Shown here: piece by piece, positions 1 to 64,000 of the stretch
How positions within the stretch are numbered: the stretch's first letter is position 1
Layout: each line of letters starts with the position of its first letter
DNA from: a virus
IMG/VR virus record: IMGVR_UViG_3300028854_000012
Location: 26,059 to 90,058 of that record
Length of the DNA stretch: 64,000 nucleotides
Reading direction: 5' to 3' (one strand)
The notes under the pieces: model-generated
Databases searched by the model: none
Seen by the model: the letters and a program-made list of their open reading frames with translations, nothing else
Told to the model about the DNA's origin: nothing
Made by a program: the position numbers and the translations under genes

Positions 1-112
1 TTATTATGATGGTTCTCTTCAAGTTCTTATAAGAGATGAAAGCAAAAAACCTTATTATGATATAGTTGGAGCAAAATATGTCAGGACTGGAGGAAAAATA
101 GTCATTCATCCA

Positions 113-520
113 ATGAGCATTACTGATTTGTTGTGGGATGATCCAGATGCATCAGTAGATTACTCTCAATTATCAGGTTGGTCTTTGGAAAAATGCACTG
201 AGACTAACGAAAAAACTCGGCAAGCTAGTTTGGATGTAGAAATTAAAGTCGATATGGATGCTTTTTTTAAGTGGGTTAAAAAGAAAACGTCGAATATTTA
301 TGTCGGTAATGGTGTCGCAGATTGTCTTCATGAGGCCAATAGATTCTACACAAATCATTTAAATCCAAAAGACCCAGTTAAAGATTTACCAGCAACTATA
401 GACAAGGATGGAAATAAGTGGTGTGCAAGTTGGAGTGAACAACGAGAAGCAATGTGGGATGATACTATTGATATAAAATGGGAAGGTGAATGGGTAATTA
501 CAAAAAAGGAAATTAAATGA
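113..520 (+). CDS. hypothetical protein
   Basis: 135-aa ORF in a run of co-oriented genes; stop overlaps next start (ATGA). Confidence 0.6.
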   Translation: MSITDLLWDDPDASVDYSQLSGWSLEKCTETNEKTRQASLDVEIKVDMDAFFKWVKKKTSNIYVGNGVADCLHEANRFYTNHLNPKDPVKDLPATIDKDGNKWCASWSEQREAMWDDTIDIKWEGEWVITKKEIK

Positions 521-687
521 ATCATGCACAACTTCACGAAGCAGTAAGAAGCCAAGTATTTGTAATAATAAAAAATTTTCCTGCTTGGTTTGTTGGAAAC
601 AGCAGTAGTAATATTAGAGATTTACATAATATTATGGCAGAAAGTTTACAAGAATCTATTGATGAATTAAAAGAAGATGTTGAATAA
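517..687 (+). CDS. small hypothetical protein (56 aa)
   Basis: Read manually: MNHAQLHEAVRSQVF...KEDVE*, ATGA-coupled to upstream ORF; below ORF-track cutoff. Confidence 0.5.
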   Translation: MNHAQLHEAVRSQVFVIIKNFPAWFVGNSSSNIRDLHNIMAESLQESIDELKEDVE

Positions 688-708
688 TAAAATATATAAA
701 GGAGAATT

Positions 709-879
709 ATGGCAAAAGTAATTGAAGAGAAGTATGTAGTTGTTCTTAGTAGATTGGTAAAAACAGATGATCAGAGTGCTGAGACAAATGTATTAAATTC
801 AGATCAACTCGAAACATTAACACAAGCAGTTGAAGGGTTAGTTGATGATCCAACTGTAGTAGTTGAAGTTATAGCGTAG
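709..879 (+). CDS. small protein, paralog A (56 aa)
   Basis: AAGGAG RBS; MAKVIEEK...QAVEGLVDDPTVVVEVIA*; similar to next ORF. Confidence 0.75.
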   Translation: MAKVIEEKYVVVLSRLVKTDDQSAETNVLNSDQLETLTQAVEGLVDDPTVVVEVIA

Positions 880-904
880 TCATATTTTAATATAAGGAAA
901 AATT

Positions 905-1084
905 ATGGCAAAAATTATTGAAGAAAAAGTGACGATTGTAATGAGTAGAATAACAACAAATGATACAAAAGAACTTCCATCTATATTAATTGGTGATGAA
1001 TTGATTACTTTACAACAAGCAGTTGAAGGATTAATTAATAATGATTCGGTTATTGTAGAAGTTTTTGCTGAAAGAGCTAGGTAA
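905..1084 (+). CDS. small protein, paralog B (59 aa)
   Basis: AAGGA RBS; MAKIIEEK...QAVEGLINNDSVIVEV. Confidence 0.75.
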   Translation: MAKIIEEKVTIVMSRITTNDTKELPSILIGDELITLQQAVEGLINNDSVIVEVFAERAR

Positions 1085-1135
1085 TATATTAGTAAGTTGT
1101 TCCCTGAAAGGGAACATTTTGAACATGGAGTAATA

Positions 1136-1576
1136 ATGCGAAATAAAACAGACTATGGGGAAGTATTAGTTAGTGGGTTAAGTTTTGGTGGAAGTGTGGA
1201 AGACCAGCCAACTAAACAGACTAGTTATATAAGTGAACCGGTGAAGGGTGATGGTTTAGTTCATCGTGCCTCTGGTCTTCATACCATACAGATTCATACG
1301 ATTAACACAACAGCCGATATTATGTTTGAGGCCACCCTTGATCGTGACCCATGTTCTACGGCATGGATTCCTATTTCTATTACAAATACTTCCACTGGAA
1401 ATATTTCCACTGTCCTACATTATGTTTATAATTCATCGGTTCCAAACATTCCTTCATCTGGTAAAACAATTGAACTTAATGAGTTTTTTACAGCACAGGG
1501 TCAATATGCTTGGATTCGGGTTAATATCAGTAATATATCAAATGGGATAATTGATAGTATTAAAGTAAGTTTCTAG
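1136..1576 (+). CDS. hypothetical beta-rich protein, possibly virion-associated
   Basis: GGAG RBS precedes ATG 1136 (preferred over TTG 1097); SEPVKGDG...GLHTIQ...WIRV motif. Confidence 0.55.
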   Translation: MRNKTDYGEVLVSGLSFGGSVEDQPTKQTSYISEPVKGDGLVHRASGLHTIQIHTINTTADIMFEATLDRDPCSTAWIPISITNTSTGNISTVLHYVYNSSVPNIPSSGKTIELNEFFTAQGQYAWIRVNISNISNGIIDSIKVSF

Positions 1577-1584
1577 GAAAATGA

Positions 1585-2865
1585 ATGGAAGATATTAGAG
1601 AACAAGTTTTAGAAATAGTTAATAACAATGTTACACGAATATCTGATAAACTTAAAAAAGCTAATCTTTGGGATTGGGTTGTTGCACAAGTCCCACCAGA
1701 TAAACTAGAAGTATGTAGAAACACGGCTGAAATAATATATATTGCTTTAAATCCATATAAATCTCCGTTATGTCCAAATGGACGACAAAAATATTTTTAT
1801 AATATTCAACGTGGATTTTCAGAAAGATGCAATGTAAAAACGTTTTGTCCATGTCATACAAATTTTATAGAATCTGATTCATGGAAGGAACGCTCGGTAA
1901 TAGCCAAACAAAAAAGAAAAAAATCTTTTATAAATAAATGGAAGGTAGAAAATCCAAGTCAACATCCCGATATACAACAAAAGAAAATAGAAACAAATCA
2001 AAATAAATTTGGATGTGATTGGGCACCACAATCATCAGAAGTAAAAAATAAAAATAAAAATACTTGTCAAGAAAGATATGGAGTGAATTCTGGTTTGCAA
2101 TTACCTCATGTTAGAGGAGCATTACAAGATTATCGTGTTGCACATTTAGAAGAGATTTTGGAGAAAACAAGAAACACTAATATTGAACGATGTGGTTTTC
2201 CATATTCGTCACAATCAGAGAAACAGAAAGAAAAATATATTAATACTTGTATGGAACGATATGAAGTTCCGTGGACAACACTGTTGCCATCTATGAAAGA
2301 AAAATCTATTAATACATGTATGGAACGATATAATGTTTCAAATGGTGCTCAAAGAAAATTTTCCGAAGAAACCATACAAATTTTAAATGATCCTATTATT
2401 TTAAAAGAACGTGTGGATTTGGTTGGAAAAGTTAAACTATCTATTGCCTTGAATATTAGATTTGGAACATTACAGAGATATATGTTAAAATATGGAATAG
2501 AATCTGATTATGGCAATAGCTATGAAATTGAAATTTCTGAATGGTTAAATGATAACAATATAATTTTTAAATTACATGATAGAACTCAAATAAAACCACT
2601 TGAATTAGATTTTTATATACCAGATAAAAAATTTGCCATTGAATTTCAAGGAGATTATTGGCATATGAATCCAATTATATATGAAGCAACTGATTATAAT
2701 AAAAATATAGAACTTACAGCTAAAGAAATATGGAACAGAGACAAATATAAGATTAGCCGATGTGAAGAGAAAAACATATTAGTGGCTTGTATTTGGGAAA
2801 CAGATTGGAATGAAAACAAAGAATATATAAAAGACAAAATCTTAAAAATTATAAAGGAACTATAA
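1585..2865 (+). CDS. putative homing endonuclease (T-x-x-ERYG repeats plus Vsr/PD-(D/E)XK domain)
   Basis: Repeated TC-x-ERY(G) units; C-terminal ELDFYIP..AIEFQGDYWH..IWE. Confidence 0.75.
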   Translation: MEDIREQVLEIVNNNVTRISDKLKKANLWDWVVAQVPPDKLEVCRNTAEIIYIALNPYKSPLCPNGRQKYFYNIQRGFSERCNVKTFCPCHTNFIESDSWKERSVIAKQKRKKSFINKWKVENPSQHPDIQQKKIETNQNKFGCDWAPQSSEVKNKNKNTCQERYGVNSGLQLPHVRGALQDYRVAHLEEILEKTRNTNIERCGFPYSSQSEKQKEKYINTCMERYEVPWTTLLPSMKEKSINTCMERYNVSNGAQRKFSEETIQILNDPIILKERVDLVGKVKLSIALNIRFGTLQRYMLKYGIESDYGNSYEIEISEWLNDNNIIFKLHDRTQIKPLELDFYIPDKKFAIEFQGDYWHMNPIIYEATDYNKNIELTAKEIWNRDKYKISRCEEKNILVACIWETDWNENKEYIKDKILKIIKEL

Positions 2866-3776
2866 TGAATATAACACAAGAGCAAGTAGAATTTCTTCGT
2901 AAACAACATATACAATTTTCACTTCCTATGTATGGTGGAATGTGTCACGAATCACTTATGACTGGTATGGTAAAGTTTGCTATTTACGCCCAACGAATTG
3001 GAATGCCATTTTCAATCGATTCGATGTCGAATGAGTCACTTATACAACGTGCAAGATGCCATCTCACAGCGAAATTTCTCGATAATGCTGTAGCAACTCA
3101 TTTAATGTTTATTGATAGTGATATTGGATTTGAACCAGAACATATTTTTAAACTTGTTCTTGCCGATAAAGATATTATTGGAGGATTGTATCCAAAGAAA
3201 TCTATTCCGCCAGATTTTGTTGTTAATGTAAGTCCAGAAGCAGTCGATGAAGCTGGTCAGGTAAAAATGACGGATGGTTTGATTCCTGTTAGTAGATTAG
3301 GAACAGGATTTATGCTTATTAAACGAGAAGTATTTGAAAAGCATATGGCGGCGTATCCACAAACAAAATTTACTAATAATATTGGTCTTGATCCAAAATA
3401 TAATAAATGGTGTTATACTTTCTTTGATTGTGTAATTAGTCAAGATGAGAACCGGGAAATGCTTTCTGAAGATTGGTATTTTTGTGCAAAGAGTAGAGTA
3501 TTAGGAATTGACATTTTTGCCGATCCAACAATTCGTCTCAATCATAGTGGAACATTTGTATTTCCGGGTGATCCAACTGCTCTTTATAATAGCATGGGAT
3601 TGAAATTGGATACAAATCCACATTTAACTCCAAGAATTGCTATGAGAAAAGATGAAGTAAACGATCTTTCTTGTATCAACACAGCTAAACCAGATATGAA
3701 AGCATTTCAAGAATATTTGGATAAGAAAGTCCAAGAAAAAGAAAATGTAAATAATGGAAATATTACTATTCCATAA
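2865..3776 (+). CDS. GT-A fold glycosyltransferase-like protein
   Basis: NESLIQRAR, LMFIDSD (DxD), GTGFMLIKR, LSEDWYFC motifs. Confidence 0.75.
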   Translation: MNITQEQVEFLRKQHIQFSLPMYGGMCHESLMTGMVKFAIYAQRIGMPFSIDSMSNESLIQRARCHLTAKFLDNAVATHLMFIDSDIGFEPEHIFKLVLADKDIIGGLYPKKSIPPDFVVNVSPEAVDEAGQVKMTDGLIPVSRLGTGFMLIKREVFEKHMAAYPQTKFTNNIGLDPKYNKWCYTFFDCVISQDENREMLSEDWYFCAKSRVLGIDIFADPTIRLNHSGTFVFPGDPTALYNSMGLKLDTNPHLTPRIAMRKDEVNDLSCINTAKPDMKAFQEYLDKKVQEKENVNNGNITIP

Positions 3777-3784
3777 AGGTAAAT

Positions 3785-4207
3785 ATGATTAACAAAAATG
3801 ATACTTCTAACTATGCGGCAAAGAACTTGCCGCATAGAATTTGTAAGGACTGTAAACAACCTGTAAGTTATGATAACTATTATACTTCATACATTTGTTA
3901 TAATCATCCAAATGCAGGTTGGGAATGGACTAATCCTGTAGAAAATATTAAACCATGTGAACATAAACGGTGTTATATGCGTGATGGATATGATCATCCA
4001 ATATGTGATAACTGTGGTGCCGATAAACCCAAAGAACAATATGATTTCTCTAAAGCAGAGGTTGGTAAGTATTATATTCCAGAAGAAATTAAAGAATTTT
4101 TATGGAAAACAAGACCAGAATATTATGATATTAGCACAGATGCACATTATTCTGCATTAATTCATAATGAACAACTTTTAAAGTTATATAAGAAAATGAA
4201 GGAGTAG
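3785..4207 (+). CDS. hypothetical protein with CxxC pairs
   Basis: 140-aa ORF, AAGGT RBS, CKDC and CDNC. Confidence 0.55.
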   Translation: MINKNDTSNYAAKNLPHRICKDCKQPVSYDNYYTSYICYNHPNAGWEWTNPVENIKPCEHKRCYMRDGYDHPICDNCGADKPKEQYDFSKAEVGKYYIPEEIKEFLWKTRPEYYDISTDAHYSALIHNEQLLKLYKKMKE

Positions 4208-4210
4208 GTT

Positions 4211-4615
4211 ATGTTTGTATTACAACCATGGGTATCCACTGTTGGATTAAAGATGCAAAGTATTTTGTTAAGTGGATTAAGAGCGCCAGATTTTAAAACA
4301 AATGCAGTTAAAAAATGTGTTAGATATATGCGCGGCGTATGTCAGATTGATGCTGATCCTGCAAAACAGTCTTATATGCAAAAGATTCCTATTGATAAAA
4401 CACTGTTGGATGAAGCAGTTGATGAATTGGAATATTTAACAGTTCATTATGTTCATCATTTTGCAGATTCAATGAGAATTGTAGCAATATTTCATCCCGA
4501 TAAAGAAGTTAGGGATAATGTATTATATTTACATGAACAAATTGCGGTTGAATTATTTCATTTTAAAATTGAAACAGATGAAGAATTTTTGGAAAGGCAC
4601 AAGGATAAAATTTAA
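4211..4615 (+). CDS. hypothetical protein
   Basis: 134-aa ORF with GGAG/AGG upstream. Confidence 0.6.
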   Translation: MFVLQPWVSTVGLKMQSILLSGLRAPDFKTNAVKKCVRYMRGVCQIDADPAKQSYMQKIPIDKTLLDEAVDELEYLTVHYVHHFADSMRIVAIFHPDKEVRDNVLYLHEQIAVELFHFKIETDEEFLERHKDKI

Positions 4616-5158
4616 ATGAAGATAACCGAATTGAAACAAACATCTAAAATTGGTCATGTTTATTTGGACTTAGATGGGGTGATTGCTAATTGTGATCAGG
4701 GTATTGTAGATTACAATCATATAACTATGGAACAGCATAAAGCGGCTGGATGGGATAATGAATACTGGCATAATGTATTAGATAATGCTGATATTAAAGA
4801 ATTTTATATTAATTTAGAATTTGAACCAAATGGACAAGCATTGTTAAATTGGTTTATTAGTCATCATATTCCTTTTACTTTTTTAACACGACCATGCAAA
4901 GAGCCAAATACACAGGCTTGTATTGAAGGTAAGAAAATTTGGTTGAAAAGAAATGGATTGGGAGATATTCCTGTTTTATTTGAAAGAGATAAAGAAAAAT
5001 ATGCTGTTTCTTCTAATGGATTACCAAATATTTTAATTGATGACCACAGCGGAAATATAAGTAAATGGAATAAAGCTGGCGGTGTTGAAATTTTATATAA
5101 ATGGGAATTGTTTCCAGATGTTATAAAGAAACTTGAAAAATTATTGCTTAATCAATAA
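4616..5158 (+). CDS. HAD-family 5'(3')-deoxyribonucleotidase-like protein
   Basis: YLDLDGV motif I, GKKIWL, ILIDD motif IV, WNKAGG. Confidence 0.85.
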   Translation: MKITELKQTSKIGHVYLDLDGVIANCDQGIVDYNHITMEQHKAAGWDNEYWHNVLDNADIKEFYINLEFEPNGQALLNWFISHHIPFTFLTRPCKEPNTQACIEGKKIWLKRNGLGDIPVLFERDKEKYAVSSNGLPNILIDDHSGNISKWNKAGGVEILYKWELFPDVIKKLEKLLLNQ

Positions 5159-5166
5159 ATACTAAT

Positions 5167-5505
5167 ATGAAAATAAACGAAGTTATAATTGATAAGAAAG
5201 CTATATTGTTCACAGTTAAAAATGCTGTTAAAAATAGCGGTGCCGTTTTTAATAAAACCAATTCTTTTCAAGTTTTAGGAATCAATTTTTCTGTAGATGT
5301 TTCAGACGGAGAACCAAAATTATATATTGGCGATATGTTGTCCACTTCAAATATTGAAGGTGGAGCAAAAGGACAATGTATAAATTATCTTTATAATATT
5401 TTGTTGAGCAAAGAACGTGATAAAGAAGAACCATTGGATTTAGATGCATCGGTTGCGAATAAATTTTTTAAGCATGTTGAATCTCAAAAGTGGCGAAATA
5501 GATGA
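5167..5505 (+). CDS. hypothetical protein (MKINEV N-terminus)
   Basis: 112-aa ORF 5 nt after ATAAATA. Confidence 0.6.
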   Translation: MKINEVIIDKKAILFTVKNAVKNSGAVFNKTNSFQVLGINFSVDVSDGEPKLYIGDMLSTSNIEGGAKGQCINYLYNILLSKERDKEEPLDLDASVANKFFKHVESQKWRNR

Positions 5506-5640
5506 AGTCTATTAAATTAAGCTCTCTTTTCCTGATATAGACCGTGGTGAACATTGCCTTTAGGGAGCGGTATGTTAAAAGAAAGTCAGGTGCAGTATAG
5601 CCGAGGATTATATTATAATCTTAAAAACTGCCTCGGTAAT

Positions 5641-5648
5641 TATAAATA
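5641..5648 (+). promoter_or_regulatory. T4-like late promoter TATAAATA
   Basis: Exact T4 late consensus 5 nt before ATG 5654; same at 6236, 34666; also at 45027, 51163. Confidence 0.7.
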
Positions 5649-5653
5649 GTAGT

Positions 5654-6232
5654 ATGAAAATAACTGAATTATTGGAAGATTCCTCCGACACTATGACTTT
5701 TTGGCATGGTGGGAGGAATTTACAATTTAATCATATGGAAATGCTTGGAGCCAAGCATGGCCGATGGGAATATGGGCCGGGGCTTTATTTGACTAATCAC
5801 TACGAAACTGCAAGAAAATATGCTAAAGGTGGTGGTTCGACATATAAAGTTACGGTAGAAAAAGGAACGGATATTAAACAGATTACCATTGATCTTAAAG
5901 AAGTTATTGATTTTGTAAAAAGATATGTCATTGGAAAACATCGTTCTAATATTATTGATGATTTAAAAAACAATCTTAATAAACTTGGGATATTACAATT
6001 AGAAGTTTTAGTTAACCTTTGTGTGAACTATGATGCCTTATCTCCAAAAAATACTGTTGAACTAAGAAAGTTTTTAGTTAATCATGGTGCAGATTATGAA
6101 ATTGTTCGTGGATATGGTGGAAGAGATGAACATATTGCTATAATTTTTAACCCAACTAAAATTAAAAATATTGAGCCAATTAAAGCATCTGATGTTACGT
6201 TGGATCAATGGAAACTTCTTATAAACAAATAA
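5654..6232 (+). CDS. ADP-ribosyltransferase-fold-like protein
   Basis: FWHGG..GPGLYLT..ARKYA..YKV pattern typical of ART-like domains of phage polyvalent proteins. Confidence 0.55.
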   Translation: MKITELLEDSSDTMTFWHGGRNLQFNHMEMLGAKHGRWEYGPGLYLTNHYETARKYAKGGGSTYKVTVEKGTDIKQITIDLKEVIDFVKRYVIGKHRSNIIDDLKNNLNKLGILQLEVLVNLCVNYDALSPKNTVELRKFLVNHGADYEIVRGYGGRDEHIAIIFNPTKIKNIEPIKASDVTLDQWKLLINK

Positions 6233-6248
6233 TCTTATAAATACTACT

Positions 6249-8765
6249 ATGAGATTGCGACATTTATTTGAGGCATTAACACTACGAAAAGAGCTTGTAA
6301 TTTATTCGGGTTCTTTTAGTCCGTGGCATCTCGGTCATTCTGCGGTATATAAATATCTCAATAAAAAATTCCCTCAAGCTGATATTTTTGTTGCATCGTC
6401 TTCAAAAAAGACGGTGGATCGTTCATTTTCGTTTGATGATAAAAAATTTCTTGTCTCTCAAGCTGGAATTCCAGAAGATAAGTTTGTAGAAGTTATCGCT
6501 CCTTATAAAGCAAATGAAATCACGAAGAATTATGATCTAAATAATACTGTTTTAATTTTTGCTATCAGCAGAAAAGATAAAGATCGTTTGGCTCGTCCAA
6601 ATAAGAAAAATGGAGAAGCTCCATATTTTTTGCCATATATTAATTCTGAAGAATGTGAACCATTTTCTAAACATGGATATTTTATAGTAGTTCCTACCGT
6701 TAAGTTTTCATTATTGGGAAAATCAATAAATTCCGCAGCGCAAATCCGTGAAATGTATAAGAATTCAAATGATAGAACCCGTTTGAAAATATCTAAATCT
6801 CTGTATCCTAATTCAAATAAAATTCAAGAAATTAAAGATATTCTTGATACTATTCTTGTGTCATCAACGCTTATTGAATATTCAGGTGTTGTTTCGGATA
6901 AGGTTGATGACGATGGTTGGATTCTCCCAAATGGCGAATTTATACCCAATGGTTATCCTACTGGTTATGGTGGACATAGTTCAACGCTTTATAATTATAA
7001 AATTAAATCATATGATGAAGCCTACGATAAAGGATGGGTTCATTTTATAATTAGGGATAATAACGGGATATTAGATACCGACAATGCAGAGGTAGAAGAT
7101 AACAAAAATATTGATACTTTTGTTCGTAATAGATTAAAAGATTTCCCATATGTGACATTAACTATCTGGCCAAAAAATGACAATGAACGTAAAACAAAAA
7201 AATTTGAATGGAATGGTAGATATTTTAATCAAGTTAATAATACAAAAGTTTATGAGTCATTAGATAACTATAATACTATTACCAATTTTGGTTGGTTACT
7301 CCCCAATGGAACTTTTTTAGAAGGATGGTCACACTCTAAGATTCTTAGAAGAGAAGGCTTGAAGGATTATATTGATGCCTATGAATTGGGATGGCTTCAT
7401 TTTCAATTTGGTAATAATTATAGTAGAAGCGGTAGTATTATTTCATCTTATGGATTATTTGGAACAAACCAAAGTCTTCAAGTAGTCCAAAAAACAGTAA
7501 AAATCGGAGCAAATAGAATATCAAAAAATATTGATAATATCTATATTCAATGTTCGGAAGGTATATTTAGATATGATAGAGATTATTTTACATTTAAAAA
7601 AGTTAGAAATACTGTTCTTGAATCGATAATTACAGAAAATGAGAACATTACAAAAGATGGTTGGTTTACTCCTAACGGCAAATTTGTTGAAAATCGTTTT
7701 GGTAGTGGGCATTTTGGAACATTGCGTAACGTTGGTATAGATTCTTATGATGAAGCCTTTGATTTAGGGTGGGTTCATTTTTCTGGAACTAATAATCCAC
7801 ATGGTGTGTGTAACTTGCAAATAGGAGTTTCTTATTCAGACAATATAGAATTTATTAATAATATTGCTAAAAAACTTGAACATAATTTTCCAATTATTAA
7901 ATTAATAGAAAAATGGTATAAAGTTTTTAATAGATATGAATGGGATGGAAAAGATTTTAGATCGGTAAATCGTAATAAGTTTAATGAATCAGTTATAACA
8001 GAAAACATTAAACAAGATGGTTGGCTTCTTCCATCTGGTCAATTTATTCCTAATCCTTATGGGTCTGGACATTGGGACACTTTAAAGAAAAAAGGATTTA
8101 AATCTTATAGTGATGCATGGCAACGTGGCTGGATGCATATATCATTTTTTAATGATAGTTGTATTATATCAGCATATTCAGAATTGGAAGAAATGGAACC
8201 ATTGTTAACAAAAATTGCAAAACAAACAGAAAAGGTTTATCCAATTATACGAGTTGATTGTGGCTCTGGACGTAATTATAAGAAATATGAATGGACAGGA
8301 AAAGAATTTGTTCCTATTAAAATAAAAATGTTTAATGAATCACCAGATTTCAATTATTCGATGTTTCATAATCGAGATAAAGAATTAAAAAATGTTAAAT
8401 TTAACTGTGTTGTTACTCGTAATAGTGGTGGTGGAACTTATTTAGAAGTTATGGCAATGCTGGATTTAGAACAAATTGGTTATATACATATTTTATATGA
8501 TAAAACAGCTTTCAATTATTCAATTGGTATGGTTAGGAGAAGTGATATTGAATATGAATGGAAGGGAACCGGTCTTGGACAAATGTTATATGATAAAGCA
8601 ATTCATTATGCAAAAGAAAAAGGTTGTAAATATTTATGGTCAGATACAGAACGATCAGTAAATGCAGAAAATGCTTGGAAAAGATTATCGAAGAGATACC
8701 CAATAACTTTTGTAACAAGCAAATCAGGAATGAAATATTATCAAGTTGATTTGGACAAAATATAA
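6249..8765 (+). CDS. multidomain protein: HIGH-type nucleotidyltransferase-like domain, four repeats of an unknown domain, GNAT domain
   Basis: YSGSFSPWHLGH; four GW-x-x-P-x-G-x-F...H...Y-x-x-A-x-x-x-GW-x-H repeats; C-terminal WKGTGLGQMLY...SD..RS..A..AW. Confidence 0.75.
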   Translation: MRLRHLFEALTLRKELVIYSGSFSPWHLGHSAVYKYLNKKFPQADIFVASSSKKTVDRSFSFDDKKFLVSQAGIPEDKFVEVIAPYKANEITKNYDLNNTVLIFAISRKDKDRLARPNKKNGEAPYFLPYINSEECEPFSKHGYFIVVPTVKFSLLGKSINSAAQIREMYKNSNDRTRLKISKSLYPNSNKIQEIKDILDTILVSSTLIEYSGVVSDKVDDDGWILPNGEFIPNGYPTGYGGHSSTLYNYKIKSYDEAYDKGWVHFIIRDNNGILDTDNAEVEDNKNIDTFVRNRLKDFPYVTLTIWPKNDNERKTKKFEWNGRYFNQVNNTKVYESLDNYNTITNFGWLLPNGTFLEGWSHSKILRREGLKDYIDAYELGWLHFQFGNNYSRSGSIISSYGLFGTNQSLQVVQKTVKIGANRISKNIDNIYIQCSEGIFRYDRDYFTFKKVRNTVLESIITENENITKDGWFTPNGKFVENRFGSGHFGTLRNVGIDSYDEAFDLGWVHFSGTNNPHGVCNLQIGVSYSDNIEFINNIAKKLEHNFPIIKLIEKWYKVFNRYEWDGKDFRSVNRNKFNESVITENIKQDGWLLPSGQFIPNPYGSGHWDTLKKKGFKSYSDAWQRGWMHISFFNDSCIISAYSELEEMEPLLTKIAKQTEKVYPIIRVDCGSGRNYKKYEWTGKEFVPIKIKMFNESPDFNYSMFHNRDKELKNVKFNCVVTRNSGGGTYLEVMAMLDLEQIGYIHILYDKTAFNYSIGMVRRSDIEYEWKGTGLGQMLYDKAIHYAKEKGCKYLWSDTERSVNAENAWKRLSKRYPITFVTSKSGMKYYQVDLDKI

Positions 8766-11470
8766 TGATTATTGAAAATTTTATAAATGAATTATATAAC
8801 GATAAGCCACTTAAAAATGCTCTTGTAGCATTGAAGCCAGAAATTGTGCGAAGAGTTCAACGGGAATATGATAAGTGGAGAGGTGGAATGGGTATTTGTG
8901 ATTATATTGCACGGACGATTCGTTATGTCATAGAAGAAGATATTCCAGATGCAAAAGTAAGTATTATAGATAAAGAAAGTTTTCATTATTGGGTAAGAGT
9001 GTGGTTAGGAAAAGAATGTTACGATGTTGATATTCCATTCGGAAAATATGAAAGATATAACTATAAAAATGATAAATTTATAAAAATACCAAATGTAGTA
9101 TTTAATATTCATGATATTTTCATTTATCGAACCTCCACATCATTTTTAAAAGCACCATGGGAAATAAAAAAATCATACGTTCCACACAAAGATGATCAGT
9201 ATTATCATTTAAATGATCATTTACTTGTTAAAGAATCTCCAGATTTTAATTATACAAGATTTAATAACAGAGATGAAGCTATTAAGAAAATAAAATTTAA
9301 AGAAGTTGAGAGTAATTATCTTGGAGAATATTGTAATATTACTGCTTTTTATAAAAATGATGATGTGGGGGTTATAAATTTATTTAAATATAAACCAGAT
9401 TCAGAAGTAATAGTTGAATCTATAGAAATTAAACCACGTTGGAAAGGGACAGGATTGGGGCAGTTGTTATATGAAAAGGGTATAGCATACGCAAAGAAAA
9501 ATGGTTTTGAAAATTTCTGTTCAGATACAAATAGGTCAGATGAAGCAAATAAAGCGTGGCAAAGATTGTCTCAACGATATCCAGTGAGATTACTGAAAAT
9601 AAAAATTAGGGGAGCGATGAAAAATCGTTATGAGATTGATCTTAGTAAAGTTCCTTTAAAAGAATCAATAATATTTGAAGAGCCGGATTTTGGATATAAA
9701 ACCTTCAACAACAGAGACGAGGAATTAGAACAATTAAAATTTAGATATGAGGTTAAAGCATCATTAATAGCTATCACAATTTATAAAAATTCTGATGATA
9801 GTATTAATCAACAATATCCATTAGGAGTTATTGAAGCTATAAAAGATTCTTTATGTATTACAATTGAAGGGGAAGATCAATCTAAAGTTAATTCGTGGTT
9901 TATTACCGTTGCTAGTATACCAAATGATTGGAGAGGAACTGGTTTAGGACAGATATTATATGAAAAAATGATTATTGCGGTTAGAAGTGTTGGTGGAAAA
10001 TATTTATGGAGTGATGTTAGCTTAAATAAAAATTCAAGGTCTGCTTGGGAAAGACTTTCCAAAAGATTTACAGTATTAAAAATTAAAAATAGATATAGAA
10101 TGACTATACCAGAAAAACAAAAAAGATTGAGAATTAAAGAATCGCCAGATTATGGGTATAAAATCTTCAACAACAGAGAAGAAGAAATTTCTAAACTGAA
10201 ATGGGTTGTTATTCATAATGAAGATGGAATTATTGTAAAAGCAGTTGAAGAGAATAGATATAATAGACCAAGTGGTGATAGTATATATGGAAATTATGAA
10301 GGTTTGATAGTTGCAAGACCTATTCCAAAAGATGCAACAATTGGAAAAGGAATTCAAATAACTTTAAGTAAATTACATAATACACAAACAAAAACTTGGC
10401 AAAGCACCGGTTTGGGTCAAATGCTATATGATCGGATTATTCAAGAAGCTAAGAAAGCTGGTTATGATTTTATAACTAGTGATTTCGATAGATCATTAGA
10501 TGCCAATAAAGCATGGAAGAAAATATGTCAACGATATAATGTAACAAAAGTAAAAGCATTTGATGGTGATAAGTATTTTAGAATAGATTTGGAAGATGTT
10601 CCAAATAAAATAAATGAAGATATCGGTAATATTGTAAAAACAAAATCATTATATTATGGAAGTGCGGCGCGTCCAAAAACAAAAACAGAGTTGCTTATCA
10701 ACAACAGGGTTAAAGGAGAGATTTATTTAAGTTCACCTATGGATTTTGATAACGATGATTTGGACTGGTCATTTGATGTTCCTATTGAAAAAACAGAAAT
10801 GATAACCTACGTTGATATTGATCCTATCTATCGTAATAGAGGTTATGGAAAATTATTATATAATGCTGCTATGAAGAATGCAAAACAACGCGGAATAAAA
10901 ATAATTATAAGTGGTATGCCACAATCATCAGATGCATTACGGGTATGGAATAGTTTAGCTAGAGAAGGAAAAGTTAAGAAGAATCATGATTGGGGAATGT
11001 ATATCGATTTAGAGAATATTTCAGATAAAATAAATGAATCACCAGATTTTGGTTATCAACAGTTTAATAATAGGGATGTTGATTTTAAAAAAATTAAATT
11101 TGAAACTGAAATGAATGCAACTGGGTTTTTTATTTTTTCATATTTTGATGGTCGTGATGCCGGTCATATTGGATGCACTATTAGAGAAAAACTTTTTCCG
11201 CCACCAAAAACATATAAAGTCAGTCAATTAGTTATAATACAGAGTGTTGATACAGAAAAAGAATGGAGAGGAACAGGTTTAGGACAAACTCTTTATGATA
11301 TGGCAATTAAGAAAACTAAAGAACTTGGATATAAATATTTTAGAAGTGACATTTCATTATCAAATGATGCATTTAATGCTTGGAAAAAATTATCACAAAG
11401 ATATCCTGTTACAAAATATTTAACAAGTTTAGGAAAACCATATTTTGAAATTGATTTAGAGAATATTTAA
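8765..11470 (+). CDS. multidomain protein: putative Cys-His-Asp N-terminal domain plus five tandem GNAT acetyltransferase domains
   Basis: GICD..HYWV..YDVD N-terminus; five acetyl-CoA motif A copies (WKGTGLG, WRGTGLG, WQSTGLG, YRNRGYG, WRGTGLG). Confidence 0.8.
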   Translation: MIIENFINELYNDKPLKNALVALKPEIVRRVQREYDKWRGGMGICDYIARTIRYVIEEDIPDAKVSIIDKESFHYWVRVWLGKECYDVDIPFGKYERYNYKNDKFIKIPNVVFNIHDIFIYRTSTSFLKAPWEIKKSYVPHKDDQYYHLNDHLLVKESPDFNYTRFNNRDEAIKKIKFKEVESNYLGEYCNITAFYKNDDVGVINLFKYKPDSEVIVESIEIKPRWKGTGLGQLLYEKGIAYAKKNGFENFCSDTNRSDEANKAWQRLSQRYPVRLLKIKIRGAMKNRYEIDLSKVPLKESIIFEEPDFGYKTFNNRDEELEQLKFRYEVKASLIAITIYKNSDDSINQQYPLGVIEAIKDSLCITIEGEDQSKVNSWFITVASIPNDWRGTGLGQILYEKMIIAVRSVGGKYLWSDVSLNKNSRSAWERLSKRFTVLKIKNRYRMTIPEKQKRLRIKESPDYGYKIFNNREEEISKLKWVVIHNEDGIIVKAVEENRYNRPSGDSIYGNYEGLIVARPIPKDATIGKGIQITLSKLHNTQTKTWQSTGLGQMLYDRIIQEAKKAGYDFITSDFDRSLDANKAWKKICQRYNVTKVKAFDGDKYFRIDLEDVPNKINEDIGNIVKTKSLYYGSAARPKTKTELLINNRVKGEIYLSSPMDFDNDDLDWSFDVPIEKTEMITYVDIDPIYRNRGYGKLLYNAAMKNAKQRGIKIIISGMPQSSDALRVWNSLAREGKVKKNHDWGMYIDLENISDKINESPDFGYQQFNNRDVDFKKIKFETEMNATGFFIFSYFDGRDAGHIGCTIREKLFPPPKTYKVSQLVIIQSVDTEKEWRGTGLGQTLYDMAIKKTKELGYKYFRSDISLSNDAFNAWKKLSQRYPVTKYLTSLGKPYFEIDLENI

Positions 11471-11481
11471 AGAGGTATAAT

Positions 11482-11915
11482 ATGCAAAATTTAGAAATGA
11501 TAATGAAAATAGCATCTGCAACGCTTTTTAGTTTTTATCTTAAAAGTCATATGATACATTTTAATATTATTGGACCAAATTTTTTCAATATCATAAACTC
11601 ACGGATGAAATCTGGAAAGATACTATTGAAGAATTTGATGGAATTTCTGAACAGATTAGAGCATTGGATATTATTGCTCCCGCATCATTATCAGAATTTC
11701 AAGAATTATCTCAAATTGAAGATATGATAAAACCGATAGAGGCAAAAGCAATGCTTTATGAACTTCTTCTTGATAATGAAAAATTAATAGAGCTTCTTAA
11801 AGAAGCAAACTCATTATCTGTTCCACACCCCGGACTTGGTAATTTTTTACAATCTTTGATTGATAAACATGAAAAAATAGGATGGTTCCTTCGTGTAACA
11901 GTAAAAGGAATTTAA
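11482..11915 (+). pseudogene. dps: Dps/ferritin-like protein, frameshifted (probably a sequencing error)
   Basis: HFNIIGPNF then FQYHKL..E..D..SEQIRAL..DKHEKIGWFLR in another frame; one T missing from the T-run at about 11580-11585. Confidence 0.8.
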
Positions 11916-11917
11916 AA

Positions 11918-12655
11918 ATGAAAATTAAAGAGCTTCTCCAAGAATCAACCATACCACAGAATGTAATTACTATTCTTCGAGAATTGATGCCTGTTTTGAA
12001 ACCGGGATTATCAACACCATTAATTAAAATAGTAAATCATATAAATCCAAAATATTTAGGTATGGATAGTTGGGGTTATAGAATTAAAGGTGGAGTTGAA
12101 TCCTGTGATACATTTACTACCATATATCTTCAAAAATATATTCTTACAGATGAAAAAACATTAAAGAGGGTTTTAGCGCATGAGCTTTGCCATCATGAAA
12201 TTTCACTTACAATAGATACTGAACGATTTAATATATTGGGATTTAAAAGATATATGTCTTATTGTAAATCCCATAGAAATGAAAGTCATGGAAAAGATTG
12301 GAAGGAAGTTGCAAATAGATTTAATGCAATATATGGAAAAGATTTTGTAACTAAAAACTCAGATATAGATTATATTTTAGATACTTCTCTTATGAAACCT
12401 TTTTATGTTGTATTACAAGATTATAAAGGAAGAAAATGGTTTGCAAGCACTGTTAGGTTTGGAGATAAACAGAAACAATATTTATCAAGACAATATTCTC
12501 CTTGGAAAATGTTTAAAACTAATGATCGATCTTTTATGACAAAATATTTTGGTGTTGGGTGGTGTAAAGCCCCACAAACTCATATAGAAGATAAATGGGA
12601 TGATCTTTGGAAGAGCGGCGAAGTCATATTATCTGGAAATTTGGATAAAGAATAA
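11918..12655 (+). CDS. SprT-like zinc metalloprotease
   Basis: LAHELCH (HExxH) and HGKDWK; start at MKIKELLQE. Confidence 0.7.
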   Translation: MKIKELLQESTIPQNVITILRELMPVLKPGLSTPLIKIVNHINPKYLGMDSWGYRIKGGVESCDTFTTIYLQKYILTDEKTLKRVLAHELCHHEISLTIDTERFNILGFKRYMSYCKSHRNESHGKDWKEVANRFNAIYGKDFVTKNSDIDYILDTSLMKPFYVVLQDYKGRKWFASTVRFGDKQKQYLSRQYSPWKMFKTNDRSFMTKYFGVGWCKAPQTHIEDKWDDLWKSGEVILSGNLDKE

Positions 12656-12673
12656 ATATAGTATAGGTGAGTT

Positions 12674-13174
12674 ATGAAAATTTCTGAACTTTTAAAAGAG
12701 ACTGCCTCTTGTGGTTCAACAAGTGCAGGTTCAATTGCGACTGTTAATGCAACAGGAACTCCACCCAAAGGTCAATTCTTTGGAGGAGACCCATCTAGTT
12801 CAATTTATGGAGTTATACATAAAAATAGAAAAAACAGAAAGAAACCAATTAAAGAAGGTTTAACTAAAAATTCGCGTGGGACATATCTTTTTATATATAA
12901 TCCTGATGTTGGTTTGTTTATTCGTAAAGGAGAATTTTCTAATCATGGTAGATTATTTGGAAAAGTATTTGATAGAGTATATCCAAAAATACAATTTGAT
13001 GAATTTGATCGCGGTTATATAGTAGTTTCTATCGATGATAAGAGTTTACTAATAATGCCAACAAGTGCTCGTGAATATTTTGATTATGACATAGAAAAAA
13101 TATTTGAAAATAAATATTCTAAGAAATATAAAATAAAAATGTCGAATCGTTTTAGAAGTTATTATTTAAATTAG
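12674..13174 (+). CDS. two-module hypothetical protein; N-terminus resembles mature capsid N-terminus
   Basis: LKETASCGSTSAGSIATVN vs capsid LRESATTGSTSAGNIATLN; second half paralogous to 13182 ORF. Confidence 0.7.
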   Translation: MKISELLKETASCGSTSAGSIATVNATGTPPKGQFFGGDPSSSIYGVIHKNRKNRKKPIKEGLTKNSRGTYLFIYNPDVGLFIRKGEFSNHGRLFGKVFDRVYPKIQFDEFDRGYIVVSIDDKSLLIMPTSAREYFDYDIEKIFENKYSKKYKIKMSNRFRSYYLN

Positions 13175-13181
13175 AGGTAAT

Positions 13182-13847
13182 ATGAAGATAAAAGATATAA
13201 TTCGTGAAAGTGTCGATATTGGGAAGGGTGTCCCTCCAGAAGAATCAAAAAAATTCACAACATTTTTGTGGATATATCATCGAGATACTGGATTAGTTGT
13301 TCGTAGAGGACGATATGCAATGCATTCCACTATATTTTACGATATGATTCGTGATTGGCGTATGCGTTTTGATGATTTTGATCGAGGTTATATAAAACTT
13401 GATCCAAAAACTAAAACAATGTATGTAATGCCCACCGATCCACGAGAATATTTTGTGTATGATGTTAAAAAAGTATTTGAAAAAGAATTTCCAAAATGGC
13501 ATATCGAATTATTTGAAAAATGTAAATATGCCTTTAATCCCGGAAACAGATTACGCGATTCTGTTAAAGAAGCAATAAAAGAAACAATATACCTAATTCA
13601 ATATAAACTTCGTTTCTACACACCAGAAGATATACCGGATATTAAAATACAAGTATTAAATAGATTTAAGGAAACGATTGAAAGGGAAAGTTATCGAAAG
13701 AATATGATAGTTAATACAGAAATTAAAGATGAGATAGTATACGTAAAATCATCTTATGAAGGTTATAAAATAGAATTACCAAAAGTATTATCTAATAAAA
13801 ATACAATTAAAGATTTTAAAGTAACATCGGTGGCAAATGAAAAATAA
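13182..13847 (+). CDS. hypothetical protein (MKIKDIIRE)
   Basis: GAGG RBS; shares FD-x-FDRGY..MPT..REYF domain with previous ORF. Confidence 0.7.
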   Translation: MKIKDIIRESVDIGKGVPPEESKKFTTFLWIYHRDTGLVVRRGRYAMHSTIFYDMIRDWRMRFDDFDRGYIKLDPKTKTMYVMPTDPREYFVYDVKKVFEKEFPKWHIELFEKCKYAFNPGNRLRDSVKEAIKETIYLIQYKLRFYTPEDIPDIKIQVLNRFKETIERESYRKNMIVNTEIKDEIVYVKSSYEGYKIELPKVLSNKNTIKDFKVTSVANEK

Positions 13848-15033
13848 AACAATAATTGGATCGACCAAACCGTTTCGTGAACCGGGTGTCTTAAAGGCAA
13901 CTGACAAAGTTAAATCAGTTGGAAAGGTTCTTGGTGGTAATCCAAAAAAAGGAACATTGAGTAAGAAATTTTTTGGTTGTTCAGTTATTAAAGATATGAG
14001 TAATAAAAAAATATTGGATGAAGAAATTAATTCGTTTTCTAAATTACATGAGCTAAATGATCATGAAGGTGCAGCTTTAATATTACAGAATAAAGAAGTT
14101 TTTATTGGAATATGGCATGCAGAATTAAGAAAAGAAGCAAGTATACAATATGGTTATAAAATGGCATCTCTTTCAAACGGCGCAATTAGAGTTAGATATA
14201 CTGGTAGTGTTGAAGGGTATGGTGATGGAACAGTTATAGAATTTGAAAAGAAAGATATTAAAGTAATTTCAAATATTATAGAAGTTATAGATAATATTAA
14301 TTCTCCGGCTGATATGTTTTTATTGGAATATACCGGGCCATTGGGTTATTGGTCTGCTAAAGGAAATTCATCAGAAGTAATAGAAAAATTAGAAAAATGG
14401 GGAAATCCAGATAAACCATCTATGTCTACTAGTGTATCATATTGGCATAATTCTAATTTAGATGAATCAAAAGATAAAATTTTAGAATATAATTACAATA
14501 ATGATACACCAACACCAATGATTGGTGGTTTAGAACTTTTAAAACAAATTAATATACGAAATAGTGCAGCATTAATATCGGCGGATAACAATGTTTATTT
14601 GGGAGATGAACATTATTTACTACGAAGATATTTTAGAAGCGTTGGTATTAATCCCGAACTTCAAACTGGTGTAGTTAGAATTAGATTCGAAGGAACCGAA
14701 GGATTTTATAATACAACTATTGAATTTGCTAAAAAAGATACAGAAACAATTCAGCGCGTGTTTACAGCATTGGATTATGTTGCTGCACCAAATGGAACAT
14801 ATGTAGTTGAATATACTATGTCAAATGTAAGAAAGGATTTTAGGGGAACATCTGAAGAAATAAAAAAAGAAATAGAAAAATGGTTAAATCCAGTAGCGCC
14901 ATCTTATAGTAGTAATATGAATTATTGGAGAACACAGGAATCTAAAAAATCTCTCGGTAGATTATTGGATGAAGCAAAACAAAAAAGAGAATTAACAAAA
15001 AGATTGCAGGAAGAATTTGGTAAATTTGTATGA
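13837..15033 (+). CDS. hypothetical protein with two internal repeats
   Basis: AALI..V..G..H..LR..R.R..G..EG....IEF.KKD..EYT..G.S.E...EKW.NP..PS occurs twice. Confidence 0.7.
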   Translation: MKNKTIIGSTKPFREPGVLKATDKVKSVGKVLGGNPKKGTLSKKFFGCSVIKDMSNKKILDEEINSFSKLHELNDHEGAALILQNKEVFIGIWHAELRKEASIQYGYKMASLSNGAIRVRYTGSVEGYGDGTVIEFEKKDIKVISNIIEVIDNINSPADMFLLEYTGPLGYWSAKGNSSEVIEKLEKWGNPDKPSMSTSVSYWHNSNLDESKDKILEYNYNNDTPTPMIGGLELLKQINIRNSAALISADNNVYLGDEHYLLRRYFRSVGINPELQTGVVRIRFEGTEGFYNTTIEFAKKDTETIQRVFTALDYVAAPNGTYVVEYTMSNVRKDFRGTSEEIKKEIEKWLNPVAPSYSSNMNYWRTQESKKSLGRLLDEAKQKRELTKRLQEEFGKFV

Positions 15034-15515
15034 GATTAATTGAAATGTTTTCTGATTCAGATGAGATGGCTAAAAAATATCCTGTAACTTTAAATAATTA
15101 TGATACTAAACAAATTATTAGTGATTTGAAAACGTTGTCCATAGAAAAATTTACATGGATAACCTCACCGTTAAAATACTCAGATTATATGAATTGGGGT
15201 AATATTCCATCTGAAACTAAAATGGATACATTGATAAAACATAATGAATTTGAATTTAAAAATATAAATCCGCATACATTAATAACTTATCAGAAAGAAG
15301 TGTCAATTGAAACTATTTTATTAGCTATGAAAAATATAAATATGGGACAAGATAATAAAAGATCATATGAAAGATTTCCAATAATTAAACAGTGGAATGG
15401 GAAAAATTATTTAATAGACGGAAATCATCGAGCCGTAGCAGCACTGTGGTCAAATAGATTACTACCTTGTAGATGTTTAAATATAGAAATATTTTTTGAT
15501 GTGGAGCCATTTTAA
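15030..15515 (+). CDS. ParB/Srx-like domain protein
   Basis: PII...YLIDGNHRAVAA motif. Confidence 0.7.
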   Translation: MRLIEMFSDSDEMAKKYPVTLNNYDTKQIISDLKTLSIEKFTWITSPLKYSDYMNWGNIPSETKMDTLIKHNEFEFKNINPHTLITYQKEVSIETILLAMKNINMGQDNKRSYERFPIIKQWNGKNYLIDGNHRAVAALWSNRLLPCRCLNIEIFFDVEPF

Positions 15516-15516
15516 T

Positions 15517-16359
15517 ATGAGGCTGAACGAGTTGGCAAGAAAAAAGAAAATTGTTACTCCATATGATCCTGTTGAAGCCGCGCGTGAAAGCCTTGAATGG
15601 TATAAAGAAGATGGTATTAAAAGATGTCCAAATAATACATTACAACTTTTTGTTCCTCGAAAAATAGAACGATATGCAACAAAGAAAGAACGCGAAGAAC
15701 ATATTTTACGAGATAGAGCCAAATATGCATATGACGATAATGGTGATATGATTCCTCAATATAGAGATTGGGTCAATAATGTCCACGAATCTATAATAGA
15801 TGAAGGTGCTCCGGTGCTTGCTGGTGGAAATCCATTAATTGGTGGAAGCAAACCTTTAAGTGCGTTATTATGGACAAGCACAGCTAAAAAATTAGATAAT
15901 GGTAAGTGGACAAGTGACTGGAATAATTTTATCCAAGGTGGAAATCTCGGTAGTTCCATACCATCAAAAATTGGATACTTATATAAAGTTCTGCCAAATA
16001 CATTAGTATATGAATTAGATAGTGCTCAAGATGCATTAATTATATATAAAATTTTTAAAGATTTGGGAAGACCTAATAAAGCATTAGATGATCCAAATAA
16101 TTGGGAACGAACAAGTGAATTTTATAGGAATAGTAATGATACAGATATAAGTATTATACAAAAAGATTTTCCGTGGCCAGATTTGTCAGCTAATTTCGAT
16201 TGTATACATCATTGGGGTGGTAGAAATAGTTTTAATTATGATTCTTTTACTGGTGGATACGATGTGGAAAGTTCGTGTTTTTTCAAACCAAATCAACTTG
16301 AATTGCTTGGACAAGTTCCACTATGGACGCCCGAAGATGATAAAGAAGATGATTTTTAA
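15517..16359 (+). CDS. hypothetical protein (MRLNEL N-terminus)
   Basis: Start at ATG 15517; KP..LWTS..W...GYDVES motif. Confidence 0.65.
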   Translation: MRLNELARKKKIVTPYDPVEAARESLEWYKEDGIKRCPNNTLQLFVPRKIERYATKKEREEHILRDRAKYAYDDNGDMIPQYRDWVNNVHESIIDEGAPVLAGGNPLIGGSKPLSALLWTSTAKKLDNGKWTSDWNNFIQGGNLGSSIPSKIGYLYKVLPNTLVYELDSAQDALIIYKIFKDLGRPNKALDDPNNWERTSEFYRNSNDTDISIIQKDFPWPDLSANFDCIHHWGGRNSFNYDSFTGGYDVESSCFFKPNQLELLGQVPLWTPEDDKEDDF

Positions 16360-17135
16360 ATTTTATGTCTAATCACTCCTTGAATATAACCTAAATCTTT
16401 AAAAGATGAAAATTCTACTGGATTAATAACCTTGCAAATTCCTAATGATACGTTTTTAATATATATTTTTCCAGTGTTAGTGTGTGCTTGTTTCTTATTT
16501 GATTCTTCTTTTCTTATTCTTCCTTGAATAAATCCTTGAATTTCATATATAGGCCAGTCATTTAATTTTATAAATTTTGCTGTTTTTAAAAGCGCATGAT
16601 AAATATGAATTCTATTTTTACTTGATTCTGAAACCTTTTCTTTAGTGGAAAGCGATGATTTTTTCTTACCTAAAGAAAATCCCAAATTTATATAATATTG
16701 TAATTCTGATAGTTTAATTGGAAATTGAACTACTCCATTATTAATCCATTTTCTACCAATTTTTGATTTAGATTTTCTGGAACGAGTTATTGCGCTATTT
16801 GGAAATGGACCAAGGGGAACACTTTCGTGTTGATTATACCACATTGGATTATTGGCGGCTTTGATTTTTGTAAGAAATTTAGATTCATATAATAAACATT
16901 GTTTGGAATTTGTAAAAATTTTTCTAACTTCTACAATAAAAGAATCTTTGCCTTCTATTTTAATAATATTCTTTACAATTTTACTGGATGAAAAATATTT
17001 AGTCCATAAATCAGAAGGTAGACAGCCTATTCTTGTTTTGCTTCCAGCATATCTTTTTCCATCTGAAATATGTGTTAAAATATAAAAGAACGGTGTTCGA
17101 TCTGTTGCGGTGAATAATTCTGAATAAATAGGCAT
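16356..17135 (-). CDS. GIY-YIG-like (Seg-type) homing endonuclease
   Basis: FYILTH...RYAGSK..YFSSS..E..YN; C-terminal NUMOD-like repeats (KWINNG, GF-x-x-G). Confidence 0.75.
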   Translation of the reverse strand: MPIYSELFTATDRTPFFYILTHISDGKRYAGSKTRIGCLPSDLWTKYFSSSKIVKNIIKIEGKDSFIVEVRKIFTNSKQCLLYESKFLTKIKAANNPMWYNQHESVPLGPFPNSAITRSRKSKSKIGRKWINNGVVQFPIKLSELQYYINLGFSLGKKKSSLSTKEKVSESSKNRIHIYHALLKTAKFIKLNDWPIYEIQGFIQGRIRKEESNKKQAHTNTGKIYIKNVSLGICKVINPVEFSSFKDLGYIQGVIRHKI

Positions 17136-17200
17136 ATGCTGTTGCTCCTTAAAAGCGATAGAATTGGTGGGACAGTGAATCCGCGACCAATAGTATTTAT
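17136..17200. ncRNA. conserved two-hairpin motif at endonuclease 5' end (copy 1)
   Basis: Same architecture as 31547-31612 with compensatory stem changes. Confidence 0.6.
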
Positions 17201-17249
17201 CTTTTTGAAATAAAAATTATGTTGTTGAAAATAATGAACTTATTTTTAG

Positions 17250-17278
17250 TTGACAACAGGACAAAACTTTGATATACT
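17250..17278 (+). promoter_or_regulatory. sigma70-type early promoter
   Basis: TTGACA-17-TATACT with extended -10 TG. Confidence 0.85.
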
Positions 17279-17313
17279 AATATTGTAGTTGAGAAAAAGA
17301 AAGGAATACTAAA

Positions 17314-17658
17314 ATGTTCACTCCATTGACCCCGCGCCAAAAGACCTTGCTTGTGAATAATGTCTTGTCTGCATGTAAGGACATTAGAACGCTAAAGAAA
17401 AATGGTTACCATTTTTTATATTTGTCAAGTGGAATGATAGCCCATTATAATCGTGGAGGATTCATTGATTATTATATGGATAATGATCTTGCCACTGATA
17501 TTATCAATAATGCGCAAATGAATCAGTGGAATAATTTTAGGTTCGGTGATCGGGATTATGATTATATGATGGAAAAAAAGGATATTTATAATCGTATTCT
17601 CGCTGGTCTTGGTATAGTTGATTTGGGAGAACATATTCCAAATAAGTTTTGGTTTTAA
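17314..17658 (+). CDS. hypothetical early protein
   Basis: AAGGA RBS, directly after early promoter. Confidence 0.7.
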   Translation: MFTPLTPRQKTLLVNNVLSACKDIRTLKKNGYHFLYLSSGMIAHYNRGGFIDYYMDNDLATDIINNAQMNQWNNFRFGDRDYDYMMEKKDIYNRILAGLGIVDLGEHIPNKFWF

Positions 17659-17661
17659 CAT

Positions 17662-17925
17662 AATTTCAATTGGGAGGTCGGCTTAAAGGTAGCCATCCTT
17701 TAAAGAGTGAGTCGTGATACAGGGATTGCGGAAGTTATATCGGAATGATATGCAAGGGCAATCTTGGGTGCAGTTGTTTAGACCGATTGCCAAGATTAAC
17801 TGCATTACAACCAAACACTATTGGCACGTGGATAATAGTTGATACGTTTTTTGCTACGCAAACTATTGTTGGTCTGATAAGGCAAGATATGGACTCTTTG
17901 GTGTAGAAACACACCAATTGAAATT
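17662..17925 (+). ncRNA. structured RNA resembling the 23S rRNA L11-binding domain (H43/H44)
   Basis: 12-bp closing stem AATTTCAATTGG/CCAATTGAAATT; GGAGGTCGGCTTAAAGGTAGCCATCCTTTAAAGAGTG...GTGTAGAAACACAC aligns to the rRNA consensus. Confidence 0.7.
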
Positions 17926-17929
17926 TTAT

Positions 17930-18178
17930 CAATCTTAGAAAAGAAAATACAAATGAATTTTATGTAAATTAATCCTTGACAAACAACAAATTATATAGTA
18001 TCATAATAATGTGATGATAATCAAATCACATATGTAACAAGAAAATATAGGGATGGAATGTCCCGAATTTACGCTTGTGGAGATACCACTACTGGGCAAC
18101 GTTGATAAAAAATCAATCTTGTAGGCATGTGTCGATGAAACAAGAAGCCATAATTGCTTTAGCAATTGGGTGATTCAC
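17930..18178 (+). mobile_element. non-autonomous IS200/IS605 derivative (left end, promoter, omegaRNA scaffold, right end)
   Basis: Follows TTTAT; left end AGAAAAGAAAATAC..ATGAATTTT matches 34581; 3' 130 nt match the tnpB 3' end and finish GGGTGATTCAC. Confidence 0.8.
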
Positions 18179-18218
18179 AAAGGAATAAAGAATGTTGGTA
18201 GTTTGTAATGTTAAAAGT

Positions 18219-18356
18219 TTGTGTGGGCAGCGTGGATGAACACGTTTTGGGTCTTAAAGGTTTAACTCTTTTGAGGTAAGACTCGCCATAAATACGGAAG
18301 GAACGCCGTTGAGGAGTAACGATAAAATTGTTGGTATCCAATCCAACTCCACACAA
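18219..18356 (+). ncRNA. putative structured ncRNA
   Basis: Closing stem TTGTGTGG/CCACACAA; CGTG-GATGAA-CACG hairpin shared with 58061 element. Confidence 0.5.
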
Positions 18357-18488
18357 TTTATATAGATACCATATATTAGAAAAGGCCACTCTTACTACTG
18401 GTTTAACCAGAGCGGAGTGGCCATATTATTTTATGCTTGACATTTGAAAATGATTACTATATCATCGTAAATGAGGAGAAATATAACA

Positions 18489-18746
18489 ATGGCAATAACT
18501 ACATTAGGACCAAATGAAATTAATAAATTACAAGATATTATTTTTGATGGTGTGCGCAATCTTGAAGAGTGCGAGGCACTACAAACCGGTATGGCAGATA
18601 CAATTAAAAGTGTGGCAGAGGAATTGCAAATTCCAGCAAGTCTATTAAAAAAGGCAATAAAAACGGCATTCAAAGGTAATTATGCTGAATTAGAAGCTGA
18701 GTTAAATGACCTTGATGCTTTGCTTCAAGCTGCGGGTAAAAAGTAA
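18489..18746 (+). CDS. small helical protein, possibly T4 DsbA-like dsDNA-binding
   Basis: GAGGAG RBS; D-x-IK-x-VAEEL-x-I-x-x-x-LLKKAIKTA pattern. Confidence 0.55.
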   Translation: MAITTLGPNEINKLQDIIFDGVRNLEECEALQTGMADTIKSVAEELQIPASLLKKAIKTAFKGNYAELEAELNDLDALLQAAGKK

Positions 18747-18759
18747 ATAAATTAAAAAT

Positions 18760-18834
18760 GCGGGGTTAGCTCAATGGTCGAGCGCCAGAAACCAATTCTG
18801 GAGGTTGCTATTTCGATATTAGCACCCCGCTCCA
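18760..18834 (+). tRNA. atypical tRNA: Gly-type body with CCA at positions 34-36
   Basis: GCGGGGT/ACCCCGC acceptor, U73-CCA, anticodon loop AACCAAT, T53:T61 mismatch. Confidence 0.6.
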
Positions 18835-18843
18835 ATAACAAGT

Positions 18844-18920
18844 TTATGTGAATGACTAAAGCAGGAAAAATATGCCTTCCGCCGTAAAATCGGGCTGGAA
18901 TTAACCAGAAGTTCACATAA
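18844..18920 (+). ncRNA. putative small structured RNA
   Basis: Closing stem TTATGTGAA/TTCACATAA, internal CTGG-AATTAA-CCAG hairpin. Confidence 0.35.
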
Positions 18921-18936
18921 TTTAAATTATAATAGT

Positions 18937-19076
18937 TTGTGCAGAGTGTGTTTTGAACGGATAACAAGTTGGACTCCATGCGCGTATACATTGGTAAAGA
19001 CGCTGATAGGGCCAACCGGCTGTTGCGAACGGGGGATAACCAAGAAGACCCTAAAGTCTGTGACTGCTCTGCACAA
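18937..19076 (+). ncRNA. putative structured ncRNA
   Basis: GC-richer island closed by TTGTGCAGAG/CTCTGCACAA. Confidence 0.45.
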
Positions 19077-19105
19077 TTTATATATTAAAGTAAAACAGGA
19101 ATATA

Positions 19106-21760
19106 ATGAGTTATATTAGTGCAAAAATAAATAAAAAATCAGAACGTATAGAAGTTGTAGAAAGAATAAATGACAAACGCATTTATAACAGCTATCCAAT
19201 TGACTATTCATTTTATGTAGATGATCCAAATGGTCAATATAAAACAATATATAATACTCCTGTAACAAAAATTACACCAAGATCATCATCGGAATTTCAT
19301 AAAGAGTTAGCAAGACTTGGTAATAAAAAAGTTTGGGAAAGTGATTTAAATCTGGTTTATAAATGTCTTTCTCAAAATTATCGTCACAAAAATGCTCCAG
19401 AATTACATATTACCTTGTTTGATATAGAAGTGGATTTTGATTCTGTGCGCGGTTATGCTCCAATTGATGATCCGTTTGCTGCTATTACCGCAGTAACAAT
19501 GCAACACCAATGGAATAAAGAATTAATTACTTTAGCTCTTAAACCCAAAACATATACTATAGAAAAAGCAAATGAAATTGCTGCAAAATTTGAAAATACG
19601 ATAATTTTTGAAAATGAAGTTGATATGCTTTCTGCCATTCTTGATTTATTAGAAGATACTGATATTATTAGTGGATGGAATAGTTCTGGTTTTGATATTC
19701 CTTATCTTATCAATCGAATCACAAGAATTATGAGTAAAGATGATACAAGTAGACTATGCCTATGGAATGAAAAACCAAAAGAAAAAACAGTAGAAAAATA
19801 TGGAAAAGAAATTTCCACTTATGAACTAGTAGGTAGAGTTCATTTGGATTTAATGGAAGTTTATATTAAGTTCACTTATGAAGAACGCCACAGCTATAGT
19901 TTAAATGCTATTGCAGAACATGAGTTGGGTCAAAGTAAAACACCATATACCGGTAGTCTTGATAAATTATATAATGAAGATTTTGAAAAGTTTATTGAAT
20001 ATAACAGGCAAGATGTTATACTTTTATCTCTTCTTGAAGATAAATTGAAGTTTATTGATTTATTAAATGGAATGGCCCATGATACAACAACTCTTCTTTC
20101 AACATGCATGGGAACAGTTGCAGTTATTGACCAAGCTATAGTCAATAGAATTCATGATAGGGGTCAGATTGCTCCAAATAGAAAAAATAATTCATATGAA
20201 GGTAATGAGTCTGTCGCAGGAGCATATGTTGCAACGCCAAAAAGCGGAGCACATGAATGGGTTGGAGTAATTGATATTAATTCACTATACCCAAGCACTA
20301 TTAGAGCATTGAATATGGGATTGGAAACAATTGTTGGGCAAATTAGACCTACCCTAACAGATGATTATATTTCAGAACAATTCAAAAAGCAAAATATGAC
20401 ATTTGCTCATGCTTGGGAAAATCAATTTGGGTCTCATGAGTATCAAGCGGTTATGGCTCGTAAACAAGGTATTGATTTAATTATTGATTGGGAAGAAACA
20501 GGAAAAAATGATACAGTTACAGCAGATCAATGTTATGATTTAATTTTTAATAGTGGGCAACCTTGGATGCTTAGTGGTAACGGAACAATTTTTACATATG
20601 CACATAACGCTATTATTCCGGGATTATTACTGGATTGGTATACAGATCGTAAAGAATTTCAAAAGAAACAACGAGAAGCCACAGATTTAAAAATTGAGTC
20701 TTTTTTTAATCGCCGTCAGCATATAGAAAAAATAAAACTTAATAGTTTATATGGTGCATTATTAAGTCCAGCTTCTCGTTTCTTTGATAAAAGATTAGGA
20801 CAAAGCGTAACTTTATCGGGTCGTATTATTTGCAAACATATTAATTCTTTTGCGAATGAATGTATTACTGGAGAATATAATATCGAAGGCGCAGCAATTT
20901 GTGCTGCTGATACTGATAGCACCCAATTTAGTGCATGGACAACAATTAAACCAATGGTTGATCGTAAAGAATTGGAATGGAATAAAGAGGCAGCGGTTCA
21001 ATTATATACTGCTATTGGAGAAAAAGTTAACGAGTCTTTTCCAACTCTTATGGAAAAAATGTTTAATTGTCCACAAGAATTTGGATCGCTTATTAAGGCA
21101 AGTTGTGAAAGTGTTGGTTATCGCGGATTATATATTACTAAAAAAAGATATGCAATTTTAAATTATTGGAAAGATGGTAAGTATTTAAAAGAGTCAAAAT
21201 TAAAAGCAATGGGATTGGACCTTAGACGCAGTGATACACCAGTAGTATGTCAGAAATTTTTAAAAACTATTCTTATGGAATTTTTAACAACTGGCTCAGA
21301 GCAAAATATTATCAAAATGATAAATGATTTTAAAATTAAATTTAAAGCATTACCGCCATCCGACAGAGGAACACCAAAACGAGTAAATAATTTAACTAAT
21401 TATATGGACCTTATTCAAAAAGGAAAAGGTAATAGAGTTCCGGGGCATGTTCGTGCCGCTATAAATTGGAATATACTTCGTGAAATAAATAATGATAAGA
21501 TTCATACTAAAATTGTTGATGGAATGAAATGTGTCGTTTGTCCATTAAAGAATAATATTAATCAAATGACAAGTATTGCATATCCAACAGATGAAATAAG
21601 TTTACCTAATTGGTTCACTGTATTACCCTTTGATGAAGAATCAATGATTAAAAGCGTAGTAGAAAAAAAGATTGAGAATCTTTTTGGTAAATTACCAAAT
21701 TGGAAAACAATAGAAAATGCAACTAAGAAAATTAATACTTATGAAGATTTTTTTGAATAG
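19106..21760 (+). CDS. gp43: family B DNA polymerase (T4 gp43-like)
   Basis: Exo DIEV, GWNSSGFD, YNRQD; pol DINSLYPS, KLNSLYG, DTDS, KKRY. Confidence 0.97.
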   Translation: MSYISAKINKKSERIEVVERINDKRIYNSYPIDYSFYVDDPNGQYKTIYNTPVTKITPRSSSEFHKELARLGNKKVWESDLNLVYKCLSQNYRHKNAPELHITLFDIEVDFDSVRGYAPIDDPFAAITAVTMQHQWNKELITLALKPKTYTIEKANEIAAKFENTIIFENEVDMLSAILDLLEDTDIISGWNSSGFDIPYLINRITRIMSKDDTSRLCLWNEKPKEKTVEKYGKEISTYELVGRVHLDLMEVYIKFTYEERHSYSLNAIAEHELGQSKTPYTGSLDKLYNEDFEKFIEYNRQDVILLSLLEDKLKFIDLLNGMAHDTTTLLSTCMGTVAVIDQAIVNRIHDRGQIAPNRKNNSYEGNESVAGAYVATPKSGAHEWVGVIDINSLYPSTIRALNMGLETIVGQIRPTLTDDYISEQFKKQNMTFAHAWENQFGSHEYQAVMARKQGIDLIIDWEETGKNDTVTADQCYDLIFNSGQPWMLSGNGTIFTYAHNAIIPGLLLDWYTDRKEFQKKQREATDLKIESFFNRRQHIEKIKLNSLYGALLSPASRFFDKRLGQSVTLSGRIICKHINSFANECITGEYNIEGAAICAADTDSTQFSAWTTIKPMVDRKELEWNKEAAVQLYTAIGEKVNESFPTLMEKMFNCPQEFGSLIKASCESVGYRGLYITKKRYAILNYWKDGKYLKESKLKAMGLDLRRSDTPVVCQKFLKTILMEFLTTGSEQNIIKMINDFKIKFKALPPSDRGTPKRVNNLTNYMDLIQKGKGNRVPGHVRAAINWNILREINNDKIHTKIVDGMKCVVCPLKNNINQMTSIAYPTDEISLPNWFTVLPFDEESMIKSVVEKKIENLFGKLPNWKTIENATKKINTYEDFFE

Positions 21761-21768
21761 AGGAGATT

Positions 21769-22242
21769 ATGAAATTTTATACACTTATTTTTTTATTTTT
21801 TGTAACTTATGCTGCTTTAGCGCAAACACCGATTAAAAATATATATGCCGTTGGTAGTTCGTATAATTTTAACGCAACTCCAAATATTGCTGGAACCGCT
21901 TTATATGCCCATTATATTACAAGTCCGGGAACTTATGCTTTTACTGTTATCGATGTGCTTCCGACCAATATAAAACCACTTACTGTAACTAATAATATTG
22001 GAGCAGGTTTGGCTCAGAAGATGTTCACTATTGGAAAAGCAAGTTTAATTATGCCAACTACTGCGGGTATAAGTTGGAGTGGAACAAACACTGGCTGGCA
22101 ATGGACCGGTGGCACTGCGGTAATCATTTCTTTAAAATCTAATTTTTATCTTATACCAACAGTTCGTTTTCTAAAATCGTCGGTTTCTGGAGGATCAGGA
22201 TACCAACCAATTTTAGGTTTGTTAGTAGGATGGGGAAAATAA
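21769..22242 (+). CDS. putative secreted/outer-membrane beta-rich protein
   Basis: Signal peptide MKFYTLIFLFFVTYAALA; amphipathic strands ending GWGK. Confidence 0.6.
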   Translation: MKFYTLIFLFFVTYAALAQTPIKNIYAVGSSYNFNATPNIAGTALYAHYITSPGTYAFTVIDVLPTNIKPLTVTNNIGAGLAQKMFTIGKASLIMPTTAGISWSGTNTGWQWTGGTAVIISLKSNFYLIPTVRFLKSSVSGGSGYQPILGLLVGWGK

Positions 22243-22280
22243 TACTTGACTTTTTATTTGTTTTAAACTAATATACTTAT

Positions 22281-22502
22281 ATGCAAGATTATTTAGGAAC
22301 AACTATTGAGATTGGTGATTATATTTTTGGTGGAGAGTCTTCTCAACTTTTTAAAGTAACGGACAAAGATAAACTGGATGATTGTGCCAACGTTACGAGA
22401 CTTGGAGAACGAACTACACGAAGAGTTTTCCTTCGCAATTTTGTTAGAATTTCTGAGGAACAACTTACCTTATATTTTTTGACAAAAGGTTATAAAACGT
22501 AA
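22281..22502 (+). CDS. small hypothetical protein
   Basis: DYLG-x-x-I-x-x-GD (SH3/KOW-like) start, ISEEQLT end shared with ORFs near 63.7 kb. Confidence 0.6.
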   Translation: MQDYLGTTIEIGDYIFGGESSQLFKVTDKDKLDDCANVTRLGERTTRRVFLRNFVRISEEQLTLYFLTKGYKT

Positions 22503-22525
22503 ATTATATAAAAGGAAATTATAAA

Positions 22526-23257
22526 ATGATAGATGAATTGCGCGAAATACTCGCATATACACATGCTCTTGGATTTCTTGAACTAGTTAAGGTAACTGGA
22601 ACAATTAGTTCAACCGAATTAAATTCAATGGCCGTAGATAAAAAGGTTGTTTTAAATTCTAAGTTTGTTCAACCAGTAAATGATTTTCAAGGAACATTTG
22701 GTCTTCATGATCTTGGCAGATTGAATACAATTCTTAATATTCCAGAATATAAAGAAAAAGCTATCATTACTGTAAACAAACAAACAGTCAATGGTAATGA
22801 AGTTTTAACTGGAATAACATTTACAAATGCAAATAAAGATTTTAAAAATGAATATCGTTTCATGAGCAAGGATGTAGTTGAAATTCAATTGCCACCCAAG
22901 ACACGAAAGAATATTTCATGGGATATATCTATTCAACCAACAGTAAGTGCCATTCAACGTTTGAAGTTTCAATCTCAGGCCGCAGGTAATTCAATTGGAA
23001 ATTTTCATGCAGGAGTAGATAATCACAATCTTGTTTTTTCATTGGGAGACCATAGCACACATAGCGGAGAATTTGTATTTCAAAGTGGAGTTACTGGTTC
23101 GTTAAAAACAGTTAGGGAATGGCCATTATCTCATGTTCAGGGTATTCTTGGATTAACAGGTGATAAGGTATTAGAAATTTCAGATGCAGGAGTCATGCAA
23201 ATTACAGTTACTACAGGACAAGCAGTTCATCAATATACAATTTTGGCTTCTTGTTAA
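22526..23257 (+). CDS. gp45: DNA polymerase sliding clamp (gp45-like)
   Basis: 243 aa near polymerase; FG-x-x-DL-x-x-L, YRFM motif, two-domain beta pattern. Confidence 0.7.
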   Translation: MIDELREILAYTHALGFLELVKVTGTISSTELNSMAVDKKVVLNSKFVQPVNDFQGTFGLHDLGRLNTILNIPEYKEKAIITVNKQTVNGNEVLTGITFTNANKDFKNEYRFMSKDVVEIQLPPKTRKNISWDISIQPTVSAIQRLKFQSQAAGNSIGNFHAGVDNHNLVFSLGDHSTHSGEFVFQSGVTGSLKTVREWPLSHVQGILGLTGDKVLEISDAGVMQITVTTGQAVHQYTILASC

Positions 23258-23270
23258 TAAGGAATAATTT

Positions 23271-23570
23271 ATGAGACAAATTGATTTAGTTTTAGACCCA
23301 ACAAATTATATACCACAAGTGTGGGTTCTTATTGAACATGGGCAGGTTTTAAAATTTGAAATTTTAGAACCATTGGTAAGTAAAGATATAGACTCATATA
23401 GTGTAATTAATAAAACTTTGGTAGAGAATAATCTCGCACCATTAACGAAGGAAGATATAGATTATTATTTTGAACGATGTGGTCAATCATTATTGGAAGT
23501 TAAAGAAAATATTGAATTGATTTGTCGTTATGAAAAATCGAAAACTTGTCAGGGAGTAAATAAAATATGA
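23271..23570 (+). CDS. hypothetical protein
   Basis: AAGGA RBS; INKTLVENNL resembles VNHTLAKNNL of next ORF. Confidence 0.6.
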   Translation: MRQIDLVLDPTNYIPQVWVLIEHGQVLKFEILEPLVSKDIDSYSVINKTLVENNLAPLTKEDIDYYFERCGQSLLEVKENIELICRYEKSKTCQGVNKI

Positions 23571-23920
23571 GAAAATTTGCAACATTTTTTAATACAGAAA
23601 CATTTAATATAGAACTCTTAGTAAAAAACGAAGATGGTTCTGTTTCGTCGTTAGTAATTAATGATGAATCATCAGTGTCAAAATATAAGTATAATTTAGA
23701 AGAAAAAGAAAAAATTCACACGGTTAATCATACTTTAGCTAAGAATAATTTATATACAATGACCGAAGAAGAAATGGAACATTATATATATCCAGCAGGA
23801 AGATTGATTGGTAGCGGCGACGGTAATGAGTTATCAGAAATAGAAATACAGAAGTTAGCTGGTTTTACTGTTGAAAAGAAAATTGTTTATGATAAACCAA
23901 TAGAATCAAAGGAGAAATAA
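23567..23920 (+). CDS. hypothetical protein
   Basis: GGAG RBS, overlapping stop/start. Confidence 0.6.
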   Translation: MRKFATFFNTETFNIELLVKNEDGSVSSLVINDESSVSKYKYNLEEKEKIHTVNHTLAKNNLYTMTEEEMEHYIYPAGRLIGSGDGNELSEIEIQKLAGFTVEKKIVYDKPIESKEK

Positions 23921-24141
23921 TGAGCCTTCTTAGTATTATATTATTTTTATTTATGTGGTGGGCAATAGGTGTCTGTGGGTATATTTTTTGGTGGACGACA
24001 GAATATGATTTTACTACTAAGCGCCTTACACTTGCTATATATGCAGGTATTTGTGGACCAATGTCTTGGTATATTGGTTGGCGTATCCATGGTAAATCAA
24101 ATGATATTATAATTTTACAACGTAGGAAAGATAGACAATAA
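23920..24141 (+). CDS. small membrane protein
   Basis: Two hydrophobic segments, basic C-terminus. Confidence 0.6.
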   Translation: MSLLSIILFLFMWWAIGVCGYIFWWTTEYDFTTKRLTLAIYAGICGPMSWYIGWRIHGKSNDIIILQRRKDRQ

Positions 24142-24151
24142 AGGTATAATT

Positions 24152-24520
24152 ATGGCACAATTTGATCTTAAAGAAGATATTTTTAACAACGAAATAATTA
24201 GAAATAATGTTCGTAGTGAATGTTATGCTCAAAATTTATATGCCGCTCTTTGTAATATTGGATGGCGCAAGCAAGATATGCTTTCTATGTTAGAAGGATT
24301 TGAATGGGGAACAAGTTGGCGTGGAGCAGGACATTTAGTTGCTGATTTAAGAAATTCTGCATGGGATACAAAAGAAAATTATATGGATTGGTATTGTTCT
24401 GGTATTAGATCAGATGATCCAGATAAAAATATAACAGGTTTTGTTAGAGAAGGAGAAGTTACTCTTGAAATACAAAAAGATTTAGCTGATTTGGGGTGGG
24501 TAGTAAATAAAGTGTATTAG
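24152..24520 (+). CDS. phage hypothetical protein
   Basis: YAQNLYAALCN..SWRGAG..YMDWYCSG..EG..DL..LGW. Confidence 0.75.
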   Translation: MAQFDLKEDIFNNEIIRNNVRSECYAQNLYAALCNIGWRKQDMLSMLEGFEWGTSWRGAGHLVADLRNSAWDTKENYMDWYCSGIRSDDPDKNITGFVREGEVTLEIQKDLADLGWVVNKVY

Positions 24521-24528
24521 GAGATGTT

Positions 24529-24933
24529 ATGGGATTTTTTTCTGATTTTTTGAAAGCGTTAAAAACTGCTAAAGCTGAACGCGATTGGCAAAAAAAATTT
24601 AATAAGAAAGTTATTGTTCCTCCTGAAATTATTTCTGAAAAAGATACAATGACAGCTAAGGGAGAACCATGGGTTGGAATTTTAAGATTGGATGTTGATC
24701 CAGATGATTTATCATCGGGAATGATAGAATTGGATTGGAATGAAAAATTTATTATTAAATTGGCACGTGCTGGTTATAAAGGAAAAGATGATAAAGCTAT
24801 GGTAGATCAATGGTTTGCTAACATTTGCACAGGTATTATAACTGGTGAGTATGAAAATGAAATAGCTGATCCAGATAACCGCAAAAGAATTCAAAGAAAA
24901 CAGTTGGATGATGAAAGGACAGAAATTTCATAA
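24529..24933 (+). CDS. phage hypothetical protein
   Basis: AGGAG RBS; GEPWV..ELDWN..F..L..AGY..VDQWF. Confidence 0.75.
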   Translation: MGFFSDFLKALKTAKAERDWQKKFNKKVIVPPEIISEKDTMTAKGEPWVGILRLDVDPDDLSSGMIELDWNEKFIIKLARAGYKGKDDKAMVDQWFANICTGIITGEYENEIADPDNRKRIQRKQLDDERTEIS

Positions 24934-25931
24934 TGGCTAAATTTTTATTATTTGACGCTAGTAATATTTTCTACCGTTGCAAATATACAATTCGCGGTGA
25001 TCAATCTGAAAAACAAGGAATGTTATTACATACTTTATTTTCAAGTTTGAACAAGGTATGGAGAACATATAATGCAGATCATATTATTTTTGCATTTGAC
25101 GGAAAGAATAATTGGCGCAAAGATATATATGCACCATACAAAGCAAATAGAATAGAAAAGAGAGCAAAACGCACTCCAACAGAAATGGCAGAAGATGTTT
25201 TGTTTTTTGAAGCATTTGATATTTTTAAAGATTTTATAAAAACAAAAACAAATTGCACGGTTCTTGAAAATGATAGTCTTGAAGCCGATGATTTATTGGC
25301 GGGATTTTGTCAATCTCATCCAAATGATACACATATTATTATTAGTGGTGATGCTGATTTTGAACAGCTTTTAGCACCAAATGTAATTTTATATAATGGT
25401 GTTACTGATACAACAACTACATTAACTGGAATTGTTGATTATAAAGGAAAAGCCATAATAGAAAAGAAAACTGGGAATCCTAAACCTGCCCCCGATCCAC
25501 AGTGGAGTGTTTTTGAAAAATGTATGCGAGGTTGCACAACTGATAATATATTTTCAGCTTATCCCGGTATACGAGAAAAAGGATCAAAAAATAAAACTGG
25601 ATTACGAGAAGCATTTGAAGATAGATATAAGCATGGATTTGCATGGAGTTCAGTTATGCAATATCGATGGGCAGATCATTTAGGTAATGAACACAAAGTA
25701 TATGATGATTATATTCGTAATAAACAATTGGTGGATTTGACAGATCAGCCAGAAAATATAAAAATTAAAATTTATGAAACTATTTTAAATGCTTGTGTTT
25801 CGTTGAATCGCCCAATGATTGGTTTATTGTTTCTAAAATTATGTGGTAAATTTGAATTACAAAAAATAAGTGAACGAGCCAATGATTTTTCTGTATTATT
25901 AAGTGCAAAATATCCAGCAAATGACAAATAG
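24933..25931 (+). CDS. rnh: T4 RNase H-like 5'-3' exonuclease
   Basis: FD-x-x-N, FDGK..WRK..YKANR, EADD, SGD-x-DF-x-QL, DNI. Confidence 0.9.
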   Translation: MAKFLLFDASNIFYRCKYTIRGDQSEKQGMLLHTLFSSLNKVWRTYNADHIIFAFDGKNNWRKDIYAPYKANRIEKRAKRTPTEMAEDVLFFEAFDIFKDFIKTKTNCTVLENDSLEADDLLAGFCQSHPNDTHIIISGDADFEQLLAPNVILYNGVTDTTTTLTGIVDYKGKAIIEKKTGNPKPAPDPQWSVFEKCMRGCTTDNIFSAYPGIREKGSKNKTGLREAFEDRYKHGFAWSSVMQYRWADHLGNEHKVYDDYIRNKQLVDLTDQPENIKIKIYETILNACVSLNRPMIGLLFLKLCGKFELQKISERANDFSVLLSAKYPANDK

Positions 25932-26298
25932 ATTAACTAAAACGGAATGGGAAAATATGGTAATCAAATACCATACTGATGTTCTAGGTAAACAAATACC
26001 TGATGTAGAAATAAAAATTTTGTGGCATAATTATACAAGAGAATCATTGCGGTTAGACATTTGTGGATTTAAAAGATTTAAAGAAGCACAGATAGAATTT
26101 CATAAATATGATTGTATAATATCAGCATGGACTGGTTTAGTATATTTGGGATTAGCTCGTATTCCATGTCCATATTATTTGGAAATAAAAAAAGATTCTC
26201 CATATCAATATGATTTTTATATTTCCGATCCTGAACTTGCAATGATGCTTATGTTCATGGATAATGATTTAGTTCAATTTGTAAAGGGGTTTTTATGA
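25921..26298 (+). CDS. hypothetical protein
   Basis: ORF overlapping rnh end; SLRL..G..PYY motif. Confidence 0.6.
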   Translation: MTNRLTKTEWENMVIKYHTDVLGKQIPDVEIKILWHNYTRESLRLDICGFKRFKEAQIEFHKYDCIISAWTGLVYLGLARIPCPYYLEIKKDSPYQYDFYISDPELAMMLMFMDNDLVQFVKGFL

Positions 26299-26780
26299 AA
26301 TTGTTTAGTGAATACTTGATGGAAGCAGAACAACATAAAAGTGGAACATATGCTGCGCTTTTATTAAAAAATGAAAGTCGAACGAAATTATATGCTTGGA
26401 TGGAAGAACATAATATAGCAAGAAAAATTCCGGCAAAAGAATATCATTGCACTGTAGTTTATTCGACTACACCTGTTCCAAATGTATCAGATATATCAAT
26501 AAATTTTCCAATCAAAGCAAAATTTAAAGAATGGAAAATTTTTGGTGATGATAAATTATTAGTTGCTGTTTTAACCTGTCCAAAAGCTGTAAAATTATTT
26601 AAAGAGACTATTAAAATGGGAGCTAAATCGGATTATCCAACATTTATACCACATATCAGTGTTGCCAAAAATTTTAAGGGAGATGTTCCTGCTGATATTC
26701 CTGATTTTGAGATAATATTCTATAAATTTAAGAGCGATTCATTAGATACCGATTTTAAATATAATGACAATGATTCTTAA
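26295..26780 (+). CDS. 2H phosphoesterase, T4 gp57B/Acb1-like
   Basis: HCTVVYS and PHIS 2H motifs, DYP-x-F-x-PH context. Confidence 0.75.
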   Translation: MKLFSEYLMEAEQHKSGTYAALLLKNESRTKLYAWMEEHNIARKIPAKEYHCTVVYSTTPVPNVSDISINFPIKAKFKEWKIFGDDKLLVAVLTCPKAVKLFKETIKMGAKSDYPTFIPHISVAKNFKGDVPADIPDFEIIFYKFKSDSLDTDFKYNDNDS

Positions 26781-26787
26781 ATAATAT

Positions 26788-26816
26788 TTGACAAACAAAC
26801 CAAATTCTGATATACT
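26788..26816 (+). promoter_or_regulatory. sigma70-type early promoter
   Basis: TTGACA-17-TATACT; ATG 6 nt downstream. Confidence 0.85.
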
Positions 26817-26822
26817 AGATTT

Positions 26823-27152
26823 ATGAATGAAAAAGATTACAATTCGATGTTAGAATCAGAGCAATTGGCTGCTGTTAAACAAAATTATTATGCCATTAGA
26901 TACATCGAGAATCCAAGCGAAAAAGTGCAATTGGCGGCTGTTAATCAAGATGGTTCTGCCATCGATTATATTGAAAACCCAAGCGAAGATGTTCAACTGG
27001 CGGCGGTTAATCAAGATGGTTATGCCATTCAATATATCAAAAACCCAAGCGAAGATGTTCAACTGGCTGCGGTTAATCAAAATGGTAATGTCATTCGATT
27101 TATCAAGAAACCAACAATATCTGTTCAAATGATGGCCAAATTATTGTCTTGA
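26823..27152 (+). CDS. tandem-repeat protein (22-aa AI-x-YI-x-NPSE-x-VQLAAV repeats, DUF4116-like)
   Basis: About four 66-nt repeats visible in DNA. Confidence 0.75.
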   Translation: MNEKDYNSMLESEQLAAVKQNYYAIRYIENPSEKVQLAAVNQDGSAIDYIENPSEDVQLAAVNQDGYAIQYIKNPSEDVQLAAVNQNGNVIRFIKKPTISVQMMAKLLS

Positions 27153-27177
27153 CAAACAAACCAAAGTTTGGTATTCT
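27149..27177 (+). promoter_or_regulatory. sigma70-type early promoter
   Basis: TTGACA-17-TATTCT; spacer nearly identical to 26788. Confidence 0.8.
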
Positions 27178-27360
27178 ATATATGTTGATGAGGAATGGTA
27201 ATCGGTCAATGCCGATCTAACCTGCAAAACATAGCATATGGAGCACACCAGAGTGTGCCTTTCTCAACAAAAGAAAGATTTCCACATTTCCACAGTTTAC
27301 AAACAAATCTAAATAAGCGATAATAAAAGAGTAGGAAAAATCAGAAAGGAAAAATACGAA

Positions 27361-28548
27361 ATGGCGACTGGAAACAAGATCGATATGACTGAACCTCTAA
27401 CAATTAATGAGGTTATTCCTCGTTTGCAGCGGTGTATGATGGTTAAACTTCCTGCATTTCTTTGGGCTGGCCCCGGTGTTGGGAAGTCCTCGATTATCAA
27501 TGCTTTGGCCAAGTCACACGGTGGTATCTGCGTCGATATGCGCCTTAGCCAAATGTCTCCAACCGATATTATCGGTATTCCATATTTCGACCATACAACC
27601 AACACAATGCGTTTTGCGCCTCCATCTCGCCTTCCGTCAGAGGAATTGGCGAAGAAGTATCCGCTTATTGTTCTGTTTCTTGACGAGATGAATAGTGCAC
27701 CGCCAGCAGTTCAGGCAGCGGCTTATGAATTGGTTCTGGATCGCCGTTGCGGTGATTATAAGTTGCCGGATAACGTGGTTGTTTTTGCGGCTGGTAATCG
27801 TGAGTCGGATCGCGGAGTCACTTATCGTCTTGCTACGCCTCTTGCCAATCGTCTTCTCCACTTTGACCTCAAGGTTGACTATAATTCTTGGTTGGATTGG
27901 GCATTGGAACAGGCCATCAATTCGGATGTTGTTGCTTATCTCAGCACTTTCAAGTCTTCATTGTTCGATTTTGATCCGAATAGTGTCAGCAAGAGTTTTC
28001 CGACTCCGCGTTCTTGGGAGTTTGTAAGCAAGCTGTTGCAGACGAATACTGAGGCAAACCCAATGACCGATAGTGAAATTCGTGATTTGGTTGGTTCTGC
28101 GGTTGGTTCCGGTGAAGCCACGAAGTTTATGAATTATCTCAAGGTTGGGAAGAATCTTCCTAAGCCAGCCGATGTTCTGAGCGGTAAGGTAAAGGAAATC
28201 AAGACTCGTGAGATTTCCGCTCATTATCAGCTTATTATCAGCATGTTGTATGAGATGCGCGATTATTGGCACAACAACAGTGTGCTCCTTGATTCATATG
28301 CAGTTGTTGGTAACAATAAGAAGGTTCAGCAGCGCAAGTGGAATTCCGATAAGTTGCAGGAAAACTGGCTACGTATGTTCGATACGTTCAACACCTTCAT
28401 TATCACACAGATTTCTCTGGAAATCGGGATCATGGCAATGCGTATGGCGGTTTCAAACTACTACTTCTCTCAGTCTACGGATATGACGAAGTTGAAAACT
28501 TGGCCGAAGATGTGTGAGAGCTACTTCCCATACATGAAGGAAACGTAG
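27361..28548 (+). CDS. MoxR-type AAA+ ATPase
   Basis: GPGVGKS Walker A, LFLDE Walker B, AAGN, PLANR, TPRSW. Confidence 0.92.
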   Translation: MATGNKIDMTEPLTINEVIPRLQRCMMVKLPAFLWAGPGVGKSSIINALAKSHGGICVDMRLSQMSPTDIIGIPYFDHTTNTMRFAPPSRLPSEELAKKYPLIVLFLDEMNSAPPAVQAAAYELVLDRRCGDYKLPDNVVVFAAGNRESDRGVTYRLATPLANRLLHFDLKVDYNSWLDWALEQAINSDVVAYLSTFKSSLFDFDPNSVSKSFPTPRSWEFVSKLLQTNTEANPMTDSEIRDLVGSAVGSGEATKFMNYLKVGKNLPKPADVLSGKVKEIKTREISAHYQLIISMLYEMRDYWHNNSVLLDSYAVVGNNKKVQQRKWNSDKLQENWLRMFDTFNTFIITQISLEIGIMAMRMAVSNYYFSQSTDMTKLKTWPKMCESYFPYMKET

Positions 28549-28562
28549 AGTGTAAAATAAAC

Positions 28563-28613
28563 TAATGTGAATAGGTGAGAACTTTTGGTAATTGTCCACT
28601 CACCTATTCACAT
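28563..28613 (+). terminator. long hairpin, probable terminator
   Basis: AATGTGAATAGGTGAG...CTCACCTATTCACATT. Confidence 0.65.
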
Positions 28614-28741
28614 TATTTATTCTCTAATCGTTTCTGGACACTATACAACCTATTGATTCTAAAGGGTCAAAAATACAAATTTTAACATATTTTGAAGAAT
28701 AAGATCATTTACTGTATCCAAGTGTGTTTTTAATTAAATTG

Positions 28742-28770
28742 TTGACAAATGAACCAAAATTTGATATACT
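28742..28770 (+). promoter_or_regulatory. sigma70-type early promoter
   Basis: TTGACA-17-TATACT. Confidence 0.85.
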
Positions 28771-28793
28771 AATCTTGTAGTCAAATTTGAAAG

Positions 28794-29168
28794 GTGAAAA
28801 TTATGACAGGGGATCAATACAAAACGCTAATAACCACTACAATTTTGCCCAATGATATTTTTGGCAAGATTGAAGAAATGAACGATTATTTTCTAGAAAA
28901 TAGTTATGTATTGGATAAACCGTTTCATAATCATAATTATAATTATACGGTAATTCGAGAGTGGAATACAAAAGAAAACCAGCAAATTCTATCAAATATG
29001 TTTGACTCCTTTATGTCATTCATTCTAAATGCTGTTTCACCGGAAATTATTATAGCAGCAATGCATAAAGCGGTGATTATCTATAATCTTCGGGGTGTAA
29101 TTGAAATGACAAGTTTGCAAAATTGGTCAGCAATTTCTGACAGGGTATTTCCGCTTATTAAAGAATAG
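28794..29168 (+). CDS. stand-alone paralog of the MoxR C-terminal region
   Basis: EMNDYF..MFDSFMSFI..SPEIIIAAM..AV..MTSLQNW vs EMRDYW..MFDTFNTFI..SLEIGIMAM..AV..MTKLKTW. Confidence 0.7.
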   Translation: MKIMTGDQYKTLITTTILPNDIFGKIEEMNDYFLENSYVLDKPFHNHNYNYTVIREWNTKENQQILSNMFDSFMSFILNAVSPEIIIAAMHKAVIIYNLRGVIEMTSLQNWSAISDRVFPLIKE

Positions 29169-29180
29169 TAAAAGTTTTTA

Positions 29181-29209
29181 TTGACATTTTGAATGAAAGT
29201 TGGTATACT
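29181..29209 (+). promoter_or_regulatory. sigma70-type early promoter
   Basis: TTGACA-17-TATACT; ATG 6 nt downstream. Confidence 0.85.
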
Positions 29210-29215
29210 AAGAGT

Positions 29216-30532
29216 ATGAGAAATGAAGTTCTACATCTCGCAACCATTGCAAAAAAGTCCTCAAAAGAGGAAAAGGCTATGCGTCTTACCGATAAGCCGA
29301 TTCCAAAGGATTTGGCAAAGCGCGTAGAAACCAAAATCATCAAGGCTCGTGTCAAGATGCTTTTTCAGCAACCATTTTTTGGAACTTTGGTAACACGTCT
29401 CCAGATTTTCGCGGCTGACAAATGGCTTCCTACTATGGCCGTTGATGGCAAGTATATGTATTTCAATCATGCATTTGTTGATGCTTTGGAATTGGACGAA
29501 TTGGTTTTTGTTTTTGCCCACGAAATTCTCCATATGGTTTATGGACATTTGGATAGAGGTAAGGGACTTGATCAGCAATTGTATAATTGTGCCGCTGATT
29601 ATGTTGTCAACGATGAATTGAAGCAGGTAAATGTTGGAACGTTTCCAACAACTGTTCCGGGTTTGCACGATATAAAGTATCGCGGTTGGAATAGTGAAAA
29701 GGTTTATGAAGATTTGCTGAAACAGCAGAAGAATAATCCAAATTCTGGTAAGTCACTTGAAGAAATGATTGACAAGATGCTTGATGAGCATTTGACTGGT
29801 AAGAGTGTATCAAGCGAGAATGAAGGACCATCATCTGGAACGTCTAAACCAAGTCCCGATGGCCCTGCAAAAATGTCTGAGGAAGATCGCAAGCAGCTAA
29901 AGGCAGACCTCAAGCAGCAAATTATTAGCAGTGCGCAGATGGTTGGTATTGGAAAATTACCATCTGGTGTTCAACGCCTTGTTAACGAACTTCTTGCTCC
30001 GAAGATGGATTGGAAGACGCTGTTGCAAAGTCAGTTGAATAGCATTGTTCCTGCTGATTATAGTTTTCTTCGGGTGAATCGTAAGGGATGGCATCTTGAT
30101 GCAATTCTTCCCGGTATGACCGAAGAACCAATGCTTAATATTGCAGTTGCATTGGATATGAGTGGTAGCATTTCTAACGAAATGGTTCAGGAATTCTTGT
30201 CTGAGATTAAGGGAATTATGGATCAGTATCCAATGTATGAGATTCGAGTGTTTTGTTTTGATACTCGTTGCTATTCTGACAGAACGTTTAGTAGCGACAA
30301 TGGCGAAGATATTCGGACTTATGAAGCCAAGGGTGGTGGTGGAACCGACGGTGGCGCAATATTCCGGTATATGAAGGATGAGAATTTTATTCCTTTGAAG
30401 TTGGTAGTTTTTACAGACGGGTATGTCGGTGATTTCGGTGATGAGAACTATTGTCCTACAGTGTGGGTAATTAAGGGATCGAATGTTGTTCCCCCGTTTG
30501 GAACCCATGCCTATTTCGATGATGAGAATTAA
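29216..30532 (+). CDS. metallopeptidase-like plus VWA domain protein (DUF2201-type MoxR partner)
   Basis: HEILH, N-x-A-x-D, MIDAS DMSGS, GGGT, FTDG; start 29216 or 29279. Confidence 0.9.
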   Translation: MRNEVLHLATIAKKSSKEEKAMRLTDKPIPKDLAKRVETKIIKARVKMLFQQPFFGTLVTRLQIFAADKWLPTMAVDGKYMYFNHAFVDALELDELVFVFAHEILHMVYGHLDRGKGLDQQLYNCAADYVVNDELKQVNVGTFPTTVPGLHDIKYRGWNSEKVYEDLLKQQKNNPNSGKSLEEMIDKMLDEHLTGKSVSSENEGPSSGTSKPSPDGPAKMSEEDRKQLKADLKQQIISSAQMVGIGKLPSGVQRLVNELLAPKMDWKTLLQSQLNSIVPADYSFLRVNRKGWHLDAILPGMTEEPMLNIAVALDMSGSISNEMVQEFLSEIKGIMDQYPMYEIRVFCFDTRCYSDRTFSSDNGEDIRTYEAKGGGGTDGGAIFRYMKDENFIPLKLVVFTDGYVGDFGDENYCPTVWVIKGSNVVPPFGTHAYFDDEN

Positions 30533-30571
30533 CTTTTCATTAAACAACTGATATGTAATATTTGAAATCTT

Positions 30572-31546
30572 TTAAAGGTCTGTTTCGGCAGACCTTTTCT
30601 TTTGTTTAAGATCAAGTGTGAAATTGGCCACCAATTCTTCTATTTTTGAAAAATACCAATATGGAATTATAAGCAATGGAATGTTGTTTTTCTGACAATA
30701 TTCTTGTTTAATTTTGTCCCTCTTTTGAAGTTCTATAAAAGTTTCTTCACCACCCCAATATGGAACAGAATCATAATGTTGTTCTCCTTGATATTCTATC
30801 AAACCATATAATTTATTATTTTTATCAAATACACCAAAATCAAACGGAAGAACTCGTTTATTACGACATTCATTTATTGTTGTTTGTGTTTCAAAAATCA
30901 TATGTAAATTTTCAAGTATTTTATATATTGCTTTTTCACCACGACTAACAAAACAATTTGGGCATCCATTTCCATTTAAATGATTAGCGGGTGATTGTTT
31001 GAAAAAACCATGTATTGGACATTTTATTTTTATTTTGGTGCGACCTCGTATATAAACAGATTCATTATAATCAAACCATATTCCATGAATTTTTATTGCA
31101 TCCACAACAAACTGTTCTTTTGATTTTACTCTATGCAATCGTTGCGATTCTCTCCCACAAAAAGAACAGCCATTACCATTTAAATGACAGTTTGGGATTT
31201 GCAAAAAATCTCCATGAATTGGGCAGGTAATACAAATTAATTTATAAACTCCAGAATATACAGCTTTTTTATACGAATATTTAAAATTATGAATGATATT
31301 TGCTTTTGAAATAAATGTTTCAGTAGTTTTTGTAGTGTTCAACCTAGCCTTTTCCTTCCCACAAATAGGACAACCATGATAATTTAAATGATCATGGGGA
31401 GTTTGTTTAAAAATTATATTATGTTTACGACATGTAATTTTAACTTTTTTATTTGATCTATCATATTCAACTTCAGAATAGTCATATAAATCACCATGTA
31501 TAAATTGTGCTCTTTGAATGAATTTTTCTGTGGTATAAATACGCAT
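30572..31546 (-). CDS. zinc-finger-repeat homing endonuclease with PD-(D/E)XK domain
   Basis: Three HG..Y.Y..I.C..H..F.Q.P..HL..GC..C repeats; LPFDF..IEYQGEQH. Confidence 0.8.
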   Translation of the reverse strand: MRIYTTEKFIQRAQFIHGDLYDYSEVEYDRSNKKVKITCRKHNIIFKQTPHDHLNYHGCPICGKEKARLNTTKTTETFISKANIIHNFKYSYKKAVYSGVYKLICITCPIHGDFLQIPNCHLNGNGCSFCGRESQRLHRVKSKEQFVVDAIKIHGIWFDYNESVYIRGRTKIKIKCPIHGFFKQSPANHLNGNGCPNCFVSRGEKAIYKILENLHMIFETQTTINECRNKRVLPFDFGVFDKNNKLYGLIEYQGEQHYDSVPYWGGEETFIELQKRDKIKQEYCQKNNIPLLIIPYWYFSKIEELVANFTLDLKQKKRSAETDL

Positions 31547-31612
31547 AAGCTGTCGTTTCCTCCAAATGATAGAGTAGTTGGGTTCCTACACCGCGAACTA
31601 CATTATTATTTA
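31547..31612. ncRNA. conserved two-hairpin motif at endonuclease 5' end (copy 2)
   Basis: See 17136-17200. Confidence 0.6.
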
Positions 31613-31721
31613 GTCGTTCAGAACAGAAAACCATAAAAATAAATTAATTATTGAATTATAATTGCCTAATTTCTTTTTTTCGTGCTAAATAAAGTTGTAA
31701 CAGAAAAGGAGAATTAATTTT

Positions 31722-32456
31722 ATGATGAAACATATCGGATTATATAATGCACAGCATATTACTATAGTTTTACATCAAATGCCAAATGAGGAGCATATGT
31801 GTTTAGTTTTAGTAGATCAGAAAGTTCCACCTAGATATTATCAGGCAGTTCAAAATGTTCTCAATAGCACTGCTGGACAAGAAGCAAAAGATTTAGCTAC
31901 TGCATTGGAAGGCGTCACGCTTGATGACAACCGAAACCTTGCTCGCGTTCTTTACACAGAGGGACATCTCAAAAAAGTTCCTTGTAATCAAGTGTTTGCT
32001 ACACCTTATGGATTCCAAAATTCCAATAAAATGAAATTGAATGATCTTAATGAGTATCTCAAGAAGATTGAGGAAGGCAGCGATGCTGCTAAGAAAATGA
32101 AGGAATTGGATGAAAATAAAGGATTACATAGTAAGACCAAATCCAGTCAATCTTTGGTTTCTCCACAGCCAGAACAAAATAAAAATCAAAAAATGTTGGT
32201 TGATCCAGTGGCATTTGCACCAGTAGTAGCTGATCATGAAGTAGAACGTGTTAAACAATTAGCTAATATTAGTCCTCAACAAGCAAGCGATGATTTGAAA
32301 GCACAAGGTGAAAATCTTAGATCGGTTGCTTGTCAACTTCTTCAACAGGCAAAGATTCTTGCTGAGAAAGCAGAATTACTTTACCCGCCGCTTGCCAAGC
32401 GGAAGGCAGGAAGACCTATAGGAACTGGGTTGAAATTGAAAACAGTAAAGAAATAA
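31722..32456 (+). CDS. phage hypothetical protein
   Basis: AAGGAG RBS; MKHIG start, basic AT-hook-like tail. Confidence 0.7.
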   Translation: MMKHIGLYNAQHITIVLHQMPNEEHMCLVLVDQKVPPRYYQAVQNVLNSTAGQEAKDLATALEGVTLDDNRNLARVLYTEGHLKKVPCNQVFATPYGFQNSNKMKLNDLNEYLKKIEEGSDAAKKMKELDENKGLHSKTKSSQSLVSPQPEQNKNQKMLVDPVAFAPVVADHEVERVKQLANISPQQASDDLKAQGENLRSVACQLLQQAKILAEKAELLYPPLAKRKAGRPIGTGLKLKTVKK

Positions 32457-32471
32457 ATTTAACTATAAAAG

Positions 32472-32497
32472 AAACCTAGCCATGGATAGGTTTTTTG
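32472..32497. terminator. intrinsic terminator between convergent genes
   Basis: AAACCTA..TAGGTTT plus T-run. Confidence 0.6.
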
Positions 32498-32522
32498 TTT
32501 GTGTAGGAATTCATATATGGAA

Positions 32523-33539
32523 TTACACAAATGGCATTCCAGATTCTTTTGTGATGTTTATATTTTCTTCAATTATTTTAGCAATACATTGACGATCATG
32601 TAATGTGAGGGAGTAGGCTTCACTATACGAAATACTTCCTCGCATAAACCAACACATTTTCAGAAGATCGTTTGATAGTTCTTTAGTTTCATCTCCCATT
32701 TTTTTGATTATACCTATAATTTCTTCGTCTGATGCCGGTATTAGTCTTTGTCTAAATTGTGAACATACATCTAGATCAATTGGAACTATAAAATTGTGTT
32801 GACATTCAGAGCATGTAATTGAAAAATCATTAAGATATGATTCTTTTATAGCAGATTCAATGTATTCTACTAATTTGCGTTGAATAGAAATATCACATTG
32901 ATTGAACCATTCTGTTATGAATTGATTATTGGTTATAATATCGTGGTTTTCTATAGTAATAGTATTCAAACAATTGGCATAAAAGAGAGTAGTTAGTTTT
33001 GATTTTTGATCCAACAAAAATTCCATAGTAGAACTATATTCTTCTGGAGATTCACAATGGGAAATAAAATACAATTGTTTTAAAATTCTAAAATTGGAAA
33101 TAGAAAATGCTGTATATTCTTTATATGTCGGAGAACGAAACGAAAATGTTAGTTTATCGATAGTGAGAGGTTGAAACCATTTTTTAACGCTTATGTTTGG
33201 AAGATTTGCCTGTAAATTAATTTCATATGGATCATGTTCTTTGCATTGTGGACACTGTAACATAACCTCTAATTCATTTCCATAAGATGCTATTTTTATA
33301 CTTGCTAATATATGTTGAATATCACATAATAAAAGTTTATCTGGATTTATTAAATCTGGACATGAACTTTTAATAATCAATTCTGTAGCAAGTCCAGACA
33401 TCAATGCATCTGGTGTTCTAATAGTGAATTCATCTGCTATAACATTTGCAAAAATTGCATGATTACCAATTATACCTGTTTCTTGTTCAGTTAACAAAGA
33501 TGTATATATTACTGGCCGACTAAAAAATGGTTTATTCAT
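32523..33539 (-). CDS. baseplate hub subunit-like protein (gp26-like) with C-terminal extension
   Basis: TPDALMSG..IKSSCP..D...IL..IKIASYG, CPQC; C-terminal CWFMRG..Y.EA. Confidence 0.65.
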   Translation of the reverse strand: MNKPFFSRPVIYTSLLTEQETGIIGNHAIFANVIADEFTIRTPDALMSGLATELIIKSSCPDLINPDKLLLCDIQHILASIKIASYGNELEVMLQCPQCKEHDPYEINLQANLPNISVKKWFQPLTIDKLTFSFRSPTYKEYTAFSISNFRILKQLYFISHCESPEEYSSTMEFLLDQKSKLTTLFYANCLNTITIENHDIITNNQFITEWFNQCDISIQRKLVEYIESAIKESYLNDFSITCSECQHNFIVPIDLDVCSQFRQRLIPASDEEIIGIIKKMGDETKELSNDLLKMCWFMRGSISYSEAYSLTLHDRQCIAKIIEENINITKESGMPFV

Positions 33540-33540
33540 A

Positions 33541-34551
33541 TTAACTCATGAGTGTTTTTGTTTCAGGTAGAAAATTACTTCCCATAAAAGTTAATTCAGT
33601 TGTCCATTTTTCTGGAGCACCGGCGTTTATTTCTGCTTCTGTGCTGATTTGTTCCGATGACATAAATACATATTTTTTACGCTGCATATCAATATGATCT
33701 CTAATTGAATTAAAATATGCGATATCAATTTGATGAATGGTTTGTTTTATTTGCAAAGAATCTTGTAGGTTTTCCGATGATAAATTTAATATTGTATTAC
33801 CGGATGAATCAATGATTGATAATTTTTTAATACTGGAACATAACAAGTCAATAGCACTAATAGTTAAAGAATTCATATTATTTGAAAAAGCGCCTTCATC
33901 TTTAATGTTTTCATCTTGATCAAAATTTTTTGTTAGTGATTTACGAAGCATAAAAATGTTTTTAGATGTATCAAATAGGTTTTTCATTGGGATTGGTTGA
34001 ACTAAAAGAGATAAAACTTGACCCGTTTCATCCTCAATATTTATTTCTTCATCCCAATGATCTGTTCTGTTGGCAATATCACGAAGAAGATCATTTGCAT
34101 CTATTTGTATAGTTCGAGTGAGCGTTGTTTTTGGAACACTGACAACAAAATCAAAATTTGATCCATAGCTTGCAACACGTATAGCCAATAAAATTGCATC
34201 AATATCAATATTAGGAATTTGATCTGGTTGTTGAATATTTGGAATACAACTTTGAATAACCTCATATATATTTTTTCCGGTCATTGTTGCATCACCGGTT
34301 CTAAATTTCATGTCATCGGACGCATTCATTGCAAATACTGGAAGTTGCCCAGATATATTAAAAGTCAAGCTATTTTTTGGATACCAATTTCCATGACTTG
34401 GAAGAGTTAAAGAAAGTTTATTTTTTCTGAAAAAAGCCGCCAATGGATTAGTTTGGGGTTCAGGTTCCATTTTTTGTTGTAATGTCTTTAGAGGTCCAGT
34501 TGGAATAGTGGAGGAACCCACAACTGGGAATTGTTGCGAACGTTTTGTCAT
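33541..34551 (-). CDS. baseplate hub subunit-like protein (gp26-like)
   Basis: NPL..FFR..LPS.G..Y..PV.AM..D..VIQSCIP..DIDAILLAIRVASYG; paralog of neighbour. Confidence 0.7.
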   Translation of the reverse strand: MTKRSQQFPVVGSSTIPTGPLKTLQQKMEPEPQTNPLAAFFRKNKLSLTLPSHGNWYPKNSLTFNISGQLPVFAMNASDDMKFRTGDATMTGKNIYEVIQSCIPNIQQPDQIPNIDIDAILLAIRVASYGSNFDFVVSVPKTTLTRTIQIDANDLLRDIANRTDHWDEEINIEDETGQVLSLLVQPIPMKNLFDTSKNIFMLRKSLTKNFDQDENIKDEGAFSNNMNSLTISAIDLLCSSIKKLSIIDSSGNTILNLSSENLQDSLQIKQTIHQIDIAYFNSIRDHIDMQRKKYVFMSSEQISTEAEINAGAPEKWTTELTFMGSNFLPETKTLMS

Positions 34552-34580
34552 TTTATTGATTTACTCCTGTTGATATTTAT

Positions 34581-35906
34581 CTTTTCAGAAAAGAAAATAC
34601 GGATGAATTTTCTGTTCCCAAACCAAAATAAACATTTGGCATTTATATAAAAACAAAATAAAATGTATAAATAGATATATGCACAAAGCATTTAAATATC
34701 GGGTATATCCAACCAAAGAACAAGATAAAATCTTGAACGAATGGCAAGGACAACTGCGATTTATTTGGAATCAATTTCTTGATGGAAATATTAAGAGATA
34801 TGAATTAGAAAAGAAATTCAATTTTAAATTTGAAATGGCAAATGCTTTACCGATATTAAAACAAGAACACAAATGGATTTCTGCTCCAAGTCAAAGTTTA
34901 CAACAAATCGCTCTACAAATGGATGGAGCACTTAGAAATTGTTACAAGCGAAAACTTGGTTTCCAAAATTCAAAAAGAAAAACGGAAGGCAACAAGGAAT
35001 TAAAATACCTCAACAATATGATCAAATAAAAACAGGTTCTAAATTTATCAAAATACCCAAATTAGGTGAAGTGAAATGGATTAGACACAGAGAACTACAA
35101 GGAAAACTTAAATCAGTTACAATAACCAAAGACGTAGATCAATGGTATGTTTCGTGTCTCTGCGATATAGATTTTGTTCCATCGCCCAAAGAAGTAAAAT
35201 CCATTGAAAATGATATAACAGGAATTGATTTGGGTATTACTAACTTCATAGTTGACAGCAACGGAGTTGTTGTGGACTCACCAAAATATCTCAAGAAGTC
35301 AGAGAAGAAATTAAAAAGATATGCAAGGCAATACTCTAATAAAAAGAAAGGAAGTAATAATCAAAACAAAGCACGAATAGTATTAGCAAAACAACATAGA
35401 AAAGTAAGGTTTCAAAGAAAGGATTTTCTCCACAAATTGAGTTCTCAGATAGCCAATGAGAATGTGATTGTTATATGTGAAGACCTAGCAGTTAAAAATA
35501 TGAGTAAAAATAGATGCTTGTCAAAAGCAATAAGTGATCAGGGATGGAGTCAGTTCATTACATATTTGACCTATAAACTGGATTGGTGCGGAGGGGAACT
35601 AATTAAAATACCGAGATTTGCTCCTTCAAGTCAGATATGTTCGTCTTGTGGCAATAAACAGAAAATGGATTTGTCTCTGAGAACTTATCTCTGTCCTTCT
35701 TGTAATTTGGTCATAGATAGAGATTACAATGCATCTCTTAATATAAAAGCATTTGGTCTTAAAATTTTAAATGAAACAAATAGGGCAGGAATTGCCCGAA
35801 TATACGCTTGTGGAGATACCTCCAATGGGATATTTGGTATACCGAATATTAGTTGTGTCTCGATGAAACAAGAAGCCAAAGTTGCTTTAGCAACTGGGTG
35901 ATTCAC
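34581..35906 (+). mobile_element. IS200/IS605-family tnpB-only element
   Basis: Starts after TTTAT, ends GGGTGATTCAC; both ends shared with 17930-18178; no tnpA. Confidence 0.85.
34679..35901 (+). pseudogene. tnpB: TnpB RNA-guided nuclease, one-base frameshift near 34960
   Basis: KAFKYRVYP HTH, GIDLG, CEDL, CSSCG/CPSC, DRDYNA; GFPKFK split by one missing T. Confidence 0.9.
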
Positions 35907-35943
35907 CATTGAAAAATTGGATAAATAAAGTAAAGGTGAAAGA

Positions 35944-38325
35944 ATGGCTTCTACTGTTAAAATAAAAACACATGGTAATACTACTTTGGAAGGTTTGGAA
36001 TTAGAAAATTTCAGTACCGAAGAAACCCTTGTTGCTATTTTAGACCAGATAAAAACACTTTCTACTGGTGTTTTTACTAAAGAAGATGATACAAAAAAGA
36101 AAACAGAAAAACACCAATCCAAACTAGAAAAATGGTTTCAACAATTAACTGGAGGTGCAGTTGGAGGCGTTGTTGGTGGTGAAGTTGCTGCCGGGAGCAA
36201 CGAGGCGATTGGAGCAGTTTCTAATATAATTACACCATTATTGAATTCAATTATTCCATTTGGTGATTTATTAATTGATTTTGCAGAGTTAACACCAGAA
36301 ATTTTATTAGTAGTTGTTGCTTTCAAAGCAGTTACAGCAGTGTTGCATATATTTCAAAGTGGATTAAATTTGGTTTCTCGATCCATAACTTCTATTTTTA
36401 CTGTAGCTGGAAATTTTATAGGAACTATTTTATCTGGTAAAACAGCTATGAGCGACTATTTTGCTGCATTGCAAAGAGGAACAGATACTATTCCAATTAT
36501 TGGAACTTTGACAAAATTTTTATCTGAAGGAATTAATATTATTGACTCTTGGAATCAATCCTTAATTGAACTAACAAAAAATGGAGCAAATTTTGGTGGT
36601 AATATTACAGATTTAGTAAATGGTGCAGCCGACGCTGGATTAACAGTTGAAGAATTTTCTCGTGTTATTAAAGAAAATGTAGATAGTTTATCTACATTTG
36701 GTTCTGTGATGAATGGTGTGAATACTTACACAAAAGTTTCCAAAATAGGAATGGCTGACTTTTCTGGGCAATTAGCCGATATGGGAATTTCATTTTCACA
36801 ATATAGTGAAGAGCTTCCAAAGATTTTAAATTTGTTTGGTGCTTCTGCAAAGGCGCACGGTGCAAGTGATAGAGACCTTGCACAAAGTTCCATTAATTTA
36901 ATTGCTCAATTTGATACTATGAGTCAATTAACTGGAAAAACTCGTGAACAACAAGAAGCTGACTTGGCAAAACTAACAGACGATGCTGCGTGGCAACAAA
37001 AATTAACACATATGACACAATCAGAAGCAGCTAATTATACACAAGCACTAAGTGAAATTCAAAGCACTACTGGTAATGCGTATGCAGAATTATATAAATT
37101 AAGTGTTTTAGGTATTCCTCCATTAACAAAAGAATTACAAAATATTTTATCTACTACGCCGGGATTGAGAACTGAATTTGAACGCATGACTGCGGCTGTT
37201 AAAGCAGGAGGACCACAATTAGGAGAAAAATTAGATACTGTGGCCTCGCATATGGTTGCTATTGGATTAAAAGCTGGGCAATCTTATGAAACTTTAATTG
37301 CAGCATCAACAGCCGGGATGTCTGGAGCAGCTACAGATATAGCAGCAGTTCAGAAAGATTTATTAGCAAATAGACTATCCTTTTATAAAAATGGTGTTTT
37401 TCAAGAAGAAGAATATAAAAAACAAATAACAGCACAACGTATACATCTCGAAAATGTTAATAAACTATCTAGTGGATTATTGGAATTCAGTAATATCATG
37501 ATGGTTTTGCGAGACAATATAACTACTAATGTGATTGTTCCATTAGTTAGTAAAATTGGACCACTTATTAATATGATTACTACAGAATTAGGTGGAAGTA
37601 CTGGTCCATTAAATAATCTTGTTTCAATGATATCTAATATGGTTGATCAATTTGGTGGTTGGCTAAAAAAAGAAATTGCAAGCGGAAATTTTAAAATTGG
37701 TATAGATAGATTTATTAAAGTGATTGTGGGCGCGATTACTATTATGGTTGATTTAATTCCAATGGTTGGAAGTATGATTGCATGGGTAGTAGAAAATTGG
37801 GATTCAATAAAATCAATATCTGTAGCGATTATGCAACAAGTTATATATCCTATATTAGTTTTGGTTTTAGCTCTTACTGGTGTTATAATATTAGCTTTGT
37901 GGCCATTAATAATGTTTGGACAAGCACTGATCAGTGCAGTTAAATTACTTACAAAATTTACTAATGGTCTTCATCATATGACCGATGGTATTGCTCATGA
38001 TATTGCCAAGTTTTTTGGAGTTGAATCACCAAATAATATTACAGATTCGGTTGGATCAATTCCAGAAAACAATACTCCAAAATTACTTGTTAATAATCAA
38101 CTATATGACCATTTTAAAAATACAAACGAAGAAAAGGCTAAAGAAAATCCAGAAAATGTTTCAACACAAAATACAAGTAATCCTTTACCGGTAGATACAA
38201 TGACTGATAAATTAGATGCATTGAATTCATCAATGTTGGAACAAAATCATTGGCTAAGAGGAATTCATGAAAATACGGCTGGTTCTTTAAATATTAACAA
38301 GAAACAATTAGCTGTTACACAATAA
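35944..38325 (+). CDS. tape-measure-like protein
   Basis: 793 aa, helical Ala/Gly-rich with hydrophobic segments, L..LTGKTRE motif, next to hub and portal genes. Confidence 0.6.
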   Translation: MASTVKIKTHGNTTLEGLELENFSTEETLVAILDQIKTLSTGVFTKEDDTKKKTEKHQSKLEKWFQQLTGGAVGGVVGGEVAAGSNEAIGAVSNIITPLLNSIIPFGDLLIDFAELTPEILLVVVAFKAVTAVLHIFQSGLNLVSRSITSIFTVAGNFIGTILSGKTAMSDYFAALQRGTDTIPIIGTLTKFLSEGINIIDSWNQSLIELTKNGANFGGNITDLVNGAADAGLTVEEFSRVIKENVDSLSTFGSVMNGVNTYTKVSKIGMADFSGQLADMGISFSQYSEELPKILNLFGASAKAHGASDRDLAQSSINLIAQFDTMSQLTGKTREQQEADLAKLTDDAAWQQKLTHMTQSEAANYTQALSEIQSTTGNAYAELYKLSVLGIPPLTKELQNILSTTPGLRTEFERMTAAVKAGGPQLGEKLDTVASHMVAIGLKAGQSYETLIAASTAGMSGAATDIAAVQKDLLANRLSFYKNGVFQEEEYKKQITAQRIHLENVNKLSSGLLEFSNIMMVLRDNITTNVIVPLVSKIGPLINMITTELGGSTGPLNNLVSMISNMVDQFGGWLKKEIASGNFKIGIDRFIKVIVGAITIMVDLIPMVGSMIAWVVENWDSIKSISVAIMQQVIYPILVLVLALTGVIILALWPLIMFGQALISAVKLLTKFTNGLHHMTDGIAHDIAKFFGVESPNNITDSVGSIPENNTPKLLVNNQLYDHFKNTNEEKAKENPENVSTQNTSNPLPVDTMTDKLDALNSSMLEQNHWLRGIHENTAGSLNINKKQLAVTQ

Positions 38326-38374
38326 TTAAAGATAAATAATATACGAAATAGATTAATAAAATTGGAGTTGCATA

Positions 38375-40123
38375 GTGAGTTGGAAAAAATACTTCCGATC
38401 TTCAAATAAATCAGGAACAATGAGTCCCTTATCTCGTAGGGGTGGTCATTCCCTTGGTAGCGATTCAGGGCAAGGCGTTTTGAATTATCCTAATTTACTT
38501 CAAGAATCGTACATGGGTTGTCCAAATAGAATAGAAAGATATCAACAAATGGAAAGTATGGATGGAGATTCAGAAATTAATGCTGCATTGGATATTCTTG
38601 CAGAATTTAGCACACAAAGTGGTCCAGATGATCAACTATGTTTTGATATTCATTATAAAGAACCACCAACAGAAACAGAATCAAAGATTATTAAGGAACG
38701 TTTAGATAAATGGTATCATCTCAGCGAATTTGATAAACGAGCATTTAGAATGTTTCGTAATGTATTGAAATATGGCGACCAAGTTTTTTTGCGCGATCCA
38801 GAAACGTTTAAACTTTTTTATGTTGAAATGGATAATGTTATTAAAGTAATTGTAAATGAAAGCAAAGGTAAAAAACCAGAACAATATATCATTCGAAATA
38901 TTAATCCAAATTTTCAAAATCTAACTGTTACACAAGTTACGTCTCAAAATTTATATAATGTAATACCAAGCGGCCCCGGATTTGGATCGGCTGCTGGTAA
39001 TAATATGCCAGTTTCGCCAATGAGTGGAAGTAGTAGGTTTACTCATGGACAAAATGAACATGCTATCGAAGCACAACATGTATTGCATCTTTCATTAACC
39101 GAAGGTCTTGATCCAAACTGGCCGTTTGGAACAAGTATTTTGGAAATGGTATTTAAAGTTTATAAACAAAAAGAATTGTTGGAAGATAGTATTGTAATTT
39201 ATAGAATTCAAAGAGCGCCAGAAAGAAGAGTTTTTAATATTGATGTTGGAGAAATGCCAAGCCATTTAGCAATGGCATTTATTGAAAAAGTAAAAAATGA
39301 AATTCACCAACGAAGAATACCATCAATGGGAGAAGGTCAACATTTTCAGGATAGTTCATATCAAGGACTTGCACCCAATGCTGATTTTTTCTTTCCAAGA
39401 ACTGCATCGGGCAAAGGATCAGAAGTAACGCAATTGGCTGGTGGTCAAAATTTGGACCAAATCAATGACTTGTTATATTTTAATAACAAAATGGCAAGAG
39501 CTTTAAGAATTCCAAGTAGTTATTTACCAACTGGTCCAGAAGAAAGTGCCGCAACTATGAACGATGGAAGAGTAGGAACAGCATTAATTCAAGAATATAG
39601 ATTTAATCAATATTGTCAAAGATTGCAACGATTGATTTGTGCGCCATTGGATTTAGAATTTAAAGCATATTTAAAATGGTGTGGAGTTAATATTGATTCT
39701 AGTATGTTTAAACTTATGTTTAAACCTCCACAAAACTTTGCTCATTATCGTCAAGCAGAATTAGATTCTACTAAAATTGGAACATTTTCTCAACTTGAAG
39801 GATATCCATATTTTAGCAAACGCTGGTTAATGGAAAGATTCCTTGGTCTTACACAAGATGAAATTGTGGAAAATCAAAAATTATGGCGTGAAGAAAAAGA
39901 AGAAACGGCTGGAGCAGATGGAGAACCACCATCTTCTCGTAATTTAGGTATAACACCGGGTGGAATTCAATCAGATATGGATATGTTTAATTCAAATGAA
40001 AATCCAGAAGGAACCATGGAGGGTCCAGAAGGACCGGAATCTCCCGGTGCTAACGAAGGAGAATCTCCAACGGGTGGTGAAGGTGGAGCAGCACCTACTG
40101 GTGGCCCACAACCAGAATTTTAA
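38375..40123 (+). CDS. gp20: portal protein (T4 gp20-like)
   Basis: LLEDSIVIYRIQRAPERRVF-x-IDVG-x-MP, FFPR, LRIPSS. Confidence 0.95.
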   Translation: MSWKKYFRSSNKSGTMSPLSRRGGHSLGSDSGQGVLNYPNLLQESYMGCPNRIERYQQMESMDGDSEINAALDILAEFSTQSGPDDQLCFDIHYKEPPTETESKIIKERLDKWYHLSEFDKRAFRMFRNVLKYGDQVFLRDPETFKLFYVEMDNVIKVIVNESKGKKPEQYIIRNINPNFQNLTVTQVTSQNLYNVIPSGPGFGSAAGNNMPVSPMSGSSRFTHGQNEHAIEAQHVLHLSLTEGLDPNWPFGTSILEMVFKVYKQKELLEDSIVIYRIQRAPERRVFNIDVGEMPSHLAMAFIEKVKNEIHQRRIPSMGEGQHFQDSSYQGLAPNADFFFPRTASGKGSEVTQLAGGQNLDQINDLLYFNNKMARALRIPSSYLPTGPEESAATMNDGRVGTALIQEYRFNQYCQRLQRLICAPLDLEFKAYLKWCGVNIDSSMFKLMFKPPQNFAHYRQAELDSTKIGTFSQLEGYPYFSKRWLMERFLGLTQDEIVENQKLWREEKEETAGADGEPPSSRNLGITPGGIQSDMDMFNSNENPEGTMEGPEGPESPGANEGESPTGGEGGAAPTGGPQPEF

Positions 40124-40155
40124 AATAAAATCATAAATACAGTTGGTGAATAATT

Positions 40156-40383
40156 ATGATCATTACTGAAATGTTTCAAGATGAAGATACATTAGAGAAC
40201 GAATACATGGACCCATCCGAAGATAATGAGGTTCCAAAATTAAATGATCTTCGTAAAACAAAATTGACTCTTGGACAAATAAATAGAATGCGTCTAATTA
40301 GAGATGTAAGAAATTTTGAGAAAAAACATAGTCTGGAAAATATACGAAAGCAGTATGGAATACCTCCAGCCGAACCCATGTAA
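40156..40383 (+). CDS. small head-assembly-region protein
   Basis: Follows portal; RKTKLTL-x-QINRMR..QYG. Confidence 0.7.
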   Translation: MIITEMFQDEDTLENEYMDPSEDNEVPKLNDLRKTKLTLGQINRMRLIRDVRNFEKKHSLENIRKQYGIPPAEPM

Positions 40384-40412
40384 TACAACGTATATATACG
40401 TAGGAAAATCCA

Positions 40413-41510
40413 ATGGCTCTATGTAATACAAAAATACTATTCATATTAAAACGTCGAGATTTGTATGGGGATTATGATTGTCTTGGGCAAGCATCAAATA
40501 CAATCGATGGTCTTCCTAGATTAACAAGTGGATTATTTAACAGTGCTTTTTTTGTTGAACAGATGCTTTCCAGTTCAGGAATATTTTGTAAACTGGTTGA
40601 AGTAATAGATAATAATGAAATAGATAGAGTAGTCCATGAATATAAACCAACACATGTTATTATTGAAGGTTTGTGGGTAGTTCCAGAAAAATTTGTAATC
40701 CTTTCTAAATTACATCCAAAGGTAAAATGGATTGTTAGAATACATTCTGAGATTCCATTTTTAGCTATGGAGGGAGTTGCCATTGATTGGATTATAAAAT
40801 ATATGGCATATGAAAGTGTTATAGTTGCTTGTAACTCTATTATTGCCACACGAGATTTAAGACATCTGATTGCTTCTTATTATGAAAATTGGAATCAATA
40901 TAAGATAGAACAGAAGATTATTTTACTTCCAAATTATTATCCTATTCAAGAAAAACCAGATACAAAATATGATGATGATAAACACGCACCATTAAATATT
41001 GCTTGTTTTGGAGCAATTCGTCCTTTAAAGAATCAATTAGTTCAGGCAATGGCCGCGATTAAATATGCTAAAAAACATAATCGTTCATTAAATTTTCATA
41101 TGAATAGCACTAGAACAGAACAAGGCGGTAATAATAATTTCAAAAATATTTTAGCATTATTTGATGGAGATAGATATAAATTGATAACTCATCCATGGAT
41201 GCCACATGATGAATTTTTATTAATTGTTCGTCAAATGGATGTATCTATGTGTGTTTCTTTTTCGGAAACATTTTGTATTGTAGCGGCAGATAGTGTAAAT
41301 GAAAGAATTCCACTGGTTGCATCTAAAGAAGTAAATTGGTGTGATGTTTTTTCACACGCTGATCCTACAAATATAGATTCAATTGAAGATGCTATTGGTA
41401 GAGTTTTGAATCCAATAACAAGAAGTATTTTTGTGGCTATTAATTATAGAAAACTGTGTTCATATTGTGAAAATTCTAAAAATATATGGACAGCATATTT
41501 TAAAAAATAA
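40413..41510 (+). CDS. GT-B (GT4-like) glycosyltransferase
   Basis: FGAIRPLKN, SFSETFCIVAAD..P. Confidence 0.75.
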   Translation: MALCNTKILFILKRRDLYGDYDCLGQASNTIDGLPRLTSGLFNSAFFVEQMLSSSGIFCKLVEVIDNNEIDRVVHEYKPTHVIIEGLWVVPEKFVILSKLHPKVKWIVRIHSEIPFLAMEGVAIDWIIKYMAYESVIVACNSIIATRDLRHLIASYYENWNQYKIEQKIILLPNYYPIQEKPDTKYDDDKHAPLNIACFGAIRPLKNQLVQAMAAIKYAKKHNRSLNFHMNSTRTEQGGNNNFKNILALFDGDRYKLITHPWMPHDEFLLIVRQMDVSMCVSFSETFCIVAADSVNERIPLVASKEVNWCDVFSHADPTNIDSIEDAIGRVLNPITRSIFVAINYRKLCSYCENSKNIWTAYFKK

Positions 41511-41516
41511 AGTTAG

Positions 41517-42224
41517 ATGAGAAAAAAACTTACATATGATGAATTTGTAAACAGAGCCAATATTGTTTTTAATAACATATATGACTATAGTAAATTTGTC
41601 TATATTAATAACTACACTAAAGGAATTATAATATGTTCATTACATGGCCAATTCTTACAAAAACCAAATAATCATTTACACGGTCAACGATGCTCTCAAT
41701 GCACTAACAATAAAAAATTAGACACTTTTGGTTTCATAGAAAAAGCAAAATACATTCATCAAAATAAATATGATTACTCACAGTCTAATTATATAAACAG
41801 TGCTACTAAAATAAAAATTGTTTGTCCTATTCATGGAGTGTTTGAACAAAAACCAAACAATCATCTATCTTCGGCACAAGGTTGTCCAAAATGTAAAGAA
41901 GCTAAAGGAGAACGATTAATACGAAGTTGGTTAGTGAAAAATAAAATAAAGTTTGATAGTCACTTTACTGTTTTTGGTTATAAAAATGAAAAATCTTTGC
42001 TTTTTGATTTTGCTATATTTGATGATCAAAAACTTGTTGGTTTAATAGAATACAATGGAGAATCTCATTCTAAAATAATACTGAATGAAACAAAGACATA
42101 TCACAAGGATCAAATTAAAATTGATTATTGTAAAACACATAATATTCCATTACTGATAGTTTCCTATGAAGAAGTAACACAACTCAATACATTTTTAAAA
42201 GAATTTGTGGCTAAACAAGCATAA
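41517..42224 (+). CDS. zinc-finger-repeat homing endonuclease
   Basis: Two YDYS..C..HG.F.Q.P..HL repeats; FDF..IEYNG..H. Confidence 0.8.
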   Translation: MRKKLTYDEFVNRANIVFNNIYDYSKFVYINNYTKGIIICSLHGQFLQKPNNHLHGQRCSQCTNNKKLDTFGFIEKAKYIHQNKYDYSQSNYINSATKIKIVCPIHGVFEQKPNNHLSSAQGCPKCKEAKGERLIRSWLVKNKIKFDSHFTVFGYKNEKSLLFDFAIFDDQKLVGLIEYNGESHSKIILNETKTYHKDQIKIDYCKTHNIPLLIVSYEEVTQLNTFLKEFVAKQA

Positions 42225-42275
42225 TATTATAAAATAAGTAAATAGCTATAGAAGTGAAACCAAGGAGATTATAAA

Positions 42276-43154
42276 ATGCAAACAAAATTTGAGAAGTTAA
42301 TTGAATACGTTGTTGCCAATGACGAAAAGAGAGCACGTTCTTTATTTCATCAAATCGTAATTGACAAGAGTCGTAAAATTTATGAAGCGTTAGATATGGA
42401 TAATACCGAACGCGCATTTGATGATGTAGAAGCAGATCATTCTGCATCTGACCAACATTTTGATGAATTTGGTGGTGATGAATCTGATGATTTAGAAACC
42501 GACGTATTTGATGACACCGATAGTGATGGCCTTGGTGATATGGGCGATGAAACTGGTGAACTTAATCCAGAAATCGATGACCGTGTTGCTGATCTAGAAC
42601 AAGAGTTTGATGCTCTTAAAGCAGAATTTGAAGAACTTCTTCACTCCGAAGAAGGTGAAGGCGAAGAAGAGTTAGAAGGTCTTGATGATGAGGAAGAAGG
42701 ACTAGAAGGTCTTGAATCTGCTGTTGACGACGAAGAAGGCGAAGAAGAACATGTTGAAGACGAAGTTGAAGGTGATGAATCTGTTGATGAAGTAGAGGAT
42801 GACACCGAAGATGACGATGACGAAGAAGAAAAGGAAGCACCAGTAGATGAAAGCATTATTCGTGAGTATGTTCTCAAGGTAACTCAAGGACTTGCTAACT
42901 CTTCCGAAGAAGGTTTTGTCCAAAAGAAAAGCCCAGTTTCAGCAAAGCCAAGTATCGTTCCCGGTATTTCCGCAAAGAACTTGAACAAAGGCGGAACTTC
43001 CGAAGGACGCCCAGTTCCAAAGTCAACTGAAATGATTGGTGATGCAGAAGTTGTAAATCGCCCCGGTCGTAAAACAGTTACTTTGAAACCAACACCAAAA
43101 CCAGTAACTACAAAAGAAGAACCTTCTGTAAATAAGAAGTCAGTAGAAGCATAA
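42276..43154 (+). CDS. highly acidic prohead core-like protein
   Basis: D/E-rich; FHQIVIDKSRKIYE; located between portal and protease. Confidence 0.7.
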   Translation: MQTKFEKLIEYVVANDEKRARSLFHQIVIDKSRKIYEALDMDNTERAFDDVEADHSASDQHFDEFGGDESDDLETDVFDDTDSDGLGDMGDETGELNPEIDDRVADLEQEFDALKAEFEELLHSEEGEGEEELEGLDDEEEGLEGLESAVDDEEGEEEHVEDEVEGDESVDEVEDDTEDDDDEEEKEAPVDESIIREYVLKVTQGLANSSEEGFVQKKSPVSAKPSIVPGISAKNLNKGGTSEGRPVPKSTEMIGDAEVVNRPGRKTVTLKPTPKPVTTKEEPSVNKKSVEA

Positions 43155-43180
43155 AATTAAAAACTTAAATTATATTAAAT

Positions 43181-43206
43181 CAAAAGCTAGGCTAGCCTAG
43201 CTTTTG
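43181..43206 (+). terminator. intrinsic terminator
   Basis: CAAAAGCTAGG-CTAG-CCTAGCTTTTG. Confidence 0.7.
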
Positions 43207-43249
43207 TGTTATAATAAACATATATTGTGGTAACTATAAAGAGGTATCA

Positions 43250-44965
43250 TTGAATAAATATCAAGAAAAGATAACAGAATTATATTTAAAACAGCCCAAA
43301 CACGCCATAAAAATGATTTTTTCTAATACTGACTTAAAAAAATGGGTTGAAAATAATTGTGATCCTGCTAGTCCAAATAAATTAACAATGGTTTATACTG
43401 CTTATCATAACATTTTGCTTGTTTGTCCATGTGGGTCGGGTAAGTTAAGAAAATGTAATCGTTTTAATAACGGGCTTGCGTTTTGTGGAACGCGCTCGTG
43501 TTCTATAAATGCTATTATAATTAAAGAAAAAACAAAACAAACCAATCTTGAAAGATATGGTGTTGTTGATCCAATGTCTAACTTTGAAGTTCAAGAAAAA
43601 GGAAGGAAAACAAATCTTGAAAGATATGGAACAGAATTTACATTTCAAAATAAAGATGTTAAAGAAAAAATAAAAAATACTAATGTTGAAAGATATGGAT
43701 TTGAAAATGTTTCACAAAATAGTAATATCCAAAGAAAAAGAAAATTATCAAATTTAGAAAAATATGGATTTAACCATCCGTCTTCAACTATTGCTTTTAG
43801 GGAAAGAGTAAAAAACACTAATCTTGAAAGATATGGTGTGGATAATCCTCAAAAAATAAATGAAGTTAAAGAAAAAACAAAACAAACTAATCTTGAAAGA
43901 TATGGATTTGCATATATTAATCAAAGACATTATTCTAAATTAGCAAAAGAGATATTATTTGATATTGAAAAATTTAAAAGTTTTCTCGAACAACATGGTG
44001 TAAAAAATATGGCTTTATTATTAGAAACCAGCGAATCAAATATATATGTAAAACATCTAAATTTTGGTTTAAATATTATTAGTGCCTCTTCGTCATCTTA
44101 TGAAAGCGAAATAGCTACTTGGCTTTTAAGTCATAATATTGAATTTATTCAAAATTCAAAAAAAATTATTTCTCCATTGGAGTTAGATTTTTATTTACCA
44201 AATCAAAAAGTAGCTATAGAATTTAATGGTTTATATTGGCATAGTGAGATTGAATGTAAAAATAAAAATTATCATTTTGATAAAATGCAAAGATGTAATA
44301 AATTAGGTATTCGGTTAATTCATATATTTGAAGACGAATGGCGAAATAAACGAGAAGTTTGTTTGGATGTTTTATCTCGTATTTTAAATATTAAGATGAT
44401 CCATGTGGCTGCAAGAAAATGTCAAATTAAAGAACTTACTAATAAAGATTCACGTGAGTTTTTAGAAAATAATCACCTTCAAGGATATGCCTCTGCCACC
44501 ATTAATCTTGGTATGTTTTATGAAAATAATTTAATTCAGCTTTTAACCTTTAGAAAACCGAGATATAATAAAAATATTCAATGGGAAAATGTGCGGTGTT
44601 GTAATAAAATAGGATATCAAATCATCGGTGGTGTGGGAAAATTATGGACATATTTTCTTAGAAAATATAATCCAGAATCGGTGGTTTCTTATTGTGATTT
44701 GCGCTGGTTTACTGGAGAAACATATAAAAAATTATTATTTCATTTGAATCATATTACAAAAATTCAATATTATTATACAAATTATAAAAATAGATGGCAT
44801 CGATCTTTATTTACCAAAAAGAAATGTATTAAAAAAGCAATATCATTAAATAATATAACCGAAAATCTATTAAACCAAATGACAGAAAATCAAATTACAA
44901 AAGAAATTTTGCATTTAGATAGAATATGGGATTGTGGACAACAAACATGGATTTGGAAACAATAG
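43250..44965 (+). CDS. putative homing endonuclease (TNLERYG repeats, Vsr-like domain, C-terminal extra domain)
   Basis: Six N-x-E-(R/K)-YG repeats; ELDFY..IEFNGLYWHSE..FEDEW; IWDCG end. Confidence 0.8.
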   Translation: MNKYQEKITELYLKQPKHAIKMIFSNTDLKKWVENNCDPASPNKLTMVYTAYHNILLVCPCGSGKLRKCNRFNNGLAFCGTRSCSINAIIIKEKTKQTNLERYGVVDPMSNFEVQEKGRKTNLERYGTEFTFQNKDVKEKIKNTNVERYGFENVSQNSNIQRKRKLSNLEKYGFNHPSSTIAFRERVKNTNLERYGVDNPQKINEVKEKTKQTNLERYGFAYINQRHYSKLAKEILFDIEKFKSFLEQHGVKNMALLLETSESNIYVKHLNFGLNIISASSSSYESEIATWLLSHNIEFIQNSKKIISPLELDFYLPNQKVAIEFNGLYWHSEIECKNKNYHFDKMQRCNKLGIRLIHIFEDEWRNKREVCLDVLSRILNIKMIHVAARKCQIKELTNKDSREFLENNHLQGYASATINLGMFYENNLIQLLTFRKPRYNKNIQWENVRCCNKIGYQIIGGVGKLWTYFLRKYNPESVVSYCDLRWFTGETYKKLLFHLNHITKIQYYYTNYKNRWHRSLFTKKKCIKKAISLNNITENLLNQMTENQITKEILHLDRIWDCGQQTWIWKQ

Positions 44966-44990
44966 TTTTGAAATTTAATTATATTAAAGG

Positions 44991-45019
44991 TTCGGTTGGA
45001 TAATACCAACCGAATTTTT
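44991..45019 (+). terminator. intrinsic terminator
   Basis: TTCGGTTGG..CCAACCGAA plus T-run. Confidence 0.7.
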
Positions 45020-45061
45020 GTTTCTGTATAAATACTATTGACAATATTATGAGGTAAAACT

Positions 45062-45706
45062 ATGAATAAACAATCTCTATTTGAATATCAAAATCCATCT
45101 ACTATGACAATTGAAATTGATGAGTCCATAGATGCCACTGGAAAGAAACAAAAAGACCTTTATATGAAGGGTATTTTTATTCAGGGTGATGTTCGTAACC
45201 ATAATCAGCGCATTTACCCTGTTAGTGAAATTAAATCGGCTGTTGATTCTTTAAATAAATTAATTGAGGGGAATATTCCAGTTTTTGGACAACTCGATCA
45301 TCCAGATGATTTAAAAATTAGTTTGGATAGAGTATCGCATGTCATTACTAGTATGTGGATGGAGGGAGCTAATGGTTTAGGAAAATTAAAAGTTCTTCCT
45401 ACACCCATGGGTAATATTATTCGTTCAATTCTTGAAAGTGGTGTTAAACTTGGTGTAAGTAGCCGTGGTAGTGGTAATGTTAATGAGAGCACAGGAACGG
45501 TTTCTGATTTTGAGATTATTACAGTAGATTGTGTTGCACAACCATCGGCACCAAATGCTTTTCCAATTCCAGTATATGAAGGTTTATTAAATCGTAATCA
45601 TGGATATAAAACATTGGAATTAGCAGAAGAAGTTAATTCAAACCCAAGAGTTCAGAAATATTTGGCTGAAGAGATTACTCGTTTTATTAAAGATTTAAAG
45701 AGATAA
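45062..45706 (+). CDS. gp21: prohead protease (T4 gp21-like)
   Basis: GIFIQ..N.N.R.Y, LDHP, VSH, LGVSSRG.G, D.VA.PSAPNA. Confidence 0.95.
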   Translation: MNKQSLFEYQNPSTMTIEIDESIDATGKKQKDLYMKGIFIQGDVRNHNQRIYPVSEIKSAVDSLNKLIEGNIPVFGQLDHPDDLKISLDRVSHVITSMWMEGANGLGKLKVLPTPMGNIIRSILESGVKLGVSSRGSGNVNESTGTVSDFEIITVDCVAQPSAPNAFPIPVYEGLLNRNHGYKTLELAEEVNSNPRVQKYLAEEITRFIKDLKR

Positions 45707-45716
45707 GGAAAATAAA

Positions 45717-46235
45717 ATGCCAACTATTCTCGAAGAACTAACTAACTATCGAAATATTCTTACTGAATCATATGTTGAAAAATATACAGAAGTAAGATGT
45801 CCATATGATGGTGGTTTCATTGGAGAAGATGGACATTGTGAAGAATGCGGAGAAGCATATGGCCGAGTTTGTGCCAAATGCAAGGGAATAAATGGTTGCT
45901 CGTGCAAAGATTTAAAAGAATATTATACTCCACAAGAACAAGAATACTCTCAAGATTTAATGTATGGTAAAAAACAAGCAATTGATGGTCTTTTTGCGTG
46001 TTCTGAAAGAATTCCAGATGGAGAAACAATAAGTTATAAAGCATTTGAAGAATTTTTAATTAAACACCGTAAACAAACATCAGGTAGATTAGCGAATAAA
46101 GTTTTTCAATTTAGCAATGGTTGGAATTTAATTCTACGTAAAGTTCAAGAAATGTGTCCAAAAAATAAAATTACAAAAGAAGAACTTGAATCAATTCTTG
46201 TGTTTATTGGACAAAAAGAATTGAATTGGAACTAA
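45717..46235 (+). CDS. hypothetical protein with zinc-ribbon module
   Basis: MPTILEELTNYRNILTE; CEECG, CAKC. Confidence 0.65.
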   Translation: MPTILEELTNYRNILTESYVEKYTEVRCPYDGGFIGEDGHCEECGEAYGRVCAKCKGINGCSCKDLKEYYTPQEQEYSQDLMYGKKQAIDGLFACSERIPDGETISYKAFEEFLIKHRKQTSGRLANKVFQFSNGWNLILRKVQEMCPKNKITKEELESILVFIGQKELNWN

Positions 46236-46274
46236 TTTAATAAAAGAAATAAATAGAAATAAGGAGTTATCATA

Positions 46275-47162
46275 ATGAAAACCTTAACTGAAACAATGTC
46301 TAATTATCGTGATATGGTTATATCCGAAAAATGGGATGAAAAAATGCACACACCCAAAGATGAAAAAGGTAAATGGGATGATTGGTCTCTTGCTGATTTA
46401 AAGGGTGAACTTTCTAAATTGAAGAATAATCCAAAGAAATCTGATGCTCTAAAGAAACGCGAAAAACAAGTAGAGTTTGCTATTCGTTCCAAGCAGAAAA
46501 ATAAATGGGGTAAGATTAAGGAAGCTAAAACTCTTAAAGAAAGTGCTCATCCTAAGATGGAAGCTATTCTTAATAAATATGCCTCAGATGTTGATAAATT
46601 TATTGAAGATGGTTTTTATTTACCTTCTACAAGTAAAGAATTTCAATACGCTTTATATGAATATTATGTATCTGATATGCCATATGGAACTGCCAAGGCA
46701 CGAACAGGTGATCCTGATGAATTTGTCACCGAACATTTTTCAAAATATTTAATAGACAATGGTTTAGTTCCAGATGACGAAGACACACCTACTAATTTTT
46801 TGTCTAGCCCACAGATTGCACCAATTCCACCAGACACTCTTGGAGAAAGTAGAACAAACCGTAAATGTAATGGAAAAGGATGTGATAAGAAGTGTGTTGA
46901 TGGAAAGAACTATTGTAGTAAGAAGTGTCAGAGCAATACTATAAATCTTAAAAAAGAAGTTCCCATTGATAAGAAACTAAAAGAAAATAAATTTACTCCC
47001 GGACCATGGACTAAAGCTGGAGCAATTCAAGAAGGAAAAGCCGCTGATAAAAATAAGAACTGTAAATCTTGTAAGGCAGAATTAAAAGGTCTTGATAGCA
47101 AGGAACGTGCATTATGCTCAGCTTGCTGGAAGAAAGAAAAAGAATCATTTAAGAAGAAATAA
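46275..47162 (+). CDS. modular hypothetical protein
   Basis: MKTLTETMSNYRDMVISE; MPYGTAKARTGDP module; two Cys clusters. Confidence 0.7.
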   Translation: MKTLTETMSNYRDMVISEKWDEKMHTPKDEKGKWDDWSLADLKGELSKLKNNPKKSDALKKREKQVEFAIRSKQKNKWGKIKEAKTLKESAHPKMEAILNKYASDVDKFIEDGFYLPSTSKEFQYALYEYYVSDMPYGTAKARTGDPDEFVTEHFSKYLIDNGLVPDDEDTPTNFLSSPQIAPIPPDTLGESRTNRKCNGKGCDKKCVDGKNYCSKKCQSNTINLKKEVPIDKKLKENKFTPGPWTKAGAIQEGKAADKNKNCKSCKAELKGLDSKERALCSACWKKEKESFKKK

Positions 47163-47164
47163 TC

Positions 47165-47506
47165 ATGCATACTTTAAGAGAGTTATCTAATATCATATCC
47201 GAAGCCGAAACAATCTTGGTTGAATCTGAGCAAGAATGTAAATGGTGTCAAGAAGTTTATCCTCTTAGTAGGTTATCTAAGTTTTGCAGCAAAAAATGTC
47301 GAGATGCATATAATGATCATTTTGAGGATAAATCTGATGATCCAATAAAGAAAGAAGTTAAGGAAGGATTTCCATATACCGACGATAGGCCATCTCCTAT
47401 AACTTGCAAAGCGTGTGAAACAGTAAATTTTGTAAATCGTAAAACTTGTCGTAATTGTGGAGAAAGTCTTATTCCAAATAAAAATATTATATTCAACTTT
47501 GAATGA
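47165..47506 (+). CDS. double zinc-finger hypothetical protein
   Basis: CKWC..FCSKKC and CKAC..CRNCG. Confidence 0.65.
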   Translation: MHTLRELSNIISEAETILVESEQECKWCQEVYPLSRLSKFCSKKCRDAYNDHFEDKSDDPIKKEVKEGFPYTDDRPSPITCKACETVNFVNRKTCRNCGESLIPNKNIIFNFE

Positions 47507-48608
47507 ACAACCGCAATAAATTTTTTAACAATTTTTCTGTATTATTTTTATCTTTATAGTTTACCACAAGAAGTGGAATATTATTGACCTCACAATACTG
47601 TATTTTTACACCATCTCTTTTTTTCTGCAACAAAAAATCATTACTAGCTTGTTCTTGAGTATTATTATACCATCGGAGTGGAAAAAAATGTTGTTCCCCT
47701 TGATATTCGATTAACCCGATCATTTTTTTATCTTTAAAGATAGCGAAATCAAATGGTAATGGAAGAATATGTTTACATTCTGGTATGCGAAATTGTCTAA
47801 TATATTGTATGTCTAAAATTTTAAGAACATTGTCAATTAATCGTTCTCCAATAGATTCGTTACAACTCGGACAACCTATATTTCTTAGATGATTGTTAGG
47901 TAATTGATTAAAATCTCCGTGTATTGGACAGGTAATTGTAACTTTAGTTGTTGAATTGATATAGTTAGTTTTTGAGTAATCATATTTGCCCATATGGGTT
48001 TTGTTTGCTTTTTCAATAAATAAAGAAGCAGACATACTTAATGTTTTAGCTCTATGAGAAACAGCACAAATGCTACATCCAGCACCAAATAAATGGGCAG
48101 ATGATGTTTGATTAAAATCTCCGTGTATTGGACAGGTAATTGTAACTTTAGTTGTTGAATTGATATAGTTAGTTTTTGAGTAATCATATTTGCCCATATG
48201 AGTTTTGTTTGCTTTTTCGATAAATATTTCGAGGGACATTTTTTTAATATTACTTCTTCCACATTGAACACACCCATGACCAGTTAAATGACTATTCGGT
48301 GTTTGATTAAAATCTCCGTGTATTGGACAGGTAATTGTAACTTTTTTAAGAGCGCCACAATACAAAGTTTTTTCATAAATATATTTGTTATTGTGTTTTG
48401 AATTGGCAGAGACTACGAAATTTTTATTTAGGCTATTAGCACAATTTTTACACCCATGACCAGCTAAATGACTATTCGGTGTTTGATTAAAATATCCGTG
48501 TATTGGACAGGTAATTGTAACTTTAGTTGTTGAATTGATATAGTTAGTTTTTGAGTAATCATATTTGCCCATATGGGTTTTGTTTGCTTTTTCGATGAAG
48601 TAAGTCAT
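47493..48608 (-). CDS. zinc-finger-repeat homing endonuclease
   Basis: Four KVTITCPIHG repeats, near-identical in DNA; LPFDF..IEYQGEQH; likely start ATG 48608 after ATAAATA-AGG. Confidence 0.8.
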   Translation of the reverse strand: MTYFIEKANKTHMGKYDYSKTNYINSTTKVTITCPIHGYFNQTPNSHLAGHGCKNCANSLNKNFVVSANSKHNNKYIYEKTLYCGALKKVTITCPIHGDFNQTPNSHLTGHGCVQCGRSNIKKMSLEIFIEKANKTHMGKYDYSKTNYINSTTKVTITCPIHGDFNQTSSAHLFGAGCSICAVSHRAKTLSMSASLFIEKANKTHMGKYDYSKTNYINSTTKVTITCPIHGDFNQLPNNHLRNIGCPSCNESIGERLIDNVLKILDIQYIRQFRIPECKHILPLPFDFAIFKDKKMIGLIEYQGEQHFFPLRWYNNTQEQASNDFLLQKKRDGVKIQYCEVNNIPLLVVNYKDKNNTEKLLKNLLRLFIQS

Positions 48609-48725
48609 AACCTTATTTATGATAGAAAATATGTTATTCATAAATAAAATTTTTGTTGTTTTAATACCGTTAATAATCAAAAAATATTAGTTATAAGTAA
48701 ATATTACTATAATAGGAGATACATT

Positions 48726-49814
48726 ATGTTGGATGCCCTAGCACCGTTACTTGAAAGTGGGTTAGTAAATGAAGCCACTCGTGACGCCATTCAAAAAGCG
48801 TGGGAAGGAAAGCTCAAGGAAATTCAGACTCAAGTTAGAACTGAAATTCGTGAAGAGTTTGCTGGCCGTTACGAACACGATAAAGAGGTTATGGTTAAGA
48901 CCTTGGATAAGATGGTTTCAGAAACACTAACTAACGAAGTAAATAATGTTAAAGCGGAACGCAATGAAGTTGCAAAATTAAAACTTGCAACTGTAAAAGA
49001 AATGCGCAATGCAGCAACTAAATTCAATAAGTTTGCAACTCGCGCTTTGGCAGAAGAATTAGCAGAGTTTGCAACAGACCGCAATAAGAGTGTTGCCCAT
49101 CAAAATAAACTAGAGCGTTTTATTATGAGTTCTCTAGCTGAAGAAATTAATGAATTTTCAGAAGATAAACAATCTCTTCGTGAAACACGTGTTCGTTTAA
49201 TTGCAGAAGCAAAAACACAATTGGATGAATTGAAACAGAAGTTTGTAGCACGTAGCAGTAATGCCATTAGTAAAATTGTTTCTGAAACATTAAATCACGA
49301 AATTACTCAACTTCACGAAGATATCAAGGTTGCTCGTCAGAATAATTTTGGCCGTAAGATTTTTGAAGCCTTTGCAACAGAATTTACCGGAACTTATCTT
49401 AATGAAAATGCAGCAGTAAAAGAACTTAAACATAAAACAGAAGTTGCAGAAAAGAATCTTTCAGAAGCTCGTAAAGAAATTTCTGAAAAGAACAAGATTG
49501 TAGAATCAAAGAACAATGAATTTAAGCGTCTTGAGGGAAGAGTTCAAAGAGAAAAAGTATTATCTGAACTATTAACTCCTCTTGATAAAAACAAACGTGA
49601 AGTAATGACTCAACTCTTAGAAAGTGTGCAAACAGATCGTTTAAGAATTGCATATGATAAGTATCTTCCAGCAGTTTTAAACAACAGACAGCAACCAGTA
49701 GTAACATCTGGACGCAACATGTTGCACGAATCAACTGGGGATAAAACTAATAAAGTAGTTCCAATTGATGAAACCGACCTTAGCGAAATTAAGCGTTTGG
49801 CAGGGCTACAGTAA
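48726..49814 (+). CDS. gp22: prohead scaffolding protein (T4 gp22-like)
   Basis: Coiled-coil, LLES motifs, FGRKIFEAF; immediately before capsid gene. Confidence 0.85.
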   Translation: MLDALAPLLESGLVNEATRDAIQKAWEGKLKEIQTQVRTEIREEFAGRYEHDKEVMVKTLDKMVSETLTNEVNNVKAERNEVAKLKLATVKEMRNAATKFNKFATRALAEELAEFATDRNKSVAHQNKLERFIMSSLAEEINEFSEDKQSLRETRVRLIAEAKTQLDELKQKFVARSSNAISKIVSETLNHEITQLHEDIKVARQNNFGRKIFEAFATEFTGTYLNENAAVKELKHKTEVAEKNLSEARKEISEKNKIVESKNNEFKRLEGRVQREKVLSELLTPLDKNKREVMTQLLESVQTDRLRIAYDKYLPAVLNNRQQPVVTSGRNMLHESTGDKTNKVVPIDETDLSEIKRLAGLQ

Positions 49815-49833
49815 ATATTAAAGGAGAAGCAAA

Positions 49834-51018
49834 ATGTCAACACCGTTACTAGAAAATCGTTGGGATGATACCAAAACCGCCCTGCTTGAAGGACTAACAG
49901 GAAATCGCCGTTCGGTTATGAGTGTAGTCCTAGAAAATACTCGCAAGCAATTGCGTGAGAGTGCTACCACTGGTTCTACATCTGCTGGTAACATCGCAAC
50001 CCTTAACCGCGTCATTCTTCCAGTTATTCGACGTGTAATGCCAACAGTTATTGCTAATGAGTTGGTAGGCGTTCAGCCAATGACAGGTCCAGTTGGACAG
50101 ATTCAGACTCTTCGTGTTCGTTACGGACAGACTGATAACGTTACTGCTCCTTATCCTTGGAATACTGGCACCGTGGCTGGTGACGAAGCATTATCACCAT
50201 TCAAGATTGCCACTGCATACTCTGGTAGTGCAACTACTGGTCAAGCAGATTGGACAGCAAATTTGGAAGGTCAGGCTGGTAACAAGATCAATGTTCAGAT
50301 TCTTCGTCAGACTGTTGAAGCAAAATCACGTAAATTGTCTGCACGTTGGACATTTGAAGCTGCACAGGATGCACAAGCTATGCACGGCATCGATATTGAA
50401 GCCGAAATCATGGCTGCTTTGGCTCAAGAAATTACTGCTGAAATCGATCAGGAAATTCTTGGTTCATTGTATTCACTATCTGGAACCGATCAGACTTTCG
50501 ATCAGTCTTTAGTTAGCGGAACTGCAACCTATGTTGGTGATGAACATGCTGCTCTTGCAATTATGATCAATCGCGCAAGCAACTTGATTGCACAGAGAAC
50601 TCGTCGTGGTGCAGGTAACTGGGCAGTTGTAAGTCCAATCGCTCTCACCGTATTGCAGAGTGCAACAACTTCTGCTTTTGCAAGAACAACTGAGGGCGTT
50701 TTTGAAGCCCCAACGAACACAAAATTTGTTGGAACCCTTAATGGCAGTATGAAGATTTATGTGAATGGTTATGCAAATGACTCAGTTCCAGTGCTTGTTG
50801 GTTATAAGGGCGCAAGTGAATCAGATGCAGCAGCATTCTATTGCCCATACATTCCTTTGATGAGTTCTGGTGTTGTTCTTGACCCAGTTACCTTCGAGCC
50901 AGTGACGAGCTTCCTTACCAGATATGGCTATGTGGAATTAACAAATTCGAGTTCATCTCTTGGTAATGCTGGCGATTATTTGAGCAGCATTTCGGTAGCA
51001 AACTTGAGCTTCAGCTAA
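49834..51018 (+). CDS. gp23: major capsid protein (T4 gp23-like)
   Basis: VGVQPMTGP, AKSRKL.A.WT.E.AQD, EID.EI, RGAGN, YCPYIPL, TRYG. Confidence 0.97.
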   Translation: MSTPLLENRWDDTKTALLEGLTGNRRSVMSVVLENTRKQLRESATTGSTSAGNIATLNRVILPVIRRVMPTVIANELVGVQPMTGPVGQIQTLRVRYGQTDNVTAPYPWNTGTVAGDEALSPFKIATAYSGSATTGQADWTANLEGQAGNKINVQILRQTVEAKSRKLSARWTFEAAQDAQAMHGIDIEAEIMAALAQEITAEIDQEILGSLYSLSGTDQTFDQSLVSGTATYVGDEHAALAIMINRASNLIAQRTRRGAGNWAVVSPIALTVLQSATTSAFARTTEGVFEAPTNTKFVGTLNGSMKIYVNGYANDSVPVLVGYKGASESDAAAFYCPYIPLMSSGVVLDPVTFEPVTSFLTRYGYVELTNSSSSLGNAGDYLSSISVANLSFS

Positions 51019-51041
51019 TACAAACAAGTTACAAACCAATC

Positions 51042-51068
51042 AACCCTTGATTAAATCAAGGGTTTTTT
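51042..51068 (+). terminator. intrinsic terminator
   Basis: AACCCTTGAT-TAA-ATCAAGGGTT plus T-run. Confidence 0.8.
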
Positions 51069-51080
51069 GTTTCTATTTAT

Positions 51081-53110
51081 CTTATCGGTCAAGCATCACA
51101 GTTGCAAGTTAATTTATTTAATAATTTATTTGACTTGACTTCAAATGTAACTTGGTCTATAGTATAAATAGTAATGAAAGGATAATTATGAAAGATCAAA
51201 TATTGAAGTTATTAAAAGAAAAACCAAAACATGCAATAAGAATGATTGTATCCGATTTAGAATTATGGTCATGGATCGAAAATCATTGTGATCCACGCAG
51301 TAATTCAAATGCTATAAAAGTATACACTGCGATATCAGACGAAAAAGTTTTATGCCCCTGTGGTTCTGGAAAATTGCGCAAGTTGAATTCCATTAAAAAT
51401 GGATTCTTTTTTTGTGGAAGAGCAAAAGATTGTTCTGCTTGTAGGAATGCAGTTAGCACTAATTGTATTAAATCTGCAAAACTATGGGATAAAGAAGTAG
51501 CACAAGAAAAAAGAAACAATACCAATATGAAAAAATATGGTATGGAAAATGTTGGACAACTTCCAAAAGCCATAGAAACTCGTAAAAAACTTTATGACAA
51601 CAAAGAATGGGTTCAGGCCATTGTTACAGTGATTCAAAATACCTGTCAAGAAAAATATGGTGTTAAAAATCCGTTACAAGTAAAATCATTTTTAGAAAAA
51701 CAAATGATCACCATGCAATCGAAATATAGAGTTGAACACCCAATACAAAATAAAGAAATAAAAGAAAAAACACGAAAAACAAACCAAAAAAAATACGGTG
51801 TTGATTTTCCAGTATCATCGCACATTGTTCAAGACAAAATAAAAAATACATGTATTAAAAAATATGGTGTTGATTATGCATTGGAATCTCCAGAAATTAG
51901 AAAGAAGATTGAAGAAACAATAAAAGAAAAATATGGAGAAAAATATACATCAATTTTACAAGTTCCAGAAATGCGTGATATAATACTGGTAACATTTCGT
52001 GAAAAATATGGAGTTAATTCTCCGTCTCAGATAAATTTTCCAAAAGAAGTAGTAAACATTCTATTTGATAAAGAAAAATTTTCTGAACTGTTGAGAAATA
52101 CTTCTGTAAGACAAGTATGCGAAAAATTAAATATTTCTCGGTCGCTGGTTAAAAATTATCACGATAAATATGAACTTGATATTATTCCAAAGAAAAGTAA
52201 AAGTGGATATGAAGACGAGATCGAAAAATGGTTACAAGAAAATAATATACCAGCTAAAAAGAATGATAGGAAGATTTGTAAGCCGTTGGAATTAGATTTC
52301 TATATACCAGAATATAATTTAGCAATCGAATTTAATGGTTTGTATTGGCATTCAGAAAAATCTGGAGGGAAAGGTAGAAATTACCATAAAACTAAATTTT
52401 TTAAATGTCAAGAACAGAACATTCAACTTCTAACAATATTTGAAGATGAATGGGTAGAAAAATCAGAAATTATTAAACACCATATTTTACACCTCTGTCA
52501 TAAAACAGAAAAAACTATCGGAGCACGAAAGATTAATATTCGGCCAATTGATTCTGGAAAATGTTCAGTATTTTTAGAAAAACATCATATTCAAGGATCG
52601 ACCAGTGGAAGTTTTTTATTGGGAGGATTTGTTGATTCTAAGTTAGTTGCAGTGATTACCTTATTAAAAACAAAAAATGGAACATTTGATATCAATCGTT
52701 ATGCAACAGATCAAGAAGCATCATATGCTGGTTTGTTTTCAAAATTTTTGAAATATGTAGAGAGAAATTTTCCATTTATTAAGAAAGTAACCACATTTGC
52801 TGATTGCAGATGGAGTATGGGTGATGTTTATATAAAATCTGGATTTGATAAAATGTATTATTTGCGACCAGATTATAGCTATACTGATTATAATATTCGT
52901 CATCACAAGTTCAATTATAGAAAAAGAAAATTGAAAATGTTTTTTGAAAATGCTGATAGTATGACAGAAAAAATGATGACTGATATATTGGAGTTGGATC
53001 GTATTTGGGATTGTGGGAAGATAAAGTTTGAAAAGACGTTACGACCATAAGTAAAGGGTGATTCACCTTATCTTTCAAGCATTGCTGTTGCAAGTTAATT
53101 TATTTAATAA
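51081..53110 (+). repeat. imperfect 44-bp direct repeat (51081-51124 and 53067-53110) flanking an endonuclease gene
   Basis: CTTATCggTCAAGCATcacaGTTGCAAGTTAATTTATTTAATAA vs CTTATCttTCAAGCATtgctGTTGCAAGTTAATTTATTTAATAA. Confidence 0.8.
51188..53050 (+). CDS. putative homing endonuclease, paralog of 43250
   Basis: PKHAI..CPCGSGKLRK shared; K-YG repeats; IEFNGLYWHSE; IWDCG; start MKDQ after TATAAATA and AAGGA. Confidence 0.8.
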   Translation: MKDQILKLLKEKPKHAIRMIVSDLELWSWIENHCDPRSNSNAIKVYTAISDEKVLCPCGSGKLRKLNSIKNGFFFCGRAKDCSACRNAVSTNCIKSAKLWDKEVAQEKRNNTNMKKYGMENVGQLPKAIETRKKLYDNKEWVQAIVTVIQNTCQEKYGVKNPLQVKSFLEKQMITMQSKYRVEHPIQNKEIKEKTRKTNQKKYGVDFPVSSHIVQDKIKNTCIKKYGVDYALESPEIRKKIEETIKEKYGEKYTSILQVPEMRDIILVTFREKYGVNSPSQINFPKEVVNILFDKEKFSELLRNTSVRQVCEKLNISRSLVKNYHDKYELDIIPKKSKSGYEDEIEKWLQENNIPAKKNDRKICKPLELDFYIPEYNLAIEFNGLYWHSEKSGGKGRNYHKTKFFKCQEQNIQLLTIFEDEWVEKSEIIKHHILHLCHKTEKTIGARKINIRPIDSGKCSVFLEKHHIQGSTSGSFLLGGFVDSKLVAVITLLKTKNGTFDINRYATDQEASYAGLFSKFLKYVERNFPFIKKVTTFADCRWSMGDVYIKSGFDKMYYLRPDYSYTDYNIRHHKFNYRKRKLKMFFENADSMTEKMMTDILELDRIWDCGKIKFEKTLRP

Positions 53111-53351
53111 AGAAACTCTTGGATTTACAAAAGCATTGAATGCAAAACCAACATATTGGTATACAGATTATGAAAAGAGATTTCATCGTAGTAAATTCAC
53201 AAAAAAGAACGCCGTAAAAACGGCGCTCATATTGTATCCAGAATTAATAGAAGATATTTCTAAATATTCAGAAAATCAAATTACAAAAGATATTTTAGGC
53301 TTGGATCGTATTTGGGATTGTGGTCAAGATAGTTGGGTTTGGAAGAAGTAA
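53111..53351 (+). pseudogene. C-terminal fragment of the same endonuclease family
   Basis: Y.YT.Y..R.HRS.FTKK..ENQITK.IL.LDRIWDCGQ matches the end of 43250-44965. Confidence 0.7.
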
Positions 53352-53356
53352 TCATA

Positions 53357-54103
53357 TTATCTTCTTCCATTCGGAATATCTTTAAGAGAACTCAAAAGCC
53401 AATAATCAGCCGCATTACCGACATCAAGAGATACTTTTGGAATACCAGAATTTGCGATTCTATCACCAATATATTTGGATGCTGGACCCGCACTAAACAG
53501 AACCAATGGTGCATCTATTTGTGATCCGCGCTTAATAACATCTTCTGATTGTTCCCAATTTTCCAATTTTAAATATGTTACTTTTATATCTAGTGCATAT
53601 TTTGCACGAATTTGCATGGCATCGGCACATGAAGTATTTCTATGAATGAAGAGAACGTGTTTTGCAGTTTTGAAAAGTTGAATTTTCATTTCTTCTGTCC
53701 ATGCATTACAAAAAAAATTATCAACATATTGATTGCGTGGTCGAAAAATATTATATAAATTAAAATTTTCTAATTGAATACCTGTAACAGATGGAGCAAA
53801 ATATGTGCAATCATTAGCGGCGTGTTCTAATCTCTCAATGAGTCCTATATTTGAAATACCATAGCACCCCATTCGTTTCATCCAATCATCAGGGTTCGCT
53901 TGTTCAGAAATAGTTGCTTGGTTATGTGGATTGTTTTTTTTAGCAAGCGTCATTAATTGACGTTCACCATCTCCCATACGAACAACCGAGAATGGTTTTG
54001 AATTAACTAAAGCATCTCCAACAAGCATATAAAAAGCATTGGAACTTATCGTTGATTCACACAATTTAATCTGATTTTTTGATAGTGATATTGGTTCAAA
54101 CAT
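53357..54103 (-). CDS. GT-D (DUF1792)-like glycosyltransferase domain protein
   Basis: FSVVRMGDGE start, SAGPASK and LDVG end. Confidence 0.6.
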   Translation of the reverse strand: MFEPISLSKNQIKLCESTISSNAFYMLVGDALVNSKPFSVVRMGDGERQLMTLAKKNNPHNQATISEQANPDDWMKRMGCYGISNIGLIERLEHAANDCTYFAPSVTGIQLENFNLYNIFRPRNQYVDNFFCNAWTEEMKIQLFKTAKHVLFIHRNTSCADAMQIRAKYALDIKVTYLKLENWEQSEDVIKRGSQIDAPLVLFSAGPASKYIGDRIANSGIPKVSLDVGNAADYWLLSSLKDIPNGRR

Positions 54104-54432
54104 TACTTGATACTCGATATTTTATTATTTATATTTAGTGGAGATGCAGATGCTTGAGAATTATATACTTTTACTTGGTATTCTTTTGATTTACTTTCTG
54201 ATTCTTCTAATTTACGCAAAAAATTAAGAGTTTTTCTTTCACTATAATAAAAAGACCACAGTTTGTTTTCTTTTCTATCATGTTTATATACTTTTACGTA
54301 ACTTTCCAACCAAATAATTTCACCAGTTTTATCATATGGCTCTCGTTTCATTCTTGTTGGAAATAATGCATATTTTTCTATTTCTTTGGTATCATAATAA
54401 TTTGGTAATGGTTTTGTATTTCTTAAAATCAT
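54103..54432 (-). CDS. hypothetical protein, IWLE-x-Y family
   Basis: K.ALFP.R..GEIIWLE.Y shared with 55173 and 55452 ORFs. Confidence 0.65.
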   Translation of the reverse strand: MILRNTKPLPNYYDTKEIEKYALFPTRMKREPYDKTGEIIWLESYVKVYKHDRKENKLWSFYYSERKTLNFLRKLEESESKSKEYQVKVYNSQASASPLNINNKISSIK

Positions 54433-54458
54433 AATTCTCCTTTACTGACGTTTCCATA

Positions 54459-54908
54459 TTAACCAAGTTTCTTAAAATCTGTCATTGGAATTTCATAAAC
54501 TAAATCTGCCAATTCTTGTCTATCTCTTCGTTTTTGCAATTTAGATGGATACATTGTTCCTCTCTTAACTGGTTCTGGAATATCTAAACAACGAACATCA
54601 CCCAACCATGACACCAATAGATATGCATATACATGTTCTCGATTGGCAATAGAAGATAGATCATCAATTTTATTAGCATCGATAGTATAAGTTGAATACA
54701 ATGATGCAGGAGTATTTCTAAATTTTACTTCAATAATACCAGCATAGATATTGTTATAGAAAAATTTAGCATCGTATGTAGAAGAAGAGGAAGACATCGC
54801 CGTTGTAAAACCATTTCCCATTGATGCAGTAAATGAATCCAAAATTTCTTGCTGTCGAATTCTATCAATAGCTTTTTCTTGAGTTTTATTTTGGTCTGGA
54901 TAATACAT
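54459..54908 (-). CDS. PD-(D/E)XK nuclease-like protein
   Basis: YDAK..IEVKFR..I...K. Confidence 0.55.
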   Translation of the reverse strand: MYYPDQNKTQEKAIDRIRQQEILDSFTASMGNGFTTAMSSSSSTYDAKFFYNNIYAGIIEVKFRNTPASLYSTYTIDANKIDDLSSIANREHVYAYLLVSWLGDVRCLDIPEPVKRGTMYPSKLQKRRDRQELADLVYEIPMTDFKKLG

Positions 54909-55172
54909 TTATGATGTCTCCGTCTTTGGTAATTGATTTAAAATCTTAACTGCCTTTTTCCAAGCTCCTCTAACAGTATGTGCCGAACAAATTATACATA
55001 ATTTATTGTAGTTTTCAAACGTTTTCATGGAAGTATTACATAAATAATAATACGTGTCTATATATTTATCAGTTACAATGTAAACTTTATTGAAACGTTT
55101 ATAAGTTATTAGCGTCTCGTTACTAAATAATCTTGCTGCAAATTCATATTGATCTGTTGAAGTTTTTTTCAT
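54909..55172 (-). CDS. hypothetical protein
   Basis: 87-aa ORF in operon. Confidence 0.5.
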   Translation of the reverse strand: MKKTSTDQYEFAARLFSNETLITYKRFNKVYIVTDKYIDTYYYLCNTSMKTFENYNKLCIICSAHTVRGAWKKAVKILNQLPKTETS

Positions 55173-55444
55173 TTAAAATCTTAATCCCCTTTCTAATTTT
55201 TCCAACATTAATTTTTTGAGTCTTACTTCTCGTGATATTTTCCATGTATATTTATCTGGTCTATAACCGGGATATGAAACATTACATACAAAAATTTGAA
55301 CATATTTTTCTAGCCATATTAATTCACCCTTTGTTTCATTTTCGTTTGGCATTAAACGTTTTGGAAAAAATGCAAATTTAACTATTTCTTTTATTGAATT
55401 TTGTTTAGGTGGTATTAGTTTTTTGTTGGTTGTTGTAAAACCAT
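55173..55444 (-). pseudogene. IWLE-x-Y family paralog with one-base frameshift in an A-run
   Basis: MVLQQPTK then, with one more A, LIPPKQ..KFAFFPKR..GELIWLEKY. Confidence 0.6.
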
Positions 55445-55451
55445 ATTATCC

Positions 55452-55682
55452 TTATTTTTCTAATTTATCCATAATGAATTGATTATATGTTATTGAAGAA
55501 TTAAATCTCCAACATTTATTATCTGAATTATATCTATACTCAATTATATATTTTTCCAACCAAATTATTGGACCATCACTGTCATTTTTGCCTTCTTTTA
55601 TTTTCTTTGGAAGAAACGCAAATTTAACAACTTGTTTTGTTGATCCATGAAGTATTGGTGTTTTACGTTGTCTAAGAATCAT
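55452..55682 (-). CDS. hypothetical protein, IWLE-x-Y family
   Basis: MILR..KFAFLPK..IIWLEKY. Confidence 0.65.
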   Translation of the reverse strand: MILRQRKTPILHGSTKQVVKFAFLPKKIKEGKNDSDGPIIWLEKYIIEYRYNSDNKCWRFNSSITYNQFIMDKLEK

Positions 55683-55703
55683 TTATTGCCTTTCTTTGTT
55701 TAA

Positions 55704-55779
55704 TGGTGCCGATGGGGAGCATCGAAATCCCAATTTACGCTTATGAGACGCATGTTATAGCCATTTTAACTACTTCGGC
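55704..55779 (-). tRNA. tRNA-Met/Ile2 (CAT)
   Basis: Cloverleaf, loop CTCATAA, ACCA end. Confidence 0.8.
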
Positions 55780-55802
55780 AAAATTTATTTGCTATTAAAT
55801 TT

Positions 55803-55879
55803 TGGTTGCGGAATCAACACCCGATGTTGACGATTTCAAGTTTATGAGACTTGTGAGCCGCCATTGCTCCATTTCCGCT
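55803..55879 (-). tRNA. tRNA-fMet-like (CAT), atypical
   Basis: 1:72 mismatch, loop CTCATAA, ACCA; T-loop ATCGGGT, lacks three GC pairs. Confidence 0.7.
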
Positions 55880-55884
55880 TCAAT

Positions 55885-56253
55885 TTATTCTTCAAACTTC
55901 TTTAAAACCCATTCCTGTTTATTTTGATAATAAAAAGCGAAATATGGATAATAATCATCGTAATTGTCAGTTCCAAAAGTTAACCATATAAAACCATCAT
56001 TCACATCAACAAGATTATAACCATTAAAAGTTTGATCACATTGGCCCACTAAACAATCTTCAACTCTTATTCTCGCTAACGGAGTGTTAAAAAATATTAA
56101 ATCTTTGGTATCATCCTTCATGCGAACTTCTTCCATACAAGAACGATATCCATCACTTTCATTTTCAACAGCTTCAAAAATACAATTATTCAGTTTAAAA
56201 CAATTACAATCTACTCCATAAAAATCTGCTTCTACTCCAATTTCAAATACCAT
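55885..56253 (-). CDS. acidic hypothetical protein
   Basis: AGGAG RBS before MVFEIG; DGYRS..GTDNYDDYYP. Confidence 0.7.
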   Translation of the reverse strand: MVFEIGVEADFYGVDCNCFKLNNCIFEAVENESDGYRSCMEEVRMKDDTKDLIFFNTPLARIRVEDCLVGQCDQTFNGYNLVDVNDGFIWLTFGTDNYDDYYPYFAFYYQNKQEWVLKKFEE

Positions 56254-56352
56254 TTCAATTCTCCTTTTTGATTTATACATCAGGTATAACGCAGAGGATC
56301 ATTGAACTATATTTAGTATATCACACTGCACACTATAATGCAAGTTTAAAAA

Positions 56353-56442
56353 TGGCGGATAGTTGAGAGCACGATTCCCATGCCCGTTAAGGCATCATCT
56401 GTTTTCGAAACAGAGTTGTTGCCGACCAACAATAAACTATCC
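56353..56442 (-). tRNA. tRNA-Ser (CGA)
   Basis: Loop TTCGAAA, long variable arm, GCCA. Confidence 0.8.
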
Positions 56443-56460
56443 AAAAATTTAATAAAATTT

Positions 56461-56551
56461 TGGCGGTGAAAGTGAGATTCGAACTCACGAAACCTTTATG
56501 GGTTTACTATTTTTCCAGAATAGTCGCTTAATCCATCTCGCGCATTCCACC
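56461..56551 (-). tRNA. tRNA-Ser (GGA)
   Basis: Loop CTGGAAA, long variable arm, GTTCGAATC, GCCA. Confidence 0.9.
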
Positions 56552-56561
56552 ATATCATTAT

Positions 56562-56876
56562 TTATACTGAAAAACTTGTTCCACAACCACAAGATTTAAC
56601 TGCTTTTGGATTTATAAATGTGAAACCACTATGCATCAAGGTTTTTTCATAATCCAACGTAACTTCCTCCAAAAATACAAAAGATTTTGGATCAACAAAT
56701 ACATTATGGTTATCCTTAGAAAATATATGATCATTTTCTTTTAGTATATCAATTTGAAAAGCATAAGATAGACCAGAACATCCACCACCCCTGATACCAA
56801 TTCTTAATCCAATTTCTGGTATCAAGGGTATTTTCATTGTTTTAATATGATCCCACGCTGTTTCAGTTATATTCAT
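56562..56876 (-). CDS. iscA: A-type Fe-S cluster carrier (IscA/HesB family)
   Basis: GGGCSGLSY, VDPKS, NP...SCGCGTSF. Confidence 0.92.
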   Translation of the reverse strand: MNITETAWDHIKTMKIPLIPEIGLRIGIRGGGCSGLSYAFQIDILKENDHIFSKDNHNVFVDPKSFVFLEEVTLDYEKTLMHSGFTFINPKAVKSCGCGTSFSV

Positions 56877-57481
56877 CTGTTTGTTTTAATGGCTATAATC
56901 TTTGGAACATACTTCAATGATGACAATAGCAATAGACCAGTTCCAAGTAACATTAAACTGTTTGGCTCAGGTGTTTGATTCAAACCAACAAAAATCTGCG
57001 GAGGCCCAAGTAGCGAAGGATCAGAAATAACATCACCATCTGGAACATAAATAACAAATTTATTCCAAAAATCTGGTGATTCTGTATTTACTCCAGCAAT
57101 AGCCTTGGCTAATTGAATATCACTTGCTGGTGTTGTTGGGACATTGTTTGAAAATAGACTCCATGCCGCCAAATTATCATTTACGTCATTTGTTGAATTC
57201 AGACCTGCATCATTATAAAGCCATGCCGATTCCTTTTCTGAATTTGTAGTGATAGCTACATCATAAACACGCCAGCTTTCACCAGTTGTAATTTCATTAT
57301 CGTAACTAAGACACATTAATGTTTCTTGTGTTGCTGAACCATTAACTGAAAAATAATATGGATATGTATAAACTCCATTTACTGAATTTGATCCTGTTCC
57401 TGTAAAAGTTAACGTGTCTGCTGTGGCAGTGCCAACAAACAAACTAAAAAGCATTGTAAAAAATAAAGCATACTTTGTCAT
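56873..57481 (-). CDS. PEP-CTERM sorting-domain protein
   Basis: Signal peptide ending ATA-DT; C-terminal TPEPNSLMLLGTGLLLL plus basic residues. Confidence 0.85.
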   Translation of the reverse strand: MTKYALFFTMLFSLFVGTATADTLTFTGTGSNSVNGVYTYPYYFSVNGSATQETLMCLSYDNEITTGESWRVYDVAITTNSEKESAWLYNDAGLNSTNDVNDNLAAWSLFSNNVPTTPASDIQLAKAIAGVNTESPDFWNKFVIYVPDGDVISDPSLLGPPQIFVGLNQTPEPNSLMLLGTGLLLLSSLKYVPKIIAIKTNR

Positions 57482-57535
57482 AAATTTCCTTTCTATAGTT
57501 GAAGGTTATTGTTGAGGGGATTTAATTTTGTAATG

Positions 57536-57629
57536 TGGCGGGGAGCACAGGATTCGAACCTGCGGAACCTGTTTTTGCAGGTTCGAGACTTTAGCAAAGT
57601 CTTGGCATAAGCCACTCGCCCAACTCCCC
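57536..57629 (-). tRNA. tRNA-Ser (GCT)
   Basis: Loop TTGCTAA, long variable arm, GCCA. Confidence 0.92.
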
Positions 57630-57674
57630 ATTAATATTATTTATCATTTTCATATTTTCCTTTCAAAATATTTT

Positions 57675-57752
57675 TGGTGAGCAGAGTGGGCGTCGAACCC
57701 ACAAACATCAGATTCTTAGTCTAATAGGTATTCCAATTCCCTTCATCTGCTC
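57675..57752 (-). tRNA. tRNA-Leu (AAG), short variable loop
   Basis: Loop CTAAGAA, GTTCGAC, ACCA. Confidence 0.8.
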
Positions 57753-57763
57753 AAAAATATGTT

Positions 57764-57846
57764 TGGTGCCCATAGAGGGACTCGAACCCCCACACCTTTC
57801 AGCAATGCGGTCTAAGCGCATCGTGTCTGCATTCCACCATACGGGC
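57764..57846 (-). tRNA. tRNA-Leu (TAG)
   Basis: Loop CTTAGAC, variable arm, ACCA. Confidence 0.92.
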
Positions 57847-57867
57847 ACATTTAAAAAACCATTATAA

Positions 57868-57962
57868 AAGATAGGTAGGTCTCGAAGCCTACAATCCTCG
57901 TCAGGCACCGGCTTCGCCCCGTCAGGCTAGTCCAGTCGCTATACCAATTCGCAAACTATCTT
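57868..57962 (-). ncRNA. tRNA-like element with enlarged anticodon loop
   Basis: AAGATAG/CTATCTT acceptor, Leu/Ser-like D-loop, T-arm GTAGG-CTTCGAGA-CCTAC, about 20-nt anticodon loop, no CCA. Confidence 0.55.
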
Positions 57963-57971
57963 TTATAAACT

Positions 57972-58049
57972 TGGTGGGCGCAGTGGGCCTCGAACCCACA
58001 AACAAAAGTTTTTGAAACTTTTAGGTATGCCAATTCCCATCACACGCCC
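57972..58049 (-). tRNA. tRNA-Leu (CAA), short variable loop
   Basis: Loop TTCAAAA, ACCA; same scaffold as Leu(AAG). Confidence 0.85.
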
Positions 58050-58060
58050 ATAAAACTATA

Positions 58061-58183
58061 TGAAGTAGACCGAGTTAAAACTATCGGCTTGGATTACCAA
58101 TATCTTTCAATTGGATTCCATTTTGAGAGGCACACTGATAACTTAATATCAGGGACCATGTGTTCATCCACATCGCTACTTCA
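58061..58183 (-). ncRNA. putative structured ncRNA
   Basis: TGAAGTAG/CTACTTCA closing stem, TGTG-GATGAA-CACA hairpin, further stems. Confidence 0.5.
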
Positions 58184-58193
58184 ATTTTTAATA

Positions 58194-58333
58194 ATGGGTG
58201 GCTCTTTGTGTAGCTACGACTAGTGATGTCTCCGCTGTCATTTTTTATAATGACTCTTCCTCATTGTATTGTCTGTCTCAGTAACGACCTGTTTTATCGG
58301 CAAACAAACTAGAGAACCCTGCCCCAACCCCAT
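58194..58333 (-). ncRNA. putative structured ncRNA
   Basis: ATGGG/CCCAT ends, CTAGT/ACTAG and GTCATT/AATGAC stems, no ORF. Confidence 0.4.
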
Positions 58334-58353
58334 CATTAAAACTATTTATTCTA

Positions 58354-58539
58354 CTACAACCGAATTCGGTTGTAGTAGAAATCTACTACAACCGAAACAT
58401 CAACATTGTTATAACCAGCATCAAATTTAATTATAGCATCTTCTCCATAACTATCCAAAAGTTCAGCTAAAATATCTTGTAGTTCTCCAATAGTTCCACT
58501 AAAATCTGTGAGTTCTGGAATATTGTATTCGTACTTCAT
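58354..58539 (-). CDS. hypothetical protein
   Basis: AAGGA RBS, 61 aa. Confidence 0.55.
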   Translation of the reverse strand: MKYEYNIPELTDFSGTIGELQDILAELLDSYGEDAIIKFDAGYNNVDVSVVVDFYYNRIRL

Positions 58540-58541
58540 TT

Positions 58542-58883
58542 TTATTTCCTTTCGTGTTTACTTGTAAAAGTTACATTTGATTTTTCTTCCATCAAATCTT
58601 CAATATCTCGCATGATATTATTTATTCTTTGTCTAGAACCTATAATATCACACCACGGAACTTCAAAAATAACAAAATATGAATGATTTATAGTCCCATC
58701 TGGAAATTTAAATCTTTCTCTAAATTTCAGTTCTTTTACTAATCCAAAATTCTTAGCAATCAAGTCTGCCATTTTATTTGAATCAAATGTTCCAGAATCA
58801 TTCATTTTAAAACTTAATGTTCTTGTTAACAGGGAAGGTTCACATATTTCAATAACCGTTCCCTTTTCAGCAATGTATTTCAT
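58542..58883 (-). CDS. hypothetical protein
   Basis: 113-aa ORF. Confidence 0.55.
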   Translation of the reverse strand: MKYIAEKGTVIEICEPSLLTRTLSFKMNDSGTFDSNKMADLIAKNFGLVKELKFRERFKFPDGTINHSYFVIFEVPWCDIIGSRQRINNIMRDIEDLMEEKSNVTFTSKHERK

Positions 58884-58997
58884 TTTATTAAAATCTCGCT
58901 TCTCTTGGATATATCTACTTTCGTTGAAACCAAATGGTGGTTGCCTAAGTGGTGGATCGGTATCACGATTACTCGCTGCGTTTATACCGAAAATTAA

Positions 58998-59086
58998 TGG
59001 ACGCCATGATGAGATTCGAACTCATGATTAGCTTGCGCTTACGATTTTGCAGATCGTTGGGTTAGGCCATCTCCCCGCACATGGCG
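58998..59086 (-). tRNA. tRNA-Cys (GCA) with long variable arm
   Basis: Loop CTGCAAA, U73-CCA, AGC-GCAA-GCT variable hairpin. Confidence 0.85.
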
Positions 59087-59095
59087 TTTTATAAA

Positions 59096-59377
59096 TTAAA
59101 ACCTACGTCTAAACTTTCTCTCTGGTGTTCCTTCGCTGAACACAATAAAAAGGTTAGCCAACATAAAACCGATAATCAAACAAATGATTGGGATTTCTAT
59201 TCCACCCAATAGAGCAATTGCAATATAAACTAGAACTCCAAACAACTTATGATATTCTCCGTTTGGAATCACTGATACAATATATGGTGCCAGCTTACCA
59301 AACAAAAGCCAAACAGAAACAAAAGCTGGCCCAATTCCAATCAAGGATGCAATTAAAATTCTAATAAAAGTCTTCAT
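59096..59377 (-). CDS. membrane protein
   Basis: Start MKTFIRIL after AAGGTG; two or three hydrophobic helices. Confidence 0.65.
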   Translation of the reverse strand: MKTFIRILIASLIGIGPAFVSVWLLFGKLAPYIVSVIPNGEYHKLFGVLVYIAIALLGGIEIPIICLIIGFMLANLFIVFSEGTPERKFRRRF

Positions 59378-59381
59378 CAAT

Positions 59382-59531
59382 TCACCTTTCAAGAGAAATG
59401 TTTTGTGGTTGTGGTAATGTATCTTCGCGTTCACGCATATTTTTCAAGAACATATCTATAATTTCATATTGATGTTCATCAAGCCATTTAACTTCATCGG
59501 CTTCGTTTTCAAATTTTGGAATTTTCAACAT
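59382..59531 (-). CDS. 49-aa protein resembling the N-terminus of CopG/BrnA-type antitoxins
   Basis: MLKIPKFENEADEVKWLDEH; AAGGA RBS, directly after a sigma70 promoter. Confidence 0.55.
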   Translation of the reverse strand: MLKIPKFENEADEVKWLDEHQYEIIDMFLKNMREREDTLPQPQNISLER

Positions 59532-59557
59532 ATTCATTCCTTTCTTGATCTATATAT

Positions 59558-59586
59558 AGTATATCAAACTTTGATACAGTTGTCAA
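59558..59586 (-). promoter_or_regulatory. sigma70-type early promoter
   Basis: TTGACA-17-TATACT on minus strand. Confidence 0.85.
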
Positions 59587-60436
59587 CTACAAAATTTACT
59601 ATTTCCTGTTTTAATATTTCTATATCTCCATATATAATATTAACTTTTTTGGATATGGCCAACATTTTTTCTTCACTGTTTCCTAATGTCATAGCATATG
59701 GATTTTTAGGGTCCAAATATAAATCATATTTTGGAAGATAAAAATCTGGAAAATATCTTCTAGTTATTCCCTGTAAATCTATCCATTTAATAAATTTTGG
59801 TCGAATCCATTCAATATTGTTATTTGTTAAAAATTCAGCTAAATCTAATTCCCAACCTGATTCCAATAATATTTTTTTATTTTGGTAAGGATTAAAAAAC
59901 CAAAATAGTTTTTTCCTAAAATTTGGATATGTTCGACATCCAACACTTGCTTCAATTATACAGTCTTTTGAACCACAAGTTTTTTGATTTCTTTTGCGAT
60001 ATGGAACTATTAATTCTTTATTACAAATTTTACAAATAATAATTATTTCTGGATGTGCTTTTCTACCACCCATTCCACGAGATATTTGTATTTCTCCTTT
60101 TGCATATTTCTCTTTCATTAACATAGACAAATTTTGTTTATATTGTGCAAATTTTTCAGTTTTATAATATCCATTTTCTTTTCTTTGAATATTATGATAT
60201 ATTCCACTACATGAACTACTACAAAAATTTCCAAGAGTAGAGATACTACTTTTATTTTTATAAAAATTTAAACCACAATTAGTGCATAATATATTTTTAC
60301 CAGTTTTTCTTGATGCAAGATTACACTCTTTACTACATAAAAATTTACTTCCTAATTTTTTACTTTCATTTATTCTTTTTATGGACTTTTCAAATAAATT
60401 ACTACAATAATCACATTTAACAGTTTTAGTTCGCAT
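59564..60436 (-). CDS. zinc-finger plus PD-(D/E)XK homing endonuclease
   Basis: C..C/CS..C repeats; ESGWE..RRYFPDFYLP..YLDPK. Confidence 0.75.
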   Translation of the reverse strand: MRTKTVKCDYCSNLFEKSIKRINESKKLGSKFLCSKECNLASRKTGKNILCTNCGLNFYKNKSSISTLGNFCSSSCSGIYHNIQRKENGYYKTEKFAQYKQNLSMLMKEKYAKGEIQISRGMGGRKAHPEIIIICKICNKELIVPYRKRNQKTCGSKDCIIEASVGCRTYPNFRKKLFWFFNPYQNKKILLESGWELDLAEFLTNNNIEWIRPKFIKWIDLQGITRRYFPDFYLPKYDLYLDPKNPYAMTLGNSEEKMLAISKKVNIIYGDIEILKQEIVNFVVDNCIKV

Positions 60437-60492
60437 ATCATTACCTCTAATATCTATTTAGTCGAGATGATGAATTTTGAACTATTAATTTT

Positions 60493-60578
60493 TGGTCGGG
60501 GTGGCTGAACTCGAATCAGCATACACCTTTCGGATTCTGGTTCCCAAAACCAGCGGCCTTCCATTGACCCACACCCCG
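60493..60578 (-). tRNA. tRNA-Pro (TGG) with long variable region
   Basis: C1-G72, A73-CCA, loop TTTGGGA, CC-GAAA-GG variable hairpin. Confidence 0.85.
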
Positions 60579-60775
60579 ATATATAAACTTAACCTTTAAT
60601 TACCAACTTTCTTTTTCAACACAACAATTTCATGTGCTTCATTTAAAAGTTTGATAGTTCTCTCGCAATATTCCTTACGCTCCTTGGGGAGACTGGTAGA
60701 TACAGTTTTGAAATATTGCATATCTTCGTAATCATGTGTAATATTCATATTAATCTCTCCTATTATTAAAATTTT

Positions 60776-60852
60776 TGGTGGGGAGTGAGGCGCTCGAATC
60801 CTCGTCTAGACCTTTTCGGAGTCCCGCTAAAAGCCATCTCAGCTAACTCCCC
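60776..60852 (-). tRNA. tRNA-Phe (GAA), C33
   Basis: Stem GGACT/GGTCT, loop CCGAAAA, ACCA. Confidence 0.75.
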
Positions 60853-60956
60853 ATTGTTATTATTAAAACTTATTACCGTTTTCCAAATACTTCATCTTTC
60901 AATGGCATGACTGTGTGAGAGGCCAGAAGCGATAGGTGCATACGAAGTTAAAACTT

Positions 60957-61043
60957 TGGTCAGGATGAGAGGATTTGAACCTCTGATGTCGTAATGACGC
61001 TCGTTTCCAGAACGAGGGGCAAACCAGACCTGCCGCCACCCTG
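60957..61043 (-). tRNA. tRNA-Pro (TGG), C33, long variable arm
   Basis: C1-G72, A73-CCA, loop TCTGGAA, GTTCAAATC. Confidence 0.75.
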
Positions 61044-61054
61044 ACTATTAAATT

Positions 61055-61129
61055 TGGTATTCCCGGTAAGAATCGAACTTACATCAGAACCTTCGCAGGG
61101 TTGTATTCTATCCGTTGAACTACGGGAAT
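61055..61129 (-). tRNA. tRNA-Arg (GCG)
   Basis: Loop CTGCGAA, Arg-type D-loop with A20, ACCA. Confidence 0.85.
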
Positions 61130-61328
61130 ATAATTAATCTCTTATAACTATTTTCTTACTTGTTTTTTTAAACCATGTCTTGATCCGCAAACTCTACATT
61201 TTGAACCTTCTCTAACCATTATACTATCACAACCAAAACAAATTCCAGCACCTTTTGGTTCTTGAACCATTTCTCTATTTGTTCTTTTATAACCATCATC
61301 TGTTTCTCTTTGCATAATTCTTTACCTC

Positions 61329-61429
61329 GTATCGTGAGCAGTAGGCGAAGCTGCATTATTTAACCCGGTTAAATGTCCTCGAATACTCAAGACGTTCGAG
61401 TAATTCTGCGCCTTAGACGATCACGATAC
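61329..61429 (-). ncRNA. tRNA-like multi-arm RNA
   Basis: GTATCGTGA/TCACGATAC closing stem plus four hairpins, no canonical anticodon loop or CCA. Confidence 0.5.
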
Positions 61430-61438
61430 AACAACGCT

Positions 61439-61526
61439 TGGTGCAAGGGGTGAGGCTCAAACTCACCATGCCTCGAAAGGCGACGATTTTACAGACCGTT
61501 GGCCGTTCACCCGGACCATCCCTTGC
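61439..61526 (-). tRNA. tRNA-Tyr (GTA)
   Basis: Loop CTGTAAA, long variable arm, ACCA. Confidence 0.85.
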
Positions 61527-62370
61527 ATAAATCAAATTTATACTTCTTATTCCAATTTTCTATTCTCATTATTAACTCTTCAATCGTTATTGTGCATTTA
61601 ATATTTTTTGATGCATTTTGTGATTGAAATATTAATTTACAATTTGCAGGATGACTAATTATTTCAGAAGGTATTTTATTTTTAAATCCAAATGAAATAC
61701 TTACCATATGATCCCTTGAAATACCCTTCATATTATTGCCATGGTTTTTAGCTGAATACATACCATGTTCTTTTAAAAATTCAAAATCAAATTCGTTAGG
61801 AAAATTTCTTAATAAAAAATTAAATTTGCATTCTTTCCTATATCTTTTTATTTCTGGTAATGTGCTTAAATATTGATCATGTTTTCTATTAAAATAAATT
61901 TTCCGACATTGTTCACTACATAATTTTTTTGTGCTGTAATTTGAAAATTGTAAATCACAAATAACGCATTTATTATCACCACATTTTCTTTGTTTTCTTC
62001 CTTTTGCATCAGCTTTTGCAATCATTAATATGGATAAATTTTTACGACATTCATCTGACATTTGATGTGAATTGGCACAACTTCTGCCACAAAATCTAAC
62101 TCTTTCAAATTCTACTGATGTTTTTCTTCCCCTCCAAATAAAATTTTTATTACACCGTTCGCATATTTTTTTATGATCTTCTATTGGTCCTACTCTATTT
62201 TCATATGCTAATTTACTTCGTTCTTTAAATTCAATATTACTATATTTTCCGTTATTTCCACTGCTATATTTTGAATTTAAGCCCAAGTGCATTCTTTCTT
62301 TATGACAATGAATTCCTTTAATACTAAATTCTTTATTACAAAATTCACATATTACTTTTTCCATAATCAC
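61507..62370 (-). CDS. HNH homing endonuclease
   Basis: Zinc fingers; SRDH..S..HPANC...N.SK; last codons overlap tRNA-Tyr 5' end. Confidence 0.75.
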   Translation of the reverse strand: MIMEKVICEFCNKEFSIKGIHCHKERMHLGLNSKYSSGNNGKYSNIEFKERSKLAYENRVGPIEDHKKICERCNKNFIWRGRKTSVEFERVRFCGRSCANSHQMSDECRKNLSILMIAKADAKGRKQRKCGDNKCVICDLQFSNYSTKKLCSEQCRKIYFNRKHDQYLSTLPEIKRYRKECKFNFLLRNFPNEFDFEFLKEHGMYSAKNHGNNMKGISRDHMVSISFGFKNKIPSEIISHPANCKLIFQSQNASKNIKCTITIEELIMRIENWNKKYKFDLCKGWSG

Positions 62371-62430
62371 CCCGCATCTTTATTTATGCTTGGTGGACAT
62401 AATTTCATTTGAACTATATAAATATTTCTG

Positions 62431-62502
62431 TGGATGATTCGGGAACCGCCCCCGACCCCATAGTTTGCAGGACTATTGTGCTCCTATCAACACCTATCAC
62501 CC
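62431..62502 (-). tRNA. tRNA-Ala (TGC), C33, atypical T-loop
   Basis: G3:U70 pair, A73, loop CCTGCAA, T-loop GGCGGTT, no encoded CCA. Confidence 0.7.
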
Positions 62503-62538
62503 ATGTTAAAAATTACTAAACTTATCCCCCAAAACTTT

Positions 62539-62575
62539 AAAGCCTCTAACCATTTTCATTTTGGTTAGAGGCTTT
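62539..62575. terminator. 14-bp hairpin at head of tRNA cluster
   Basis: AAAGCCTCTAACCA...TGGTTAGAGGCTTT. Confidence 0.65.
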
Positions 62576-62786
62576 GGAATATTAATTTCCATTTACCTTA
62601 ACCATTAGCACCAAATACTGGACGGGCGCAATAACTTGCGGGGGCCAGTGCGAGTTGTAACGGGTTTGTAAAATGGATCATTTTCCTTCTCCAACCTTTT
62701 AATAATTATGCGGTATAAAAATCGATAATGACAACTACCATTGTAAACATTGTCATTATCGTAGCCTATATTCTTGCTACTCTTTT

Positions 62787-62815
62787 ATACTACATCTTTA
62801 TTTATCATTTGTCAA
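62787..62815 (-). promoter_or_regulatory. sigma70-type promoter with embedded ATAAATA, heading the tRNA cluster
   Basis: TTGACA-17-TAGTAT on minus strand. Confidence 0.7.
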
Positions 62816-62840
62816 CAACTATTTTTGGTATAAACCAAAA

Positions 62841-63230
62841 TTATTTTAACGGGGTGGTGTGGTTTTGCCCGCGCTTATAAAGATTCACATCAAATAATTT
62901 CAATTCTTTTGGATCGGAAGGTTCGTGAATACCAGTGAAACTATTCGGACCAAAAAATTCTGTATAAACAATTGCGCTTTGAACTCCACGTTCAATATCT
63001 TTAATACGCTTCACAATCTCTGGACCCATAATATCTTGAAAAATGGGAATGGCTTCACCAAAAATTGGATCAGATTTATCAAATAAACGAGTTCGTGTGC
63101 CATATTTATACCAACCACTCTTAGATGACCATTCCCACCGTAAATTACTTCCATCATATTTTGTGAAAGCAATACATGGTTCTCCAATCGGTGCCTTGTT
63201 ACTTCCCGGTATTTCTGGATATTGTTTCAC
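62841..63230 (-). CDS. RNA ligase-like nucleotidyltransferase, apparently truncated
   Basis: KYDGSN motif I, EFFG motif III, LFDV motif IIIa; later motifs missing. Confidence 0.6.
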   Translation of the reverse strand: MKQYPEIPGSNKAPIGEPCIAFTKYDGSNLRWEWSSKSGWYKYGTRTRLFDKSDPIFGEAIPIFQDIMGPEIVKRIKDIERGVQSAIVYTEFFGPNSFTGIHEPSDPKELKLFDVNLYKRGQNHTTPLK

Positions 63231-63392
63231 TTACTAACTCCTTTGATTCTGCATGACATCCAACATTGTATGTTGAATATAGTTTACACCAATAACAACC
63301 ACCACCACTTAAATATTCAGCATTTTTTTACAATCATGCTTTGGGCAGCAACACTTCGGATATTTATCGTGTTTCATTATTTTCCTTAATTG

Positions 63393-63608
63393 TTAAAATT
63401 GTAATCTTGCTAAAAATTCATTTTCAGTATCCAACACAGATATATCATCATTCATAATATTTCTTGAATAAGATACATAATCTTTAATTAAATCAATTCT
63501 TTCAATTTCAACATTCTGTCCTGTACAAGCAACAATTTTACCTAATGCTTTGCCCGCACATCCAGTTCTAAAACTTTCAAAAATTACGTATTTTCCAATA
63601 TAGTCCAT
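63393..63608 (-). CDS. hypothetical protein
   Basis: 71-aa ORF. Confidence 0.5.
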   Translation of the reverse strand: MDYIGKYVIFESFRTGCAGKALGKIVACTGQNVEIERIDLIKDYVSYSRNIMNDDISVLDTENEFLARLQF

Positions 63609-63651
63609 TATTTTTAGCTCTCATATATTAAAGTTTGTTTTTATATTATTT

Positions 63652-63873
63652 TTAATGTTCAAGTATATAAAGCATTGCTTGTTCTTCGGTAATAGCTTCT
63701 AAGTCTTTTACAAAAAGTAAAACTGTTTTATCAAAAATAGGAAATTTGACATGACACATTTTTTCATATTCATCATCATATGATGAAACTGTGCCAACTT
63801 TCCCGACAACATATTTAGATATAATTGTTTGCCCAATTGGAACTGGCTTTCCGTTTTTATCAACATATTTCAT
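63652..63873 (-). CDS. small hypothetical protein (TEEQA family)
   Basis: DKNGKPV.IG start; ITEEQAMLYILE end also in the upstream partial ORF (LTEEQALLWMLE). Confidence 0.6.
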   Translation of the reverse strand: MKYVDKNGKPVPIGQTIISKYVVGKVGTVSSYDDEYEKMCHVKFPIFDKTVLLFVKDLEAITEEQAMLYILEH

Positions 63874-64000
63874 TTATTGCTCCAACATCCATAGTAATGC
63901 TTGTTCTTCTGTTAATATTCGTAAACTCTGTGGCCAATATTTACCGGCATATGATTTGTTAAAATATTTTACATTATAAAATATTGAACCTGCGTCATCT

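Follow-up and report, generated by a model that had tools for sequence, protein, structure and literature searches.

A gene island with a shared N-terminal tag and hydrophobic-x-E domain junctions in an uncultured jumbo phage

The 90-kb contig of an uncultured jumbo phage of the T4 superfamily carries an island of genes that share an N-terminal tag and whose two largest products have domains joined at a hydrophobic-x-E (h-x-E) motif. The island lies at positions 4616-16359 of the window, that is, of the whole 64,000-nucleotide stretch that was analysed (Table 1). It had been noticed in a first-pass annotation of the sequence, and our analysis confirms that observation. The same annotation interpreted the products as polyproteins that are packaged into the head and cut there, and this interpretation is supported in part: an S77 protease, an excess of h-x-E-S, a junction modelled in a linker and co-variation among relatives speak for it, but the loose form of the motif is not depleted. 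We are inclined to think that the island combines capsid targeting of the T4 type with polyvalent effector proteins, and we regard the comparative evidence, drawn from the dialects of GNAT modules in predicted metagenomic proteins, as decisive for this reading. That the island proteins are packaged, cleaved and ejected, and what they may target, we infer.

Table 1. Features of the island and of the head genes, with window coordinates. A slash marks a proposed or known cleavage site.
Feature	Coordinates	Strand	N-terminus or motif	Assignment and support
p180	4616-5158	+	MKITELKQ	Tagged; HAD-type 5'-3' deoxyribonucleotidase; phrog_2643 E 1.5e-18
ATAAATA	5155-5161			Upstream of p112
p112	5167-5505	+	MKINEV	Tagged; no Pfam or PHROG match
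TATAAATA	5641-5648			Upstream of p192
p192	5654-6232	+	MKITELLE	Tagged; ADP-ribosyltransferase-like; PF18760 ART-PolyVal E 1.1e-3, 20.1 bits, below the 31.2-bit cut-off
TATAAATA	6236-6243			Upstream of p838
p838	6249-8765	+	MRLRHLFE	Candidate polyprotein, 838 aa: tag, HIGH-type nucleotidyltransferase (NTase), four ~120-aa 'DGW' repeats, GNAT; Pfam CTP_transf_like 22.6 bits, Acetyltransf_1 23.5 bits, each above cut-off
p838 h-x-E codons	6870-6878		LIE	
p838 h-x-E codons	7248-7256		VYE	
p838 h-x-E codons	7614-7622		VLE, then ITE	
p838 h-x-E codons	7980-7988		FNE, then ITE	
p838 h-x-E codons	8331-8339		FNE	
p901	8765-11470	+	MIIENFINE	Candidate polyprotein, 901 aa: tag, 150-aa N-domain, five GNAT units; Pfam Acetyltransf_1 E 5.9e-27, 3 stretches
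p901 junction codons	9227-9235		VKE	
p901 junction codons	9656-9664		LKE, then IFE	
p901 junction codons	10133-10141		IKE	
p901 junction codons	10610-10618		INE	
p901 junction codons	11030-11038		INE	
Ferritin/Dps-like gene	11482-11915	+		Untagged, frameshift-split
p245	11918-12655	+	MKIKELLQE/S	Tagged; SprT-like zinc metallopeptidase, HExxH; PF10263 29.2 bits, above the 25.6-bit cut-off
p166	12674-13174	+	MKISELLKE/T	Tagged; the tag is followed by a copy of the maturation site predicted for the capsid protein
p221	13182-13847	+	MKIKDIIRE/S	Tagged; N-terminal half paralogous to p166 core, by reading translations
p398	13837-15033	+		Untagged; two internal repeats
p398 repeat 2 start	14458-14466		LDE/S	Opens the second repeat
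p161	15030-15515	+	MRLIEM	Tagged; ParB/sulfiredoxin-like; PF23719 24 bits, below the 27-bit cut-off
p280	15517-16359	+	MRLNEL	Tagged; internal double site VHE/SIIDE, residues 89-96
Portal_T4	38420-40123			
p75	40156-40383	+	MIITEMFQDE..	Small acidic tagged protein, directly 3' of portal gene
TATAAATA	45027-45034			Near prohead protease gene
Prohead serine protease, gp21-type	45062-45706	+		Peptidase_S77 E 4.4e-23, 82.2 bits; phrog_207 E 6.6e-55
Scaffold-like protein	48726-49814	+	MLDALAPLLE/S	Coiled-coil; phrog_10922
Major capsid protein (MCP)	49834-51018	+		Gp23 Pfam E 2.5e-95, match from residue 54
MCP predicted propeptide	49834-49959		QLRE/S at end	42 aa

The island, its tag and its promoter boxes

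The tag has the consensus M-[KR]-[IL]-x-E-[LI]..E and is found in ten of the 13 ORFs of the block. All ten N-terminal peptides quoted in the first-pass annotation are present at the genes named there, the true starts being 11918 for p245 (within ORF 11882-12655) and 15517 for p280. The regular expression ^M[KRLIN][LIVM].[EDNH][LIFVM], written post hoc with the block already in view, matches these ten and, among the contig's 76 remaining ORFs that reach 60 aa, only one (Fisher one-sided, 6e-10); the untagged ORFs of the block are p398 and both halves of the frameshifted ferritin-like gene. A slightly more permissive test matched 7 of 594 ORFs in phAPEC6 and 5 of 487 in Vibrio phage 2.275.O, dispersed at background level in both. 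Each of the ten tags includes, within nine residues, an x-E site whose P3 residue is L or I, and they resemble the N-termini of IPII/IPIII (MKTYQEFIAE) and gp24 (MAKINELLRE/S) in the T4 record. The excerpted text of PMC9026906 describes cleavage by gp21 after L/I-X-E, and capsid targeting (CTS) propeptides of 10-19 residues.

Tag codons vary (AAA/AAG/AGA/AGG; ATA/ATT/TTG/TTA/CTG; five Leu codons), so the conserved unit is the peptide and not a DNA cassette. Plain paralogy or chance, with recent duplicates sharing common first codons, would suit p166 and p221, which are paralogues, and the GNAT units, which are paralogues too. Such an origin is contradicted by the codon differences, by a range of tagged proteins that spans at least eight unrelated folds or families, by the concentration of the tag in the block, and by its retention in syntenic islands of other phages, where the slot is common to L001-L003 and L004-L005 and the gene content differs; we find it barely credible.

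The domain calls of the first-pass annotation hold above threshold for the GNAT, cytidylyltransferase-like NTase, SprT-like and 5'-3' deoxyribonucleotidase modules. The ADP-ribosyltransferase-like call for p192 falls below the Pfam cut-off and is backed by the Atlas, where its structure matches clusters at TM 0.81 and 0.61 and ART-PolyVal or AcrIF11_ADP_ribosyl is carried by 12-29% of the cluster members; the ParB-like call for p161 is a weak one (Atlas TM 0.45-0.54 to ParBc_2 and ParB_N clusters). L001 and L004 each have a tagged homologue of p180 in the corresponding position, and p280 has a tagged homologue at L004:15114-15965 and no match among cultured phages. The untagged p398 has another conserved N-terminus, MKxK..GSTKP, which is seen also in its homologues in L001 (1153 aa; NUDIX, GP88, DUF4116) and L004. 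An intact 145-aa homologue of the split gene (L001:12588-13025) matches Ferritin (E 7.5e-11), and in tblastn its residues 1-37 fall in one frame of the window and 33-144 in another; this gene lies inside the island and is probably not a member of the cargo set. The presence of a SprT-like peptidase inside the island provides a possible alternative processing enzyme. No homologue of the island proteins was found in any phage whose virion proteome has been published, and the search of cultured phages returned only Tunturi_5, with one match to the GNAT, and two records that match the NTase (Mel-JY01 and the uncultured phage LR756508).

A (T)ATAAATA sequence had been reported directly upstream of several tagged genes. 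As a late-promoter box it adjoins three of them: exact TATAAATA stands 5 nt upstream of the ATG of p192 and p838, the two island genes to which it is restricted, and ATAAATA stands 5 nt upstream of that of p112. A further box, AATAAATA, lies 19 nt upstream of p166, and most tagged genes have none. TATAAATA alone occurs in the window at chance level (15 found, 13.8 expected). The arrangement ATAAATA-N5-ATG is more frequent than chance predicts (8 found against 1.1 expected; none of 100 shuffles reaches 8). The three boxes 5 nt from an ATG, with no Shine-Dalgarno sequence, suggest leaderless mRNAs, and the shared N-terminus could then be unrelated to the capsid: an MK(I/L)xE start might be favoured in translating late mRNAs that lack a leader or have a poor one, or act as some other sorting or turnover signal, in proteins that work in the infected cell producing them. 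A-rich second codons are also common in this AT-rich genome and many untagged genes begin with MK. However, some of the tagged genes that lack the box have ordinary AGGAG/GGTG-like leaders, the gene at 34679 is untagged in spite of an identical box and spacing, and the tag recurs at internal domain junctions, in which translation initiation plays no part. Its end also co-varies with the junction motif and the capsid N-terminus, and the sole tagged ORF outside the block, p75, is located in the head module. We judge a role of this kind, together with that site of action, quite improbable.

Junctions within the two large proteins

The ten boundary motifs that had been quoted are all present in the opening residues of the repeat units, and h-x-E stands at 10 of 10 repeat boundaries of p838 and p901. 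Every one of the six GNAT units (31-43% identical) and of the four DGW repeats (24-33% identical) has this E at its start, and in the six-unit GNAT alignment A1 it is, as E3, among just 10 invariant columns. At the primary junctions P3 is V or F in half of the cases, whereas T4 uses L/I. Since the ten junctions come from two families of paralogous repeats, they amount to about two or three independent observations within the window.

Enrichment of the motif, a check proposed in the first-pass annotation, was borne out: h-x-E-S occurs nine times in p838 and p901 against 2.14 expected, a count reached by none of 1000 shuffles, and eight of the nine are at repeat boundaries, the other being within a GNAT unit (p901 residue 216). 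Depletion of the loose [LIVFM]-x-E motif was sought in the block proteins and none was seen (79 observed, 72.8 expected). The proposed linker check gave a positive result for one junction of p838. In an AF2 model of residues 570-838 (mean pLDDT 88.6), FNE/S lies in the sole low-pLDDT linker between two confident domains; pLDDT falls below 50 at the very start of the model (residues 1-5) and otherwise only at model residues 124-129, which correspond to p838 residues 693-698 (KMFNES) and separate the DGW domain from the GNAT. This model also has one loose motif in a helix, and a single-sequence AF2 model of p901 has a pLDDT of 31.7. The motif alone is insufficient to specify cleavage, given the lack of depletion, the h-x-E-S inside a GNAT unit and the loose motif in a helix.

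Head genes and candidate processing enzymes

The head genes are ~29 kb from the island. The protease claimed among them matches Peptidase_S77, and its DHP and GVSSRG motifs (His and Ser) align with T4 gp21. Four of the five h-x-E motifs of the MCP are within its first 42 residues, and in alignment the predicted maturation site falls where the N-terminal peptide of T4 gp24 ends. Residues 7-30 of p166 are a 24-residue copy of MCP residues 40-63 (58% identical; pairwise E 1.5e-5). The scaffold-like protein, positional homologue of the 'coil containing protein' that precedes the capsid gene in 2.275.O, has 28 h-x-E sites (7.7 per 100 aa). The place of p75 is that of gene 67 (prohead core) in the T4 gene order, and tagged homologues of p75 follow the portal gene in Vibrio phage 2.275.O and phAPEC6.

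Processing might instead be the work of the SprT-like peptidase, either p245 or, in relatives, its embedded copies, whether inside the head or once injected, with no prohead protease acting at internal sites. The HExxH and Pfam score of p245 fit such a role, as do the SprT-like modules embedded in related polyproteins (P0151; the 1564-aa protein of L004), and domain release by an MPTase is proposed for polyvalent proteins in the excerpted text of Iyer et al. 2017 (PMC5512222). Yet the junction motif belongs to the specificity class of gp21-type proteases, as excerpted from PMC9026906, and is the one found here at the capsid and scaffold N-termini, whose T4 counterparts are prohead-protease substrates. 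Moreover, p838 and p901 have no peptidase domain of their own, and many tagged relatives with E-type junctions (see below), among the best 150 of 871 matches, have no SprT module. We consider this route highly improbable.

Dialects among relatives and a proposed role for the island

A profile search of 1.84 billion proteins gave 871 matches, the best 150 of which were examined. In these 150 there are 83 GNAT leaders in 66 proteins, with E at P1 in 44, A in 34 and other residues in five. P3 is hydrophobic in 44 of 44 E-type leaders and K in 31 of 34 A-type leaders, and none of the 66 proteins mixes h-x-E with K-x-A; the tag is present in 26 of 32 E-type proteins and in one of 26 A-type proteins. 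When the GNAT leaders were masked, still within the best 150 of 871, the excess of h-x-E-S persisted in the E-type (36 observed, 15.4 expected) and that of KTA in the A-type (84 observed, 10.4 expected), and the motif of the other dialect was not in excess in either. [quoted passage not shown] Five A-type capsid ORFs, from the four of five records that hold a capsid gene, start with ..GQLLKTA/GG in four cases and ..LLKSA in the fifth. An S77 protease was found in two of five E-type records, including a 90%-complete one, and in none of five A-type records, including a 100%-complete one.

In GNAT-first proteins the end point of the N-terminal tag is precisely the one expected of an internal junction; one protein has the tag MKLCELFE/SPDFGY and the junction KKVTE/SPDFGY. 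The SprT-like and ParB-like modules, separate tagged ORFs here, and the N-domain of p901 follow h-x-E as internal modules in P0151, P0028 and P0013 (that of p161 in the last two), and the SprT-like module is also internal in the 1564-aa protein of L004. NTase ends found by regular expression have h-x-E within 12 residues, followed by varied domains, in 12 of 12 cases. Comparison of the predicted proteins demonstrates that tag and internal junction are interchangeable across relatives and that both co-vary by lineage with the capsid N-terminal motif.

These data bear on an account in which the tag is lost in packaging and the large proteins stay intact and polyvalent, the internal h-x-E being an uncut relic of fusion or a conserved flexible linker. 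Junctions do resemble truncated tags (S-I-I-T-E against M-K-I-T-E), and modules shift between ORF-initial and internal positions as expected of gene fusion and fission. In the excerpted text of PMC10052503, the prohead-protease cleavages found in SPN3US yield N-terminal propeptides only, with no polyprotein products among them, protease self-cleavage aside; that of PMC5512222 has N4 vRNAP and some polyvalent proteins delivered unprocessed. Against this, the junction E is invariant despite unit identities of 24-43%, the other lineage has K-T-A at its junctions to match its own N-termini and capsid protein, and the modelled site is in an exposed linker (pLDDT <50), where a protease inside the prohead is expected to reach. 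A junction that tracks the dialect of its lineage is not expected of a relic without selection, and we hold it unlikely that the proteins stay intact.

The explanation that we favour, with moderate confidence in it as a whole, is that the block is a hyperplastic island of head-internal protein genes whose products would be ejected with the DNA. An N-terminal peptide of 5-9 residues, M-[KR]-[IL]-x-E-[LI]-[LI]-x-E, would direct each protein into the prohead's scaffolding core, in the manner of the T4 capsid targeting sequence, and the S77 (gp21-type) prohead protease would remove it by cutting after the Glu of (L/I)-x-E. In p838 and p901, as putative polyproteins, the motif, usually h-x-E/S and often doubled as E/S-I-I-x-E/, would lie in a flexible linker ahead of every module. 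Because the same protease motif precedes every module, maturation would release the modules as separate proteins of 14-23 kDa: the nucleotidyltransferase, four 'DGW' domains, the N-domain and six protein-acetyltransferase-like GNATs. The released proteins would then enter the host with the DNA and may have host proteins or nucleotides as their targets at the outset of infection.

The island and its N-terminal tags

The window forms the last 64 kb of a virus contig of 90,058 bases with a G+C content of about 30%. Its capsid protein shares 71% identity with the capsid protein of Vibrio phage 2.275.O and 66% with those of GAP32, CBB, Serratia phage BF and their 350-kb relatives, so the contig is a fragment of an uncultured jumbo phage of the T4 superfamily; it belongs to the RaK2/GAP32/2.275.O-like jumbo branch, outside Tevenvirinae. 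The head genes (portal, protease, capsid) share the contig with the island but lie 22-34 kb from it, and the island's own neighbours are giant ORFs upstream and replication genes. The gene that the first-pass annotation had taken for the prohead protease matches Peptidase_S77 far above the family cut-off, and its DHP and GVSSRG motifs, within which we take the catalytic His and Ser to lie, align with those of T4 gp21. Immediately upstream of the protease gene, within the structural region, is a homing endonuclease gene, and a related one adjoins the capsid gene of G007, a record from a GC-rich phage lineage. A protein with a DUF7487 domain has a weak Mom-like match at its C-terminus (E 5e-4, under the cut-off), and TATAAATA precedes its gene at 51163. 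Positions 1549-17826 of the whole contig, 8-25 kb upstream of the window start, hold ORFs of 2938, 1515 and 810 aa.

Features of the window, with positions counted in the window; ↓ marks a proposed cut
Feature	Positions	Strand	Details
Island	4616-16359	+	11 intact genes and one broken gene
ATAAATA-N5-ATG sites (plus four more)	5155-5169, 5642-5656, 6237-6251, 34667-34681
p838	6249-8765	+	838 aa
p901	8765-11470	+	901 aa
Ferritin/Dps-like gene	11482-11915		frameshift near codon 33-37; untagged
p166 residues 7-30	12692-12763		copy of predicted capsid maturation site
Portal	38420-40123	+	Portal_T4 E 4.8e-95
p75	40156-40383		small, acidic
Homing endonuclease	43313-44965		550 aa; phrog_3339 E 1e-116
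Prohead protease	45062-45706	+	Peptidase_S77 PF03420 E 4.4e-23, 82.2 bits vs 27-bit cut-off
Coiled-coil scaffold-like protein	48726-49814	+	N-terminus ..PLLE↓S
Major capsid protein, Gp23 family	49834-51018	+	E 2.5e-95
Predicted capsid maturation site and start of mature protein	49951-50022
DUF7487 protein	51188-53050		620 aa; E 5.7e-29

Ten similar N-terminal peptides had been quoted from the island, and all of them stand at the starts of ten of its products; two of these genes really begin at an ATG inside the longest ORF (11918 and 15517). A regular expression for this tag, composed after the block had been inspected, matches 10 of the 13 block ORFs and 1 of the 76 others in the contig (Fisher 6e-10). 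It matches about 1% of ORFs in two cultured relatives (7/594 in phAPEC6, 5/487 in Vibrio phage 2.275.O); phAPEC6 has no island and its seven matches are scattered over the genome. Tagged ORFs of Vibrio phage 2.275.O include one of 861 aa at 219836-222421, one at 17071-17406 and NVP2275O_441. The codons differ between tags, which points to selection on the peptide and rules out that the common starts stem from a recombination cassette at the DNA level or from an RNA motif; simple paralogy is ruled out by the unrelated folds that follow them. Within the first nine residues, 10 of the 11 intact block ORFs, including all ten tags, have Leu or Ile at P3 of an x-E site. The strict motif of T4 gp21 is L/I-X-E in the available text of PMC9026906, as the first-pass annotation had stated, and the capsid targeting sequence that it had named, MKTYQEFIAE, is read in the T4 record as the start of IPII and IPIII. 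The same record gives MKTFKEF.. for IPI and MAKINELLRE↓S for gp24; the window tags are similar by inspection and share the pattern E-hydrophobic-hydrophobic-x-E with IPII and IPIII.

Several tagged genes had also been described as lying directly after (T)ATAAATA, and this holds for three: exact TATAAATA boxes stand 5 nt ahead of the ATGs of p192 and p838, and ATAAATA 5 nt ahead of that of p112. ATAAATA-N5-ATG occurs 8 times in the window against 1.1 expected, while TATAAATA alone is at chance level there (15 found, 13.8 expected). At four of these sites the ATG is a gene start without a Shine-Dalgarno sequence, an arrangement that suggests leaderless or near-leaderless late mRNAs. A sigma-70 scan of the block found 77 sites, fewer than the 90.9 in shuffles, and nothing notable on the + strand.

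The domain calls of the first-pass annotation stood for the most part. Family thresholds are exceeded by GNAT, CTP_transf_like (the NTase), SprT-like and, for the HAD call, phrog_2643 5'-3' deoxyribonucleotidase; the ADP-ribosyltransferase call for p192 scores below the Pfam cut-off (ART-PolyVal-like, 20.1 against 31.2 bits), with Atlas structure matches at TM 0.81 and 0.61, and p161 is weakly ParB-like. Neither p192 nor p161 had a PDB sequence match under E 0.05. By Foldseek the folds closest to the GNAT are those of N-terminal and lysine protein acetyltransferases and of VipF, an effector of Legionella; in the two-domain p838 model only the GNAT half was identified, the DGW repeat domain receiving no assignment. 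The products p112, p166, p221, p398 and p280 likewise received none.

The island is HYPERPLASTIC: it occupies one slot in related IMG/VR loci (L001-L003 and L004-L005), where its content differs and the tags are kept. The slot follows a conserved gene whose product starts MNITxEQ, and it precedes a p280 homologue and a DNA polymerase gene in L004-L005, the only loci reaching that far. Relatives' islands hold tagged proteins of 1005, 1564 and 586 aa and a 1153-aa NUDIX/GP88 relative of p398, NUDIX occurring in the L001 relative. In locus L016, at least eight consecutive ORFs at 343-11818 start M[KR]S[HS]EFITE or similarly (MKSHEFITE, MRSSEFITE, MKLFEFLSE); these tags are still closer to that of T4 IPII/III. 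The island's ferritin/Dps-like gene has an intact, likewise untagged homologue of 145 aa at L001:12588-13025 (Ferritin E 7.5e-11). Compared by megablast with 50,697 phage records, the block had no match, a search for related loci with whole p901 confirmed none, and tblastn with p280 against cultured phages gave no match. The only tblastn matches of p838 and p901 were to NTases, in Microcystis phage Mel-JY01 and in one uncultured phage, and to a GNAT in Tunturiibacter phage Tunturi_5. The tblastn searches and the tag counts in phAPEC6 and Vibrio phage 2.275.O thus revealed no cultured phage with the island.

Junction motifs in p838, p901 and their relatives

Disparate activities are joined in one polypeptide in p838, which consists of a cytidylyltransferase-like NTase, four DGW repeats of about 120 aa and a GNAT; p901 is mainly a GNAT array, with a 150-aa N-domain followed by five GNATs. 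The hydrophobic-x-Glu motif (h-x-E) noticed at their domain boundaries is borne out by alignment. Its Glu is present in all six GNAT units, as one of 10 invariant columns among units 31-43% identical to the first, and in all four DGW repeats, as one of 14 (24-33% identity). Enrichment at boundaries over interiors, a check that the first-pass annotation had proposed, is found in the sharper form h-x-E-S: p838 and p901 contain 9 copies against 2.14 expected, a number reached in 0 of 1000 shuffles, and 8 of the 9 are at boundaries, with one inside a GNAT. All eleven block proteins together contain 13 against 4.33 expected (1/1000 shuffles), and of the other four, two end tags, one opens the second repeat of p398 and one lies at p280 residue 89. 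Several junctions carry doubled sites, E↓S-I-I-x-E. In p838 the junction Glu stands, for example, at residues 210, 336, 458, 580 and 697. The loose motif [LIVFM]-x-E is depleted neither in the block proteins (79 observed, 72.8 expected) nor elsewhere in the contig (434 observed, 360.7 expected), and its persistence in the block means that the tripeptide alone is not the whole determinant.

The junctions had been expected to lie in linkers. In the AlphaFold model of p838 residues 570-838 (46-row alignment, mean pLDDT 88.6), pLDDT falls below 50 only at the first five residues and at 693-698 (KMFNES), within a 20-residue coil that links the DGW domain to the GNAT; this one well-modelled junction is thus predicted to be an exposed linker. 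A single-sequence model of p901 was uninformative (pLDDT 31.7).

The six GNAT units were built into a profile and compared with 1.84 billion representative proteins, and the best 150 of the 871 matches at E <=1e-3 were examined; among the search matches the family occurs in proteins of 86 to 5005 aa. Leaders were anchored on the conserved module start xPDFGY, 82 of the 150 listed proteins being left out for want of a regex-defined leader, and external tallies omit P0001 and P0016, which come from the window itself. Among these best 150 of 871, 66 external proteins gave 83 leaders, in which P1 is Glu in 44, Ala in 34 and another residue in 5. P3 is I, L, V, M or F in 44/44 of the Glu leaders and Lys in 31 of the 34 Ala leaders, and none of the 66 proteins contains both classes. 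We call the relatives E-type where the GNAT module follows h-x-E and A-type where it follows K-x-A. From the same best 150 of 871, the tag is carried by 26 of the 32 complete proteins of E-type and by 1 of the 26 of A-type; many A-type proteins begin M-R-N-x-L-L-x-K-x-A, with K-x-A in the first 20 residues in only 9/26. When the GNAT leaders are masked, the E-type set still shows 36 h-x-E-S against 15.4 expected (z 5.8) with no excess of KTA, and the A-type set 84 KTA against 10.4 expected (z 23.9) with no excess of h-x-E-S. The A-type lineage (loci L006-L009, L013 and L057-L071; records G006-G010) consists of GC-rich uncultured large phages, whose giant proteins, reaching 5005 aa among the profile matches, start MRNxLLQKTA and have K-T-A before modules.

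Modules also change position among the relatives. Where a GNAT comes first, the tag terminates precisely at the position where an internal junction ends, and h-x-E recurs before the second GNAT (family proteins P0004 and P0006-P0008). The SprT-like and ParB-like modules and the p901 N-domain, which belong to tagged ORFs in the window, are internal and directly preceded by h-x-E in P0151, P0028 and P0013. Where an NTase comes first, h-x-E lies at most 12 residues past the NTase end in 12/12 proteins and a differing domain follows; the tally leaves out 5 of the 17 proteins of this kind, in which the regex did not locate the end of the NTase. Judged by sequence, tag and junction are the same element across the relatives.

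Links to head maturation

Four of the five h-x-E motifs in the window's capsid protein fall in its first 42 residues, and residue 54 is where its match to Pfam Gp23 sets in. In MAFFT the last of these four motifs, QLRE↓S, whose predicted cut follows Glu 42, aligns with the end of the N-terminal peptide of T4 gp24, which is nearly identical to the window tag. T4 gp24 loses exactly ten residues. In the T4 record it is annotated as cleaved by gp21. Within the island, residues 7-30 of p166 copy the predicted capsid maturation site at 58% identity over 24 aa; the copy directly follows the tag and spans the site and roughly the first 20 residues of the mature capsid protein. Such a copy could be a mimic of the protease site or of a capsid-binding surface. 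Outside the island a single ORF, p75, is tagged; it comes directly after the portal gene, the place that prohead-core gene 67 has in T4, and its homologues in Vibrio phage 2.275.O (L017 5013-5255) and phAPEC6 (145165-145392) keep the tag; the homologue is absent from the available part of the phAPEC6 virion protein table (PMC7247149). That source, as far as available, reports 62 phAPEC6 virion proteins detected by mass spectrometry (Table 1) and a bubblegram sign of an internal protein body in the heads of phAPEC6 and 121Q.

A corresponding match is seen in the A-type lineage. Its major head protein (phrog_2522) is present in 4/5 records, and the five capsid ORFs from these four records have ..LLKTA near the N-terminus in four cases and ..LLKSA in one, the protein starting ..GQLLKTA↓GG; these proteins are closely related and count as about one observation. 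Peptidase S77 was found in 2/5 E-type records, including the 90%-complete one, and in 0/5 A-type records, including a 100%-complete genome of 456 kb; the S78 and S78_2 proteases were each found in 0/5 A-type records.

Comparison with known systems and what the island would mean

The window tags resemble those of T4 IPI, IPII, IPIII and Alt, which gp21 processes, in being short N-terminal peptides that start MK and end (L/I)-x-E (MKISELLKE and MKIKELLQE here), although they are one residue shorter than the T4 capsid targeting sequence. In T4, Asp as the final residue of that sequence stops processing and leaves targeting intact (PMC9026906). Both phages encode an S77 prohead protease, and both have a locus whose content varies while the tag is kept (for T4, in the available text of PMC3012670 and PMC9026906). 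T4 Alt is an ADP-ribosyltransferase and p192 is ADP-ribosyltransferase-like. The T4 internal proteins are small, basic, DNA-associated and single-domain, three per phage, whereas the window has at least ten tagged products, mostly enzymes, of 112-901 aa, which depart from that description in size and enzyme content. Unlike the T4 proteins, p838 and p901 repeat the cleavage motif at every module boundary.

The cleavage motif of the phiKZ group is S/A/G-x-E, which differs from the window's h-x-E. In the available text of PMC9026906 and PMC10052503, the gp21-related protease of the giant phages phiKZ, 201phi2-1 and SPN3US (gp175/gp245) cuts many head proteins after Glu at a three-residue motif, SPN3US preferring Ser at P1', and propeptides carry several redundant sites that parallel the doubled sites of the window. 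All the SPN3US cleavages described in the available part of PMC10052503 remove N-terminal propeptides, save the protease's self-cleavage, and yield no enzyme strings, so polyprotein processing by such a protease would be new. The head proteins of the phiKZ group are not homologous to those of the window. The Dar proteins of phage P1 (DarA, DarB, DdrA, DdrB, Hdf, Ulx) are, in the available text of PMC5512222, large enzymes with N-terminal head-loading signals that are injected against host defence, DdrB being processed before packaging. They belong to another head and protease system and are not homologous to the window's proteins. We know of no h-x-E junction motif in them.

There is also a likeness to the polyvalent proteins of phages and conjugative elements described by Iyer, Burroughs, Anand, de Souza and Aravind (2017; PMC5512222), which, in the available text, likewise join unrelated enzymes and for which packaging and injection have likewise been predicted. 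GNAT, zincin/SprT-like peptidase, NUDIX and NTase are common to them and to the window set or its relatives, as ART and ParB-like domains may be, and a GNAT adjoins an ART in gammaproteobacterial phages and an uncultured marine phage (PMC5512222, same text). Iyer et al. proposed there that domains are released by peptidases, naming embedded MPTase peptidases, and it is possible that the SprT-like peptidase of the island, instead of the prohead protease, is the processing enzyme here. However, p838 and p901 contain no peptidase domain and so no counterpart of the embedded MPTase, the SprT-like module being a separate ORF (p245) that is embedded only in relatives. The first-pass annotation had proposed that the island's proteins are loaded into the head, cut into separate enzymes by the prohead protease and injected with the DNA; what it predicted at the level of sequence was found, and the loose h-x-E motif, not depleted in the block proteins, lends no support. 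On this evidence we think it fairly probable that the island combines T4-type capsid targeting with polyvalent effector polyproteins processed by the prohead protease.

Variable T-even internal proteins with a capsid targeting sequence are already known (PMC3012670, PMC9026906), as is the prediction that polyvalent proteins are packaged and injected (PMC5512222), in each case from the available text. What appears to be new is their combination in a jumbo lineage of the T4 superfamily, the recurrence of the tag and cleavage motif at every module boundary, and the way in which tag, junction and capsid N-terminus agree within each lineage. In the available part of PMC5512222 no targeting tag, junction motif or prohead-protease role was found, "prohead" occurring once, in the reference list, and we found no paper in the open-access literature searched that ties polyvalent proteins to prohead-protease junction motifs.

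Phage polyvalent effectors may, more generally, be genuine polyproteins whose sites follow the cleavage dialect of the phage's own capsid-maturation protease, a reading that we put forward tentatively. One tripeptide would end the tag, mark the junctions and end the capsid propeptide: h-x-E↓S in S77 phages, and K-T-A before a cut followed by Ser or Gly in the GC-rich huge-phage lineage. If this were so, the genome of an uncultured phage would by itself reveal both the specificity of its protease and the complete cargo that it injects. Proteins injected with phage DNA act before phage gene expression and are thus the first answer to host defences; to our knowledge, they are known from a few model phages only. 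A tag and junction motif matched to the capsid propeptide would, if the proposal is true, provide a rule for identifying injected cargo in uncultured phages, account for how very large polyvalent proteins become separate enzymes, and supply natural tags and cleavable linkers by which proteins could be brought into phage heads. The findings also point to a large unexplored family of protein-acetyltransferase-like GNATs, present in up to six diversified copies per phage, whose delivery into the host we propose.

What the first reader, a model, noticed from the sequence alone, without database searches (positions are those of the whole stretch)
17930..18200. Orphan omegaRNA cassette with its own promoter; TAM inferable as TTTAT
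Seen: 249-bp element with the same left end and 3' scaffold as the tnpB element at 34581-35906, no ORF, an internal TTGACA-17-TATCAT promoter (about 17976-18004) just before the scaffold, and compensatory changes in the terminal hairpin (AATTGC/GCAATT vs AGTTGC/GCAACT). Both copies follow TTTAT. Known: TnpB uses the flank after the right end as guide and its TAM equals the insertion motif. Inference: a trans-acting guide RNA (guide starting AAAGGAATAAAGAATG) for the phage TnpB, aimed at the empty allele in rival phages or another target.
Basis: partly seen in the sequence, partly recalled or inferred. Interest (0 to 1): 0.72.

Follow-up and report, generated by a model that had tools for sequence, protein, structure and literature searches.

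The report
Gene-less TnpB guide-RNA element in phage
A 249-base leftover of a jumping gene in a very large peat-soil phage has lost its nuclease gene but keeps a promoter and an intact guide-RNA scaffold that turns up in RNA libraries; such guide-only mini-elements are already known, so this is a well-documented new example and not a new kind of system.

Summary
Window 17930-18178 is a 249-bp, ORF-free derivative of an IS200/IS605-family tnpB element. It has a 36-nt left-end remnant, a TTGACA-17-TATCAT site and a complete TnpB omegaRNA scaffold ending in TTCAC. It lies directly after TTTAT, like the resident tnpB element (34581-35906) and an intact relative (L008). A related phage (L040) has an empty site with TTTAT at the tnpB position. 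TTTAT (TAM) and TTCAC (right-end motif) are the pair shown experimentally for Geobacillus ISGst2 TnpB2 (PMC10055086).

Contigs from three metatranscriptomes match scaffold, guide and downstream RNA without mismatch, bridging both boundaries.

The trans-guide function is unproven. The only TnpB gene in the 90-kb record is frameshifted, and the frameshift appears in two alleles. No TnpA is present, and the element's left-end hairpin is degraded. No empty allele or second target of the guide was found.

Protein-less elements (PATEs) that encode omegaRNAs are already described. They are common here: 29 of 69 assessable genomic copies of this scaffold and 8 of 28 viral copies lack tnpB. This scan has already noted such cassettes in at least 24 other genomes.

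Verdict: new member of a known kind, modest interest.

The parts
17925..17929 (+). TTTAT, transposon-adjacent motif (TAM) directly 5' of the element
   Evidence: Read. The same pentamer precedes the resident element and the L008 copy. It stands at the empty site of L040. TTTAT is the tested TAM of ISGst2 TnpB2 (PMC10055086).
17930..18178 (+). 249-bp protein-less IS200/IS605-family derivative (PATE-like orphan omegaRNA element)
17930..17966 (+). Left-end remnant, homologous to the resident left end at 34581-34616. Its subterminal hairpin is degraded.
   Evidence: 90% identity over 29 nt, E 2.0e-5; alignment. In DNA folds the resident and L008 left ends form the CAGAAAA/TTTTCTG stem, while the orphan does not (z -0.04).
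17976..18004 (+). Sigma-70-type promoter-like site TTGACA-17-TATCAT. I infer a start near 18011.
   Evidence: Scores 11 of 12. It shares TTGACAAAC with promoter-like sites at 26788 and 27149. The left ends of the RNA-library contigs lie at 18027, 18040 and 18061.
18046..18178 (+). omegaRNA scaffold. Parts: 5' hairpin 18050-18064, core ACGCTTGTGGAGA 18071-18083, variable hairpins, TGAAACAAGAA 18136-18146, terminal hairpin 18147-18170, and right-end motif TTCAC 18174-18178.
   Evidence: Alignment with 35 other copies. Consensus fold with covariation. The terminal hairpin is present in 32 of 36 by my reading. Model R1 scores it 96.6 bits, though it was in the training set.
18179..18217 (+). Guide region, the flank after the right end. 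The first 16 nt are AAAGGAATAAAGAATG. It can run at most to the 5' end of the next small RNA at 18218.
   Evidence: RNA-library contigs bridge 18178|18179 and 18217|18218.
18218..18360 (+). Downstream small RNA of about 142 nt, present on the same RNA contigs as the omegaRNA. A hairpin plus T-run at 18384-18434 follows (seen by eye).
   Evidence: Contigs and the head-to-tail joint; fold. The hairpin was read and was not called by the terminator scan.
34581..35906 (+). Resident tnpB element. It follows TTTAT (34576-34580), and TATAAATA lies at 34666-34673 before the ATG at 34679. The tnpB gene is split by a 1-nt loss in the T-run at 34960-34962. Its omegaRNA spans about 35772-35906 and ends in TTCAC.

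Best explanation
Window 17930-18178 is a non-autonomous, protein-less derivative (PATE-like) of an IS200/IS605-family tnpB transposon of the TTTAT-TAM / TTCAC-TEM clade. It inserted 3' of a TTTAT at the end of a small-RNA gene, inside the stable-RNA and tRNA cluster in front of the DNA polymerase gene of a jumbo phage from peat.

The element keeps a short left-end remnant, a sigma-70-type promoter and a complete TnpB omegaRNA scaffold. It appears to be transcribed together with the next small RNA.

The resulting RNA carries the right flank (AAAGGAATAAAGAATG...) as its guide. By the established logic of these transposons, it would direct a TnpB supplied in trans to cut the element-free allele TTTAT|AAAGGAAT.... 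That allele would arise after excision, or would be met in a co-infecting phage that lacks the insertion. Recombination repair would then copy the element back (homing). The element's own copy is protected because TTCAC, not TTTAT, precedes the guide.

Shown: identity, anatomy, TAM, presence in RNA libraries. Inferred: the start site, use by TnpB, and cleavage. Current activity is doubtful because the only visible tnpB is frameshifted.
For: - **Homology of both ends to the resident element:**
- **TAM:** TTTAT lies before 3 of 3 insertions, and the L040 empty site carries TTTAT.
- **Matching characterised system:** ISGst2 TnpB2 has TAM TTTAT and TEM TTCAC, which differ at positions 3 and 5 (PMC10055086, passages).
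- **Scaffold architecture across 36 copies:** the 5' hairpin has both sides changed in 3 to 15 sequences per pair. Pairs 65/120 and 66/119 have both sides changed in 17 and 20 sequences. The terminal hairpin is present in 32 of 36 copies with different stem sequences (my reading).
- **Orphan against resident:** they differ by compensated changes in both hairpins.
- **RNA libraries:** contigs of three runs from three studies match 18061-18247, 18040-18247 and 18027-18247 with 0 other letters. They bridge the scaffold/guide boundary and the boundary to the next RNA. Head-to-tail joints of the neighbouring RNAs occur in RNA runs and not in DNA run X14, so these libraries do hold RNA-derived molecules of this locus.
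- **Promoter:** 11 of 12. Such sites are enriched in the window, 12 against 5.07, sd 2.4.
- **Resident TnpB:** apart from one frameshift it is 90-91% identical to an intact 407-aa homologue over 316 aa with no stop. It keeps the GIDLG, CEDL and DRD motifs that are invariant in alignment A2.
- **Other phages:** 8 of 28 assessable viral copies of this scaffold are orphans, and 4 of 4 orphan-bearing records searched also encode a TnpB. In one 94%-complete phage the orphan is 82% identical over 132 nt to the omegaRNA of its own tnpB, and both are preceded by a TTGACA...TATAAT site.
- **Literature:** PATEs that encode omegaRNAs needing TnpB in trans are stated in PMC10055086 (Discussion passage).
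Against: - The only TnpB homologue in the 90-kb record is frameshifted. The truncated 116-aa product occurs as two alleles, 115 of 116 residues identical, in two other assemblies. It is therefore not a one-off assembly error.
- No Y1 TnpA is present in the record.
- The orphan's left-end hairpin no longer forms, so the element may be immobile.
- The orphan scaffold is only 78% identical to the resident one, with a different central region. Compatibility with the resident TnpB is assumed.
- The scaffold's own fold energy is unremarkable against shuffles (z -1.13).
- No empty allele was found: 0 hits in IMG/VR. All 49 metagenome hits are unrelated, with 0 of 49 continuing with the next 4 bases of the flank.
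- Contigs cannot show strand, ends or level. The tool itself warns that DNA can be present in RNA libraries.
- The transcript may exist only to express the downstream small RNA.
- The record is about 25% of the genome by CheckV's estimate. Both 'no TnpA' and 'one TnpB' are therefore weak statements.
Confidence: 0.6

Rival explanations
1. Inert relic with a borrowed job. The element is a dead mini-transposon whose omegaRNA is no longer used by any TnpB. Its promoter and transcript persist only because they now drive, or lead into, the downstream 142-nt stable RNA (18218-18360) of the phage's small-RNA cluster.
For: The RNA-library contigs that cover the scaffold run on into the downstream RNA in all three runs. 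The tnpB gene is frameshifted in two alleles. The left-end hairpin is degraded, and no TnpA is present. The insertion lies inside a cluster of small RNAs and a tRNA. Tnp-less copies of this scaffold are common: 29 of 69 assessable in genomes and 8 of 28 in viral contigs.
Against: The scaffold keeps both hairpins through compensated changes and keeps every core motif, whereas a relic would be free to decay. The remaining 75% of the genome, or the host, may supply TnpB. Other orphan-bearing phages all encode TnpB (4 of 4).
Confidence: 0.3
2. Exapted guide with a target other than its own empty site. The RNA would steer a TnpB or a nuclease-dead TnpB-like repressor to a host or rival-phage gene, as TldR guide RNAs do.
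For: Phages are known to use TnpB-derived TldR proteins with natural guides to repress host fliC (PMC10705468, abstract and passages). The cassette has a host-type promoter.
Against: The guide is simply the flank next to an intact right end, and the left end is still present, which is the transposon configuration. No second match to the guide exceeds the control in the 90-kb record: 3 forward and 1 reverse hits at up to 3 mismatches, against 4 and 2 for the reversed pattern, and only the locus itself is exact. The 2-mismatch site at 19509 is not preceded by TTTAT. No second TnpB-like gene is present. The 49 metagenome hits are unrelated ribosome-binding-site-like contexts, 34 of them one human-gut locus.
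Confidence: 0.05
3. Chance similarity or assembly artefact.
For: None found.
Against: E 2.4e-23 and 2.0e-5 to the two ends of the resident element. The stretch is held by 14 DNA runs with 0.97-1.00 of its sampled words. DNA contigs of run X14 span it.
Confidence: 0.01

Closest known systems
PATE-like protein-less IS200/IS605 elements that encode omegaRNAs (Geobacillus stearothermophilus; Meers et al. 2023 preprint, PMC10055086; passages read)
   Same: No protein gene. It has left-end and right-end homology to tnpB elements and an omegaRNA at the right end that needs TnpB in trans. TAM is TTTAT and the right-end motif is TTCAC, as in ISGst2.
   Different: It sits in a lytic-type jumbo phage and not in a bacterial chromosome. 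It carries a strong sigma-70-type promoter between the left end and the scaffold. Its left-end hairpin is degraded, and its only visible partner tnpB is frameshifted.
ISDra2 TnpB-omegaRNA (PDB 8BF8, 8EXA, 8H1J)
   Same: The phage-clade TnpB (L008 copy) matches ISDra2 TnpB at E 8e-63 over residues 2-361. The omegaRNA overlaps the 3' end of tnpB and uses the right flank as guide.
   Different: I recall the ISDra2 TAM as TTGAT, whereas here it is TTTAT. No omegaRNA sequence comparison with ISDra2 was made.
Orphan omegaRNA copies in other phages
   Same: The scaffold occurs without an adjacent tnpB while a TnpB gene lies elsewhere in the same record. L325 has a TTGACA-17-TATAAT site directly upstream.
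   Different: These are other lineages and insertion sites. In L325 the promoter is also present inside the parental tnpB element, whereas the resident element here shows only a 9-of-12 site before its omegaRNA.
Homing of free-standing endonuclease genes in T-even phages, and 'transposon non-restorative homing' (review PMC13565253; passages read)
   Same: The proposed outcome is the same. A nuclease cuts the allele of a co-infecting phage that lacks the element, and repair copies the element in.
   Different: Recognition here would be by RNA guide plus TAM. It has not been shown for this locus.
TldR, nuclease-dead TnpB-like repressors of prophages (PMC10705468; abstract and passages)
   Same: A phage-borne TnpB-family guide RNA.
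   Different: TldR loci have a nuclease-dead protein next to the guide, no transposon ends, and a guide matching a host promoter. None of these holds here.

Membership tests
IS200/IS605-family non-autonomous (PATE-like) element | Both ends homologous to those of a tnpB- or tnpA-bearing element | tested here: met
   Right end: 78% over 132 nt, E 2.4e-23. Left end: 90% over 29 nt, E 2.0e-5. Alignment.
IS200/IS605-family non-autonomous (PATE-like) element | No protein-coding gene inside | tested here: met
   The longest ORFs inside are 54 aa (-) and 32 aa (+), and the latter is the tnpB C-terminal remnant.
IS200/IS605-family non-autonomous (PATE-like) element | Insertion 3' of a fixed pentamer (TAM) without target-site duplication | tested here: met
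   TTTAT precedes 3 of 3 insertions. The flanks show no duplication. An empty site with TTTAT was found for the tnpB element in L040. No empty site was found for the orphan itself.
IS200/IS605-family non-autonomous (PATE-like) element | Subterminal hairpins at both ends for the Y1 transposase | tested here: inconclusive
   The right-end hairpin is present. The left-end stem CAGAAAA/TTTTCTG of the resident and L008 copies is disrupted in the orphan, and no hairpin forms in the DNA fold (z -0.04).
IS200/IS605-family non-autonomous (PATE-like) element | A TnpA able to move it | not testable with these tools
   No PF01797 match in the 90-kb record. However, the record is about 25% of the genome and the host is unknown.
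TnpB omegaRNA | Conserved scaffold at the right end, ending at the transposon boundary and followed by the guide | tested here: met
   The two core motifs are invariant by construction because they were the search pattern. The hairpins were not part of the pattern, and they covary.
TnpB omegaRNA | Is made as RNA | tested here: inconclusive
   Contigs of three RNA libraries cover it with 0 other letters. Strand, ends and level cannot be read from contigs, and carried-over DNA is not formally excluded.
TnpB omegaRNA | A cognate, intact TnpB is available | tested here: not met
   There is one TnpB homologue in the record. It is frameshifted at 34960-34962, and the frameshift recurs in two alleles. 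The unseen 75% of the genome and the host were not testable.
TnpB omegaRNA | Binds TnpB and directs TAM-dependent cleavage | not testable with these tools
   This needs an experiment.
TldR-type domesticated guide | Nuclease-dead TnpB-like gene beside the guide, no transposon ends, guide matching a promoter | tested here: not met
   No second TnpB-like gene. The ends are present. The guide has no extra match.
Any Rfam family | Match at or near the gathering score | tested here: not met
   Only 6 tRNAs were found in the window at gathering score. Nothing scored better than E 1.6 in 17200-18800.

The most novel reading that the evidence does not exclude
The phage has domesticated the mini-element as an RNA-guided gene drive. 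An early, host-type promoter makes the guide as part of the stable-RNA operon. A TnpB, from the unseen part of this jumbo genome or from ribosomal slippage on the T-TTC at the frameshift, uses it to cut co-infecting relatives that lack the insertion. This would force inheritance of the small-RNA cluster and the adjacent DNA polymerase region. It would be an RNA-guided counterpart of SegB-type marker exclusion at the T4 tRNA cluster.
Probability: 0.12. Interest if true: 0.65.

Novelty: new member of a known kind. Interest (0 to 1): 0.3.

Why it matters
If the guide is used, it would be a natural case of a virus carrying a spare RNA guide for a transposon nuclease. It would add to the open question of what TnpB does in phages, which is raised for example for cyanophage A-1(L) in 10.64898/2026.02.14.705889.

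This copy adds two practical things. First, public metatranscriptomes hold the RNA, so its start, end and strand could be read from raw reads without culturing anything. Second, its TAM/TEM pair equals that of an experimentally characterised TnpB, so an interference assay can be designed directly.

As a class, however, guide-only IS605 derivatives are described in the literature and are frequent, so the finding does not change the picture.

Tried and rejected
- **Known phages:** blastn of the orphan locus and of the tnpB element against 50,697 phage records gave no match.
- **Rfam:** no family matched.
- **Fold call:** I re-sent it with shorter stretches.
- translated L008 in the wrong frame. 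One search corrected it.
- **24-nt right-end pattern:** it found L008 and one chance coding match, L007.
- **17-mer pattern:** it found 18 loci. Seven look like omegaRNAs, and 11 are unrelated coding sequence.
- **Relatives via the 91-aa neighbour protein:** the 14 loci are too distant (45-53% identity). They show no DNA match to 17930-18200, so they say nothing about an empty site for the orphan.
- **The look-up of encoding contigs:** The contigs of the closest TnpB relatives (P0003, P0005, P0012) therefore could not be fetched, and a parental element of the orphan could not be sought there.
- **The search for related loci with TnpB alignment A2:** These loci were not used further.
- **Empty site or target search:** 0 hits in IMG/VR. 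There were 49 hits in metagenome contigs, all unrelated. Thirty-four of them are one human-gut locus and 15 are others. The best flank agreement was 14 of 35 upstream and 11 of 30 downstream, and 0 of 49 continue with TTGG. My first downstream comparison was mis-registered by 2 nt, and one search corrected it.
- **Weak match in record G001:** a match to the left-end region (E 0.007) proved to be coding sequence.
- **Left-end pattern scan of IMG/VR:** None of the 112 loci held had an omegaRNA core downstream or the TTTAT context.
- **RNA-run cover:** none of the listed pieces of RNA runs X15-X17 covers 17929-18026 (left end and promoter), while DNA run X14 does. The scaffold contigs start at three different places, so I do not count this as support for the start site. 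The upstream RNA contigs stop at 17923, 17924 and 17928 without a loose end, which is only a weak hint of a 3' end there.
- **Contig depths:** 17-40 for the scaffold contigs and 4-11 for the ORF contigs. These cannot rank expression and are not used as evidence.
- **Not done:** no structure prediction, complex prediction or Atlas search was run, because the proteins involved belong to well-known families. Supplementary files of the papers were not opened; those of PMC10055086 may hold the ISGst PATE sequences.

Full report
**Setting.** The window is bases 26059-90058 of a 90,058-bp IMG/VR virus record that CheckV rates as 25% complete. Its family-B DNA polymerase (19106-21760) is closest, at 40-45% identity, to those of jumbo phages of 350-490 kb: Sinorhizobium phage Phosso, Agrobacterium phage Atu_ph07 and Pectobacterium phage CBB. 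The stretch 17000-19500 is held by 14 DNA runs labelled peat metagenome with 0.97-1.00 of its sampled words, and by 6 metatranscriptome runs with 0.20-0.45.

**Observation.** TTTAT lies at 17925-17929. A 249-bp element follows (17930-18178), ending in GGGTGATTCAC, and the flank then reads AAAGGAATAAAGAATG. The tnpB element at 34581-35906 has the same layout.

BLAST of the orphan against the whole record matched the resident right end (78% over 132 nt, E 2.4e-23) and the resident left end (90% over 29 nt, E 2.0e-5) and nothing else of note. A covariance model built from 36 scaffold copies found only these two in the record, at 105.3 and 96.6 bits, and both were in its training set.

There is no ORF above 54 aa inside the element. 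TTGACA-17-TATCAT at 17976-18004 scores 11 of 12. The window holds 12 sites of that quality against 5.07, sd 2.4, in Markov simulations. The + strand sites with a perfect TTGACA and a 17-nt spacer include 17250, 18437, 26788, 28742 and 29181.

The hairpin differences between the orphan and the resident copy are compensated in the terminal hairpin (A-T against G-C) and at two pairs of the 5' hairpin. The central part of the scaffold is different sequence in the two copies. The orphan therefore descends from a diverged sibling element, not from the resident one.

**The partner gene.** The resident ORFs carry HTH_OrfB_IS605 (5e-15), OrfB_IS605 (3.5e-23) and Cas12f1-like_TNB (9.4e-22). An intact 407-aa relative (P0001, locus L008) matches ISDra2 TnpB at E 8e-63.

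Against L008, the window copy has lost one T of a TTTT run at 34960-34962, which splits the gene into frames of 140 and 321 codons. The rest is 90-91% identical to the intact protein over 316 residues, without a stop. The truncated 116-aa product exists as two alleles that differ at one residue, in an ENA contig and a Logan contig. The frameshift is therefore real in the population.

I note, as inference only, that a -1 slip of tRNA-Phe from TTC to the preceding TTT would give exactly the conserved GFPKFKKK. No other TnpB-like gene and no Y1 TnpA is present in the 90 kb.

**TAM and boundaries.** A third insertion, the L008 copy in another IMG/VR contig, also follows TTTAT. A relative whose neighbouring protein is 72% identical (L040) has no element between the same two genes. 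It carries TTTAT at the corresponding place.

The Meers et al. preprint (PMC10055086; passages read) reports three relevant points for ISGst2 of Geobacillus stearothermophilus:
- a TAM of 5'-TTTAT-3', from ChIP-seq and interference assays;
- a wild-type right-end motif of TTCAC;
- that the two motifs differ at positions 3 and 5, which keeps the site of omegaRNA biogenesis from being recognised.

The phage elements show exactly this pair. This fixes the right boundary at 18178 and the guide start at 18179. L008 ends in TTCAT, so the last base is uncertain by one there.

**Scaffold.** The two core motifs, separated by 30-60 nt, occur in 117 stretches of bacterial and archaeal genomes and in 38 stretches (39 matches) of IMG/VR. 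I took 34 non-redundant copies out of 55 kept at under 85% mutual identity. I left out 21 to keep the alignment readable, choosing by eye and not by result. With the two window copies this gave 36 sequences.

In the RNAalifold consensus of these 36, the 5' hairpin has both sides changed in 15, 12, 3, 10 and 11 sequences at its five pairs, with 7-9 sequences broken or gapped. Two pairs of the central helix have both sides changed in 17 and 20 sequences. The CTTGT/ACAAG helix is invariant, but only because it lies in the search pattern.

MAFFT misaligned the terminal hairpin, so I folded the 36 nt after GAAACAAGAA in each sequence. By my reading of the dot-brackets, 32 of 36 form a hairpin there with different stems, the orphan included (10 pairs, loop UUUA).

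The left end is another matter. The CAGAAAA/TTTTCTG stem of the resident and L008 copies is broken at two of seven pairs in the orphan, and the DNA fold shows no such hairpin.

**RNA evidence.** Contigs of RNA runs X15, X16 and X17 (three studies) and of DNA run X14 were laid on 16300-19300. In each RNA run one contig matches the scaffold, the guide and the beginning of the next RNA with no other letter: 18061-18247, 18040-18247 and 18027-18247. These contigs bridge 18178|18179 and 18217|18218.

They end at 18247, where a second contig (18218 to 18357-18360) overlaps by 30 letters. That second contig carries 30-31 extra leading letters. For X16 the tool lists a joint from 18360 back to 18218.

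Similar head-to-tail joints are listed for 17928 back to 17653 (X15) and for 19077 back to 18936 (X16 and X17). None is listed for DNA run X14. The locus therefore yields RNA-derived molecules, and the omegaRNA sits on a transcript shared with the downstream 142-nt RNA.

Contigs cannot give strand, ends or level. The uncovered stretch 17929-18026 is not counted as evidence.

**How common is this?** Of the 117 genomic copies, 40 have a TnpB of at least 150 aligned residues within 1.5 kb upstream and 29 do not. Of those 29, 19 have no hit at all and 10 have fragments of 42-140 residues. The other 48 have too little upstream sequence to tell. Of the 39 viral matches, 20 have tnpB, 8 do not and 11 cannot be told.

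All 4 orphan-bearing viral records that could be searched encode TnpB elsewhere; a fifth was not held. Three jumbo-phage contigs carry both a tnpB-linked copy and an orphan copy (L013 with L319, L023 with L314, L015 with L300; L300 is unassessable).

In the 94%-complete record of L325, the orphan is 82% identical over 132 nt to the omegaRNA behind one of its two tnpB genes. Both copies are preceded by TTGACA-17/18-TATAAT.

The preprint's Discussion already says that PATEs often encode omegaRNAs that must be acted on in trans. A 2026 review lists 'transposon non-restorative homing' into co-infecting phages or plasmids (PMC13565253). This scan's notebook holds 27 notes with these words in at least 24 genomes, and the eight shown were judged PATE-like by their follow-up agents. 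The scan has thus found this before on other DNA.

**Target.** The guide has no second site in the record above the control, and the 2-mismatch site in the polymerase gene lacks TTTAT. IMG/VR has no TTTAT+guide. The 49 metagenome hits are unrelated contexts that look like ribosome-binding sites followed by ATG. The only target that the sequence itself defines is the element-free joint.

**Verdict.** Identity as a PATE-like orphan omegaRNA element is about 0.9 likely, and transcription is about 0.6-0.7 likely. Present use by a TnpB is about 0.3 likely, because the visible nuclease gene is broken and the left end is decayed. I class it as a new member of a known kind, of modest interest.

Noticed in passing
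window 17653-17928: An RNA unit of about 264-276 nt lies directly upstream of the element. RNA-library contigs cover it in three runs, and in X15 a 306-letter contig joins 17928 back to 17653, which suggests a circular or head-to-tail molecule. Positions 17673-17709 also match, with 2-3 other letters, contigs that run on into unrelated sequence in both RNA and DNA runs. I recognise that sequence from memory as 23S rRNA next to the L11 / GTPase-associated region.
   Followed up: partly
window 18218-18360 and 18936-19077: Two RNAs of about 142 nt both begin UUUGUG and are closed by 9-11-bp terminal stems (z -2.2 and -3.0). Both give head-to-tail joints in RNA contigs. The contig lengths equal unit length plus 30, and the first unit gives 140, 142 or 144 nt in three runs. 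These could be circular RNAs, or template switching on abundant small RNAs. I know of no family for them, and Rfam gave no match.
   Followed up: partly
window 18760-18834: ARAGORN calls a tRNA-Trp (CCA) here. The Rfam gathering-score scan did not list it. The polymerase-proximal cluster is therefore a mixed tRNA and small-RNA region.
   Followed up: no
window 34666-34673; L008 3290-3297: TATAAATA stands 5-6 nt before the tnpB start codon in both phage copies. I recall this as the T4-type late-promoter box. The transposon's nuclease gene may be wired to phage late transcription, while the orphan guide has an early, host-type promoter.
   Followed up: no
window 34958-34966: The frameshift site reads GG TTT CC. 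A -1 slip of tRNA-Phe from TTC onto TTT would restore the conserved GFPKFKKK reading. This is pure inference, and no stimulatory structure was looked for.
   Followed up: no
L328 about 1730-1880 and L325 about 8380-8520 (one 107-kb, 94%-complete IMG/VR phage): The omegaRNA behind tnpB has its own TTGACA...TATAAT site overlapping the end of the tnpB ORF. A tnpB-less copy elsewhere in the same phage keeps both promoter and scaffold (82% over 132 nt).
   Followed up: partly
L013/L319, L023/L314, L015/L300 (IMG/VR contigs of 313-448 kb): Jumbo-phage contigs carry a tnpB-linked omegaRNA and, elsewhere, a tnpB-less copy placed right after the stop codon of an unrelated ORF. The two copies differ in both hairpin regions.
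   Followed up: partly
window 16356-17135 (-): A SegE-like GIY-YIG endonuclease gene (Pfam PF19835, E 1.4e-7) lies 800 bp upstream of the small-RNA cluster. A protein-based homing endonuclease and an RNA-guide relic therefore sit on either side of the same RNA genes.
   Followed up: no
window 2030-2340, 43509-43925, 51489-51950: Arrays of a 69-nt (23-codon) repeat occur in three genes that also share a conserved C-terminal block at 2596, 44174 and 52283 (families D1 and D6). This looks like a paralogous family of repeat-bearing nuclease-like genes.
   Followed up: no
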